In this document: in pieces, positions 1-38,559 of the stretch
How positions within the stretch are numbered: position 1 is the stretch's first letter
Layout of the letters: the number at the start of each line of letters is the position of its first letter
Assembly (NCBI GenBank): GCA_024654605.1
Contig: JANLHH010000054.1
Coordinates: 1 to 38,559 of the forward strand
DNA: 38,559 bases
Direction: 5' to 3'
DNA from: Patescibacteria group bacterium
GTDB lineage: Bacteria > Patescibacteriota > Minisyncoccia > Phycocordibacterales > JANLHH01
Notes under the pieces: generated by a model
Databases searched by the model: none
Told to the model about the DNA's origin: nothing
Seen by the model: only the letters and a program-made list of their open reading frames with translations
Made by a program: the position numbers and the translations under genes

Positions 1-55
1 AACCCACAACCCCTTGGTCCGAAGCCAAGTACTCTATCCATTGAGCTACGGGCGC
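1..55 (-). tRNA. tRNA-Arg (anticodon UCG), 5' part only; the 3' end lies beyond the window edge
   Basis: The reverse complement reads GCGCCCG-TA-GCTC-AATGGATA-GAGT-A-CTTGG-CTTCGGA-CCAAG-GGGTT-GTGGGTT. This gives an acceptor stem, D arm, anticodon stem-loop with U33 and TCG at 34-36, and the start of the T arm. Confidence 0.85.
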
Positions 56-118
56 AACATAAGCAATCATACAGAAGAATTGGGAAAATATCAAAGAATA
101 CAGTAGAATATAGTTGTC

Positions 119-1591
119 ATGTCAAAAATGTTTACTATCCCCAAAGAGGTTTCCCGTGTAACGAATGCGCTACTGGAGACAGGTTTTGAGGCCTATTTAA
201 TAGGCGGTTGTGTGCGTGATCTTTTGCGAAACAAAAAACCAAAGGACTGGGATATTACTACCAACGCAACACCGGAAAAAATCCAAGGGCTCTTTGAAAA
301 ATCATTCTATGAAAATGAGTATGGTACGGTCGGGGTGGTTAACGAGGACACAGAGGATAAGACACTCAAGATTATTGAGGTTACGCCGTATCGTATTGAA
401 GGAAAATACACTGATGGACGAAGACCGACTGAAATTCATTTCAATGCTACGTTAGAAGATGATTTGAAACGAAGAGACTTCACAGTAAATGCCATCGCGT
501 ATGACCCATCTAATGGACAAATAGTTGACCTTTATAACGGTCTTACTGACATAAAGGACAAAATTATCCGTACGGTGGGGGAGCCGGAAGAACGTTTCTC
601 TGAGGATTATCTTCGTATTCTCCGCGCGATACGCCTTGCTACAGAACTCGGTTTCACGATTAACACCTATACGGAGGAAGCAATCAAGAAAAACGCCCCT
701 AATCTGGAAAAGATCTCTCGCGAACGAGTACGAGATGAATTCTCAAAGATCCTTATGTCACAACACCCAATGAATGGCATCATCCTTGCTCACGAGCTAG
801 AAGTGCTCAAATATATTGCTCCGGAGATTGAGGAGGGGATTGGTGTGGAGCAGAATGGTGACCATATTTATGATGTGTGGGAACACAATCTGCGCGCGCT
901 TCAGCATTCTGCCGACCGAGATTGGCCGTTTCATATCCGGATTGCAGCACTCTTGCATGATGTATCAAAACCCGAGACAAGACGCTGGTCAAAAGAAAAA
1001 GATGACTGGACATTCTATGGTCATGATGTAGTGGGCGGGCGTGTCGCCAAAAAGATTCTTACGCGACTCAAATACTCCAATGCGGAGATTGATGTGGTGT
1101 CCAAACTAGTACGCCATCATCTATTCTTTACGGACATTGAAAAGATCACTCTCTCTGCGGTGCGCCGTATTGTTCGCAATGTTGGTCCCGAAAATGTGTG
1201 GGATCTGATGAAAGTGCGTGCATGCGACCGTATCGGCATGGGGCGACCAAAAGAAACGCCATATCGTTTACGCAAATATGAGTCAATGATTGAGGAAGCC
1301 ATGCGCGCGCCCGTGTCGGTGGCAAAGCTTGCCATTGATGGCGCGCGTATTATGGAAATTACAAAAGTAACTCCAGGACCAAAGATCGGCTTTATCCTGC
1401 ATGCGCTCTTGGAAGAAGTCTTAGATAACCCAAAACAAAATACTCAAGAATATCTGGAGAAACGCGTACAAGAACTTGCAAAACTCCCTGAAAAAGAATT
1501 GGAAAAACTTGGAGAGGCGGGAAAAGAAAAAAAAGAGGAGGAGGAAGAAAAAGAGCTCGCTCTAATCCGCAAGCGACACTGGGTAAAGTAA
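119..1591 (+). CDS. cca: CCA-adding enzyme / tRNA nucleotidyltransferase with C-terminal HD domain
   Basis: 490-aa ORF. The N-terminus carries the class II nucleotidyltransferase signature (LIGGCVRDLL..KDWDI, RRDFTVNA). A later HD-type motif (LLHDVSKP, HH) is present, followed by a Lys/Glu-rich tail. Confidence 0.9.
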   Translation: MSKMFTIPKEVSRVTNALLETGFEAYLIGGCVRDLLRNKKPKDWDITTNATPEKIQGLFEKSFYENEYGTVGVVNEDTEDKTLKIIEVTPYRIEGKYTDGRRPTEIHFNATLEDDLKRRDFTVNAIAYDPSNGQIVDLYNGLTDIKDKIIRTVGEPEERFSEDYLRILRAIRLATELGFTINTYTEEAIKKNAPNLEKISRERVRDEFSKILMSQHPMNGIILAHELEVLKYIAPEIEEGIGVEQNGDHIYDVWEHNLRALQHSADRDWPFHIRIAALLHDVSKPETRRWSKEKDDWTFYGHDVVGGRVAKKILTRLKYSNAEIDVVSKLVRHHLFFTDIEKITLSAVRRIVRNVGPENVWDLMKVRACDRIGMGRPKETPYRLRKYESMIEEAMRAPVSVAKLAIDGARIMEITKVTPGPKIGFILHALLEEVLDNPKQNTQEYLEKRVQELAKLPEKELEKLGEAGKEKKEEEEEKELALIRKRHWVK

Positions 1592-1603
1592 GGAAGTATA
1601 AAA

Positions 1604-1627
1604 AAGACCTTGCGTTTGCAAGGTCTT
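1604..1627 (+). terminator. Hairpin terminator candidate after cca
   Basis: AAGACCTTGC-gttt-GCAAGGTCTT is a perfect 10-bp stem 13 nt after the cca stop. The U tail is weak. Confidence 0.55.
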
Positions 1628-1654
1628 ATGGTTCTTAATGGTGTACTCATGTCC

Positions 1655-1816
1655 TGCTAGGCGGCGGTCTACGATGGGGAGACAAACCTCGGTAGCCTCT
1701 ACTTGACGAGAGTGGTCATGTTCAGAAAAATCATGAACAGTGCTCCGTAAAACGTCTCGATAAGGAGACTGGGTTTGTCTTTCTTGTGAAGACCCATCGT
1801 AACCAACCGCCTAGCA
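1655..1816. ncRNA. Candidate structured RNA with a rod-like, about 30-bp interrupted closing helix (possibly 6S-like); class and strand unresolved
   Basis: Pairings: 1655-1664 with 1807-1816 (10 bp), 1666-1668 with 1802-1804, 1671-1678 with 1793-1800 (8 bp), and 1680-1688 with 1772-1780 (9 bp). Inner hairpins occur (TGTTCA..TGAACA, GTCTC..GAGAC). It sits in a 298-nt gap between convergent genes with no credible ORF. Confidence 0.5.
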
Positions 1817-1889
1817 TTCCAACAAACTCCGCCCATTATTATACAGAGAAGTGTCTTCTGGTCAAGTTTCCCGTACGCTACATCGAGTG

Positions 1890-2660
1890 TTACTTAATCT
1901 CCATTGTCACCGGACAATGATCGGAACCATATACCTCGCTAAGAATTTTTATTGCGGTTATCTTCGTCGAGAGTATGTTTGAAACAAAGAAATAATCTAT
2001 ACGCCATCCCACGTTGCGGTCGCGGGCGCGTGTTTTCATATCCCAATACGTGTACGCACCCGTTTTGTCGGGGTAGAAGTGCCGAAACACATCCACAAAC
2101 CCTTGTGCGATTACTTCATCTATCCATGCGCGCTCCTCAGGCAAAAACCCGGTATTTTTTTCGTTCTCTTTCGGACGCGCAAGATCAATCGCTTCATGAG
2201 CGGTATTCACATCACCGCAAAAAATAATTTTCTTTTCTTTCTTTCGCAGTTTTTCAATATATGCCAAGAACGCATCGTAAAAGTCCAGTTTATATTGGAG
2301 GCGATCGGGTCCACCGCCACCATTGGGGAAATAGACGTTCAGTAATACAAAATTCTTAAAGTGTACAACGAGTGTGCGCCCTTCGTCATCAAACTTTTTT
2401 ATCCCCAGGCCGTATTCCACCTTTGTCGGTTTCTCCTTGGTATAGATCGCAACCCCGCTATATCCTTTTTTGACCTTTGAGGAAGCGAAGTAGGCATAGT
2501 AGCCGGCAATGGATCGCAATTCGTCCGGCAATTGCTCTTCGGATGCTTTGGTTTCCTGCAAACACAGCATGTCCGGCTTCTCTTTTTTGAGAAAATCCAA
2601 AAAACCATCCTTCCGATGTATCGCCCGCAGGCCGTTCACATTCCATGAGATAATTTTCAT
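1890..2660 (-). CDS. xth: Exodeoxyribonuclease III (AP endonuclease, ExoIII/APE1 family)
   Basis: 256-aa ORF starting MKIISWNVNGLRA, with LCLQETK, the CGDVN-type catalytic region and SDHCPV at the C-terminus. A TGCTATAAT -10 lies 6 nt upstream of the ATG. Confidence 0.93.
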   Translation of the reverse strand: MKIISWNVNGLRAIHRKDGFLDFLKKEKPDMLCLQETKASEEQLPDELRSIAGYYAYFASSKVKKGYSGVAIYTKEKPTKVEYGLGIKKFDDEGRTLVVHFKNFVLLNVYFPNGGGGPDRLQYKLDFYDAFLAYIEKLRKKEKKIIFCGDVNTAHEAIDLARPKENEKNTGFLPEERAWIDEVIAQGFVDVFRHFYPDKTGAYTYWDMKTRARDRNVGWRIDYFFVSNILSTKITAIKILSEVYGSDHCPVTMEIK

Positions 2661-2865
2661 GACACGATTATAGCACAGCGCGAAGATTCGTTTAGCTGGA
2701 ACATTGACTCCTTTTGCATACCTGCAATAAAAGGTATTAAACCTTTTGTTATACCGTCACTTGGACGGAATACAAACTCCAGTAATGTGGTCACGGCTGG
2801 AGCTTGCATTCCACTCCTCGCTAGGCATAATAATACGAGAAGGCACATCCACGCGGAGGCTACCC

Positions 2866-3114
2866 ATGGCAAAGCTCGGTATTAGGCAGAGGTATTACAT
2901 TATCGTACCTATTTTTCACCGACTCTTTAAAGAGTATCCTGAACTGGCGATTGTCGTACGAGGCATACTTCAAAAGATGGTGACGCACGGGCATATCACC
3001 GAAGGAGCACGCCAGGTGTTTTTGGAATCCATTCCTATTCCTCTTTCACCGGTAACGTCCGACAAAGAGGTAACACAAAAGAATAAAACCAGAAAAGTAC
3101 CCATAAAAAAGTGA
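2866..3114 (+). CDS. Small hypothetical protein (82 aa)
   Basis: ATG at 2866 is preceded by GGAGG (2855-2859) at 6-nt spacing, the only canonical SD I found in the window. A GC hairpin with a T run follows at 3114-3140. No family recognised. Confidence 0.45.
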   Translation: MAKLGIRQRYYIIVPIFHRLFKEYPELAIVVRGILQKMVTHGHITEGARQVFLESIPIPLSPVTSDKEVTQKNKTRKVPIKK

Positions 3115-3140
3115 AGCGCGTCCTCGGGCGCGCTTTTTTT
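3114..3140. terminator. GC-rich hairpin with T run, possibly a bidirectional terminator
   Basis: AGCGCG..CGCGC stem followed by TTTTTTT. It lies between the convergent 2866 ORF and the recombinase gene. Confidence 0.6.
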
Positions 3141-3179
3141 CTTTCTATGAAAGTATTTGAGTGAGGCTTGCATGCTGTA

Positions 3180-4097
3180 CTACTTCCTCCTCTTCCCATG
3201 AAACGTCTTGTGTACCTCGCGGAGTTGTTTGTCGGTCACATGGGTATACACTTGGGTCGTCTGGATACTGGAATGCCCGAGCATCATCTGCACACTCCTG
3301 ATATCGGCGCCGTTTGAAAGCAGGTCGGTGGCAAAGCTGTGGCGAATGATATGGGGAGTCACTTTTCTGGAAATACCCGCCTTGATCGCGTAGTATTTCA
3401 CGATCCGTTCCACGGAGCGCGAGGTTAGGCGCATGGAAGAAGCTTTGTCCGCGCCGCGGCCAAGCTGAACGAAAAGCGCGTCATCCATGTCGGTCCGCTT
3501 ATCCAAATATTTTTTCACTGCTTCGCGGGCAGAAGGGGAGAGGAACACCACGCGTATCTTTTCCCGTTTTCCACGCACAGAAAATTCGTCTTTGGAGAGA
3601 TCAAGGTCGCGCGGAAGACCGCATAGTTCGGAGACGCGAAGGCCTGTAGAGAACAAAAGCTCCATGATCGCGCGGTCGCGCAGGCTTTTCACGTCGTCTC
3701 CTTCCGCGGCGGCCATGATCCGCTCAAGCTCTTCACCGGAAATAAGATCCAAACTCCGATCTGCAACAGCAGCCAGTTCGATCTTCTCGGGCGCAAGCGA
3801 GGCGATACCCCGTTTTGCGAGATACTTCAGGAACATGCGCAGGGCTATGAGGTAGTAATTCTGCGTTTTTTTCTTGAGTGTTTCCGACTCGTTGCCTCCT
3901 TGCTGCCTGTTGAGCCACAACCGAAATTTCCGTACGGTTTCGTCGGTAATCTCTTTCGGTTTGGTAATATCGGCAAAAAAAAGGAAGCGTTTCAGGTACC
4001 GATCATAATTCTCAACGGTTTTCAGGCTGCGTCCCCGCTCTATCTCAAGATATTCCAAAAATTCATTCCTTAGTTCCCCGATATTGCTTGATCCCAT
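3180..4097 (-). CDS. xerC: Tyrosine site-specific recombinase, XerC/XerD family
   Basis: It has an N-terminal SAM-like core-binding domain and a C-terminal catalytic region with R (GLRVSEL), HxxRHSFAT, GH and the nucleophile Y (VYTHV). I chose the ATG at 4097 because TATAAT (4110-4105, minus strand) lies 7 nt upstream. The track start at 4115 is a TTG. Confidence 0.85.
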   Translation of the reverse strand: MGSSNIGELRNEFLEYLEIERGRSLKTVENYDRYLKRFLFFADITKPKEITDETVRKFRLWLNRQQGGNESETLKKKTQNYYLIALRMFLKYLAKRGIASLAPEKIELAAVADRSLDLISGEELERIMAAAEGDDVKSLRDRAIMELLFSTGLRVSELCGLPRDLDLSKDEFSVRGKREKIRVVFLSPSAREAVKKYLDKRTDMDDALFVQLGRGADKASSMRLTSRSVERIVKYYAIKAGISRKVTPHIIRHSFATDLLSNGADIRSVQMMLGHSSIQTTQVYTHVTDKQLREVHKTFHGKRRK

Positions 4098-4157
4098 TAT
4101 CTTTATTATACCCAAGGGTCGGAAAATATGCTAAACACGGGAGGCGAGGGTGGGGGC

Positions 4158-4186
4158 TTGCAGAATAAAGGGTTTTGTGCTATTGT
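4158..4186 (+). promoter_or_regulatory. Sigma70-type promoter for rpsO (TTGCAG-17 nt-TATTGT with TG extension)
   Basis: TTGCAG at 4158-4163 and TGCTATTGT at 4178-4186. The ATG at 4195 is 8 nt after the -10, implying a leaderless or near-leaderless transcript. Confidence 0.55.
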
Positions 4187-4194
4187 TATTACCA

Positions 4195-4464
4195 ATGCTT
4201 ACGAAGAAGAAAAAAGAGAATATCATCAAAAAGAGCCGGGTTCACGACAAGGATACCGGTTCTGCGGAAGTGCAGATCGGTCTTTTATCCAAAAGTATTG
4301 ATGAACTAGCTTCTCATCTCAAGAAGCACAACAAGGACAATCACTCACGCAGAGGATTGCTGCAGATGGTTGCCGATAGGCGATCTCACTTGAAGTACCT
4401 CCAGAAGAAGGACGAGAAACGGTACAATAAGATTGTGAAAGAGTTGGGATTAAAAGCAAAGTAG
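4195..4464 (+). CDS. rpsO: 30S ribosomal protein S15
   Basis: Contains GSAEVQIGLLSKSI..L..HLKKHNKDNHSRRGLLQMV..R..LKYL, which is the S15 signature. At 89 aa from the ATG at 4195 it has the canonical length. The track's GTG at 4150 would add a hydrophobic non-S15 leader. Confidence 0.93.
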   Translation: MLTKKKKENIIKKSRVHDKDTGSAEVQIGLLSKSIDELASHLKKHNKDNHSRRGLLQMVADRRSHLKYLQKKDEKRYNKIVKELGLKAK

Positions 4465-4475
4465 TTACAAATTTT

Positions 4476-4508
4476 CAAACGCTCCGCTCCCCGGAGCGTT
4501 TGATTTTT
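4476..4508 (+). terminator. Rho-independent terminator after rpsO
   Basis: CAAACGCTCCG-loop-CGGAGCGTTTG followed by ATTTTT. Confidence 0.75.
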
Positions 4509-4524
4509 AATAAAAAATACCTTT

Positions 4525-5064
4525 ATGTCAGTTATTAAACATAAACAACAGCGTGTTGGCGTATTTATTGACACACAGAACCTCTATCACAGCGCGAAAA
4601 ATCTCTATCAATCGCGCGTAAATTTTGATGCAGTCTTAAGAGAAGCGGTGGGGGGAAGACAACTCGTTCGTGCTATCGCCTACGTCATCACTACCGAGAA
4701 AGGCGAGGAGAAAGGTTTTTTTGAAGCACTTGAAAAACTGGGTATTGAAACCAAAACAAAAGACCTGCAGATATTTTATGGAGGAGCCAAGAAGGCGGAT
4801 TGGGATGTGGGAATCGCTGTTGACGCCATTCGCTTGGCGCCAAGGATTGATGCGGCCATCATTATTTCGGGGGACGGCGACTTTGTGCCTCTCGTTGAGT
4901 ATTTGAAATTCAGCGCCGGAACTCAAGTAGAAGCGATCGCGTTCGGCAAGTCCTCATCGGGTAAGTTGCGCGAATCAGTGGATGATTTCATAGACCTCGA
5001 CAGTGATCCGAGAAAATTCTTGATCGGCTACCGACAGGGAAGACCGCAAAGAATAAAGAAGTAG
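4525..5064 (+). CDS. NYN-domain (LabA/DUF88-like) putative RNase
   Basis: VGVFIDTQNLYHSAK, DWDVGIAVDAI and IISGDGDFVPLVEYLK match the LabA-like NYN/PIN-like fold pattern. Confidence 0.8.
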   Translation: MSVIKHKQQRVGVFIDTQNLYHSAKNLYQSRVNFDAVLREAVGGRQLVRAIAYVITTEKGEEKGFFEALEKLGIETKTKDLQIFYGGAKKADWDVGIAVDAIRLAPRIDAAIIISGDGDFVPLVEYLKFSAGTQVEAIAFGKSSSGKLRESVDDFIDLDSDPRKFLIGYRQGRPQRIKK

Positions 5065-5122
5065 AAGAAGACAAAGACGTTCGCAAAAATGAATAGGCCC
5101 ATTGCGCAGTGGGTCTCATATA

Positions 5123-5154
5123 AAAAAACCCCCGCATTACGATGCGGGGGTTTT
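5123..5154. terminator. Bidirectional rho-independent terminator
   Basis: AAAAAAACCCCCGCAT-tacg-ATGCGGGGGTTTT. The A run on one side and T run on the other serve both convergent genes. Confidence 0.75.
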
Positions 5155-5179
5155 GGATGAGGAGTAAACAAACGGGTCG

Positions 5180-5380
5180 TTAATCCTTTATATCTTTTTG
5201 TTGCATGATTTCCTTTTGATCGCTGAAGGGATGAATATCCGTGCAGGGTCTGCCTCCGTGCTCTCGCCTTCCGATGAGGGGCGATGTGTCAATGGGGCAA
5301 AATGCCCCCTCTTGTATTTCCGGGCTTTCATCGGCCTTGTCATTCATACTGTTTTCTCCCTCTGGGTTTTGGGCAACCAT
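5180..5380 (-). CDS. Small hypothetical protein (66 aa from the internal ATG)
   Basis: The ORF ends 25 nt before the bidirectional terminator, whose stronger T run is on this strand. No family recognised and the start is uncertain (5419 or 5380). Confidence 0.3.
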   Translation of the reverse strand: MVAQNPEGENSMNDKADESPEIQEGAFCPIDTSPLIGRREHGGRPCTDIHPFSDQKEIMQQKDIKD

Positions 5381-5491
5381 GTGCCAATTAATAAAGAACA
5401 ATAAAAAAACCACATGCACTGTAGCATATAGTTTGTATTAGTACAAATCTGCCTTTAAAAAACGTCGATCATAATGATATACTATTCCTAA

Positions 5492-6799
5492 ATGGATAGT
5501 GAAGAAAAAAACAGGGAAGAACAAAAAGAGGAAGGGGATTCTTCCCAAAATTATTCTGCAAAACCGGATGAAAATTTTAAAAAAATATCCGATCTGTTCA
5601 AAACGGTAAATAATACCGGTGGACAGTTCTCCGACACACCTCAAGGGGGAAGCGCTATTCCGATCAATAAGGGAGCGCCGAGTAACACCGAAACAGGAAC
5701 AACAAAAATGGAAGGGGTGCCACCACCCGCGCCCTCTCTGTCGCGCAAAGAGGACATCTTGCTTGACACTCATGGAGAAAAGCAAACCGCGGTCAAAGAT
5801 CCGTTATTTGCGGCGCGTATCCTGAAACAGGAGCAGGAATCTCTCGTACGACCAACGGCAATTCTCCCAAAAATTTCTCGAATCACTCCGGTTATGCCCC
5901 GCGAAGGGGAGGAAGAGGGAGACACTGAAGTCAAAACGATACGCACGTATCAAAGTGATGTCGCGGAAGCACTCAAAAAACAGAAAACATCGGTTATTCA
6001 AATGGTGCTTGCGGAACATAAGCGCAAAGAAACAAACGTAGAAGAACTTTCTCCCACATCAAAAAAAAATCTGCCAGTACTCTTAGTGAGCGCGCTTTTC
6101 ATAGTCTTGAGTGTGCTACTTATCGGCGGAGCTGGGTTTTATTTTTTGAGCAAAAATAAAAGTGCTGAAAATCCGACGCAAGAAAACAAGGTTTCTTCTA
6201 TAGTCCTCGCGGAAGAAAAAAAAGGAATAGATATCACTGGTCTCTCCCGGGATAGAATAATAGACGAGGTACACAAAGAAATGAATGCTTCAAACCTTCG
6301 TCTTGATTCCGTTCTCAATATTTATTTTGCTGAACGCATTAATCCATCTTTGCCGCTCTCTCAGACAAATACTCTGCGGCTCGTCAGTACGGAAAGATTC
6401 TTCAGCGCGCTTGAGAGTAAAATACCAAACGCGCTGTCGCGCTCCCTTGAGTCACCGTTCATGCTTGGTGTACACGCGTTCAACGGCAATGAGGCGTTCC
6501 TTATATTAAAAACAAACTTTTTTGAGAACGCGTTTGCGGGAATGCTTAAATGGGAAGAATTCATGGCCCGGGAACTCTTGCCGCTATTCGCATCACCTGC
6601 AGGGAAGGAAGTCTACGACAGGAATTTCCAGGATTTCGTGCTGAAGAACAAAGATCTGCGTGTTCTTTACAGTGAGACGGGCGAAATCGTACTTTTATAC
6701 TCTTTCTATGACAATAATACAATCGTTATAAGCACGAGTCCCGATACGCTTGACGAGGTCACTTCGCGACTCAGCAGACCAAAAGAAAGCGGATTCTAA
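5492..6799 (+). CDS. Hypothetical single-pass membrane protein with a disordered N-terminal half
   Basis: 435 aa. The N-terminal region of about 200 aa is low-complexity and charged. One TM helix (LPVLLVSALFIVLSVLLIGGAGFYFL) is followed by an ectodomain of about 200 aa. TGATATACT (5475-5483) lies 8 nt before the ATG. Confidence 0.7.
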   Translation: MDSEEKNREEQKEEGDSSQNYSAKPDENFKKISDLFKTVNNTGGQFSDTPQGGSAIPINKGAPSNTETGTTKMEGVPPPAPSLSRKEDILLDTHGEKQTAVKDPLFAARILKQEQESLVRPTAILPKISRITPVMPREGEEEGDTEVKTIRTYQSDVAEALKKQKTSVIQMVLAEHKRKETNVEELSPTSKKNLPVLLVSALFIVLSVLLIGGAGFYFLSKNKSAENPTQENKVSSIVLAEEKKGIDITGLSRDRIIDEVHKEMNASNLRLDSVLNIYFAERINPSLPLSQTNTLRLVSTERFFSALESKIPNALSRSLESPFMLGVHAFNGNEAFLILKTNFFENAFAGMLKWEEFMARELLPLFASPAGKEVYDRNFQDFVLKNKDLRVLYSETGEIVLLYSFYDNNTIVISTSPDTLDEVTSRLSRPKESGF

Positions 6800-6844
6800 G
6801 GGGTCGGCCTCCTTTTTGCTTTTTAAAAGCGCCAATGCTATCAT

Positions 6845-7216
6845 ATGACCCATATGACGATAGATATACCACATTTTAAAATGCTTCTGCAGAACGAGAG
6901 AGAGCGTCTCTTGCGTGAGTTAGCCGGTCTGGGGCATGTTAATCCAGCCAATGTGAGTGATTGGGAGGCAACACCGGAGGATCGGGACACGATGCGCGCT
7001 GATAAAAATGAAGCAGCAGACGCCGTAGAAGAGTATGAGTCGCGCGCGGCGGTAGAAGTAACCCTTGAAAATCATCTTCAGAACATAACAGCGGCACTGG
7101 AGAGAATTGAGAACAACACCTATGGCGTATGCAGGATTGGCGGAGAGGCGATTGAGGAAGACCGATTGGAGGCAAACCCCGCGGCAACAACCTGTAAAGC
7201 GCATCTTGAGGAGTAA
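6845..7216 (+). CDS. TraR/DksA-family (YteA-like) protein with a degenerate zinc finger
   Basis: A coiled-coil N-terminal part is followed by the C-terminal YGVCRIGGEAIEEDRLEANPAATTCKAH. This matches the DksA/TraR CxxC..RL.A.P....CxxC region but keeps only 2 Cys. The start may be the second ATG at 6854. Confidence 0.75.
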   Translation: MTHMTIDIPHFKMLLQNERERLLRELAGLGHVNPANVSDWEATPEDRDTMRADKNEAADAVEEYESRAAVEVTLENHLQNITAALERIENNTYGVCRIGGEAIEEDRLEANPAATTCKAHLEE

Positions 7217-7231
7217 AAAATTTTCTTTTAT

Positions 7232-7264
7232 AAAAAACAACCACTGTTCGGTGGTTGTTTTTTT
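7232..7264 (+). terminator. Rho-independent terminator
   Basis: AAAAAACAACCAC-tgttcg-GTGGTTGTTTTTTT. Confidence 0.75.
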
Positions 7265-7291
7265 ACATTCCTGCTATGATAAAAATCATAC

Positions 7292-8845
7292 ATGCGGTAT
7301 TTCTCAAAAGTATTCTCGGTGCAAACAACGGGACTTCACGCATGCGTAATAGACGTAGAAGTTGATGTCACCAAAAAAACACTTTATGCGTTCGCTATTG
7401 TGGGGCTTCCCGACAAAGCGGTGGAGGAATCCCGAGACCGCGTCTCGGCTGCAATCAAAAATTCAGGATTCACCTCTCCTAAAAACCAAAACCAAAAGGT
7501 GGTCATTTCTCTTGCTCCCGCCGACCTGAAAAAAGAAGGTCCCAGTTTTGATCTGCCTATGGCGATTGCGTATCTTCTCGCGGTCAACGACATTTCATTT
7601 GACCCGGCAGAAAAATTATTTTTGGGAGAACTTTCTTTGGACGGCACTGTGCGCCCGATTAAAGGCGTCCTTGTTCTGGCACAAGAAGCAAAAAAGCGAG
7701 GATTTAAAGAAATATATCTTCCCAAGGAAAATGCCGCTGAGGGGGCACTTATTGAAGGCATTTCCGTCTTCGGTGTAGAGACATTGAAAGAAGTAGTGGA
7801 GCATTTGCATAAAAAAGGAGAATTGAAAGAATCTCCCGGGCTAGAACCACAGCAGAGAACTATTATCCCCTCCCGTGCCACACCGACACCCTCGGTTGAT
7901 TTTTCTGACGTGAAGGGACAGGAGAGCGCGAAACGTGGGCTCTTGCTTGCGGCGGGAGGAGGACATAATGTGGCAATGTACGGACCGCCCGGCACCGGAA
8001 AAACGATGCTCGCCAGAGCGTTTGCGGAAATTCTCCCCGAACTCTCCTTCAATGAAGCGCTTGAGGTAACCGGCATTCATTCCGTAGCGGGAACACTGGA
8101 AGGACATCTGATGACCTCCTCACCGTTTCGTTCTCCGCATCACACAGCGTCATATACCTCAATCGTGGGGGGAGGCAGTATTCCCAAACCGGGAGAGATC
8201 ACGCTCGCGCATCGCGGCGTGCTTTTTCTGGACGAATTTCCCGAGTTTGAAAAGCGTGTTCTAGAGTCCTTGCGTCAGCCGTTGGAAGATAAAATCGTAA
8301 ACATCTCACGCGTGAAAGGGTCTGCGCAATTCCCCGCAAATTTTATTCTCGTTGCCGCGATGAATCCCTGTCCGTGCGGTAATTACGGCACGGAAAAGAC
8401 CTGCTCCTGCACACCGGCGCATTTATTGAAGTATCAGCGGAAACTTTCGGGTCCTATTATGGACAGAATTGATATCTGGCTCTCTGTCGGATCGGTTGAT
8501 TATCGAAAACTCTCGGAAGAAACCGTTGGCGCGGAGAAAAGTGTAGACATCAGAGAACGCGTTTCTCAAGCACGGGAGACACAACGTAAACGTTTTCAGG
8601 GTGCATCGCGCGGCATCACCACCAATAGCGAAATGGGTGCGCGCGATATTAGAGATCTCATCTTTCTGCCGGAGAATGTGAAAGAAATATTAAACCAATC
8701 TTCGGAGAGACTAGGTCTCTCCGCTCGCGCCTACCACAAAGTCATCAAAGTGGCGCGCACTATCGCCGATTTGGAAGGTGCTCAAGAAATCACCGAGGGT
8801 CATCTCATGGAAGCGCTCCAATACAGACCTCGTATGCATGGTTGA
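7292..8845 (+). CDS. comM: Mg-chelatase-like AAA+ protein YifB/ComM
   Basis: 517 aa. It has an N-terminal Lon-protease-like domain, Walker A (GPPGTGKTM), Walker B (VLFLDEFPEF), the Cys cluster NPCPCGN...CSC and a C-terminal ChlI-like helix bundle. TGCTATGAT lies 11 nt before the ATG. Confidence 0.92.
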   Translation: MRYFSKVFSVQTTGLHACVIDVEVDVTKKTLYAFAIVGLPDKAVEESRDRVSAAIKNSGFTSPKNQNQKVVISLAPADLKKEGPSFDLPMAIAYLLAVNDISFDPAEKLFLGELSLDGTVRPIKGVLVLAQEAKKRGFKEIYLPKENAAEGALIEGISVFGVETLKEVVEHLHKKGELKESPGLEPQQRTIIPSRATPTPSVDFSDVKGQESAKRGLLLAAGGGHNVAMYGPPGTGKTMLARAFAEILPELSFNEALEVTGIHSVAGTLEGHLMTSSPFRSPHHTASYTSIVGGGSIPKPGEITLAHRGVLFLDEFPEFEKRVLESLRQPLEDKIVNISRVKGSAQFPANFILVAAMNPCPCGNYGTEKTCSCTPAHLLKYQRKLSGPIMDRIDIWLSVGSVDYRKLSEETVGAEKSVDIRERVSQARETQRKRFQGASRGITTNSEMGARDIRDLIFLPENVKEILNQSSERLGLSARAYHKVIKVARTIADLEGAQEITEGHLMEALQYRPRMHG

Positions 8846-8846
8846 A

Positions 8847-8901
8847 ACCCGAGTAAAAAAACACACCCCGATGTAATCGGGGTGTGTTTTTTTACTCGGG
8901 T
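8847..8901. terminator. Long bidirectional terminator hairpin
   Basis: ACCCGAGTAAAAAAACACACCCCGAT-gtaa-TCGGGGTGTGTTTTTTTACTCGGGT, between convergent comM and the peptidase gene. Confidence 0.8.
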
Positions 8902-8922
8902 ATTATCTAGGTCTCTTTGTAT

Positions 8923-9798
8923 TTAAAATGGATTTTTTGCGCCACGAACCTCAAAGTGCAAGTGTGATCCTGTTGATTTTCCGGTTGATCCGATGTAACC
9001 GATAATCTGTCCTTGCACCACATGCGCTCCTTCGCTCACGATATTCTTGCTGTTATGCGCATAGAGTGTTTGCGTTCCGTTGGGATGACTGATGACGATA
9101 TATGTTCCATATCCTCCATTCCACCCTCCGCTACGACTGATGATCACATCACCCGTAGCTGAAGCAAGAATGGGTGTACCAACCGGCGCGGCAAGGTCAA
9201 CGCCATTATATCCGTGCAATCCTTGTGTTTTTGTGCCACCGACAACAGGACGAAGGTAGTATCCGCTGTAAGAGGGAGTGTTGGTACCACGCACGGCAGT
9301 CTTTGTGGTAGATGTCTTTGGTGTTTCAATCTCTCCATCGGGAATCACCACCACATCACCAACCGCAAGCGCTTCTCCCTCCGTAAGGCCGTTAAACCCG
9401 ATCACTTCGTCCATGTCACCTTTGTATTTTCCCACGATACCTTTAAGCGTATCTCCTTTTAAGACAGTGTGTCGTATGCCAGAAATAGGGAGAATAACGA
9501 GAGTTTGGCCTTCCGAAACCAAGCTACCCCGCTTGATGTCGTTTGCCCAAATGATAGTGTTAGTCGTCACGCCAAACATTTTAGCAATCTGGGAAAGCGA
9601 ATCTCCTTCACGCACCACATATAAGCTGATCTGGTCAGATGTTGTTGAGTTATCCTCAATGTCCGCCAGTGTCCCCGAAGGGCCGGCATCAGGCAAAAGG
9701 GCGGTACCGCCTACAATTGTAATATCACCTCCTCCTTTTGCGGGATTAGGGTCAAAGTTTGAGGCAGCTTGCAGTAAGGCCATATTTTGTGAGTTCAC
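8923..9798 (-). CDS. Peptidoglycan hydrolase with two LysM domains and an M23 (LytM-type) metallopeptidase
   Basis: LysM repeats are YVVREGDSLSQIAKMFGV... and HTVLKGDTLKGIVGKY.... M23 motifs are HGYNGVDLAAP (HxxxD) and GSHLHFEV (HxH). The in-frame upstream sequence (to 10062) encodes a TM anchor but has no ATG, GTG or TTG, so the true 5' end is unresolved. Confidence 0.85.
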   Translation of the reverse strand: MNSQNMALLQAASNFDPNPAKGGGDITIVGGTALLPDAGPSGTLADIEDNSTTSDQISLYVVREGDSLSQIAKMFGVTTNTIIWANDIKRGSLVSEGQTLVILPISGIRHTVLKGDTLKGIVGKYKGDMDEVIGFNGLTEGEALAVGDVVVIPDGEIETPKTSTTKTAVRGTNTPSYSGYYLRPVVGGTKTQGLHGYNGVDLAAPVGTPILASATGDVIISRSGGWNGGYGTYIVISHPNGTQTLYAHNSKNIVSEGAHVVQGQIIGYIGSTGKSTGSHLHFEVRGAKNPF

Positions 9799-10341
9799 TT
9801 CTTTATCTTCTCTCCACTCCGAGGTGTTCTTCTCAAAAATACCACCAACAAAAGAGAAAAAGCCGGCATTAACACCTACGGGAGTTGTAACCGCAAAAAG
9901 AGCAAAAACTACAGCAAAAAAGAGCTTTTTTGAAGTAAGCTTAATAAATGAAGTGCGTATTGTCGTCTGGCCACGGGAATCACGAATTAAGCCAGAGTCT
10001 TGTTGTTTAGATAAAATAAGCCTATTTTTAGGGGTATCACTCTTTTGCCGTACGGGTTCAGCTTATTTGTGGCTTAACAAGGCCGTTTTGGGTAGGTTTG
10101 TTAAGTAAGACAAGCCAAAAGATCATTCTGTCATTTCCATCCGTTATTAACAATTATACCTGGCTTTGAGTACTGTTCGCAATACCTCATGTGGATAACC
10201 GTGATTCAAGATATGGCTTAAAAAAACGTTATTTTATTCTCATTACTCTTCACAATTTGATAATTTTATGGGGAAATACAAAAAAGAGCTTTCTTTGAGG
10301 CGTACCCAACTTAAAAAATGCCGGGAAATATCAGCTTTTCT

Positions 10342-10369
10342 TTGAACATCAGTGAAATATTGCTATATT
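10342..10369 (+). promoter_or_regulatory. Sigma70-type promoter (TTGAAC-16 nt-TATATT, TG-extended) giving a leaderless helicase mRNA
   Basis: TTGAAC at 10342-10347 and TGCTATATT at 10361-10369. The ATG at 10376 lies 6 nt downstream of the -10. Confidence 0.6.
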
Positions 10370-10375
10370 AAACGA

Positions 10376-12322
10376 ATGACTGATCATCTCGAAGGGCTTA
10401 ATGTCGCCCAAAAGGAAACTGTTCTCCATAAAGAAGGCCCTCTTCTTATTGTCGCCGGTGCCGGTGCCGGAAAAACCAAAGCGATTACCCATAGAATCCT
10501 CAATTTGATCAAAACAGGCGTTGCGCCGCGAAATATCCTTGCCATAACCTTCACTAATAAGGCGGCAAAAGAAATGCGTGATCGTATCATGCGGCTCATA
10601 GGGGACGACGCGGAATTAAACCTCCCCGTCACATTTGCCGAACGACCCTTTGTGAGCACGTTTCACGCGCTCGGAGTTCACATCGTTCGGGAGAACAGCT
10701 TGGCGCTTGGCATCCCGAAACACTTCACTATTGCCGATGAAGGAGATGCGCAGGTACTTATGAAAGAGGCGATTATATCTCTTTCTCTTGACCCCAAGCA
10801 GTTTGAGCCAAAACGACTCAAGAATGTCATCTCCAGACAAAAAGGGGATCTCGTAACGGCAGAGAAATATGCCGGGGAGGTCGGCAACGAATACTTTCCG
10901 CGGATCGTATCTTCCGTGTGGCTTGCGTATGAAAAACTTCTCAGAGAACATGGAAGTCTTGATTTTGATGATCTTATTTTAAAAGCAGTTCTTCTTCTTA
11001 AGCGAAATGAGGAAGTACGCACGCACTACCAGAATCTTTGGCAATACATTCACATTGACGAGTATCAAGATACGAATGTTTCTCAGTATGAATTTTCAAA
11101 ACTTCTGGCAGGCGAGAGGAAAAACATTTGTGTGGTCGGCGACATGGATCAAAGCATCTATTCGTGGCGAGGAGCGGACTTTCGCAATATTTTGAATTTT
11201 GAAAAAGATTACCCCGAAGCAAAAGTGGTGCTCCTGGAAGAAAATTATCGTTCAACGGCAAACATTCTCACGGCGGCAAACGACATCATCAAGAAAAATA
11301 AAATACGCAAGGAAAAAAATTTGTTTACAAAAAAAGAAGGCGGAGAAAAGATCGGACTCTACAGCGCGTACGATGAGAACGATGAAGCGTTTTTTGTCGC
11401 TGGCAAAACGACCGAACTCATTAGTAAGGGTGTTTCTCCCAAAGATATCGCTGTTCTCTATCGCGCCAATTTCCAATCGCGCGTACTAGAGGAAGCATTT
11501 CTCTCTCACCAGATTCCTTATCAAGTGCTTGGTGTCAAATTTTTTGAACGCAAAGAAGTGAAAGACGTGCTCTCGTTCCTCCGCTGCGCACTCAATCAAG
11601 AGAGTTTGGCGAACATTAAACGGATCATCAATGTTCCCCCGCGCGGCATCGGCAAGGTGACCCTCCTTAAAATGTTCGCGGGGGAAGAGGCGACATTGCC
11701 CGCAGGCACGCAGAAAAAAGTTTCAGAATTCAGAGGGATGCTTGAAGAGATCAGGGAATACGCACTCAAAGAAAAAACATCGGAGACGGTGAAATTCATC
11801 ATGAGCCGCTCCGGTATTGAAGCCATACTGAAGAAGGGAACCGAAGACGACAAAGAACGTTTGGAAAACATTAAAGAGCTCGTAACGCTCGCGACCAAGT
11901 ATGATGCGCTAGAGCCTGAAGAAGGCGTCAGTAAACTTTTGGAGGACGCGGCTCTTGCATCCGATCAAGATTCACTCGCCATAAACACAAAAAAAGAAGA
12001 GGACGCGGTACGACTCATGACGGTGCACGCGTCAAAAGGACTTGAGTTTCCGTATGTGTTCATCACGGGACTAGAGCAAGATCTCTTCCCGCACGGAGGA
12101 TTCGGGAATGCCGCTGACGGAGAAGATCGCGCGGAAGAAGAGCGGCGTCTTTTTTATGTCGCGCTCACGCGCGCGGAAAAAAAATGCTATTTAACATACG
12201 CGAGTGTGCGTACGATCTTCGGTAGTAAACAAGTCAATGCGCCGTCGGAATTCATTATTGATATTGATGCGGAATTAATTGAAGATGAGCAGACGGCAGT
12301 GCCAACAATCTCTCTTGATTAA
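10376..12322 (+). CDS. pcrA: ATP-dependent DNA helicase, UvrD/PcrA/Rep (SF1A) family
   Basis: Motifs present: LNVAQKE..PLLIVAGAGAGKT (motif I), DEYQDTN (motif II), the YRS...I region, and VRLMTVHASKGLEF and LFYVALTRA (motifs V/VI). I chose the ATG at 10376 because the track's GTG at 10352 falls inside the predicted promoter. Confidence 0.9.
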   Translation: MTDHLEGLNVAQKETVLHKEGPLLIVAGAGAGKTKAITHRILNLIKTGVAPRNILAITFTNKAAKEMRDRIMRLIGDDAELNLPVTFAERPFVSTFHALGVHIVRENSLALGIPKHFTIADEGDAQVLMKEAIISLSLDPKQFEPKRLKNVISRQKGDLVTAEKYAGEVGNEYFPRIVSSVWLAYEKLLREHGSLDFDDLILKAVLLLKRNEEVRTHYQNLWQYIHIDEYQDTNVSQYEFSKLLAGERKNICVVGDMDQSIYSWRGADFRNILNFEKDYPEAKVVLLEENYRSTANILTAANDIIKKNKIRKEKNLFTKKEGGEKIGLYSAYDENDEAFFVAGKTTELISKGVSPKDIAVLYRANFQSRVLEEAFLSHQIPYQVLGVKFFERKEVKDVLSFLRCALNQESLANIKRIINVPPRGIGKVTLLKMFAGEEATLPAGTQKKVSEFRGMLEEIREYALKEKTSETVKFIMSRSGIEAILKKGTEDDKERLENIKELVTLATKYDALEPEEGVSKLLEDAALASDQDSLAINTKKEEDAVRLMTVHASKGLEFPYVFITGLEQDLFPHGGFGNAADGEDRAEEERRLFYVALTRAEKKCYLTYASVRTIFGSKQVNAPSEFIIDIDAELIEDEQTAVPTISLD

Positions 12323-12327
12323 CCAAT

Positions 12328-13098
12328 ATGCGTATGCGGGCAAAAAAATCATTGGGACAACATTTCTTGAAGTCAAAACACGTGGTGTCTTTGATTGTTT
12401 CGACTGCAAATATCTCCGCGACTGATACGATTCTTGAAGTTGGTCCGGGGAAGGGTGTGCTGACCGAGGCGCTTCTTGAAAAGGCGGCGCGAGTAATCGC
12501 GATTGAAAAAGACGACCGCCTTATTTCTTTTCTTGAAGAAAAATTTGCCGCTGAAATAAAAACGGGGAAACTGGTGCTCGTTCACGAGGATGTTCTCTCT
12601 TTTGATCCCGGAGAAGCAGGTTTAGGAAACGGAAAATATAAAGTAGTCGCCAATATTCCCTACTACATCACCGGGCAGTTATTCAGGTTATTCCTGGAAT
12701 CCTCTGTTCAACCATCTCTTATGGTATTGCTGATCCAAAAAGAAGTGGCGATGCGCATCGCGGCAAAGGACAAAAAAGAAAGTCTTCTTTCCATCAGTGT
12801 CAAAATCTATGGAGTACCGCGTTATGTGAAGAGCGTGCCCGCTCGCTATTTTTCTCCAGTGCCGCGAGTGGATTCCGCAATCCTGTCGGTGGAACATATC
12901 GCTTCCCCGTTCCGAAGAGATACAGAGTGTGAAAAGTTTTTTGCTCTCGCACGAAAAGGCTTCGCGCATAAGCGAAAATTATTGAGAGGCAACCTTGGGT
13001 GCGAAACGAAAATCTTTGAAACGTGTAATATACAAGAAAAGGCGCGCGCGGAAAATCTTACGGTGGGAAATTGGCTATGCTTAAACAAACATCTTTAA
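12328..13098 (+). CDS. rsmA: 16S rRNA (adenine1518/1519-N6)-dimethyltransferase
   Basis: KKSLGQHFL, the SAM-binding ILEVGPGKGVLT and NIPYYIT motifs are present. Confidence 0.92.
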   Translation: MRMRAKKSLGQHFLKSKHVVSLIVSTANISATDTILEVGPGKGVLTEALLEKAARVIAIEKDDRLISFLEEKFAAEIKTGKLVLVHEDVLSFDPGEAGLGNGKYKVVANIPYYITGQLFRLFLESSVQPSLMVLLIQKEVAMRIAAKDKKESLLSISVKIYGVPRYVKSVPARYFSPVPRVDSAILSVEHIASPFRRDTECEKFFALARKGFAHKRKLLRGNLGCETKIFETCNIQEKARAENLTVGNWLCLNKHL

Positions 13099-13589
13099 AA
13101 CACTACTCTTCCTTCTTTCTACTCTTTGCTCTTATGTTCGTTTTCCTGTTTTTTGCCGCATACAAGAGTGAGGACAGAGTTTCGGACCTGGTGGTTCCCG
13201 TTTCGTCTGAAACAACACTAAGGTCTTCTGCTGTTTTCGTGGGAGAAACGGAAGTTTTTGTGGAGGTTTCCGACACGTCCGAAAAACGGGCGAGGGGACT
13301 CTCGGGAAAAGAATCTCTCGAAGAGAACGAGGGTATGTTATTTATTTTTGAGGAGTCCGCCGCGTATTCTTTTTGGATGAAAGAGATGCATTTCCCTATA
13401 GACATCATCTGGATCGATGAAACTTTTCGCGTCGCGGACGTCACCCAGAACGCCACACCCGAATCGTTTCCCGACACCTTCAGCCCCGGAACACCTGTTC
13501 GCTATGTTCTTGAAGTGTCCGCGGGTTTTGTAAAAAAACACAACATTACCAAAGGGAGGCAGGTGGTATTTTCTCTCGCAGAAAATTAA
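13077..13589 (+). CDS. DUF192-family protein with an N-terminal membrane anchor
   Basis: ARGLSG...EGMLFIF....FWMKEMHFPIDIIWID is the DUF192 pattern. There is an N-terminal TM helix, and the ATG at 13077 overlaps the rsmA end. Confidence 0.8.
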   Translation: MLKQTSLKHYSSFFLLFALMFVFLFFAAYKSEDRVSDLVVPVSSETTLRSSAVFVGETEVFVEVSDTSEKRARGLSGKESLEENEGMLFIFEESAAYSFWMKEMHFPIDIIWIDETFRVADVTQNATPESFPDTFSPGTPVRYVLEVSAGFVKKHNITKGRQVVFSLAEN

Positions 13590-13603
13590 ATCTGCTCTCA
13601 AAT

Positions 13604-13641
13604 AAAAAGAGGCATTCCACTAAAGTGGAATGCCTCTTTTT
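13604..13641. terminator. Bidirectional rho-independent terminator
   Basis: AAAAAGAGGCATTCCAC-taaa-GTGGAATGCCTCTTTTT. Confidence 0.8.
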
Positions 13642-13658
13642 ATTTTTTGTTTACTTTT

Positions 13659-14654
13659 TTAATTCTTTGAGGTTCCGATACTCGTAGCAGTCCCGTCATC
13701 AGGAGATTCTGATTCTTCACATTCACTGGCAATCGTAAAGCATGTTCCCCCGGACTGATAGAGCCCGACAACTGATTGTCCTGTGCCGGTCGTATTATAT
13801 TCACTGTATATCTGCGTACCAACCGCCTCCCCGACCAGTATCTGCGCTCCGTTCGGATCACCAACCGTAATAATGGAACTTCCGTCGCAACATTGATGAT
13901 CAATACTTTCTACTTTGCCGCCGAATGATTTTTTTTCTCCCTGACCGCCACCGCCGATTCCACCCGGCGGAGGACCGCCAATCGGCTCACAACTGGTAGT
14001 CTTGGAAAAAAACTCTTTAAACCCGGGACATCCTTCAGAGAAAAGATTGTTGGTGACGGGACAATTACCGGGCTCTTGCAGATATATATCGTCATCCGTA
14101 CAACCTTTTTTCCATTCCTTATAGAACTGGCTTATCGTGGGACCGGAAGGTTGGTATTGGGGACAGTATGCTTCAATATACTTAGCAAGCTGGAGTAAAA
14201 CAAGATTGCTCAAAGTCTCTCCGTCCGAGCCTAAACACTGAACGACATCACCCGGAAACGGTGGGGGGCCGGACGGTGGGGCCTGTATTTCGCCGGCAGC
14301 ATAAGGTTCTAATGTGCCACTTTTTTCTAATGTATTCGTAATGCCGGATGTAATGCCTGATATTGCGTCAAGGATAAAATTACCAGTCGTCTTCTTTTCC
14401 ATCTTTTTCTCTCCAAAATAGGGAGTGAGTGTCTGTCTTCCCGTGCCGCCACTGCTTTCCCTAAACGGAACTCTCACTATCTCTTCTTCTGGTAAAGCAA
14501 ACTCGTCAAATGCTGTTTTTTGGGGGATCGATTCGGATGCAAGAAAAAGAACGCCGCCCGTGAAAACAACTGCAACGATGACCACTATTATTTTGTTCAA
14601 AATCAAGCCCATGATATGCGCCTTGCTGCCTGTCTTAGTTTTATTATACAGCAT
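13659..14654 (-). CDS. Membrane-anchored extracytoplasmic Cys-rich protein, no recognisable family
   Basis: It has an N-terminal TM helix (LILNKIIVVIVAVVFTGGVLFLA). There are 10 Cys, all in the C-terminal region of about 200 aa, plus a Pro/Gly tract (GGPPPGGIGGGGQG). The start is at 14654 or the internal ATG at 14612. Confidence 0.7.
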   Translation of the reverse strand: MLYNKTKTGSKAHIMGLILNKIIVVIVAVVFTGGVLFLASESIPQKTAFDEFALPEEEIVRVPFRESSGGTGRQTLTPYFGEKKMEKKTTGNFILDAISGITSGITNTLEKSGTLEPYAAGEIQAPPSGPPPFPGDVVQCLGSDGETLSNLVLLQLAKYIEAYCPQYQPSGPTISQFYKEWKKGCTDDDIYLQEPGNCPVTNNLFSEGCPGFKEFFSKTTSCEPIGGPPPGGIGGGGQGEKKSFGGKVESIDHQCCDGSSIITVGDPNGAQILVGEAVGTQIYSEYNTTGTGQSVVGLYQSGGTCFTIASECEESESPDDGTATSIGTSKN

Positions 14655-14698
14655 TATCCACAGCGCTCAATGTTTTTCTGTATTAAAAAGTTCTCATT

Positions 14699-14707
14699 TG
14701 CTATACT
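14699..14707 (+). promoter_or_regulatory. Extended -10 element (TGCTATACT) upstream of the 14726 operon
   Basis: This is the same TGCTAT-type motif seen before other genes. It lies 19 nt before the ATG at 14726, in a divergent intergenic region. Confidence 0.45.
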
Positions 14708-14725
14708 TGTTAAAAGAACCCTCAT

Positions 14726-15718
14726 ATGCACCATTATTTGCCGAGCAAAAAATTACTACTCATGATACTCTCCGTCGTATTGGTGGGAGGGGGGGTGTTT
14801 TGGGTAGCGAGCATTGGAAAGAACAAGTCTCAAAATTCTTCGTTCGCTAGAGAATCAGTAAAGGTTACCGACCTTGCTCTGTCCTATACTGAACAAGATA
14901 TTGATGGGGATGGACTTAAAGATTGGGAAGAATCACTCTGGGGGACCGATGTGAAAAATCCCGATACTGATGGGGATGGAACGTCTGACGGCGATGAAGT
15001 GGCGGCAAAAAGGGATCCGAATATTGCGGGACCAGATGATGTGTATGTGGAACAAGATATTCAAACAAAAACAGAGGGTCAAGTAACGTCAACCGAAGAC
15101 TTGTCACAAACAGCGCTTTTGGCACGAGAGTATTTCGCAACCATTATAAACCTCAAAGAAAGCGGGAATTTCAACGCAGAGACAGTGTCTCAACTTTCAG
15201 AATCACTCGTTCAAAATTTCGCGGGAGAAAACAGTATCGGTGCAAAGCGGAGCAAATCGGACCTATTTCTTACGGAAGACAATAGCACCGAATCTCTCCG
15301 TACGTACGGCAACACAATGGGTACTATTGTAAAAAAATACGCGGGATACAATTTGCCGAACGAACTCGTGGTAGTAGCCGACGCGCTTGAGACGCAAGAC
15401 GAGAGTAAGTTAAAGAAACTTGATCGCAGTATAGAGGTCCACAAAGCTCTCATTGCGGAGTTTACTGCCGTTCGTGTTCCTTTGGATGCCGCAAATATTC
15501 ACCTCGCGCTCATCAACACCTATATTGCAACCGAACAATCAATTGAACAAATGAATACCATGTTTGCGGATCCTCTCGTGGGAATGCTCGGCATAAACTC
15601 CTATACCACACACACCGAATCGTTGGACAAAATATTTGCTGACTTAAGATCGTATTTCCCCTCCCGAGGCGTTTTCTTTGAAAAGAAAGAGTCGGGATAC
15701 GTATTCGCCGCAAGATAA
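14726..15718 (+). CDS. Membrane-anchored protein with thrombospondin-type-3-like Ca-binding repeats
   Basis: N-terminal TM helix (LLLMILSVVLVGGGVFWV). It is followed by DIDGDGLKDWEE..NPDTDGDGTSDGDE (DxDxDG repeats), with the rest helical and of unknown family. Confidence 0.7.
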   Translation: MHHYLPSKKLLLMILSVVLVGGGVFWVASIGKNKSQNSSFARESVKVTDLALSYTEQDIDGDGLKDWEESLWGTDVKNPDTDGDGTSDGDEVAAKRDPNIAGPDDVYVEQDIQTKTEGQVTSTEDLSQTALLAREYFATIINLKESGNFNAETVSQLSESLVQNFAGENSIGAKRSKSDLFLTEDNSTESLRTYGNTMGTIVKKYAGYNLPNELVVVADALETQDESKLKKLDRSIEVHKALIAEFTAVRVPLDAANIHLALINTYIATEQSIEQMNTMFADPLVGMLGINSYTTHTESLDKIFADLRSYFPSRGVFFEKKESGYVFAAR

Positions 15719-15723
15719 ACACT

Positions 15724-17259
15724 ATGCATTTTTTTAAACCACACAGTATTATAGCCATACTTCTCTTAGTTTCATTCCTCGGAGCTCCTCTTTTTTTCTT
15801 AAAACCTCCTCCCACGCATGCTGCCAGTTTTTGTGGAGTTAATATCAATATAGGTGGATCATCAAGCGGTATAGGGGGATCGGGAAATGATGAAGTTCCC
15901 GTGAAAGAGAAGGAACAGAGGAGTAAAGAATCCTTAGGGGATTGCCTCGTTAGCATAGCGGCAAAAATAGCGGCAAAAATACTCACCCAATCAATCCTTG
16001 ATTGGATAAATTCCGGTTTCAAAGGACAACCAACATTTGTGCAAGATCCGAAAAAGTTTCTTGGCGATGTCGCCAATGAAGTATCGGGAGCATTCATCGC
16101 CGAAGTCGGACTCTCCGCGCTCTGTACTCCGTTTAGGCCGCAAATACAAATCGCTTTATATGGTATCCAAACATACTACCAAAGATCACAATGTACTCTA
16201 GGAGATGTGGTTGACAATCTGCAATCATTTTACGACGACTTCAACGCCGGCGGATGGACAGCGTGGATTAGTACGGTTCAACAACCACAGAACAACCCCT
16301 ATGGAGCCTACTTTATAAGTCTTCAGGAGCAACAGTTGCGTATATTGGAAGCAAAACAAAATGCCCGCGATGACGCCAGTCAGTCGGGAGGATTTCTTAG
16401 TATCTATGAATGCAGCCGCATGGACCCTTTTTATGGCGATCCGGATTTTCCTAATTACGAAACTCCCTACCATGAGGGCGGCATAAAAGGTTGTGAAAGT
16501 GCATCAAAAACAACTCCCGGTAGAACTATTGCGGGGCAAGCAGACTTTGCTTTAAGTATTGGTGGTAGGCAACTCATTGAAGCAGATGAATTAAATGAGA
16601 TGATCGGCGTAATAGCTGATGCGTTTATCAGCCAACTTATTAAACAAGGATTAAGTAGCTTGAATGAACGTGATAATCCGGATCTTTTTGAAGATCCTTC
16701 TATCGCAATCAAAGCTCAGTTAGAAGCGGATCTAGCTGACGCCATTGCAGCTACGGAGGCATATCTTGCCGCACTCACGAGTGGGCGCGATACATTGGAA
16801 GAACTGATACTACTTGCCGACGACAGAATTGCATGTTGGACCGCTGTTGATGCTTACGGGGCTACTCAAGAACCACCGATTGAGCCTCAGTACACCGCTA
16901 CAATCGCAGAAATCCAGGCACGAAAAGTGGAACTCTTAACACTCCTTGAAGAGAGTCCGGCCACCCCCGAGGAGGTCGCCTATGCGACTGATTTATTGGA
17001 CGACTTGCAAAGCACGGACCCGGAGAAAGACCCTCCGAGCATTCGCAGATTGCTTGACTTGGGGGATATCATTACCGCTCTCACTGAATTTGGGAAATTG
17101 GCGGGAGGAATACCTTCGCAAGAAATGATAGACGCCGTGGCGGCACAATCGGGGAACTACGAGGGAGAACTTATTGCCGCAAACACGGATCTCTTGGAAT
17201 GCCAAGAGCTACCTGGAGGAACGCCGACCGCAACAAGCACTCCTCCAATCACGCCTTAA
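15724..17259 (+). CDS. Secreted or anchored 511-aa protein, unknown family
   Basis: N-terminal hydrophobic signal or anchor (IIAILLLVSFLGAPLFFL..THAAS). It has 8 Cys, a Gly/Ser tract, a helical acidic C-terminal half and a Pro/Thr tail. It starts 6 nt after the preceding ORF. Confidence 0.7.
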   Translation: MHFFKPHSIIAILLLVSFLGAPLFFLKPPPTHAASFCGVNINIGGSSSGIGGSGNDEVPVKEKEQRSKESLGDCLVSIAAKIAAKILTQSILDWINSGFKGQPTFVQDPKKFLGDVANEVSGAFIAEVGLSALCTPFRPQIQIALYGIQTYYQRSQCTLGDVVDNLQSFYDDFNAGGWTAWISTVQQPQNNPYGAYFISLQEQQLRILEAKQNARDDASQSGGFLSIYECSRMDPFYGDPDFPNYETPYHEGGIKGCESASKTTPGRTIAGQADFALSIGGRQLIEADELNEMIGVIADAFISQLIKQGLSSLNERDNPDLFEDPSIAIKAQLEADLADAIAATEAYLAALTSGRDTLEELILLADDRIACWTAVDAYGATQEPPIEPQYTATIAEIQARKVELLTLLEESPATPEEVAYATDLLDDLQSTDPEKDPPSIRRLLDLGDIITALTEFGKLAGGIPSQEMIDAVAAQSGNYEGELIAANTDLLECQELPGGTPTATSTPPITP

Positions 17260-17273
17260 AGATTTCCGGTTTT

Positions 17274-17312
17274 ACACAGCATGACGCACACGCGTCATGC
17301 TGTGTATTTGTT
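17274..17312 (+). terminator. Rho-independent terminator ending the 14726-17259 unit
   Basis: ACACAGCATGACGC-acac-GCGTCATGCTGTGT followed by ATTTGTTT. Confidence 0.7.
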
Positions 17313-17413
17313 TAACTTTTGTTTATCTTCAGCGTATTTCCTGGCCTCGTAATCCGATATAAGTTCGTGTTACTTATCCTTGTGAGTTAATACCTTTTAT
17401 TCAAAACACATTC

Positions 17414-17422
17414 TGTTATAAT
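17414..17422 (+). promoter_or_regulatory. Extended -10 element (TGTTATAAT) for the VirB6-like operon
   Basis: TGnTATAAT lies 41 nt upstream of the start at 17464. The palindrome AGTGGTtcACCACT (17426-17439) follows immediately. Confidence 0.5.
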
Positions 17423-17463
17423 TAAAGTGGTTCACCACTATTGAACGTCTAATATCATTCATT

Positions 17464-19542
17464 GTGCGAAGGCGTGAAGCGCAAAAAAACATATATGCAA
17501 AAAAAGTAAGCTCTCTTGCTCCTTTTGTCGCTGGACTTCTCATCAGTATCGCTCTTCTCTCGCCGATATCTTTCAGTATTAAACCTTCTCAAGAGAGCGC
17601 GGCCATCGTTGCAATCTCACTCCAGAGCGCTTTGGCTCAAGAGGATGATGACGAAGTTGCTCCGGTTGACGAAAGTAGGGAAATTTCATCAAACCCTTTC
17701 TATGAGGGTTTCTGTTCTTTGAATTCTCCCTCTACATGGTTTCAAGGATGTATCGCGGCGGGATTCTATGAGATCATCTATACCCCATCGGCGCTTCTTC
17801 TTGCGGGAGGAGGATGGCTATTTGATGTCATGTTGGCATTTTCATTAAGCAGTACGGTACTTGATGCGGACTTTGCGCGAAACGGGTGGGCAATCACGCG
17901 AGATCTTGCAAATATGCTTTTTATTTTTATCCTTTTAGCAATCGCTATCGCCACAATACTCCAAATTTCCAGTTATGGCGCAAAGAGTCTGCTTGCGCGG
18001 CTTGTCATTGTGGCACTTCTCCTGAACTTTAGTTTGTTCATTACGAGAGTCGTAGTGGATGTTTCCAATGTTACCGCGCGATTATTCTACGACAGTATTT
18101 CATCGGCAAACACAACCGCAAACGTCGCAAGCGGAGCAAACGCTTTGACTGCTTCGAGCTATCTCAAAGCCGGTTTTGACGTTCCCCCGAAAGATATCTC
18201 AGCGGGACTTGTGGGGGCATTTAATCCCCAGCAGTTGCTCGGCATAGAGAGTTTCAGCACATGGGTCAAAAGCGGCAAAGGTTTAGGTGAATTGTTTTTT
18301 ATCTATCTTTTTGCAACAACCCTTAATATCATGACGGCATGGATCTTTGTTTCTATCGCCCTACTTTTTATTACCCGTGTTGCGGTAATCTGGTTTTTGA
18401 TGGCTGTCGCACCCCTTGCGTTCATCGCAACAATCCTTCCTAACACAAAATCATTGGCAAGCAAATGGTGGGGCGAATTATTCAGTAAATCGTTCTCTAT
18501 TGCGGTTTTTCTTTTCTTTCTGTGGATCATCGCGGCGCTTACCAGCAGCAGCTTCCTTAAAAATACTTTTAATACCAGCGTTTCTGCCGATGGCGGTCTT
18601 CTGCAGTTTGTTGTTATTGTCGGGCTTCAGTTTGGAGTTTTAATTGTTATGCTTATGATGGCAAAGAAGGTTACGATGAGTATGGCGGGTTCCATCGGCG
18701 GCGTATCGCTTAATATCGGCAACAAACTGGCTGGTGGCGCCTTGGGATTGTTGGCTGGCGGTGTAGGCGGGCGATTGGCGCGAGGAGTCATCGGAAGAGG
18801 CGGCGCCATGATGGCCGGCAGTGAGGGGCTTCGCAACGCGGAGCAGAAGGGTGGGGCAACCGGGTGGGCCGCCCGACGAATGCTCCTTGCGGGCGATGCG
18901 GTCAGCAAGAAAAGTTTTGACATACGCAATGTACCGGCTGTACAAAAAGCCATGGGGTCTATCGACGCAGGCTTAGGGAAAGGTGGTGGTAAAGGAGGTT
19001 ACGAGGCAATACTCAAGGCTCAGGTGAAAAAGAAAGAAGGTATTGGTAAATTCCTCGGTGGCGCGCGTGAGACACGCGACGAGAGCGCGCAAACACAAGC
19101 GGCACAGGGACGATTAGGGGCCGCTACGCTCGCATTGTCTGAAGCGAAAGCGAGAGAGACAGCTGCGAGAAGTGAGAAAGAAATTGCATCCGCTAGAAAC
19201 TTGGTTGCTCTTGCGGAAAGCAGAGTAAAAGAGGAACAAGAGACCATAAACTCAATAAAAAAAGGTGTAGATCAAAGATCTTTGGATAGAAAAACGGGAT
19301 ACATAAATAGACTGCAAACCAAAGGAGACAGTGTCTTAAGTACTCTTAAGAGAAGTGTGGGCCGCGCACCGGCACAGAAAGACAGACAAGCCGCACTGGC
19401 GTTAAGAAAAGGGAAGAAAACAGTAAAACAACTCGTGGACGAGGCGTTAGAAACATCAGGAGAAACTAAAAAAGAAAAACCGAAAGAGGAAGAGGGTGGA
19501 CAAAAAGGGTCGGGGGAAATAAAAAACAGATTTACCACGTAG
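17464..19542 (+). CDS. VirB6/TrbL-like polytopic membrane protein with a Gly-rich segment and a long charged C-terminal tail
   Basis: 692 aa with about 8 hydrophobic helices. A Gly-rich stretch (GGALGLLAGGVGGRLARGVIGRGGAMMAG), typical of TrbL/VirB6 C-termini, is followed by about 230 aa of Lys/Glu/Ala-rich helix. It occupies the prgH-like position upstream of the PrgI-like and VirB4 genes. The GTG start is not firmly supported. Confidence 0.7.
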   Translation: MRRREAQKNIYAKKVSSLAPFVAGLLISIALLSPISFSIKPSQESAAIVAISLQSALAQEDDDEVAPVDESREISSNPFYEGFCSLNSPSTWFQGCIAAGFYEIIYTPSALLLAGGGWLFDVMLAFSLSSTVLDADFARNGWAITRDLANMLFIFILLAIAIATILQISSYGAKSLLARLVIVALLLNFSLFITRVVVDVSNVTARLFYDSISSANTTANVASGANALTASSYLKAGFDVPPKDISAGLVGAFNPQQLLGIESFSTWVKSGKGLGELFFIYLFATTLNIMTAWIFVSIALLFITRVAVIWFLMAVAPLAFIATILPNTKSLASKWWGELFSKSFSIAVFLFFLWIIAALTSSSFLKNTFNTSVSADGGLLQFVVIVGLQFGVLIVMLMMAKKVTMSMAGSIGGVSLNIGNKLAGGALGLLAGGVGGRLARGVIGRGGAMMAGSEGLRNAEQKGGATGWAARRMLLAGDAVSKKSFDIRNVPAVQKAMGSIDAGLGKGGGKGGYEAILKAQVKKKEGIGKFLGGARETRDESAQTQAAQGRLGAATLALSEAKARETAARSEKEIASARNLVALAESRVKEEQETINSIKKGVDQRSLDRKTGYINRLQTKGDSVLSTLKRSVGRAPAQKDRQAALALRKGKKTVKQLVDEALETSGETKKEKPKEEEGGQKGSGEIKNRFTT

Positions 19543-19584
19543 TGAGAGGGTCGAAATATGTTTTAAGTAACAAAAACTACTACT

Positions 19585-20379
19585 ATGGAAAATGACAAAG
19601 AACAACTTCTTGAACAATTCAAAAAACTACCTAAGGATCTTCAAGACGCCATAACGTCTAATGATATTGACGTTGCCATGCAGGAGATATCCAAAAAAAG
19701 TCACCTGCATATTGACCAGGCGGGAGAACTTGCCGATGAGGTAGGACTCGTACTGCTTGGCGTGGTGCATCCGGACGACTTCTTGGAAGATGTGGTGTTC
19801 AGGCTCAAGATTGACAAAAAAGCGGCTGGGGAAATCGTTGCTGATGTCAACGAGCATGTCTTTAAAAAAGTACGGGAATCTCTCATGAAAGTGCATCGCA
19901 TAGATAGTATGGTGCCGGGCGGCTTTAATGATTGGAGCGGGGCGGAGGTAGTGGCATCCGGAGACACAAAAGAGATACTCCCAAGCAAAGAAGAAATGCT
20001 CAAAGAGATTGAACAGGAAGTGGATGCGCCAACACCAAGTCCTCTGCGTGAAGAAAAAACAGATACCGCTCTCGGGGCTGTCGTGACACCACTCCCAGTA
20101 AATCATACGGGGAAGCTAAAAGAGAACGCTTTAGAACCAATGGATGCCACGCCGACAGTAAGCCCATTGGACGAGCAGAAAAAGAAAGTAGAAATGGGTG
20201 AAGGAGCAGCCTTAGATCCTTCATTTAACGAGGCTCGAAGCTTGGAAAAAGATGTTGTCAAACAAAAACTGGAAAAATCTTTCTCCATACCGCGAGCAGA
20301 AACTGAACATAAAGACACATCGCAAACACGTGCCGGAACTTATAAAGAAACAGACCCATATCGTGAGCCGTTAGAATAA
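19585..20379 (+). CDS. Acidic cytoplasmic hypothetical protein (264 aa)
   Basis: It has no TM segment, a helical N-terminal region of about 100 aa and an acidic, probably disordered C-terminal half. It is tightly packed between the VirB6-like and PrgI-like genes. Confidence 0.65.
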   Translation: MENDKEQLLEQFKKLPKDLQDAITSNDIDVAMQEISKKSHLHIDQAGELADEVGLVLLGVVHPDDFLEDVVFRLKIDKKAAGEIVADVNEHVFKKVRESLMKVHRIDSMVPGGFNDWSGAEVVASGDTKEILPSKEEMLKEIEQEVDAPTPSPLREEKTDTALGAVVTPLPVNHTGKLKENALEPMDATPTVSPLDEQKKKVEMGEGAALDPSFNEARSLEKDVVKQKLEKSFSIPRAETEHKDTSQTRAGTYKETDPYREPLE

Positions 20380-20387
20380 TACAAACT

Positions 20388-20795
20388 ATGCAATTTCAAG
20401 TTCCACAATTTATTGAGGTTGAGGATAGGATATTCGGACCGCTGACATTCAAGCAGTTCATTTATCTGGTGGGCGGAGCGGGAATTTGCTTCGTTCTTTA
20501 CATCATATTGCCATTCTTCTTTGCCGTTCTGCTCATCATTCCTTTTGCGGGTTTTTCGTTGGCGCTTGCTTTCTATAAAATCAACAACAGGCCCTTTATC
20601 TCTGTTGTTGAATCCGCCCTCAACTATACACTCAAAGGCAAACTCTATGTATGGAAAAAAGTGGCCGCCAAACCATCAGCGCAAAAAAAGGGGGTGGCTA
20701 AGGGAGTACCGCAAAGCCTGGAGCTACCCAAGCTCTCGGACAGTAAACTCAAAGAACTGTCATGGTCCCTTGATGTTCACCAGAATGTTCAGTAG
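20388..20795 (+). CDS. PrgI-family (VirB3-like) small membrane protein
   Basis: The N-terminus QVPQFIEVEDRIFGPLTFKQFIYLVGGAG is followed by two adjacent TM helices, the hallmark layout of PrgI/VirB3-like proteins that precede VirB4 in Gram-positive-type T4SS. Confidence 0.7.
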   Translation: MQFQVPQFIEVEDRIFGPLTFKQFIYLVGGAGICFVLYIILPFFFAVLLIIPFAGFSLALAFYKINNRPFISVVESALNYTLKGKLYVWKKVAAKPSAQKKGVAKGVPQSLELPKLSDSKLKELSWSLDVHQNVQ

Positions 20796-20844
20796 AACAC
20801 TTTAAGACACAGGGAGGTAATAAACATACGAGGGAGGGAGGGTA

Positions 20845-20853
20845 TGCTATAAT
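20845..20853 (+). promoter_or_regulatory. Extended -10 element (TGCTATAAT), an internal promoter of the T4SS-like cluster
   Basis: A perfect TGnTATAAT lies 38 nt before the ATG at 20892. TTCGTAA direct repeats (20861-20883) follow it. Confidence 0.5.
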
Positions 20854-20891
20854 TAATACGTTCGTAAGAAATTCGTAATTCGTTTTATTGT

Positions 20892-21530
20892 ATGGCGGCA
20901 AGCACAAAATCAGCACAAGACTTCGTTCCCATCAAAGAAGTGCGCAACGGAGTAATTATCCTCAAGGACGGGTCTATGCGAATCATCCTCATGGCGTCTT
21001 CTTTGAATCTTGCGCTTAAATCAAGTGACGAGCAGATGGCCATCACTCTGCAATTTCAAAGTTTTTTAAATTCACTTGATTTTTCCATTCAGATATTCAT
21101 CCAATCGCGCCGATACGATATCAGGCCATATATCGCATTGCTTGAGGATCGGGAACACAATCAGCTCAACGACCTCCTTAAAATACAAACGCGAGAATAC
21201 ATAAATTTCATCAAGAGCTTTACGGAAGCGACCAACATCATGACAAAAAACTTTTTTATTGTGGTTCCGTATACTCCATCCGGGATCGGTTCGCCACAAG
21301 GAGGAATTGGTGGTTTTTTACCGGGAGCAAAAGGCAAGAGGAGTAGTGCGCAAAAACTTGAGGATTTTGAAACTCACCACTCCCAGTTGAAACAAAGATC
21401 CTATGTTGTACAACAAGGGCTTAATAGGACAGGGGTTCGCGTGGTGCAACTCGGCACCGAGGAAGATATTGAACTCTTTTACAGGATGTTTAATCCGGGA
21501 GAGCTTGAGAAACCAATCCAGCTCTCGTAA
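20892..21530 (+). CDS. Stand-alone protein resembling the N-terminal domain of Gram-positive VirB4 (PrgJ-like)
   Basis: FVPIKEVRNGVIILKDGSMRIILMASSLNLALKSSDEQMAITLQFQSFLNSLDFSIQIFIQSR...FFIVVPY...ELFYRMFNP follows, from memory, the pattern at the start of long (about 800 aa) Firmicute VirB4 proteins. It has no NTPase motifs. Confidence 0.55.
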   Translation: MAASTKSAQDFVPIKEVRNGVIILKDGSMRIILMASSLNLALKSSDEQMAITLQFQSFLNSLDFSIQIFIQSRRYDIRPYIALLEDREHNQLNDLLKIQTREYINFIKSFTEATNIMTKNFFIVVPYTPSGIGSPQGGIGGFLPGAKGKRSSAQKLEDFETHHSQLKQRSYVVQQGLNRTGVRVVQLGTEEDIELFYRMFNPGELEKPIQLS

Positions 21531-21552
21531 TACATAACTTTTAATCAGAAAT

Positions 21553-23385
21553 ATGTCCTTCATAGACACTCTATTCGGAAAAAATAAAAAAGAACAGGAG
21601 GTAACTCCTATTCTCCCTCAAGAGATCTATGAGTCTGCGGTGTTGGAGCTCAAGGATGTCATCGCACCTTCCGCGCTCAAGATCACTCCCCGGGAGTTTA
21701 ACTTGGGAGACAAAATGGCACGCACCTTTTTTGTCATTTCATATCCGCGCTTCCTTTCCGATAGTTGGTTTTCTCCCATTATCAATCTTGATCGCGTATT
21801 TGATGTTTCCATATTCATCCATCCGGTAGATACGGCGCGTGTACTCAGGCAATTTCAGACAAAAGTAGCCGAAGTCCAAAGCCAGATATCCATGCGGGAA
21901 GAAAAAGGGCTGGTACGCGACCCGATGCTAGACACCGCTTATAGCGACTTAGAGGACCTCCGCAACAAGCTCCAACAAGCCCAGGAGCGACTCTTTGATG
22001 TAGGGCTCTATATCACCATCTATGCGGATGATCTCACTGAACTTGATCGGACAGAGTCGGAAATAAAATCCATTCTGGAGGCGAAACTCGTGTATTTGAA
22101 ACCGGCGCTTTTCCAGCAAGAAGAAGGCTATAAGAGCGTCATTCCTATCGGGACTGATCTCTTGAACGTGCACTCAAAATTAAATTCATCTCCTCTTTCC
22201 AGTCTTTTTCCATTCGTCTCGTTTGACCTCACTTCAGACAAGGGGATCCTCTATGGCATCAACCGGCACAATTCAAGCTTGGTGCTCTTTGATAGGTTTA
22301 GCCTTGAAAACTATAATTCGGTTATTTTCGCGAAGGCAGGTTCAGGAAAATCCTTTTCAACAAAATTGGAGATCTTGCGAACACTCATGTTTGATACCGA
22401 CGTAATTGTCATTGATCCCGAGCGGGAATATGAGTATCTGGCGGAAGCGACAGGGGGGCGCTACTTCAACATCTCCCTCACCTCAAAGCATCACATCAAT
22501 CCGTTCGACCTTCCTGTTCCGCGCGAAGACGAGTCTCCTGCTGATGTGCTGCGTTCAAACATCATCACGTTGGTTGGTTTGTTTAGGATCATGCTTGGAG
22601 GACTCTCTCCGGAAGAAGACTCCATTATGGATAGAGCTATTGCCGAGACCTACGCACTGAAAGATATTACTCCGGAATCTGATTTTGCGAGCATCGCGCC
22701 GCCCCTTATGTCTGATTTTGAACTGGTGCTCGCCGGCATGGAAGGAGGGGAGTCGCTCTTACAGAGACTTTCCAAATACACCAAAGGCACGTGGTCAGGA
22801 TTCATCAATAATCCCACCAATGTGGATATCAATAAAAAATTCGTAGTCTTTTCGGTACGAGACATGGAAGACGAGTTGAAGCCCGCCGCGATGTATATCG
22901 TCATGCACTTTATCTGGAACTCGGTGAGAAAGAACTTGAAAAAACGCCTCTTGGTGATTGATGAGGCGTGGTGGATGATGAAGTCGGAGGACACGGCGTC
23001 ATTCTTGTTCGGTCTTGCTAAGCGTGGAAGAAAATATTACTTGGGGCTCGCAACGATCACTCAAGATGTAGGCGATTTTCTCAAGTCTCCTTACGGACTC
23101 CCTATCATCACCAACTCCTCAATTCAGATTCTTTTAAAACAGTCACCCACATCCATTGATCTGGTACAGCAGACATTCAACCTCACTGATGAAGAGAAGT
23201 TTCTGCTTCTTGAATCTGATGTCGGGGAAGGAATCTTCTTTGCCGGTCTCAAGCATGTGGCTATTAAGATACTGGCATCTTATACCGAAGAGCAGATCAT
23301 CACCTCTGACCCGTCTCAAGTATTGATGATCAAAAAAGCAAAGCAGGATCTCAAGGACGCACGAGGAGCCGAGTCTGATACATAA
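21553..23385 (+). CDS. virB4: VirB4/TrbE-family T4SS ATPase
   Basis: 610 aa. The N-terminal region DVIAPSAL...ARTFFVISYPRFLSDSWFSPII is typical of Gram-positive VirB4. Walker A is FAKAGSGKSFS and Walker B is LLVIDEAWWMM, with a later ATITQD motif. Confidence 0.88.
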   Translation: MSFIDTLFGKNKKEQEVTPILPQEIYESAVLELKDVIAPSALKITPREFNLGDKMARTFFVISYPRFLSDSWFSPIINLDRVFDVSIFIHPVDTARVLRQFQTKVAEVQSQISMREEKGLVRDPMLDTAYSDLEDLRNKLQQAQERLFDVGLYITIYADDLTELDRTESEIKSILEAKLVYLKPALFQQEEGYKSVIPIGTDLLNVHSKLNSSPLSSLFPFVSFDLTSDKGILYGINRHNSSLVLFDRFSLENYNSVIFAKAGSGKSFSTKLEILRTLMFDTDVIVIDPEREYEYLAEATGGRYFNISLTSKHHINPFDLPVPREDESPADVLRSNIITLVGLFRIMLGGLSPEEDSIMDRAIAETYALKDITPESDFASIAPPLMSDFELVLAGMEGGESLLQRLSKYTKGTWSGFINNPTNVDINKKFVVFSVRDMEDELKPAAMYIVMHFIWNSVRKNLKKRLLVIDEAWWMMKSEDTASFLFGLAKRGRKYYLGLATITQDVGDFLKSPYGLPIITNSSIQILLKQSPTSIDLVQQTFNLTDEEKFLLLESDVGEGIFFAGLKHVAIKILASYTEEQIITSDPSQVLMIKKAKQDLKDARGAESDT

Positions 23386-23484
23386 AAGAGGTTACTTGTA
23401 CGGGGTAGATAAGAACTACTGTTTTAGATATAATGAAATTAATCTTTGTTCATCAAACAAAACTCCGAGGGACGTATTAAGACC

Positions 23485-24516
23485 ATGCCAAATAAGAGAA
23501 TCATAAAAATTCTTCTATCAGTAATACTATGCGGCGCTTTTACTATCCCTGCCCTTGCACAAGTTACTCCTGGAGAGAGACTTGGCATACAAGCATCTCC
23601 CGAAACTCCCGGTGCTTTTGAGCAAGTGACACTGCAGCTTTCCGGTTACGGTATTGATATAGACAGATTACACACCTCTTGGTATGTAAACGATAAACTG
23701 GAACTTGCCGGGATCGGTAAGAAAAAATTCTCTTTCACCACCAAAGGGGTGGGGTCTCCCTCCACCGTCCGTGTCCTTGTTCGCTCGGGGACTGCGGGGG
23801 TTATTAGCAAAACTTTAGTATTTTCACCAGCAGAGGTTGACCTGCTCTGGGAAGCGATTGATTCTTACACTCCTCCATTCTACAGAGGAAAAGCACTGGC
23901 GACCCCGCAAGCAACCATATCGGTTACCGCTATACCAAACATGACTGCCCCTGGCAAAAGCCCATTAGGAATAAAAGATGTCGTGTACAAATGGAAAAGA
24001 AACTTCAGTTATGCCGATTTCTATGATCAATCGGGTTACGGCAACAACTACGTTTTCTTCAAGAAAGACCCTCTCAAAAAAACCGACACCATAACTGTTG
24101 AAGCTTCCTCGTTTGATGGAACACTAAAGACGGTGAAAAATATAGACCTCCCGAGTTATGACCCAAAAGTCATTCTCTATGAGCATCGCCCGTTGGAAGG
24201 AATTCTCTATGAACACGCCGTGGGTGATACCTTTACCATGCAAAATAAAGAGGTACTTATATCGGCGGAGCCTTATTTCTTTTCTGTAAAAGACAAAGAC
24301 AGCAGTAATATTTCTTACGCGTGGCTGCTTGATAATAAACAGGTGGCCGATACGGAAAGTGATAAAAAGAGTGAGTTGGCACTCCGTACCGAGGGAGGAA
24401 GCGGACAGGCAAGGGTATCGCTTCGTGTCACGCATGTTACAAAAATTCTCCAGTTTCTTGAACAGTCATTCACCATAAACTTCGGGGAAACAAGTGGTAC
24501 CTCTTTTGGTTTTTAA
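23485..24516 (+). CDS. Secreted hypothetical protein (343 aa)
   Basis: It has a classic signal peptide (MPNKRIIKILLSVILCGAFTIPALAQV) and a beta-rich mature part with no recognised family. I prefer the ATG at 23485 over the track's TTG at 23446. Confidence 0.7.
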   Translation: MPNKRIIKILLSVILCGAFTIPALAQVTPGERLGIQASPETPGAFEQVTLQLSGYGIDIDRLHTSWYVNDKLELAGIGKKKFSFTTKGVGSPSTVRVLVRSGTAGVISKTLVFSPAEVDLLWEAIDSYTPPFYRGKALATPQATISVTAIPNMTAPGKSPLGIKDVVYKWKRNFSYADFYDQSGYGNNYVFFKKDPLKKTDTITVEASSFDGTLKTVKNIDLPSYDPKVILYEHRPLEGILYEHAVGDTFTMQNKEVLISAEPYFFSVKDKDSSNISYAWLLDNKQVADTESDKKSELALRTEGGSGQARVSLRVTHVTKILQFLEQSFTINFGETSGTSFGF

Positions 24517-24520
24517 TATT

Positions 24521-24964
24521 ATGAAAAAAATAAAGTCACCCATCATACACCTCGTCATACCAACACTCTCTGTGTTTATGCTCTCCGTAGTCTATGCGCA
24601 TGCCGCACTCCTTGAACCCTCTATTGGCGGAGGAAATGCAACCGGAAACCCTGGAGACTACTTTAATAATATCTATCGTCTTATGGTGGGGATTACCAGC
24701 GTGTTGGCTGTTATTATGATCGTGGTCGGAGGACTGGAGTATATAGCAAGCGCGGCAAACCCGTCCGCCAAAGCATCAGCAAAGAGCAGGATATGGGCAG
24801 CAATCGGAGGACTTTTACTTGCTCTCTCTTCCTATCTTATTTTGCAAACCATTAATCCTGATTTGGTAAACTTTAATCTCAATATAGAAAAAAAGGGATT
24901 GCAACAAACAGGTGGTGCAACAGGAGGAGGTGCACCGAGTGGGGGTACAATCAATGCTCAGTAA
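24521..24964 (+). CDS. VirB2/TrbC-like T4SS pilin candidate
   Basis: 147 aa. The signal peptide ends AHA. Two hydrophobic helices (MVGITSVLAVIMIVVGGLEYI and IWAAIGGLLLALSSYLILQTI) are separated by a short polar loop, and the tail is Gly-rich. The ATG at 24521 starts 5 nt after the previous stop. Confidence 0.65.
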   Translation: MKKIKSPIIHLVIPTLSVFMLSVVYAHAALLEPSIGGGNATGNPGDYFNNIYRLMVGITSVLAVIMIVVGGLEYIASAANPSAKASAKSRIWAAIGGLLLALSSYLILQTINPDLVNFNLNIEKKGLQQTGGATGGGAPSGGTINAQ

Positions 24965-24975
24965 GTAAGAAAAGT

Positions 24976-26226
24976 ATGTCAAAAAAAATCATTATCATCA
25001 TTATTTCAATACTTACGCTCATTGTGGCGATTGTTTTGGGTATGACACTTTTTAAAGACGGTGAAAGTGGTAGTGATGTTACCAAAACATTTGATAATTT
25101 TATGCCGTTTGGTATCCCTGAAGAGGATGGTGATACTGCTTTTCCCGACAACACCAAAGAAGACACCGACCTCTCTCAGGAAGAAGAGGTAGCGACACTC
25201 CCCGTATTACGACAACTCTCTAGTAGCCCCACCGCAGGCGCTATCGCCATACAGAAAACCATTGAGAGCGATGAGGGGCAAAAAGAGGTGCTCGTAGCCC
25301 GCTACATGGAACGCACCACAGGGCATGTGTATGAAACAACGGTGGAAACACTCAAAAATACACGCATCACAAACACGACTATTCCTAAAGTATATGAGGC
25401 ATTGTGGGGGGACAAAGGGGAGTCGGTGATTATTCGCTATATTAATGAGAATACCAACGCGATAGAGAGCTTCTCCGCCCGCATAATGAAACAAGAAGAG
25501 GGTGTGAGTGAGGGAACCCTTGAAGGCGTGTTTATGCAGAGTGGGATCAAAGAAATAGCCCTTTCTCCGACCAAGGGAACCATATTTTATCTTACACCGG
25601 GAGGAGACGGTACCATTGGTATCAGGTCAAAAATTGACGGGACTGACAAAGTGCAAATATTTGATTTTCCATTTACGGAGTGGCTGGCGCAATGGGCAAC
25701 GAACAAGAACATTTTTCTTACTTCTAAGGCATCAAATAATGTTTCCGGGTTTCTCTACACACTCAGCACGGCGGGTGGTCCTTTAAAAAAAGTATTGGGC
25801 AACATTTCCGGCCTCACTACGCTCTCAAACGGATTAGGAACGAAGGTTTTATACTCGGAGTCTACTGTGAACGGCTTGTCGGTGGGTGTAATAGATGTAA
25901 CCAGTGGTGAATCAAAAAAGCTCGGTATCACCACCCTGCCGGAGAAATGCATCTGGGCAAGTGATAATGTAACCATTTATTGCGGAGTACCGGAGGCTCT
26001 GCCTCAAGGACAGTATCCCGATATATGGTATCAGGGATTGACTTCGTTTACCGATACGATATGGAAGGTAAATACTGAGACAGCGTATTCCGAGGTTTTG
26101 TTAAAACCAACAGAGTCTCTCAATATACATCTTGATATTATCAAACTATTCCTTGATGAAGATGAGAATTACCTTTTCTTTACAGACAAAAAAGATTACT
26201 CTCTTTGGACACTGAAGATTAAATAA
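24976..26226 (+). CDS. Membrane-anchored hypothetical protein with a large beta-rich ectodomain
   Basis: An N-terminal TM helix (KKIIIIIISILTLIVAIVLGMTLF) and an acidic linker precede about 330 aa of repetitive beta-like sequence. A propeller-like fold is suspected but not demonstrated. Confidence 0.7.
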   Translation: MSKKIIIIIISILTLIVAIVLGMTLFKDGESGSDVTKTFDNFMPFGIPEEDGDTAFPDNTKEDTDLSQEEEVATLPVLRQLSSSPTAGAIAIQKTIESDEGQKEVLVARYMERTTGHVYETTVETLKNTRITNTTIPKVYEALWGDKGESVIIRYINENTNAIESFSARIMKQEEGVSEGTLEGVFMQSGIKEIALSPTKGTIFYLTPGGDGTIGIRSKIDGTDKVQIFDFPFTEWLAQWATNKNIFLTSKASNNVSGFLYTLSTAGGPLKKVLGNISGLTTLSNGLGTKVLYSESTVNGLSVGVIDVTSGESKKLGITTLPEKCIWASDNVTIYCGVPEALPQGQYPDIWYQGLTSFTDTIWKVNTETAYSEVLLKPTESLNIHLDIIKLFLDEDENYLFFTDKKDYSLWTLKIK

Positions 26227-26250
26227 TGTCTACACTATTCGCTCTAAAAT

Positions 26251-26283
26251 AAAAACCTCGCCACGTATGCGAGGTTTTTATTT
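26251..26283. terminator. Rho-independent terminator ending the T4SS-like cluster
   Basis: AAAAACCTCGC-cacgtat-GCGAGGTTTTTATTT. Confidence 0.75.
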
Positions 26284-26292
26284 CAACAAACG

Positions 26293-26400
26293 AAGAGCGA
26301 AATGAAAGCCAGAGCCGCGAAGTACTTGGGGGTTTTCATTCCGTCCGAGCGACATTGTTTTCTTAGGAGCGAAGCAACTTAGAAAACAAGAAGCGCTCTT
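26293..26400. ncRNA. Candidate structured RNA of about 108 nt (closing stem plus two hairpins); class and strand unknown
   Basis: AAGAGCG (26293-26299) pairs with CGCTCTT (26394-26400). It encloses the hairpins AATGAAAGCC...GGTTTTCATT and TTGTTTTCTTAG...CTTAGAAAACAA (11 of 12 bp). GAGCGA recurs three times. It sits in a 217-nt convergent gap. Confidence 0.4.
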
Positions 26401-26443
26401 GTGGTGCAAAGTTGAAACAAAGAGTATCCTTTTCTTCTGCTCT

Positions 26444-26905
26444 TTATTTTTTATTTTTATATTTGATCACCACCTTTCTGTCTTTTCCAAAACCAACCGA
26501 TCCTGTTTCCACTTCAGGGTCTTCTGCTAGTGTGGTGTGTACCACCATGCGTTCATAGGGTGTCATAGGGTCCATTTCTACATCCATATGGAGTGATTTT
26601 ACACGCTCTGCAAATATTTTGGCTCTATTTTGCAACTCTTCGTTTTTTTGTTTTTGATAACCATTCACATCTATGGTGAAGTTTGTAAATTTTTCTTCTT
26701 TTTTTCTTTTATCAACTATCCGTTTTATGACGTGGTTGAGCGCAATTAAATTCGCACCATTATTACCGATCAAGAAACGAGCTTCGTCGGTGTTGATCAT
26801 AAACACTGTTCCACCCTCACCTAAAATGATATCTATATTGTTAAATGAAATAGTGAGCTGTTCCAATGTTTCTTTAATAATGTCTTTGATCTCTTCCGTG
26901 GTCAT
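26444..26905 (-). CDS. jag: Jag/KhpB-like RNA-binding protein (KH plus R3H domains)
   Basis: It has a KH-like LIGNNGANLIALNHVI and an R3H-like MTPYERMVVHTTL. It lies directly downstream of yidC, as in the canonical rnpA-yidC-jag operon. Confidence 0.85.
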   Translation of the reverse strand: MTTEEIKDIIKETLEQLTISFNNIDIILGEGGTVFMINTDEARFLIGNNGANLIALNHVIKRIVDKRKKEEKFTNFTIDVNGYQKQKNEELQNRAKIFAERVKSLHMDVEMDPMTPYERMVVHTTLAEDPEVETGSVGFGKDRKVVIKYKNKK

Positions 26906-26911
26906 ATATAG

Positions 26912-27721
26912 TTATGTATTATCACGTTTCAGCTCGCTATGCAAAGCTTCGGCCTTCCGTTTCACTAAAAGCTCTTGCGCGATACTAAATATATTGCTTG
27001 TTACCCAATATAATGCGACTGCGGCAGAAATGGTGTATGCGAATACGGAGACGAATACGGGAAGGATGTATCTCATTTGAAACTTCATGCTTTGCATAAG
27101 GTCATCCTTAATCGACCCGGTGCTTTTAAGCGAAAGCTTCCCGCTATCCGGCATGGAAAGCTTTATTTGGAAATACTGGGAAACACCGGCAAGAAGAGCT
27201 AAAAGTACACTTTTCCCCGTCATATCAATAAAGCCAAGAAAATTAGTTTTAACGAATTCCGGCATATGAACGAACGAATAGAGAATATCGTGGTTAAGAA
27301 GTGCGGTATTGATGTGTCCAGGGATATGCGGGAACGCATCCAAAAGAGATGGATCGAACTTCAATCCCTTCCAGAACACCCAATAAAGCGCTATGATGAC
27401 AGGGAGTTGGACCAAGACCGTCAGGCATCCAGAGAACGGACTTACTCCGTGTTTGCGATACAGCTCCATGACTTGTCGCGCTTGTTCCTGTTTATCTTTG
27501 CTGTGTTTTTCTTTCAGGTCCCTTATATCAGGCTCCAGTGTTCGGAGCTTTGATTGGGTTTGTATACCCTTATGAGTAAAAGGGAAGAGGATTAATTTTA
27601 CAATGAGCGTAAGGAACACGACCGCGATGCCGATATCGGCCCCGGGAATAACCGACACTAAAAAAATCAAGCCATTATAAAGCGGCTCATAGAAAAATGT
27701 ATTAAAAAAACCGGATATCAT
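26912..27721 (-). CDS. yidC: Membrane protein insertase YidC (short Gram-positive type)
   Basis: 269 aa and polytopic, with the conserved KLILFPFT..Q and QLPVIIALY regions. It sits in the rnpA-yidD-yidC context. Confidence 0.9.
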   Translation of the reverse strand: MISGFFNTFFYEPLYNGLIFLVSVIPGADIGIAVVFLTLIVKLILFPFTHKGIQTQSKLRTLEPDIRDLKEKHSKDKQEQARQVMELYRKHGVSPFSGCLTVLVQLPVIIALYWVFWKGLKFDPSLLDAFPHIPGHINTALLNHDILYSFVHMPEFVKTNFLGFIDMTGKSVLLALLAGVSQYFQIKLSMPDSGKLSLKSTGSIKDDLMQSMKFQMRYILPVFVSVFAYTISAAVALYWVTSNIFSIAQELLVKRKAEALHSELKRDNT

Positions 27722-27780
27722 CCCTTTATTCTACATAAAACGAACGCAATGTAAACGAAACCAAATTGATATCGTTTTAA

Positions 27781-28020
27781 TCATAAGAGAGGATCAATAG
27801 TGGGTTTTTGCCATGGATGGCATCTTAAAACCCTTCGTAACCCCGTAAAAATCCCTTTTAGGACACCGTATTTCGTAATTGCTTCAATGGTGTAATCGGA
27901 ACATGTTGGATAAAATGCGCATGTCGTGGAACGCCTGATGCCAAGCGACACCAATATCCCTTTATCAGGAGAGAAAACCTTTTGATACCACTTGATTATG
28001 TGGGTAAAAAAGTATTTCAT
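27781..28020 (-). CDS. yidD: Membrane protein insertion efficiency factor YidD
   Basis: CAFYPTCSDYTIEAI..YG..KG......RVLRCHPW is the YidD signature. Confidence 0.9.
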   Translation of the reverse strand: MKYFFTHIIKWYQKVFSPDKGILVSLGIRRSTTCAFYPTCSDYTIEAITKYGVLKGIFTGLRRVLRCHPWQKPTIDPLL

Positions 28021-28365
28021 TTATTTTTTTAAAAGATGCGCGTTTTTTAAAAGTACACGCACTTGATCTTCAAATTGACTATGAAGGAGTTCAGTACTAT
28101 TTTTTTTTGAAAAGAAAACGCAGACAAATCCGTTTTTTATATTATCGTACTCTTTTTGTATTGTCTGGTATGTCCATCTTTTTAACTTATTTCTTTCCAC
28201 CGCCTTTTTGGCGACCTTACTAGAAATAACAAAAGAAAACTTGCTTGGGGTCTCAAAATCTTTTTTCACAACAACAAGAGAGAGATGAGAGGAATGATAT
28301 GTTGCTCCCTTTTTATGACCCTTGGGAAATTCTTTTCTACTGACCTTTTTTAATCTAGGCAACAT
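28021..28365 (-). CDS. rnpA: Ribonuclease P protein component
   Basis: A 114-aa basic protein with a KAVERNKLKRW-type RNR motif region, lying between rpmH and yidD. Confidence 0.85.
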   Translation of the reverse strand: MLPRLKKVSRKEFPKGHKKGATYHSSHLSLVVVKKDFETPSKFSFVISSKVAKKAVERNKLKRWTYQTIQKEYDNIKNGFVCVFFSKKNSTELLHSQFEDQVRVLLKNAHLLKK

Positions 28366-28480
28366 GTGTGAGTTTTTTCACCGAGAATTAATATCCACTC
28401 CTAGTGAATCATTTTAAAGCAGGGAATAAGCTCATACGACTTAGACCCGTGAGACGCTACTCAAAGAAACATCCACACTA

Positions 28481-28615
28481 TTACACCGCAAGCTTCTTTC
28501 TCCCTCCTGCTCTGCGTTTTTTGATGATATTTCTTCCGTTTTTGGTTCCTTGTCGCACCAAAAACCCGTGAGTTGTCTTTCTTTTTCTTTTTTTAGGGTT
28601 ATATGTTTTTGACAT
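28481..28615 (-). CDS. rpmH: 50S ribosomal protein L34
   Basis: It is not in the ORF track (44 aa). My own translation is [44 protein letters not shown], the L34 signature. TATACT lies 10 nt upstream of the ATG. Confidence 0.92.
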
Positions 28616-28805
28616 AGTGATTAAGAGTATATAACGAAATAACAGAAAAGTCCATTCATTTTTTGTTTCACTTGCTTGGGTTTATGGCTTTGAATATATC
28701 ATTAATAAATACAAAAAACGTACTTCTTAAAAAAGATTTTCGCACTAGCCTATATCATTCCAATGAAGTCAATATTTTAACTTGTTACTTCGGTATATAA
28801 TTGAT

Positions 28806-28900
28806 TGTGGATACTTAAGTTTTTTACTTTATCTTTGTTCTTCAATCTATTTTTCTCCCTCCTTTGAAAAATATTTTTAGTTATCCCCATTTTATCAACA
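28806..28900. promoter_or_regulatory. DnaA-box cluster upstream of dnaA (oriC left part and/or dnaA autoregulation)
   Basis: Three 8/9 matches to TTATCCACA: TGTGGATAC at 28806-28814, TTATCCCCA at 28881-28889 and TTATCAACA at 28892-28900. Confidence 0.6.
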
Positions 28901-29002
28901 GAGTAATGAAGGTTTTCTTGTTTTTCTCTTCTTGTAGGCAAAGGTATAATAGGTTTACTTTTTACTGGTTTATCGGTCTTTATAAATACCGTCACAAAAC
29001 GT

Positions 29003-30352
29003 ATGGTTGAAAACAAACAACTTTGGGATAGCGCGTTGAATGAGATAGAATTGGGTGTTTCAAGAGCAAACTTTAGCACGTGGTTTAAAAACACATGTAT
29101 CATACGCCAAGAGGATGGGGTGGTTTCGTTGGGTGTTCCTAATGCATTTGTAAAGGATTGGCTATATAACAAATACCATAAAGTTATATTGAAATCATTA
29201 AGGGAGTATTCTCAAAATGTGCGGAGTTTAGAGTATGTAGTGGCAAAAGAACAAGTAAAAACAAAAGATGATGCGACCCAAGCGGTTTTTAAACCCTCAG
29301 CAGTAGGAGAACTTCCCCTTAATGATCTTTATATAGATAAAAATGATAATTTAAATCCGCGATATACATTTAATTCGTTTATTATTGGATCTTTTAACGA
29401 CCTTGCGCACGCCGCAGCGCAAGCAATCATGAAAAACCCCGGTGTTGTCTATAATCCATTCTTTATCCATGGTGGTACAGGACTTGGAAAAACACATTTG
29501 ATTCAAGCGGTGGGGAATTATATAAAAGAAGAGAATAGTAATAAAAAAATACATTATATTACTTCTGAAAAATTTTCTATTGACTATATTACCTCTCTCC
29601 AGAACAATAAAATAAATGATTTTAAAGAAAAATACCGAGAGTATGATGTTTTAATAATGGATGATATTCAATTTCTTTCGAATAAAAACAAGACTCAGGA
29701 AGAGTTGTTTCATTTATTTAACTCTTTATATGAAAATAATAAGCAAATTATTTTTTCATCAGACCAACATCCAAACTTCATTCCTGGGTTGGAAGAGAGG
29801 CTTAAATCACGTTTTAGCGCCGGGATGATTGTTGATATTGCACATCCTGAGTATGAGTCTAGGCTTGCAATATTAAGACAAAAATTAAATCAACGAAACT
29901 TCTCTCTCTCTGATGATGTGTTGGAATATATAGCTTCGTTGCTTAATGGAAATATTAGGGAGTTGGAAGGGGTGTTAAATTCCATTATTTGCCAATCTCA
30001 ATTAAAAAACAAAATATTATTAATTGATGAAATAAAATCATTGATTAAAAACAGTGCGCGCCCTAAAAAAACAGTTTCTATAAAAGAAGTAATTAAAATA
30101 GTGGCTGGTTTTTATGATATTGAAGAGTTTATTATTTACGAAAAAACAAGAAGGAAGGAGATTGTGAAACCAAGACAAGTTGCTATGTATTTATTAAGAG
30201 AGGATTTTAATATTTCTTACCCCGCTATAGGTCAAAAATTAGGTGGTAGGGATCATACAACAGTTATGCATTCGTGTGAGAAAATAAAAAATGCTTTAAA
30301 AAATGATAATTTATTATCGCAAGAAATTGAACAACTTCGCGCGATGATTTAA
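29003..30352 (+). CDS. dnaA: Chromosomal replication initiator protein DnaA
   Basis: 449 aa. Walker A is GGTGLGKTHL and Walker B is LIMDDIQF, with sensor motifs and a C-terminal DNA-binding domain (RQVAMYL.R......IG..LGGRDHTTVMH). Confidence 0.95.
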   Translation: MVENKQLWDSALNEIELGVSRANFSTWFKNTCIIRQEDGVVSLGVPNAFVKDWLYNKYHKVILKSLREYSQNVRSLEYVVAKEQVKTKDDATQAVFKPSAVGELPLNDLYIDKNDNLNPRYTFNSFIIGSFNDLAHAAAQAIMKNPGVVYNPFFIHGGTGLGKTHLIQAVGNYIKEENSNKKIHYITSEKFSIDYITSLQNNKINDFKEKYREYDVLIMDDIQFLSNKNKTQEELFHLFNSLYENNKQIIFSSDQHPNFIPGLEERLKSRFSAGMIVDIAHPEYESRLAILRQKLNQRNFSLSDDVLEYIASLLNGNIRELEGVLNSIICQSQLKNKILLIDEIKSLIKNSARPKKTVSIKEVIKIVAGFYDIEEFIIYEKTRRKEIVKPRQVAMYLLREDFNISYPAIGQKLGGRDHTTVMHSCEKIKNALKNDNLLSQEIEQLRAMI

Positions 30353-30589
30353 AAATGTGGATAAAGTTGGTATAAATATGTTGGTAATAAGTAGTAAAAA
30401 ATATTAATTAATAATAAAAATTTTTTTGGATAAGATTTTTATTAAAAAAACTGCTTTTATACACATTTTATTGATTATGATTTTTTAAAAATATACTGAC
30501 AGGATATAATAAAAAAATGTTTTACACATATACACAGAGATAATAATAAATAAGTTTTTTTAATTAATAAACTAATAATAAAAAATACA
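30353..30589. other. oriC candidate: DnaA boxes plus an AT-rich unwinding region in the dnaA-dnaN spacer
   Basis: A perfect TGTGGATAA lies at 30356-30364. 8/9 boxes lie at 30425-30433 (TTTGGATAA) and 30457-30465 (TTATACACA). The 237-bp spacer is almost entirely A/T, with long A and T runs. Confidence 0.7.
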
Positions 30590-31690
30590 ATGAGATTAGA
30601 GTGTGTAAAAGATAAAATAAAAGATGCGGTTTCTAAAATAGAAAAAATAGTGGGTCAAAATCACACTCTCCCTATTTTGAATACAATTTTATTGATTATA
30701 AATAAAAACACAATTACTTTAAGGGCTACTAATCTTGATATTGGAATAGAGATTGAGATTCCGGCGAAAATAGAATCCCAAGGCAATATAGCTGTTCCCG
30801 GAAAAGTATTTTCAAACCTTCTCGCGTCAATATATGAAGGTAATAATATTATTTTAGAAGAAAAAAACGGAAATCTTGAAGTGTTGGTAAATAATAATAA
30901 AACATTAATAAAATGCCTCCCGCCGGATGAATTTCCAACACTACCACTTATTCAAGAAGGAGATAGTTTTTTTATAGAAGCAGATAAACTTAATGAGGGT
31001 ATTAAATCAGTGATATATAGCGCATCAATTTCAGATATAAAACCAGAACTTTCAAGTGTTTATATACACACAGAAAATAGTAATATTGTCTTTGTAGCAA
31101 CAGATTCATTTAGATTGGCTGAAAAAAAAATAAAAAACGAGAATAAAAAAGAATTAAAGGGTATTATTATTCCTTTCAAGAACGCCTTGGAATTATCAAG
31201 AATATTTGAAGGAGAATCAGGTGTTATTGATATCCGTTTTAATAAAAATCAAATAGTATTTTCTTTAGATCATATTTATTTCACCTCACGGATTATTGAT
31301 GGAGTATTTCCTGATTATAAACAAATAATCCCAAAAGAATATAAAACAGAAATTATATTATTAAAACAAGATTTTCTTAATAGTTTAAAAGTAAGTAATA
31401 TTTTTTCAGACAAATTCAATCAAGTGATAATGTTTATAAGTCCGCAAAAAAAGGCATTCACTATAAAAACAAAAAATACCGACGTTGGAGAGAGTAATAT
31501 TCAATTAAACGGAACTTTAAAAGGAGAAGAATTAGAAATAAGTTTTAATTATAAATACATTATTGATTGTTTCCAAGCACTCCATCAAGATAGTGTGGTA
31601 ATAAAATGTAATGGATTTGATAAACCAATGACTATACAAGGTGTGGGAGACAACTCATTCACTTATCTTGTTATGCCAATGAATAAATAA
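30590..31690 (+). CDS. dnaN: DNA polymerase III beta sliding clamp
   Basis: 366 aa with a three-domain clamp pattern (LRATNLDIGIE, FVATDSFRLA, RIIDGVFPDYKQIIP, YLVMPM). It lies directly after dnaA. Confidence 0.93.
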   Translation: MRLECVKDKIKDAVSKIEKIVGQNHTLPILNTILLIINKNTITLRATNLDIGIEIEIPAKIESQGNIAVPGKVFSNLLASIYEGNNIILEEKNGNLEVLVNNNKTLIKCLPPDEFPTLPLIQEGDSFFIEADKLNEGIKSVIYSASISDIKPELSSVYIHTENSNIVFVATDSFRLAEKKIKNENKKELKGIIIPFKNALELSRIFEGESGVIDIRFNKNQIVFSLDHIYFTSRIIDGVFPDYKQIIPKEYKTEIILLKQDFLNSLKVSNIFSDKFNQVIMFISPQKKAFTIKTKNTDVGESNIQLNGTLKGEELEISFNYKYIIDCFQALHQDSVVIKCNGFDKPMTIQGVGDNSFTYLVMPMNK

Positions 31691-31725
31691 AAAGTTTACT
31701 ACTTTCTATTTCAAGGACCCTTTTT

Positions 31726-31983
31726 ATGTTTAATATAGAAAATTTTTTAAAACGATTTACTTTATTAACACCACCAGATGATGCGATTAGGAGAGGGGTA
31801 CAGGAGGTGTTGGAAAAAGAAATAGGTGTTTTTGTTGAGAAAAAAAATATCTCCATTCATAATAATATTATTTACATAAAAACAAAACCACTTTTTAAAA
31901 ACGAAATATTTATAAAAAAACAAAGTATTTTAAAAGAATTAGAGAAAAAATTTCACCAAAAAACACCCCGAGATATAAAATAA
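31726..31983 (+). CDS. Small protein after dnaN, tentatively DUF721/DciA-like
   Basis: 85 aa. Its position next to dnaN and the pattern ..ISIHNNIIYIKTKPLFKNEIFIKKQSILKELEKKF resemble DUF721 (one strand, then helix-rich). The assignment is from memory only. Confidence 0.5.
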   Translation: MFNIENFLKRFTLLTPPDDAIRRGVQEVLEKEIGVFVEKKNISIHNNIIYIKTKPLFKNEIFIKKQSILKELEKKFHQKTPRDIK

Positions 31984-31998
31984 AAGGTTTAATACCTT

Positions 31999-34515
31999 CT
32001 ATTTTACATTAAACATAATTTGCGCCTCTCCTTTATTAAACACCGTATCGTATCCAACCACTGTAATTTGGTTTTGGTTTTTTATTATATCCAAATCACT
32101 TGGTGTAAAAGAAAATGTAAAAGGAGAATTTGTTGAAGACCCTATAAATACTCCATTAATAAAGAAGTCAACTTTAGAGAGTGGGTAAGTGCTGTTGTTT
32201 TGTGGTGTGATAGTAATTCTTTTATTTATCGCATGGAGAGTTTCTTGATTTGGTTCAATAATGGTGATCTTGGGAAAAAATTCAGGTTTATGAACATCAT
32301 CAAACTCCTTCGGTATTTTATCAGTTGTTTCTTGTTGGATATTTTGGTTTACTGCCCATTTTCTCACTGAATACTCCCAGAGATTAAACTGAGGATCTTT
32401 TTGCGGTTCAAGCGGATTTGCTCCAAGTGGGTCGTTTTTATTAACCCAATAGAGAATATTATGCACATTCATTAATACATGTTTTTCTTGTGTTTCTTTC
32501 GGGGTGTATTCGGTGGCTAGTTTTCCTGAAATACGATCAATAATATACTCCTCACTTCCTTGCCAAATACCCCGGAGTACCGGTTTAATATCTTCACTTA
32601 CTTTTAGAGGCTTCCTAAATTCCTCTTTCGGGTATTCTTTTAATATTTCTTGCATGAACGCGTTCCACATAGGAGCAACAATAAACCCCGCAACCTTTTT
32701 CTCCATAGAGGTATTGTCATTGTTTCCCGCCCATGTGCCAACCGCCACAGAAGGGGTATATCCAATGATCCAGGCATCCTTATAGTCGTTCGTGGTACCT
32801 GTTTTTACCGCAACATCATTGTTTTCAATATAAAGATATGATTGTGCGCCAAACGCCGGCGTTCGCGCGACATTATCCGACAGAATGTCGGATATTTGGA
32901 TCGTAATATCATCTGAAATAACGCGCTGTGGTTTTGGCTCAAACTCCTCTAATACATTTCCATTTTTATCTTCAATCCGCAAAATACCCGTATAAGGATT
33001 TCGTACACCCTCATTGGCAAACACCCCATAGGCATTTGTCATTTCAAGAAGGGATACTTCACCGCCTCCCAACACTAAAGTAAGGCCATATTGGTTTGTG
33101 TTGGTAAGACTAGTGATACCAAAGTCTTTTGCTGTTTGAAGAGAGTCGGACAACCCAGCCAAATAGAGCGTCTTTAAGGCTGGAATATTGACCGATTGGG
33201 CCAATGCGTCGCGAAGCGACATGGGTCCTCGGTATATGCCGTCATAATTGGTCGGCAGATAACAATCATTGGGATCTACCTCGCTTGAGAGAGGGTGCCC
33301 CTCAGGGTCGCAGGTGGTCTGGAATTGTGTTGGAAGATCAAATACAACCGTGTCGGGAGTATATCCTTTTTTAAAAGCGGTCGCATACACAAATGGTTTG
33401 AATGCAGAACCGGGTTGTCGCTCTGCCAGAGTAATATTGAAATTACCATCAATCTCTTTATCAAAATAATTACGGGAACCAACCATGACCAAAACCTGCC
33501 CCGTCTTTGGATCAATAGCAATCATTCCCGCGTTTGAAGCGTTAAATTTTTCCACATTTTCTTTTACATATTGCTCTATGATTTCTTCAGCTTTTTTCTG
33601 AAGATCATAACGAAGGGTTGTGGTTACCGTAAGCCCTCCCTCCTCCACCAAATCTTTACCGTATTTTTTTTCGAGATAGGAACGAACAAAGAATACAAAA
33701 TGCGGCGCTTTTATTCCTCTTTCTTCTACAGGAATAAATTCAACCGTTTCCGCAAGCGCTGTATTTTTTTCTTCTTCAGAAATAAACCCGAGTTCGCGCA
33801 TTCTTTTCAAAACGAGGTTTTTTCGATCGTTCAAACCATCCTTATTGTTTCCATAAGGGGAATAGAAGGTCGGTGCCTGCGGAAGAGCCGCCAAGTACGC
33901 AGCTTCAGCAAGAGTGATGTCTTTCACACTTTTTCCAAAAAACGCCCGACTAGCCTCTTCAGCACCATAGATATTACCTCCATAAGGAGCCTCATTAAGA
34001 TAAATGGTCAAGATATCCTCCTTACTCATCACACGTTCAAGCTTTACTGAGAGCGCCCACTCTTTGAGCTTTCGTGATATCGTTTTTTCTTGGGTAAGGA
34101 GAGAGTTTTTAACAACTTGCTGGGTAATAGTTGAGCCTCCTTGCGAGAAACCAAATGACCCCACGTTCACCATAATAGCGCGTAATATCGCTTGCGGCTT
34201 GATTCCGTGGTGCTGATAGAATTCCGCATCTTCAATCGCAACGGTTGCGTTTTTTAAATAACGAGAGATATCACCAAAAGGCACCACAGTTCTTTTTATG
34301 TCTTGATGGATGTCATAGAGAAGGATTTTTCCTGTCGCATCGTAGATTTTTGTGGATTGCGCAACCTTACGCTCCTCAAAGGAGGTAAAGTCGGGCATTT
34401 TTAATGATACAGCCCACAATAAGAGCGCTCCCGTCACCAGAAAACCGATACTAAGAAAAAGGATTGGTATATTCCCGAGAGGATGTCTTTTTTTAATATT
34501 CCTTCTTACAGTCAT
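31999..34515 (-). CDS. Class A penicillin-binding protein (glycosyltransferase plus transpeptidase) with a C-terminal extension
   Basis: It has an N-terminal TM helix. GT51 motifs are EDAEFYQHHGI, GGSTITQQ and RKLKEW. Transpeptidase motifs are SAFKP (SxxK), SVN and KTGT. An extra beta-rich C-terminal region of about 150 aa follows. Confidence 0.92.
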   Translation of the reverse strand: MTVRRNIKKRHPLGNIPILFLSIGFLVTGALLLWAVSLKMPDFTSFEERKVAQSTKIYDATGKILLYDIHQDIKRTVVPFGDISRYLKNATVAIEDAEFYQHHGIKPQAILRAIMVNVGSFGFSQGGSTITQQVVKNSLLTQEKTISRKLKEWALSVKLERVMSKEDILTIYLNEAPYGGNIYGAEEASRAFFGKSVKDITLAEAAYLAALPQAPTFYSPYGNNKDGLNDRKNLVLKRMRELGFISEEEKNTALAETVEFIPVEERGIKAPHFVFFVRSYLEKKYGKDLVEEGGLTVTTTLRYDLQKKAEEIIEQYVKENVEKFNASNAGMIAIDPKTGQVLVMVGSRNYFDKEIDGNFNITLAERQPGSAFKPFVYATAFKKGYTPDTVVFDLPTQFQTTCDPEGHPLSSEVDPNDCYLPTNYDGIYRGPMSLRDALAQSVNIPALKTLYLAGLSDSLQTAKDFGITSLTNTNQYGLTLVLGGGEVSLLEMTNAYGVFANEGVRNPYTGILRIEDKNGNVLEEFEPKPQRVISDDITIQISDILSDNVARTPAFGAQSYLYIENNDVAVKTGTTNDYKDAWIIGYTPSVAVGTWAGNNDNTSMEKKVAGFIVAPMWNAFMQEILKEYPKEEFRKPLKVSEDIKPVLRGIWQGSEEYIIDRISGKLATEYTPKETQEKHVLMNVHNILYWVNKNDPLGANPLEPQKDPQFNLWEYSVRKWAVNQNIQQETTDKIPKEFDDVHKPEFFPKITIIEPNQETLHAINKRITITPQNNSTYPLSKVDFFINGVFIGSSTNSPFTFSFTPSDLDIIKNQNQITVVGYDTVFNKGEAQIMFNVK

Positions 34516-34571
34516 TTAAATGAATAATACCACAAAAGACAAAAGGGGGTAATTATGATACATTAGAAATT

Positions 34572-35966
34572 ATGGAGGACCCCGAAGTAAAAATAAATGA
34601 AATACTCACGCGGGGTATCGGAGAGCTTGTAGATCCCGAAGGCGTCTTCAAAGAAAAGCTCGCCAAGAAAACACGAGGTGAGTATAAGGGCGAGATTATC
34701 GTAAAATTCGGCGTAGATCCGACGCGGCCCGACATCCATCTTGGGCACGCGGTCGTGTTGCGCAAACTTCGCCAACTACAAGACCTTGGATGCAAGGCTG
34801 TTTTTCTGGTCGGAGATTTTACGGCACAAATAGGGGATCCGACCGGTAAAAACAAGATACGGCCTGAAATAGAACAAAAAGAAGTGGAACACAATCTCAA
34901 AACCTACCTGGACCAAGTAGGTAAGATATTGCTGACCAACAAAGAAGCGTTTTCTTGGATTCGCAATTCAGATTGGTTTATGGGAATCACCGATCTTTTT
35001 GTTCCCCAGCCGGTCACCTATACCGACAACACAACCGGACAAAACGTAGTCTTTCCGCCGAACTCTTTTCAGGCAAAAGCGGCAGTCTATGACAAAACGC
35101 GTATGCAAACAAGCGTGCTTAACAAAACAGAGATACATAATATTACCCTGCGCACATTTCTCTCAATATTAAGAAATGTAACACACTCGCAATTGGTTCA
35201 ACGAGACATGTTCGCAGAGCGGATCAAAAAAGGAGAGGAGTTATATATGCATGAGATGCTCTACCCGATACTCCAGGGCGTGGATTCACATGTTCTCTAT
35301 AAGGTATACGGAAGTTGTGATGTGGAGATCGGAGGTACTGACCAAACATTCAACATGCTCATGGGAAGGACAGTTATGAAAGCAGGGAAACAAGAACCCC
35401 AAGCGGTCATGAGTATGAAAATATTGGAAGGATTGGATGGAAAGGAAAAGATGAGCAAGAGTCTCGATAATTATATCGCCATCACCGATACCCCAGAGGA
35501 TATGTATGGAAAAGTGATGTCTCTTCCTGACACGTCAATCGTGCGCTATTACGAACTCTGCACTTATACACCCCAAGGAGAGGTAGAGGAAATAGGAAAT
35601 ATACTCGCGGAAGGAAAGATAAATCCTCGGGATATAAAAATGAAACTTGCACACCAGATCGTCTCCATTTACCACGGAGAAAAAGAAGCAGAGAAAGCGG
35701 AAGAATCATTCGTTCACACGTTCCAAAAAAAAGAAATTCCAACCGACATGCCTGAGACAAGAGCGGATAAAGGAGAAGTCTTAGCGGATGTATTGCTTAA
35801 AGCAGGACTAGTCTCTTCAAAGAGCGATTTCAGAAGATTGGCGGCCGAGGGTGCGATCAAAGATATAGAAACGAACGAAAAGATCACTGATGCGCACGTG
35901 ACGGTGCAAAAAACCATCATCCTTAAAATAGGGAAGAAGAAATTTGCAAAGGTAGTGACTAAGTAA
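34572..35966 (+). CDS. tyrS: Tyrosine--tRNA ligase
   Basis: It has HLGH (HIGH motif), GDPTGK, KMSKS and a C-terminal S4-like domain (LADVLLKAGLVSSKSDFRRL). The HIGH-to-KMSKS spacing is longer than in the textbook enzymes. Confidence 0.9.
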   Translation: MEDPEVKINEILTRGIGELVDPEGVFKEKLAKKTRGEYKGEIIVKFGVDPTRPDIHLGHAVVLRKLRQLQDLGCKAVFLVGDFTAQIGDPTGKNKIRPEIEQKEVEHNLKTYLDQVGKILLTNKEAFSWIRNSDWFMGITDLFVPQPVTYTDNTTGQNVVFPPNSFQAKAAVYDKTRMQTSVLNKTEIHNITLRTFLSILRNVTHSQLVQRDMFAERIKKGEELYMHEMLYPILQGVDSHVLYKVYGSCDVEIGGTDQTFNMLMGRTVMKAGKQEPQAVMSMKILEGLDGKEKMSKSLDNYIAITDTPEDMYGKVMSLPDTSIVRYYELCTYTPQGEVEEIGNILAEGKINPRDIKMKLAHQIVSIYHGEKEAEKAEESFVHTFQKKEIPTDMPETRADKGEVLADVLLKAGLVSSKSDFRRLAAEGAIKDIETNEKITDAHVTVQKTIILKIGKKKFAKVVTK

Positions 35967-35986
35967 GACTCACGGAGTAATGAGTA

Positions 35987-36022
35987 AGCAAAAACACCAC
36001 CGTAAGAGGTGGTGTTTTTGCT
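35987..36022. terminator. Bidirectional rho-independent terminator
   Basis: AGCAAAAACACCACC-gtaaga-GGTGGTGTTTTTGCT. Confidence 0.75.
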
Positions 36023-36036
36023 ATTCCCGTCTTTAA

Positions 36037-36165
36037 CTATTCTTCCTCAACCAGATCGTCAAGTTCTCCCAATACACTGTCATCGTCGTCATCAGGGAAT
36101 GCGTCAGTATCAAGTTCTTCTTCCACTATTTCCTCATCAAGAGATGTCATAAAGTCGTCGTTCAT
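36037..36165 (-). CDS. Candidate 42-aa extremely acidic peptide
   Basis: My own translation is MNDDFMTSLDEEIVEEELDTDAFPDDDDDSVLGELDDLVEEE. It ends 15 nt before the terminator hairpin. It has no homology support and is below the ORF-track cutoff. Confidence 0.3.
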   Translation of the reverse strand: MNDDFMTSLDEEIVEEELDTDAFPDDDDDSVLGELDDLVEEE

Positions 36166-36258
36166 ATAAAAAGTTTACGTTAATGTAGGCGTGTAATTAG
36201 CGACCTCTAAATTACAGCTATATTTGTATCAAAATAAAAAAAATGTTGCAACAGTTCT

Positions 36259-36750
36259 CTACCCTTTATGTGGATAACGTGGAGAAATAGAGGCAAGGGC
36301 GGTGAGACCGATGGCTATAGCGTCCATTTCGTCGTCACTGGTAACGGTTTTTTTTACTTCTATCAGCTTATCCACCATCCTCTCTACTTCCGTTTTGGTA
36401 GCCCTTCCATATCCGGTAACCGCGATCTTTACCTGGAGTGGGGTGTACTCATGAAGCGAAAGCCCCAGAGAAGTTGCGGCATAAATAATAACACCGCGCG
36501 CTTCAGCAACCCGCATGACTGTTTTTTGGTTGGTGTTAAAGAAAAGAGTTTCTATCGCGAGACCGTCCGGCTTCCATTCTTTTGTTAATCGGGTGATTTC
36601 CACCCCTATCATATTGAGTCGGGTCGCGAAAGGTTTCCCGCTTGATGTTTTAAAACATGAAGAATACAACAAGTGTTCCTTGGAATTTTGTTTTTCCAAA
36701 ATAGCAATACCAATACGTTCAAAACCCGGATCTATGGCGAGAATTTTCAT
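36259..36750 (-). CDS. ruvC: Crossover junction endodeoxyribonuclease RuvC
   Basis: MKILAIDPGFERIGIAILE carries the first catalytic Asp. Later E and D residues and the RNase H-like fold pattern are present (163 aa). Confidence 0.9.
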   Translation of the reverse strand: MKILAIDPGFERIGIAILEKQNSKEHLLYSSCFKTSSGKPFATRLNMIGVEITRLTKEWKPDGLAIETLFFNTNQKTVMRVAEARGVIIYAATSLGLSLHEYTPLQVKIAVTGYGRATKTEVERMVDKLIEVKKTVTSDDEMDAIAIGLTALASISPRYPHKG

Positions 36751-36774
36751 AGGAAAGAAAAAGTTTAATACACT

Positions 36775-37305
36775 TTATTCGGCATTCGTGAACACATTCT
36801 GCACGTCATCATTGTCCTCCAGTTCTTCAATGATTCTTTTTAAGTTTTCTCCATCTTCAAGAGAAAGAGGAGTGGATATTTTTGGAGACCATTCTCCATT
36901 ATTCTTTTCAAATGCCCAACTTGCGGCTCCTTGCGCCGCGAGAGAGGCGCCGTTTTTAGATAAAAGATATTTTATTTCTTGAGAGGTTCTGTTTCTGTTG
37001 TCGGTGAGTCCTTCAATAATAAGAGCGGATCCTCCCGGGCCGTACGCTTCATACACCACGTGTTCCATTTGCTCCGCCCCTTCGCCCACTCCTTTTTTAA
37101 CAGCCCGATCAATGTTATCAGCAGGCATATTCATCGCCTTTGCTTTTTCAATGGCGGTACGAAGGCCGGGCGCGTTCAAATCCCCCTTCGCGTTTTTTGA
37201 CTCCACGGCGACTAAACGAGCCAATTTTCCAAATATTTTACTCTTCTGCGCGTCAGAAGCCGCCTTTTTATGTTTTATTTTTGACCATTTACTGTGTCCT
37301 GACAT
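36775..37305 (-). CDS. yebC: YebC/PmpR (TACO1) family protein, unusually short form
   Basis: MSGHSKWSKIKHKKAA.DA.K.KIF.K, YEAYGPGG and TDNRNRT are the YebC signature. It is only 176 aa versus about 240, and appears to lack most of one domain. Confidence 0.85.
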   Translation of the reverse strand: MSGHSKWSKIKHKKAASDAQKSKIFGKLARLVAVESKNAKGDLNAPGLRTAIEKAKAMNMPADNIDRAVKKGVGEGAEQMEHVVYEAYGPGGSALIIEGLTDNRNRTSQEIKYLLSKNGASLAAQGAASWAFEKNNGEWSPKISTPLSLEDGENLKRIIEELEDNDDVQNVFTNAE

Positions 37306-37346
37306 GGTGTTTTTCTATAGGAGAAAAGGTTCTTACGCAGTGGGTC

Positions 37347-38411
37347 TTATAATAATTTTTCTTGCCGCTCCTGCGGGATATCGTATCCAAGATGATGATA
37401 CGCTCTGTTGGTGGCCGTGCGTCCGCGTGCTGTGCGCTCCAAAAGCCCTAATTGAATAAGATAAGGTTCACTCACTTCCTCAATCGTTCCTTCTTCTTCC
37501 GATATTGCCGCTGAAATGGTACCAAGACCTACAGGACCGCCCGCAAATTTAGTAATGATAGTTTCCAGTATTTTTCTATCAAGCGCATTGAGTCCCAGCT
37601 CGTCAATATCAAGAAGCATAAGTGCCTCACGCACTGTTTCTTTAGAGAGTTTTCCTTTATGCACCTGTGCGAAGTCGCGACATCGCTTGAGCAGATAGTT
37701 TGCGATGCGCGGCGTAAAGCGACTGCGCTTTGCAATTTCATCCGCCGCCTCGTCGTCTATGGGAACTCCTAAAATATGCGCTGATTGGGTAATGATTTTT
37801 TTCACCTCATCAGTCGTGTAGAATTCCAAGCGGAATGTCCCGCCCGAGAAACGTGAGCGGAGCGGGGAAGAGAGCAGGGAAATGCGCGTGGTGGCCGCGA
37901 TCAGGGTAAATGGCGGCAGGTCAAGCTGGATGGTGCGCGCCGAAGGACCCTTGCCGATAATGATATCAAGTGAACCGGATTCCATCGCAGGATAAAGGAC
38001 CTCCTCAATGAGCTTATTAAGGCGATGAATCTCATCTATAAAAAGAATATCTCCCGGAGAGAGATTGGTAAGGATAGAGGCAAGGTCGCCAACCTTTTCA
38101 ATCGCCGGTCCCGACGTTGCTCTCATCTGGGTGCCGCTCTCTGTTGCAATCAAATGAGCAAGCGTTGTTTTCCCTAACCCGGGCGGACCATAAAATAATA
38201 AGTGTTCGGGAGGGTGATTGCGCTCTTTTGCGGCAGTCAGGAGGATCTTCAAGTTACGTTTGATGTTTTCTTGGCCAATATAGCCATCCCAAGATCGCGG
38301 ACGCAGTGTTTGATCCAAGAAAAGTTCATCCGGTAGCATCTCTACTTCTTCTTTATGGTGCAAGTTGGTGGTGTCACTTGCCGAGGTCTTTCTTTCGTGG
38401 TTACTTGACAT
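37347..38411 (-). CDS. ruvB: Holliday junction branch migration helicase RuvB
   Basis: It has LRP..W..YIGQ, Walker [12 protein letters not shown], Walker [11 protein letters not shown], sensor and Arg finger motifs, and a C-terminal winged helix. Confidence 0.94.
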
Positions 38412-38559
38412 AAAATATATTTTATGATAGGGTATTAACTGTACAACAAGGAGTTGCGCAACTCCTTCTCAGTTCTATTCAGCACATAATCCTCTAAGCA
38501 ACTAACGTGGGTGTTAATTAAGGACGCCTTGGTTGCACGTTTCGGCGTGCGTACTGAAG

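Follow-up and report, generated by a model that had tools for sequence, protein, structure and literature searches.

Positions 14726-26226 of the forward strand hold a conserved block of ten genes, B-C-D-E-F-G-H-I-J-K, which is almost certainly a real, native, origin-proximal T4SS or pilus gene cluster of an ultrasmall bacterium of the Paceibacteria (CPR). The window analysed is a complete MAG contig of 38,559 bp, and all statements on presence or absence cover that contig. The block is a relaxase-less descendant of the monoderm (MPF-FATA, pCF10-like) conjugation machinery known across Patescibacteria, and is a further example of the already described "Patescibacteria T4SS" rather than a discovery. 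Taken together with the mechanism proposed below, a native Paceibacteria T4SS is the explanation of the whole that we favour with moderate confidence.

Systems of this type have been the subject of several recent studies. VirB4, TrsD, PrgI/VirB3, VirB6, and VirB2-like pilins were catalogued across Patescibacteria, where the systems are without relaxases and close to dnaA, dnaN, rnpA, ksgA, and rpmH (Quinonero-Coronel et al. 2025, PMC12102498). A Paceibacteria example in Table S3 of that work lists VirB6, an unannotated gene, VirB3, TrsD, and VirB4. In Southlakia epibionticum, a homologous cluster and its pilins were found by Tn-seq to be essential for epibiotic growth (Wang et al. 2023, PMC10633639), and a FEMS review of 2025 covers the Patescibacteria T4SS, with a pilus conduit as the favoured speculation (PMC12857230). 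The block shares with this clade VirB4, a separate TrsD, PrgI/VirB3, a VirB6-like protein, and a PF18895 VirB2-like pilin; in both, no relaxase or T4CP gene lies near virB4, and the locus is chromosomal and adjoins dnaA, dnaN, rnpA, ksgA, and rpmH. The Southlakia cluster (SEML1_0006-0019) differs in having an essential six-gene pilin array, where the block has a single pilin gene, and an in-cluster peptidase/lysozyme. No peptidase or lysozyme gene was found inside the block; an M23/LysM peptidase is encoded outside it, about 4.9 kb upstream of the first conserved gene. The original prediction, in which the system had been no more than remarked on in the literature, therefore overstated its novelty, as the T4SS had already been catalogued, tested for essentiality, and reviewed in papers from 2023 to 2025 (PMC10633639, PMC12102498, PMC12857230). 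Its view that the accessory genes and the substrate are uncharacterised still stands.

The same order, pcrA-ksgA-B-C-D-E-F-G-H-I-J-K-(jag)-yidC-rnpA-dnaA-dnaN, recurs in dozens of species-level Paceibacteria genomes, and at least 580 related loci were found in GTDB species genomes. The best 80 of these all lie in Paceibacteria-type (Paceibacteria/Parcubacteria) MAGs, with VirB4 67-81% identical, in agreement with the proposal of a native, chromosomal, minimal Gram-positive-type T4SS of a Patescibacterium. Presence of each gene was counted by tblastn over the eligible loci among the related loci, with denominators that differ by gene; the flanking genes yidC and dnaA were found in 56/59 and 48/53 eligible loci, respectively. 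From the end of the block it is 218 bp to jag, about 1.8 kb to rnpA, and about 2.8 kb to dnaA, which DnaA-box clusters adjoin; these values replace the distance of about 2.5 kb to rnpA-yidC-jag given earlier. The ORF at 13659-14654, previously counted as part of the block, was rejected as a member: it lies on the minus strand, a hairpin separates it from a DUF192 gene, and it was found in 1/80 related loci.

Could the block instead be a decayed or cryptic ICE that has lost its relaxase, coupling protein, and integrase? Its VirB4 shares an NCBIfam family (CD1110/PrgJ) with the VirB4s of ICEs and plasmids, its VirB6-VirB3-VirB4 order mirrors prgH-prgI-prgJ, and the window does contain a tyrosine recombinase at 3180-4115. 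This recombinase, however, is of the Xer type and stands 10.6 kb from the first conserved gene, behind the housekeeping genes rpsO, comM, pcrA, and ksgA; besides it, the contig holds no integrase-family gene. This corrects the reported lack of an integrase in the window. Long flanking repeats are likewise absent, with no direct repeats >22 nt bounding the block, all ten ORFs are intact, and the GC content of 0.43-0.48 is the same as in the housekeeping genes on either side, as had been noted from base composition. The block is native and not an ICE because its gene order between pcrA-ksgA and jag-yidC-rnpA-dnaA-dnaN is kept in dozens of Paceibacteria species. Among species sharing this site the accessory proteins are only 26-30% identical, which indicates long vertical inheritance under selection. 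The conserved chromosomal site, GC content, intact ORFs, and absent repeats effectively refute a decayed ICE, which we regard as extremely improbable, and the native origin first proposed is upheld.

The four core genes named in the original prediction (D, F, H, and J) lie where it placed them, and three of their products (F, H, and J) match curated Pfam or NCBIfam models over threshold. F (20388-20795) is a small membrane protein of the PrgI/VirB3 family (Pfam PrgI PF12666, E 7.3e-10, 39.7 bits, gathering score 27) and is present in all 69/69 eligible loci. H (21553-23385) is the body of a VirB4 ATPase, comprising the middle and C-terminal P-loop domains; it reaches 380 bits (cutoff 325) against NCBIfam NF045971, "VirB4-like conjugal transfer ATPase, CD1110 family", and also matches Pfam P-loop_TraG (1.6e-26). 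Its Walker A motif GSGKS (G263, G265, K266, S267) and Walker B residues D470, E471, and W473 are invariant across relatives, and 9518 homologues (cluster representatives) were retrieved at E <= 1e-3. J (24521-24964) is a VirB2-type T4SS pilin with a signal peptide and two hydrophobic helices (hydrophobic segments at residues 6-31, 50-80, and 90-111), which matches Pfam T4SS_pilin PF18895 (E 3.8e-8, 33.7 bits, gathering score 26.6), TrbC (1.5e-3), and the NCBIfam Mbov_0395 pilin-like model (1.5e-4); it was detected by tblastn in only 55/70 eligible loci. G (20892-21530), originally listed among the ORFs outside the named core, is the VirB4 N-terminal domain encoded as a separate, TrsD-like protein. 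As suspected from its VirB4-N-like appearance, it aligns with residues 1-214 of a fused 797-aa VirB4 relative (P0002) at 39% identity (E 2e-49), and it matches the NCBIfam models TrsD (2e-4) and VirB4_plasma, the VirB4 N-region (1.5e-8). G and H are separated by a clean TAA stop, 22 nt, and an ATG, and G, present in 74/74 eligible loci, is a separate ORF in 73 related loci.

D (17464-19542) is a polytopic membrane protein with about 6-7 hydrophobic segments and a long Lys/Glu-rich cytoplasmic C-terminal extension, present in 53/54 eligible loci. Its coordinates were correctly given at the outset, and its VirB6/TrbL-like identity is backed through orthologues and the family consensus rather than by a direct match: D itself matches no Pfam or NCBIfam model, 4/36 orthologues match TrbL/VirB6 PF04610 (best E 6.2e-6), and the sole match of the family consensus is TrbL (E 0.0033, 17.7 bits, under the gathering score, model positions 26-213 of 215). 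Comparison with PrgH by hhalign was weak (probability 8.8%). The orthologous position is labelled VirB6 in Table S3 of PMC12102498. D is thus probably a divergent channel subunit of the VirB6/TrbL type.

Half of the conserved genes, B, C, E, I, and K, are five further families without an assigned role that accompany this core; four of them start with a membrane anchor or signal peptide. Originally they were described as orphans without a nameable family, which does not apply to B but does to C and E, for which no family is known. The first gene of the block, B (14726-15718; 42/50 eligible loci, 488 database homologues), encodes an N-terminal anchor (hydrophobic segment at residues 7-32), two bacterial TSP3 repeats of the Ca-binding type (Pfam TSP3_bac PF18884, E 3.8e-7, over the gathering score), and an all-helical ectodomain of about 190 aa. 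Its AF2 model has a mean pLDDT of 82.5, exceeding 90 for the helical domain (128-313), and Foldseek returned just generic four-helix-bundle sensor domains (E >= 0.5). C (15724-17259; 40/51 eligible loci) is a secreted or anchored protein with a conserved Cys-containing N-terminal domain (approximately residues 70-320; motifs WINSGF.G.P.FV.DP, NNP.GAY, GFLS, and TPG) and a variable C-terminal helical region, the length of its relatives spanning 314-1445 aa. Searches of Pfam, NCBIfam, and the PDB with C, its orthologues, and its family profile gave no match, and Foldseek found nothing for its AF2 model, which is poor (pLDDT 54) and confident for residues 325-500 only, not for the conserved domain. 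E (19585-20379; 50/62 eligible loci) has a helical N-terminal domain (about 100 aa) joined by a disordered linker rich in Pro and Glu to an invariant C-terminal DPYRE motif, 2-4 residues before the stop, and has no Pfam or PDB match; it is presumably cytoplasmic, because it contains no hydrophobic or transmembrane segment. In the 80 loci and the window, 47/49 occurrences of DP[YF]RE form the C-terminus of the ORF directly upstream of the PrgI gene, and 33/35 database homologues of E keep the motif.

The two remaining families flank the pilin gene. I (23485-24516; 68/72 eligible loci) has a hydrophobic N-terminus, serving as signal or anchor, and about three Ig/PKD-like beta-sandwich domains. 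Its family profile matches the Ig-like domain of phage Hoc (E 7.2e-5), and its orthologues match PKD_6 (2e-7), PKD, Ig_3, and BiPBP_C, the Ig/PKD matches of the consensus being sub-threshold. K (24976-26226; 60/63 eligible loci), the last gene of the block, has an N-terminal anchor (hydrophobic segment at residues 1-30), a conserved Cys pair (C325/C336), and a TolB-like beta-propeller ectodomain, as indicated by a series of weak TolB matches of the family profile (best E 0.0099); its orthologues match PD40 and DUF5050, and one matches PG_binding_1. When the accessory profiles were compared by hhalign with PrgC through PcfC, nothing was found. As far as their text and tables show, PMC12102498 and PMC10633639 do not name these accessory genes.

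A terminator-like hairpin was found by pattern match on the forward strand between C and D (17273-17306; 15-bp stem with 8 G-C pairs and a T-rich tail), and may mark off B-C and D-K as separate transcription units. Were B-C a separate unit, the link of B and C to the T4SS would be positional only.

As originally reported, relaxase, T4CP, VirB11, and VirB8/9/10-like proteins are absent from the 38,559-bp contig (Pfam and NCBIfam searches), as is a replication module. Homologues of T4CPs in Patescibacteria are commonly distant from virB4 (PMC12102498), and a T4CP-like ATPase may be encoded on other contigs of the MAG. With the MPF-FATA prototype, the conjugative Prg/Pcf system of pCF10 from Enterococcus faecalis, the block shares a monoderm envelope; PrgJ (residues 225-772) and H, 26% identical over 555 aa (E 2e-43), fall in the same NCBIfam VirB4 family, F belongs to the PrgI family, and the order polytopic protein, PrgI, VirB4 is common to both, as the prgH-prgI-prgJ-like reading had it. 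By contrast, PcfC (coupling protein), PcfG (relaxase), the PrgK hydrolase, PrgL (VirB8-like), and the PrgB/PrgC adhesins are found in pCF10 only, whereas a VirB2 pilin, which pCF10 lacks, a split VirB4, and five unrelated accessory proteins are found in the block only.

In R388, pKM101, and Agrobacterium, a VirB2 pilin is extracted and polymerised by an inner-membrane platform of VirB3, VirB4, and VirB6. These three proteins suffice as a pilus-assembly platform, and T4CPs are dispensable for pilus production. Compared with the minimal VirB/VirD4 module, the block lacks VirB5, VirB7-10, and VirB11, its envelope is monoderm, and whatever parts it may have across the wall are proteins of unrelated kinds (Ig/PKD, beta-propeller, TSP3). 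Conjugation machines are described as building pili by drawing pilin from a membrane pool (PMC13463995), and the block includes, inside its operon, a pilin gene (J) over the Pfam threshold, which counts for a pilus. The role that we favour, at about even odds, is the assembly of a VirB2 pilus or conduit by which the cell contacts its host; this function is drawn from the parts, as neither a pilus nor transfer has yet been seen for a T4SS of Patescibacteria. In such a machine, PrgI/VirB3 would hold a VirB4 hexamer at the membrane, seated on a VirB6 platform, and the hexamer would extract the J pilin from the membrane and polymerise it, so that a VirB2-type filament or conduit crosses the monoderm wall. 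The wall-spanning and distal parts might consist of I, K, B, and C or be decorated by them, these proteins standing in for the absent VirB8, VirB1, and VirB5 functions, and E could act as a cytoplasmic adaptor via its C-terminal peptide; these roles of B, C, E, I, and K are inferred from conserved position and fold class. The structure would serve contact with the host bacterium, probably with exchange of macromolecules, and not conjugation.

The ComB system of Helicobacter pylori is a chromosomal T4SS derivative with VirB2/3/4/6-like subunits and without relaxase, T4CP, or VirB11, and is not conjugative. The block likewise combines VirB2/3/4/6-like parts with the lack, within the cluster, of relaxase, T4CP, and VirB11, which would fit a DNA-uptake machine of the ComB or archaeal Ced/Ted kind. 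This would be a reversed T4SS that takes up DNA of the host or the environment, either to supply nucleotides or for transformation. PMC12102498 favours the import of DNA or other macromolecules, and Patescibacteria lack nucleotide synthesis (PMC10633639). Yet ComB is diderm, has the core-complex proteins ComB7-10 (VirB7-10), and cooperates with ComEC, whereas Pfam and NCBIfam searches found in the block neither ComB7-10/VirB7-10 equivalents nor a DNA-binding protein. The partial matches of the VirB4 body to the archaeal DNA importers CedB and CedD are short, P-loop matches far under the NCBIfam cutoffs. Moreover, Southlakia, a related Saccharibacterium, loses competence but stays viable when comEC is deleted, whereas its T4SS is essential; what makes the T4SS indispensable is therefore not DNA import that depends on ComEC (PMC12857230). 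DNA uptake thus appears unlikely.

Pathogen T4SSs and the bacteria-killing X-T4SS inject effector proteins, and the block could similarly deliver proteins by which the cell subverts its bacterial host or feeds on it. The secreted or anchored C and I are length-variable, with adhesin-like domains, but the block shows no recognisable candidate effector, chaperone, or family of secretion signals, its conserved genes are all of structural appearance, and the T4CP, the usual substrate receptor, is missing from the cluster. Some T4SSs without a T4CP, such as Bordetella Ptl and Brucella VirB, do secrete proteins (PMC12102498, PMC12857230), and the Southlakia T4SS, without coupling protein and relaxase, was suggested as a possible protein exporter (Wang et al. 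2023, PMC10633639). An effector translocator is slightly more doubtful than DNA uptake; it is compatible with the pilus model.

The window makes up an entire 38,559-bp MAG contig (locus tags NUV49_). Its T4SS cluster consists of ten plus-strand ORFs at 14726-26226, designated B to K and separated by intergenic gaps of 4-204 nt. Three of its products score above curated family thresholds, in line with their original assignments: the PrgI/VirB3 protein F (20388-20795, +; Pfam PrgI PF12666, 39.7 bits against a gathering score of 27), the VirB4 ATPase H (21553-23385, +; NCBIfam NF045971, "VirB4-like conjugal transfer ATPase, CD1110 family", 380 bits against a cutoff of 325), and the VirB2-like pilin J (24521-24964, +; Pfam T4SS_pilin PF18895, 33.7 bits against a gathering score of 26.6). 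The GSGKS and DEAW motifs of H are invariant across its relatives, and PrgJ of pCF10 is 26% identical to it over 555 residues (E 2e-43). The NF045971 match, together with the 80 best genomic relatives, all of them Patescibacteria MAGs, assigns H on sequence grounds to the VirB4 proteins of the MPF-FATA-related Patescibacteria clade. The alignment to PrgJ begins only from PrgJ residue 225, and the N-terminal part of PrgJ that is thus absent from H is supplied by G (20892-21530, +). This protein, already described as VirB4-N-like in the original prediction, is 39% identical (E 2e-49) to the first 214 residues of a fused relative of 797 aa and also matches NCBIfam TrsD (2e-4) and VirB4 N-terminal models. 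The split between G and H is natural, since a clean TAA stop is followed after 22 nt by an ATG and 73 related loci also encode G as an ORF of its own. An origin by frameshift or from a pseudogene is rejected on these grounds, and also because TrsD is reported as widespread across Patescibacteria (Quinonero-Coronel et al. 2025, PMC12102498).

One VirB4 homologue from outside the window (P0001, 1263 aa, 61% identical) carries a large insertion exactly within Walker A, between GGGKS and HNSY, that resembles an intein containing a homing-endonuclease domain. Downstream of VirB4, the order of J and K is reversed in six related loci (L038, L045, L049, L054, L072, and L079). In several loci, the ORFs homologous to J far exceed 150 aa in length (our ORF calling gives a median of 316 aa), which points to fused pilins, additional copies of the pilin, or miscalled starts.

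D (17464-19542), with about 6-7 hydrophobic segments and a long Lys/Glu-rich tail, is probably a highly divergent VirB6. The protein itself finds no match in Pfam, NCBIfam, or PDB sequence searches. The TrbL/VirB6 family PF04610 is matched by 4 of 36 D orthologues (best E 6.2e-6), and it is the sole Pfam match of an hmmemit consensus of the D family, covering model positions 26-213 of 215 at a score below the gathering score (17.7 bits, E 0.0033). The hhalign comparison of D with PrgH is weak (probability 8.8%). In a Paceibacteria genome listed in Table S3 of the Patescibacteria survey (PMC12102498), the positional counterpart of D is labelled VirB6.

To the left of the block lie genes for a Xer-type recombinase, rpsO, an NYN-domain protein, comM/yifB, an M23/LysM peptidase, pcrA/uvrD, ksgA (12328-13098), and DUF192. 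To the right, jag, yidC, yidD, rnpA (28021-28365), and rpmH are found on the minus strand, and beyond rpmH come dnaA (29003-30352) and dnaN with DnaA-box clusters, followed by genes for a class-A PBP, tyrS, ruvC, yebC, and ruvB. The absences listed in the original prediction hold within the window: Pfam and NCBIfam searches with all ORFs of the 38.6-kb contig reveal no relaxase, VirD4/TcpA coupling protein, or VirB11, and no VirB8/9/10, VirB7-10-like protein, replication protein, or phage-type integrase was found there. Neither the block proteins nor their orthologues match lysozyme, CHAP, or NTF2-like families, hhalign comparisons with PrgK and PrgL found nothing, and no in-cluster cell-wall hydrolase was recognised, in line with the original claim. 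No direct repeats longer than 22 nt flank the block, Rfam detects no RNA element within it, and according to ARAGORN no complete tRNA is encoded anywhere in the window. A partial tRNA, cut by the contig end, lies at 1-55 (-; Rfam RF00005, 37.6 bits).

Several neighboring features deserve mention. The Xer-type tyrosine recombinase (3180-4115, -; XerD/XerC/XerA models, E ~1e-70) is encoded within the 1-kb stretch of highest GC in the contig (0.51). It is the sole recombinase found and is 10.6 kb away from the first conserved gene of the block, with housekeeping genes between. A 435-aa ORF at 5492-6799 (+), flanked by the NYN-domain gene and a gene for a DksA/TraR-type zinc-finger protein, matches no Pfam or NCBIfam family. 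The LysM and M23 peptidase (8923-9798, -) is encoded just upstream of pcrA and occupies the same relative position in L014, L072, and L075, the three related loci with sufficient flank. As M23/LysM domains are noted in some VirB1-like proteins (PMC12102498), it could be the wall-remodelling enzyme of the T4SS, or no more than an endopeptidase involved in cell division. DnaA-box-like 9-mers (at most 1 mismatch to TTATCCACA) form two clusters of three, one upstream of dnaA (28806-28900) and one between dnaA and dnaN (30356-30465), consistent with a location of oriC here.

Relatives of the locus were searched for with an 11-sequence VirB4 alignment in the GTDB species-genome collection, which contains at least 580 VirB4-related loci. 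The best 80 of these encode VirB4 proteins with 67-81% identity and all come from Paceibacteria/Parcubacteria-type MAGs (Zambryski-, Nomura-, Kaiser-, Yonath-, Campbell-, and Lloydbacteria), the closed genome CP174360.1 being included. When the window proteins are compared with these 80 loci by tblastn, the shared order is pcrA-ksgA-B-C-D-E-F-G-H-I-J-K-(jag)-yidC-rnpA-dnaA-dnaN, and the block is at the same site in nearly all of them. Among loci with enough flank to contain the gene in question, F (69/69) and G (74/74) are always present, and D (53/54), I (68/72), K (60/63), J (55/70), B (42/50), E (50/62), and C (40/51) are present in most, as are yidC (56/59) and dnaA (48/53). These counts are lower bounds, since the accessory proteins B, C, E, I, and K are just ~26-30% identical to their relatives.

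An ICE remnant is rejected on the synteny. ICEs are bounded by an integrase and att-type repeats and vary in their presence among relatives, whereas the block occupies a constant site and has no bounding repeats. The conserved gene order and flanks exclude an ICE, and the synteny shows, at the level of sequence comparison, that the block is native and has long been retained vertically. The GC content of the block genes (0.43-0.48) equals that of pcrA, ksgA, tyrS, and ruvC. The original claims of a native locus with the composition of its surroundings were therefore correct.

A GC trough spans 28000-32000 (rnpA, rpmH, dnaA, dnaN, and an ORF at 31726-31983) and reaches into coding sequence, where the GC content is 0.32 in dnaA, 0.28 in dnaN, and 0.33 in rnpA, compared with 0.43-0.49 in the T4SS block and the remaining housekeeping genes. 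The difference between VirB4 and dnaN has the same direction in 48 related loci (median 0.069, maximum 0.144), the gap in the window being the largest (0.19). The trough could reflect a bias in composition linked to the origin, or a segment that is chimeric or recombined.

ORF A (13659-14654, -), which the original prediction had placed in the block, is a lineage-specific envelope protein outside it. It encodes a 331-aa anchored, Gly/Pro-rich protein with 10 Cys, lies beyond a 22-bp hairpin, and has a homologue in only 1 of the 80 related loci (L056, Yonathbacteria). Its opposite strand and this single homologue led to its rejection as a T4SS component. The hairpin itself (13600-13645), an inverted repeat whose 22-bp arms match perfectly around a 2-nt loop, with A/T-run flanks, is located between the convergent DUF192 gene and ORF A and looks like a bidirectional intrinsic terminator.

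The block closely resembles T4SSs already known from this phylum. A survey of Patescibacteria described a monophyletic VirB4 clade related to MPF-FATA, with TrsD, PrgI/VirB3, VirB6, and a VirB2-like protein (PF18895) widespread near virB4, relaxases nearly absent, VirB8 and VirB1 scarce, and a location near dnaA, dnaN, rnpA, ksgA, and rpmH, above all in Paceibacteria (Quinonero-Coronel et al. 2025, PMC12102498). The block shares with this clade a TrsD gene adjoining virB4 (G is 22 nt upstream of H), a PrgI/VirB3 gene near virB4 (PF12666 above gathering score), a VirB2-like pilin gene of the PF18895/PF04956 type near virB4, the lack of a nearby relaxase or T4CP, and the chromosomal site near dnaA, dnaN, rnpA, and ksgA. 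By contrast, conjugative MPF-FATA systems of the pCF10 type encode a relaxase and a VirD4/TcpA-type coupling protein, neither of which is in the contig, as well as a PrgK/TrsG-type hydrolase and PrgL/TcpC (VirB8-like, NTF2 fold), which have no match in the block. Given the matching component set and site, the block is a further Paceibacteria member of the Patescibacteria T4SS and not a new system. The relaxase-less chromosomal T4SS-like machine originally predicted is confirmed with boundary corrections, and its interpretation is supported. Its novelty must be narrowed: the system itself was already described (PMC10633639, PMC12102498), while the conserved accessory unit made up of B, C, E, I, and K, and the DPYRE tail of E, appear not to be treated in the accessible parts of the published text on Patescibacteria T4SSs.

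Of the block ORFs said to belong to no nameable family, this description fits C and E, whereas B has TSP3 repeats, I Ig/PKD-like domains, and K a beta-propeller, and G is the VirB4 N-domain. In B, an N-terminal anchor is followed by two TSP3 repeats, whose Asp ladders are invariant, and by a helical ectodomain; the confident AF2 model of B (pLDDT 82.5) resembles only generic four-helix-bundle sensor domains, with no VirB5/TraC or VirB8 fold among the structural matches. C starts with a signal or anchor sequence, followed by a conserved N-domain with paired cysteines and motifs including WINSGF.G.P.FV.DP and NNP.GAY, and by a variable C-terminus (314-1445 aa in relatives), at times with fn3 or Ig domains. 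Relatives of C are not detectable outside its own family; the AF2 model of its N-domain is not confident (pLDDT <50, 14-sequence alignment), and Foldseek returned no match below E 0.1. I is made of Ig/PKD-like beta-sandwiches and matched the phage Hoc Ig-domain in a PDB profile search. K combines an anchor with a TolB/PD40-like beta-propeller and carries a conserved Cys pair; one orthologue has an added peptidoglycan-binding domain. E lacks a hydrophobic segment and has no Pfam or PDB match. Its helical N-domain of ~100 residues is followed by a disordered Pro/Glu-rich linker and a C-terminal end formed by DPYRE plus 2-4 residues. When the 80 loci and the window are translated in six frames, 47 of 49 occurrences of DP[YF]RE are at the C-terminus of E, the ORF just upstream of the PrgI gene, and the motif is retained in 33 of 35 database homologues of E; a literature search for it returned nothing relevant. 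Single-sequence and profile comparisons of D, C, K, and E with PDB sequences gave no usable match beyond the weak TolB matches of K. Profiles of B, C, D, E, I, and K likewise reached no more than 11% probability against pCF10 PrgC-PrgM, PcfA, PcfB, and PcfC (hhalign in global mode, D against PrgH also in local mode). No VirB8-like, VirB5-like, or hydrolase fold was recognised among B, C, E, I, and K, the model of the C N-domain not being confident.

In VirB/VirD4 systems, pili are assembled on a platform of VirB3, VirB4, and VirB6, and their production does not require the T4CP. In keeping with this established role, the split VirB4 (G and H), tethered by F and docked on D, would extract the pilin J from the membrane and polymerise it into a VirB2-type filament or conduit, a model in agreement with PMC13463995. 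The anchored beta-sandwich, beta-propeller, TSP3, and Cys-containing proteins would plausibly provide wall-spanning and distal parts, and E a cytoplasmic adaptor. A bolder proposal is that B, C, E, I, and K constitute a Paceibacteria-specific module without counterpart in described systems. I, K, B, and C would then be the parts of a new complex that spans the wall of a monoderm and forms the tip of its VirB2 pilus, and E would dock via its DPYRE peptide on the split VirB4 or the VirB6 tail, as a substrate or assembly adaptor replacing the coupling protein; we regard this as rather unlikely.

As to what such a machine would do, a homologous cluster is known from the Saccharibacterium Southlakia epibionticum, whose annotated T4SS (SEML1_0006-0019) has pilins and no recognisable coupling protein or relaxase, and is essential for epibiotic growth by Tn-seq (Wang et al. 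2023, PMC10633639). A recent review calls Patescibacteria T4SSs unique among monoderm T4SSs in that they are required for growth and may make conjugative pili, and speculates on a pilus conduit for uptake or signalling (2025 FEMS review, PMC12857230). DNA import is weakened as an explanation, since in Southlakia comEC is dispensable while the T4SS is essential (PMC12857230); ComB-type uptake systems, moreover, have VirB7-10-like core proteins, and none was found for the block. Export of effectors would be compatible with a pilus, and we consider it unlikely. The T4SS most likely serves host contact and exchange.

Patescibacteria account for a very large part of bacterial diversity, are for the most part uncultured, and live on other microbes. 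According to a single genetic study, the T4SS is essential for this lifestyle (PMC10633639). The system as such is of modest interest here; the comparative analysis defines a ten-gene conserved Paceibacteria operon with five accessory families, and these, including the DPYRE-tail protein, are the parts worth pursuing and give AF-Multimer, pull-downs, cryo-ET, and Tn-seq definite targets. Should B, C, E, I, and K turn out to supply the missing adaptor and the parts that span the wall, they would reveal how a monoderm builds a pilus-bearing T4SS without VirB8, VirB1, VirB5, or a T4CP.

Follow-up and report, generated by a model that had tools for sequence, protein, structure and literature searches.

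A two-gene VirB4 in the chromosomal type IV secretion system of a Yonathbacteria-like bacterium

Two adjacent ORFs in the window (the whole 38,559-nucleotide stretch of DNA that was analysed) very probably encode, between them, one functional VirB4 ATPase of a chromosomal type IV secretion system (T4SS). The first, of 212 aa, would contribute the opening portion of the N-terminal domain, and the second, of 610 aa, the remainder of that domain together with the ATPase. The two proteins are homologous to complementary parts of VirB4, the split between them is conserved, and fused orthologues exist; the physical association of the chains, their stoichiometry and their docking on PrgI are what we infer. 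The two-gene VirB4 is genuine, ordinary for Patescibacteria and already known: the small-protein family is in Pfam and NCBIfam, and the literature covers both how abundant it is in this phylum and how it relates to the VirB4 N-terminus. Quinonero-Coronel et al. 2025 (PMC12102498) describe TrsD as the T4SS component that Patescibacteria carry in the greatest abundance, with 1,664 of 2,272 copies near virB4, state its homology to the VirB4 N-terminus, report that it is essential in S. epibionticum, and remark that no biochemical test of its function has ever been made. A word search of that paper gives no mention of complementarity, the pSK41 break point or fused Colwellbacteria orthologues, and TrsD goes unmentioned in the main text of Guglielmini et al. 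2014 (PMC4027160). As a discovery, the two-gene VirB4 adds little.

The source bacterium is a member of the Paceibacteria, Candidatus Yonathbacteria-like, represented by a groundwater genome. Its T4SS genes (Table 1) lie within 8 kb of dnaA, dnaN, yidC and jag, which places them on the chromosome and close to the origin, and the annotated rest of the window consists of housekeeping genes. No relaxase or coupling-protein domain was found in the 38.5-kb window, several ORFs of which match no profile at all. The traits of the Patescibacteria-clade T4SS, which is related to MPF-FATA, are all present: VirB4, TrsD, PrgI/VirB3 and a VirB2-like pilin near dnaA, without a relaxase nearby. Direct reading of the sequence confirms the ORF coordinates, the 212- and 610-aa lengths, the 22-nt gap and the different reading frames given in the initial annotation. 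The usual database labels are "hypothetical" for most copies of the small gene and "DUF87 domain-containing protein" for the 610-aa gene.

Table 1. Features of the VirB4 gene pair and its surroundings, in window coordinates
Feature	Positions	Strand	Details
692-aa polytopic membrane protein, candidate VirB6/PrgH analogue	17464..19542	+	position and synteny only
PrgI/VirB3-like small membrane protein, 135 aa	20388..20795	+	Pfam PrgI PF12666, E 7.3e-10, above cut-off
TGCTATAAT extended -10-like motif	20845..20853	+	exact match, in 96-nt PrgI-TrsD spacer
TrsD/TraC-like ORF	20892..21530	+	212 aa, ATG start, TAA stop 21528-21530
Spacer between the 212-aa and 610-aa ORFs	21531..21552	+	22 nt, direct reading
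VirB4 core ORF	21553..23385	+	610 aa, ATG start
Walker A GSGKS	22339..22353	+	residues 263-267 of 610-aa protein, read from translation
Walker B region LLVIDE	22948..22965	+	residues 466-471 of 610-aa protein, read from translation
VirB2-like T4SS pilin, 156 aa, same cluster, downstream	24494..24964	+	Pfam T4SS_pilin PF18895, E 4.4e-8, above cut-off

The genes follow the order PrgI, 212-aa ORF, VirB4, as they do in pSK41 and L001. The PrgI-like protein has a strongly hydrophobic segment, and its gene occupies the same slot as TrsC (135 aa) in pSK41 and PrgI in the loci L001, L002 and L084; it probably serves the VirB4 N-terminal domain as partner and membrane anchor. The 692-aa membrane protein has no match in Pfam or NCBIfam profile scans. 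In L001, L002 and L084, the second gene upstream of PrgI is likewise a large ORF (754-780 aa) that no Pfam model matches, and this position and synteny make the 692-aa protein a candidate for the VirB6/PrgH role. Ahead of the 212-aa ORF, the TGCTATAAT motif sits 39 nt upstream of the ATG and may represent an internal promoter, although a -35/-10 promoter scan did not report the site. The window holds three copies of TGNTATAAT against 1.3 expected, a count that is not significant (15 of 100 shuffles reach three); all three copies lie directly upstream of a gene and in the correct orientation. In most relatives, the PrgI-TrsD-like spacer is shorter than 25 nt, compared with 96 nt in the window.

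Profile searches place the 212-aa protein at the start of VirB4. It matches NCBIfam VirB4_plasma at positions 102-233 of 894 (E 1.5e-8) and conju_CD1110 at positions 2-117 of 752 (E 4.8e-4), while the NCBIfam TrsD/TraD model (NF041427) aligns over positions 12-142 of 201 (E 2e-4) with a score of 21.3 bits, which is significant but falls far short of the curated cut-off, 200. The relationship to TrsD rests on this NCBIfam HMM and not on hhalign comparison of the family alignment with the single pSK41 TrsD sequence, which is marginal (E 0.015 over 42 columns). A Pfam scan of the protein gave no match with a Pfam copy that predates PF26593 (TraC-like); that family appears, without a score, in the precomputed annotation of all 120 listed homologues, including P0001, which is 99% identical to the 212-aa protein. 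These 120 are the best of about 8000 homologues scored and measure 205-242 aa. PDB sequence searches with the protein and its profile returned chance matches only, and TrwK was found solely by fold comparison, in which TrwK/VirB4 chains are the 13 best PDB matches to the AF2 model (Foldseek, probability 0.85-0.99). The VirB4_plasma, CD1110 and TrwK matches bear out the likeness to VirB4 N-termini that the initial annotation had noted. Its reading of the ORF as free of NTPase motifs also holds: inspection of the translation reveals no Walker A/P-loop, no NTPase motif and no transmembrane-like segment. The protein has the traits of the TrsD/TraD and TraC-like family, namely a length of ~200-230 aa, no NTPase motif, and a gene flanked by those for a VirB3-like protein and for a VirB4 that is short at its N-terminus. 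It is a predicted soluble protein and corresponds to the opening stretch of the VirB4 N-terminal domain. The initial annotation did not recognise this known family, already reported for Patescibacteria. The "TraD" of pELF plasmids (PMC13492992) was set aside as irrelevant, being a VirD4-type protein.

The 610-aa protein matches conju_CD1110 with 380 bits (cut-off 325) over profile positions 183-732 and VirB4_plasma over positions 270-893, and carries Pfam matches to P-loop_TraG, AAA_10 and DUF87. PDB 4AG5, the VirB4 C-terminal domain, matches residues 229-585 (E 3.9e-43), with residue 255 opposite residue 446 of TrwK. The protein comprises the rest of the N-terminal domain (about residues 29-228) and the ATPase C-terminal domain (about residues 229-585). 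That it keeps part of the N-terminal domain follows from weak Pfam matches to TraC_F_IV (profile 299-352 of 375) and CagE_TrbE_VirB (122-176 of 204), which are late positions of that domain, not its extreme N-terminus. A complete N-terminal domain is absent from this polypeptide: the region of the small protein, which the initial annotation considered it might already hold in full, precedes its start at CD1110 position 183 and VirB4_plasma position 270.

On conju_CD1110 and VirB4_plasma, the two proteins have no profile position in common. Their concatenation produces a single continuous alignment with TIGR00929 (residues 4-766 against profile 4-726) and raises scores on full-length VirB4 models by 14-35 bits. 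AF2 modelling of the concatenation, an artificial single chain with the naturally fused Colwellbacteria proteins as alignment input, gives a pLDDT of 73 and a low-confidence linker at the junction (residues 210-242). This model matches the full-length R388 TrwK/VirB4 cryo-EM structure (E 3.5e-27, TMq 0.60, TMt 0.61, 826 columns), and its 212-aa part gains model confidence when placed beside the 610-aa part. The summed length of 822 aa, which the initial annotation had equated with a full VirB4, compares with 775-807 aa in the fused orthologues.

The two-gene split is old and selected. Orthologous loci, whose comparison the initial annotation had proposed, are split throughout the related Paceibacteria: in 81 of 81 loci holding both genes, the small gene stops after 206-232 aa and precedes VirB4, and a PrgI-like match lies upstream in 76. 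The relative frames of the two genes cover all three relations (34, 27 and 20 loci). Spacers range from -4 to about 500 nt with a median of 5 nt, ATGA overlaps included, and measure 30 nt or less in roughly four fifths of these loci.

Fused orthologues occur in Candidatus Colwellbacteria, where more than 110 protein clusters of 775-807 aa carry PF26593 and the VirB4 domains in one ORF. The fused locus is syntenic (KsgA, large membrane protein, PrgI, VirB4, jag, yidC, rnpA, dnaA, dnaN). Its proteins, for example P0330 and P0462, are colinear with the 212-aa and then the 610-aa protein, sharing 46% identity over small-protein residues 1-125 and 51-59% over the VirB4 part, and lack only the ~22 linker residues found at the N-terminus of VirB4 in the window. 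An apparent split VirB4 inside the fused clade, P0409 (600 aa), was discarded as spurious, a scaffold gap of 100 N having produced it. A neighbour-joining tree of TrsD domains places the fused forms in one nested clade. Its outgroup, pSK41 TrsD, is so distant that the HMM match does not register, and the tree is therefore no more than suggestive as to the direction of change. The split may be ancestral for the lineage and the Colwellbacteria form a re-fusion; a direction of "fission" is not firmly rooted.

Two close ORFs in different frames could also represent a single virB4 that has been frameshifted or pseudogenised, or a fault of sequencing or assembly at the junction, yet the chance of this is next to negligible. 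The same stop recurs in every one of the 81 loci with three frame relations, and contigs from four independent groundwater metagenome runs retain both frames. Both parts are under purifying selection, and 24 of the 31 listed substitutions inside the 212-aa ORF in related assemblies fall at third codon positions. Direct reading also reveals a TAA at 21535-21537, inside the spacer and in the frame of the downstream ORF; because it lies past the TAA of the first ORF, no single indel can join the frames. The indels listed near the junction in four related metagenome runs all fall within the spacer; the only further indel listed, a deletion of 2 nt at 20883, lies ahead of the ATG of the first ORF. 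The 100-N gap of P0409 illustrates a genuine artefact. An extra paralogous copy of the N-domain beside an already complete VirB4 is highly improbable. It drew on the initial ambiguity only and on the part of the N-terminal domain that the 610-aa protein retains, but the region that both proteins should then share was looked for on the profiles and not found, the concatenation aligns once along TIGR00929 and TrwK, and the two lengths add up to that of the fused orthologues; as the parts overlap on no profile, a duplication is ruled out. Among the three options of the initial annotation, the evidence favours the natural split into two genes, which the complementary profiles support; the frameshifted gene falls to the 81 shared stops, and the paralogous N-domain to the lack of common profile positions.

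It is quite unlikely that the small protein derives from the VirB4 N-terminus but has become a free-standing accessory subunit, an adaptor or regulator, dosed on its own, that acts between PrgI/VirB3, VirB6 and the ATPase and no longer completes the VirB4 fold. Such a role would suit a protein with its own gene, which in the window may also have its own promoter. It would also suit the 40 of 150 cluster representatives of the family that measure 261-460 aa, the two of these that were read (P0300 and P0331) having long low-complexity C-terminal tails unlike an internal domain. Tight coupling of TrsD to virB4 is not universal, since Gracilibacteria homologues are reported to lie away from virB4 (PMC12102498). 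However, the 610-aa core is missing exactly the region that the small protein provides, the fused orthologues are colinear, and the short spacers and 4-nt ATGA overlaps are typical of co-translated partners. An unlikely extension of the two-chain reading is that the VirB4 N-terminal subdomain is an autonomous, mobile module, in which the split, with one conserved break point, would predate the divergence of the Gram-positive pGO1-type systems from the Patescibacteria system and would have been reversed once by re-fusion in Colwellbacteria. The separate gene, possibly with its own promoter, would then set the ratio of N-subdomain to core, so that only some protomers bind PrgI/VirB3; if so, the competent protomers might be, for example, those of a central ring and not the outer ones seen in R388.

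In the favoured reading of one VirB4 made of two chains, both would be produced together from the adjacent genes, with translational coupling in many relatives, and their non-covalent association would rebuild a complete N-terminal domain. The rebuilt domain would use the PrgI/VirB3-like protein to dock the ATPase at the membrane and would mediate VirB4-VirB4 contacts. The N-terminal domain of R388 VirB4 has VirB3 wrapped around it and contains the whole of the VirB4 dimer interface (PMC9259494).

The tiny Patescibacteria genomes keep few large machines. The T4SS is among those kept, and epibiotic growth requires it in the only species tested (PMC12102498, PMC12857230). If the chains assemble as proposed, modelling or purification of a Patescibacteria T4SS should treat VirB4 as a two-chain enzyme whose small "hypothetical protein" belongs to the N-terminal docking domain, and annotation of both genes is likewise affected. 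The natural pair of split (Yonathbacteria-type) and fused (Colwellbacteria-type) forms, along with the break point common to pSK41 TrsD/TrsE, offers a ready-made test of the first ~200 residues of VirB4.

Once the window's chains are joined, their fold and domain order are those of full-length VirB4 proteins (R388 TrwK, the CD1110 family, Mycoplasma ICE VirB4 and the PrgJ/ConE type), and the ATPase domain shares homology with PDB 4AG5. Full-length VirB4 is one polypeptide of ~750-900 aa, whereas in the window the first ~200 residues come from a separate gene. The 212-aa protein very probably belongs with the TrsD homologues of Patescibacteria (PMC12102498; PF26593) and differs from them in no essential respect; these homologues are ~210 aa long and occur phylum-wide beside virB4 and PrgI near the replication origin.

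The TrsD/TraD and TrsE/TraE proteins of the staphylococcal pSK41/pGO1 system (MPF-FATA, pGO1 subclass) come from a locus with the same gene order; in pSK41, TrsC (135 aa), TrsD (227 aa) and TrsE (672 aa) follow one another as in the window. The pSK41/pGO1 system is conjugative and plasmid-borne, with a relaxase and a coupling protein; the window's system is chromosomal, lies beside dnaA and includes a VirB2-like pilin, with neither of those two components found in the 38.5 kb. The TrsD sequences are very distant (21 bits for the window's protein on the TrsD model, cut-off 200), but both loci combine a small membrane protein, a ~220-aa protein without NTPase motifs and a ~610-670-aa VirB4. Residue 8 of the 610-aa protein aligns with residue 5 of pSK41 TrsE, and the two VirB4 cores begin at the same CD1110 profile position, 183.

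The 212-aa TrsD/TraC-like protein is the N-terminus of VirB4, and the 610-aa product of the following ORF is its core. Both ORFs lie on a common strand at exactly the positions given in the initial annotation, and the 22-nt gap and differing frames described there are seen on direct reading. Its statement that the first ORF lacks NTPase motifs also holds, as neither Walker A nor Walker B occurs in the translation, in which no hydrophobic segment was found.

Features of the two-gene VirB4 locus and of a fused orthologue
Feature	Position	Strand	Basis or note
PrgI/VirB3-family membrane protein	20388-20795		directly upstream of 212-aa ORF
TGCTATAAT motif	20845-20853	+	exact match
TrsD/TraC-like small protein, 212 aa	20892-21530	+	ORF reading
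VirB4 core, 610 aa	21553-23385	+	ORF reading
Walker A GSGKS, 610-aa protein	22339-22353	+	translation reading
Walker B LLVIDE, 610-aa protein	22948-22965	+	translation reading
VirB2-like pilin	24494-24964		downstream of 610-aa ORF
Fused TraC-like-VirB4	L084:7001-9337 (Candidatus Colwellbacteria, GCA_016176525.1)		proteins P0330, P0391-P0509

The likeness of the small protein to VirB4 N-termini, noted earlier, agrees with both NCBIfam profile matches and TrwK fold matches. It matches Mycoplasma-ICE VirB4 (VirB4_plasma) at positions 102-233 of 894 (E 1.5e-8), the CD1110 family at 2-117 of 752 (E 4.8e-4), and TrsD/TraD at 12-142 of 201 (E 2e-4). VirB4_plasma and CD1110 are models of full-length VirB4 equivalogs, and the two proteins cover complementary parts of them, with the 610-aa protein matching CD1110 at 183-732 (380 bits, over the curated cut-off) and VirB4_plasma at 270-893. 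Joining the sequences raises the VirB4_plasma score from 263.8 to 298.9 bits and the CD1110 score from 380.3 to 394.5 bits, and the joined sequence aligns to TIGR00929 VirB4_CagE in a single stretch (residues 4-766 versus profile 4-726). In the 610-aa protein, the ATPase domain (residues 229-585) is homologous to 4AG5, the C-terminal domain of Thermoanaerobacter VirB4 (E 3.9e-43); its residue 255 corresponds to TrwK residue 446 in the alignment. These alignments imply an N-terminal domain shared between ~230 residues of the large chain and ~210 of the small one, versus ~400 in TrwK (PMC9259494).

Structural models point the same way. For the AF2 model of the small protein alone (pLDDT 70), the 13 best PDB matches are all R388 TrwK/VirB4 chains (probability 0.85-0.99, TMq 0.43-0.48). 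The window concatenation, modeled with natural Colwellbacteria fusions as the alignment (pLDDT 73), has higher confidence in the small-protein part than the model of that protein alone and low confidence in linker residues 210-242. Its Foldseek match to full-length TrwK/VirB4 (799-residue chain; E 3.5e-27, TMq 0.60, TMt 0.61, 826 columns) indicates that the two gene products sum to exactly one VirB4. Very low confidence at residues 437-478 (window 22861-22986), around the Walker A region, despite highly conserved sequence, probably reflects the limit of a shallow alignment rather than biology.

A family-profile search, with one representative per 50%-identity cluster, yielded 3232 clusters; the best 150 include 94 representatives of 190-260 aa, 40 of 261-460 aa, and one of 797 aa. 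In the two of these ~40 longer proteins whose tails were read (P0300 and P0331), the domain precedes a long low-complexity C-terminal tail rich in Pro/Ala/Gln/Thr. In P0330, the 797-aa protein, PF26593 (Pfam TraC-like) is followed by the VirB4 domains; over 110 relatives of 775-807 aa share this arrangement, and several are named Candidatus Colwellbacteria. A Colwellbacteria contig of 645 kb has the fused gene at a position syntenic with the window, in the order KsgA, large membrane protein, 220-aa protein, PrgI, fused VirB4, jag, yidC, rnpA, dnaA, dnaN, PBP. The fused proteins are colinear end to end with the window's two proteins and lack only ~22 residues present at the start of its VirB4, which places the junction within the linker. 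P0409 (600 aa) looks like a split form within the fused clade but was rejected as a database artefact of a 100-N scaffold gap inside the fused gene (L085 ~1540-1640, CAYJCP010000001.1).

Of the readings offered in the initial annotation, a natural split of VirB4 is the one that the complementary profiles, fused orthologues, and TrwK match support. Its suggestion of an extra paralogous N-domain is rejected, since the colinear fusions and TrwK match make the two products add up to one VirB4. The other alternative, a frameshifted gene, fails on the sequence itself: past the TAA that ends the first ORF, the second ORF's frame has a TAA of its own at 21535-21537, and the two therefore cannot be fused by a single indel. 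Relatives were scanned with one genome per GTDB species (at least 598), and 80 fetched loci plus two from another look-up were compared. A stop after 206-232 aa is kept in all 81 loci with both genes; the VirB4 gene follows in all three relative frames (34, 27, and 20 loci), after a spacer of median length 5 nt that ranges between -4 (ATGA overlap) and ~500 nt. Both frames are also intact in contigs of four independent groundwater metagenomes (~90-95% identical), where the indels listed near the junction all fall within 21531-21552, a 2-nt deletion at 20883, 5' of the first start codon, is the sole further entry, and 24 of 31 listed substitutions within the first ORF are at third codon positions (our count). 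Of ~8000 scored homologues of the small protein, the top 120 all come from Patescibacteria, with lengths of 205-242 aa throughout. The frameshift is thus rejected, and the two-gene split is genuine.

Two variant arrangements were seen. A minor groundwater contig in run X8 (depth 7 versus ~100) skips 37 nt (window 21515-21551), which by our arithmetic joins small-ORF codon 208 in frame to the VirB4 ATG, with only 29 letters on the shorter side; it is possibly a fused variant from a related population. The closest relative in GTDB (L004:3-1835, 2.8-kb contig CAZTTV010000081.1) has its VirB4 gene (85% identical) on the opposite strand, immediately upstream rather than downstream of the TrsD-like gene, reflecting either inversion or misassembly of a short contig.

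The neighbours are chromosomal housekeeping genes, among them jag, yidC, dnaA, dnaN, class A PBP, KsgA, UvrD-type helicase, ComM, RuvB, and TyrRS, and neither a relaxase nor a coupling protein was found in the window annotation. The 610-aa VirB4 shares 99% identity with a protein carrying the name Candidatus Yonathbacteria, and groundwater metagenomes contain sequence related to the window. Family-less ORFs beside the T4SS genes (14726-17259, 19585-20379, 23446-24516, and 24976-26226), one with a bacterial TSP3 repeat, may represent T4SS parts or substrates specific to the lineage; similar-sized ORFs without Pfam matches flank the T4SS genes in two relatives (L001 and L002). A tRNA gene is cut by the window start (1-55, minus strand; Rfam RF00005, 37.6 bits; no ARAGORN call).

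The TGCTATAAT motif noted ahead of the 212-aa ORF is present. The window has three TGNTATAAT extended -10 motifs, this one and those at 2667-2675 (minus) and 17414-17422 (plus); all lie directly upstream of a gene in the correct orientation, and their count is not significant. With the motif at 2667-2675 only 7 nt from the ATG at 2660, an mRNA made from it would have no leader or almost none. In most relatives the PrgI and TrsD-like genes are just a few nucleotides apart, which makes the putative internal promoter at most a local feature.

The small protein belongs to the TrsD/TraD (Pfam TraC-like) family, and the two-gene VirB4, confirmed here, was already known. TrsD is the T4SS component recovered in the largest number from Patescibacteria (2,272 homologues, 1,664 of them near virB4), is remotely homologous to the VirB4 N-terminal portion, has no assigned function, and is essential in S. 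epibionticum; the Patescibacteria T4SS cluster lies near dnaA (Quinonero-Coronel et al. 2025, PMC12102498). The complementarity, the common break point, and the Colwellbacteria fusion did not turn up in a word search of that paper; they are minor additions, not a new finding.

The 212-aa chain would join the 610-aa chain and complete the VirB4 N-terminal domain, which may in turn connect the ATPase with the PrgI-like protein of the gene directly upstream. The genes run in the same order (VirB3-like, N-piece, core) as the fused polypeptides. The order on pSK41 matches the window, with TrsC (135 aa), TrsD (227 aa), and TrsE (672 aa), and the window VirB4 and TrsE align from their first residues, both beginning at CD1110 position 183. 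In a rough neighbor-joining tree of TrsD domains whose root is unreliable, the fused proteins group together in a single clade nested within the split forms. Together with the pSK41 match, this nesting favours an old split with a single re-fusion in Colwellbacteria.
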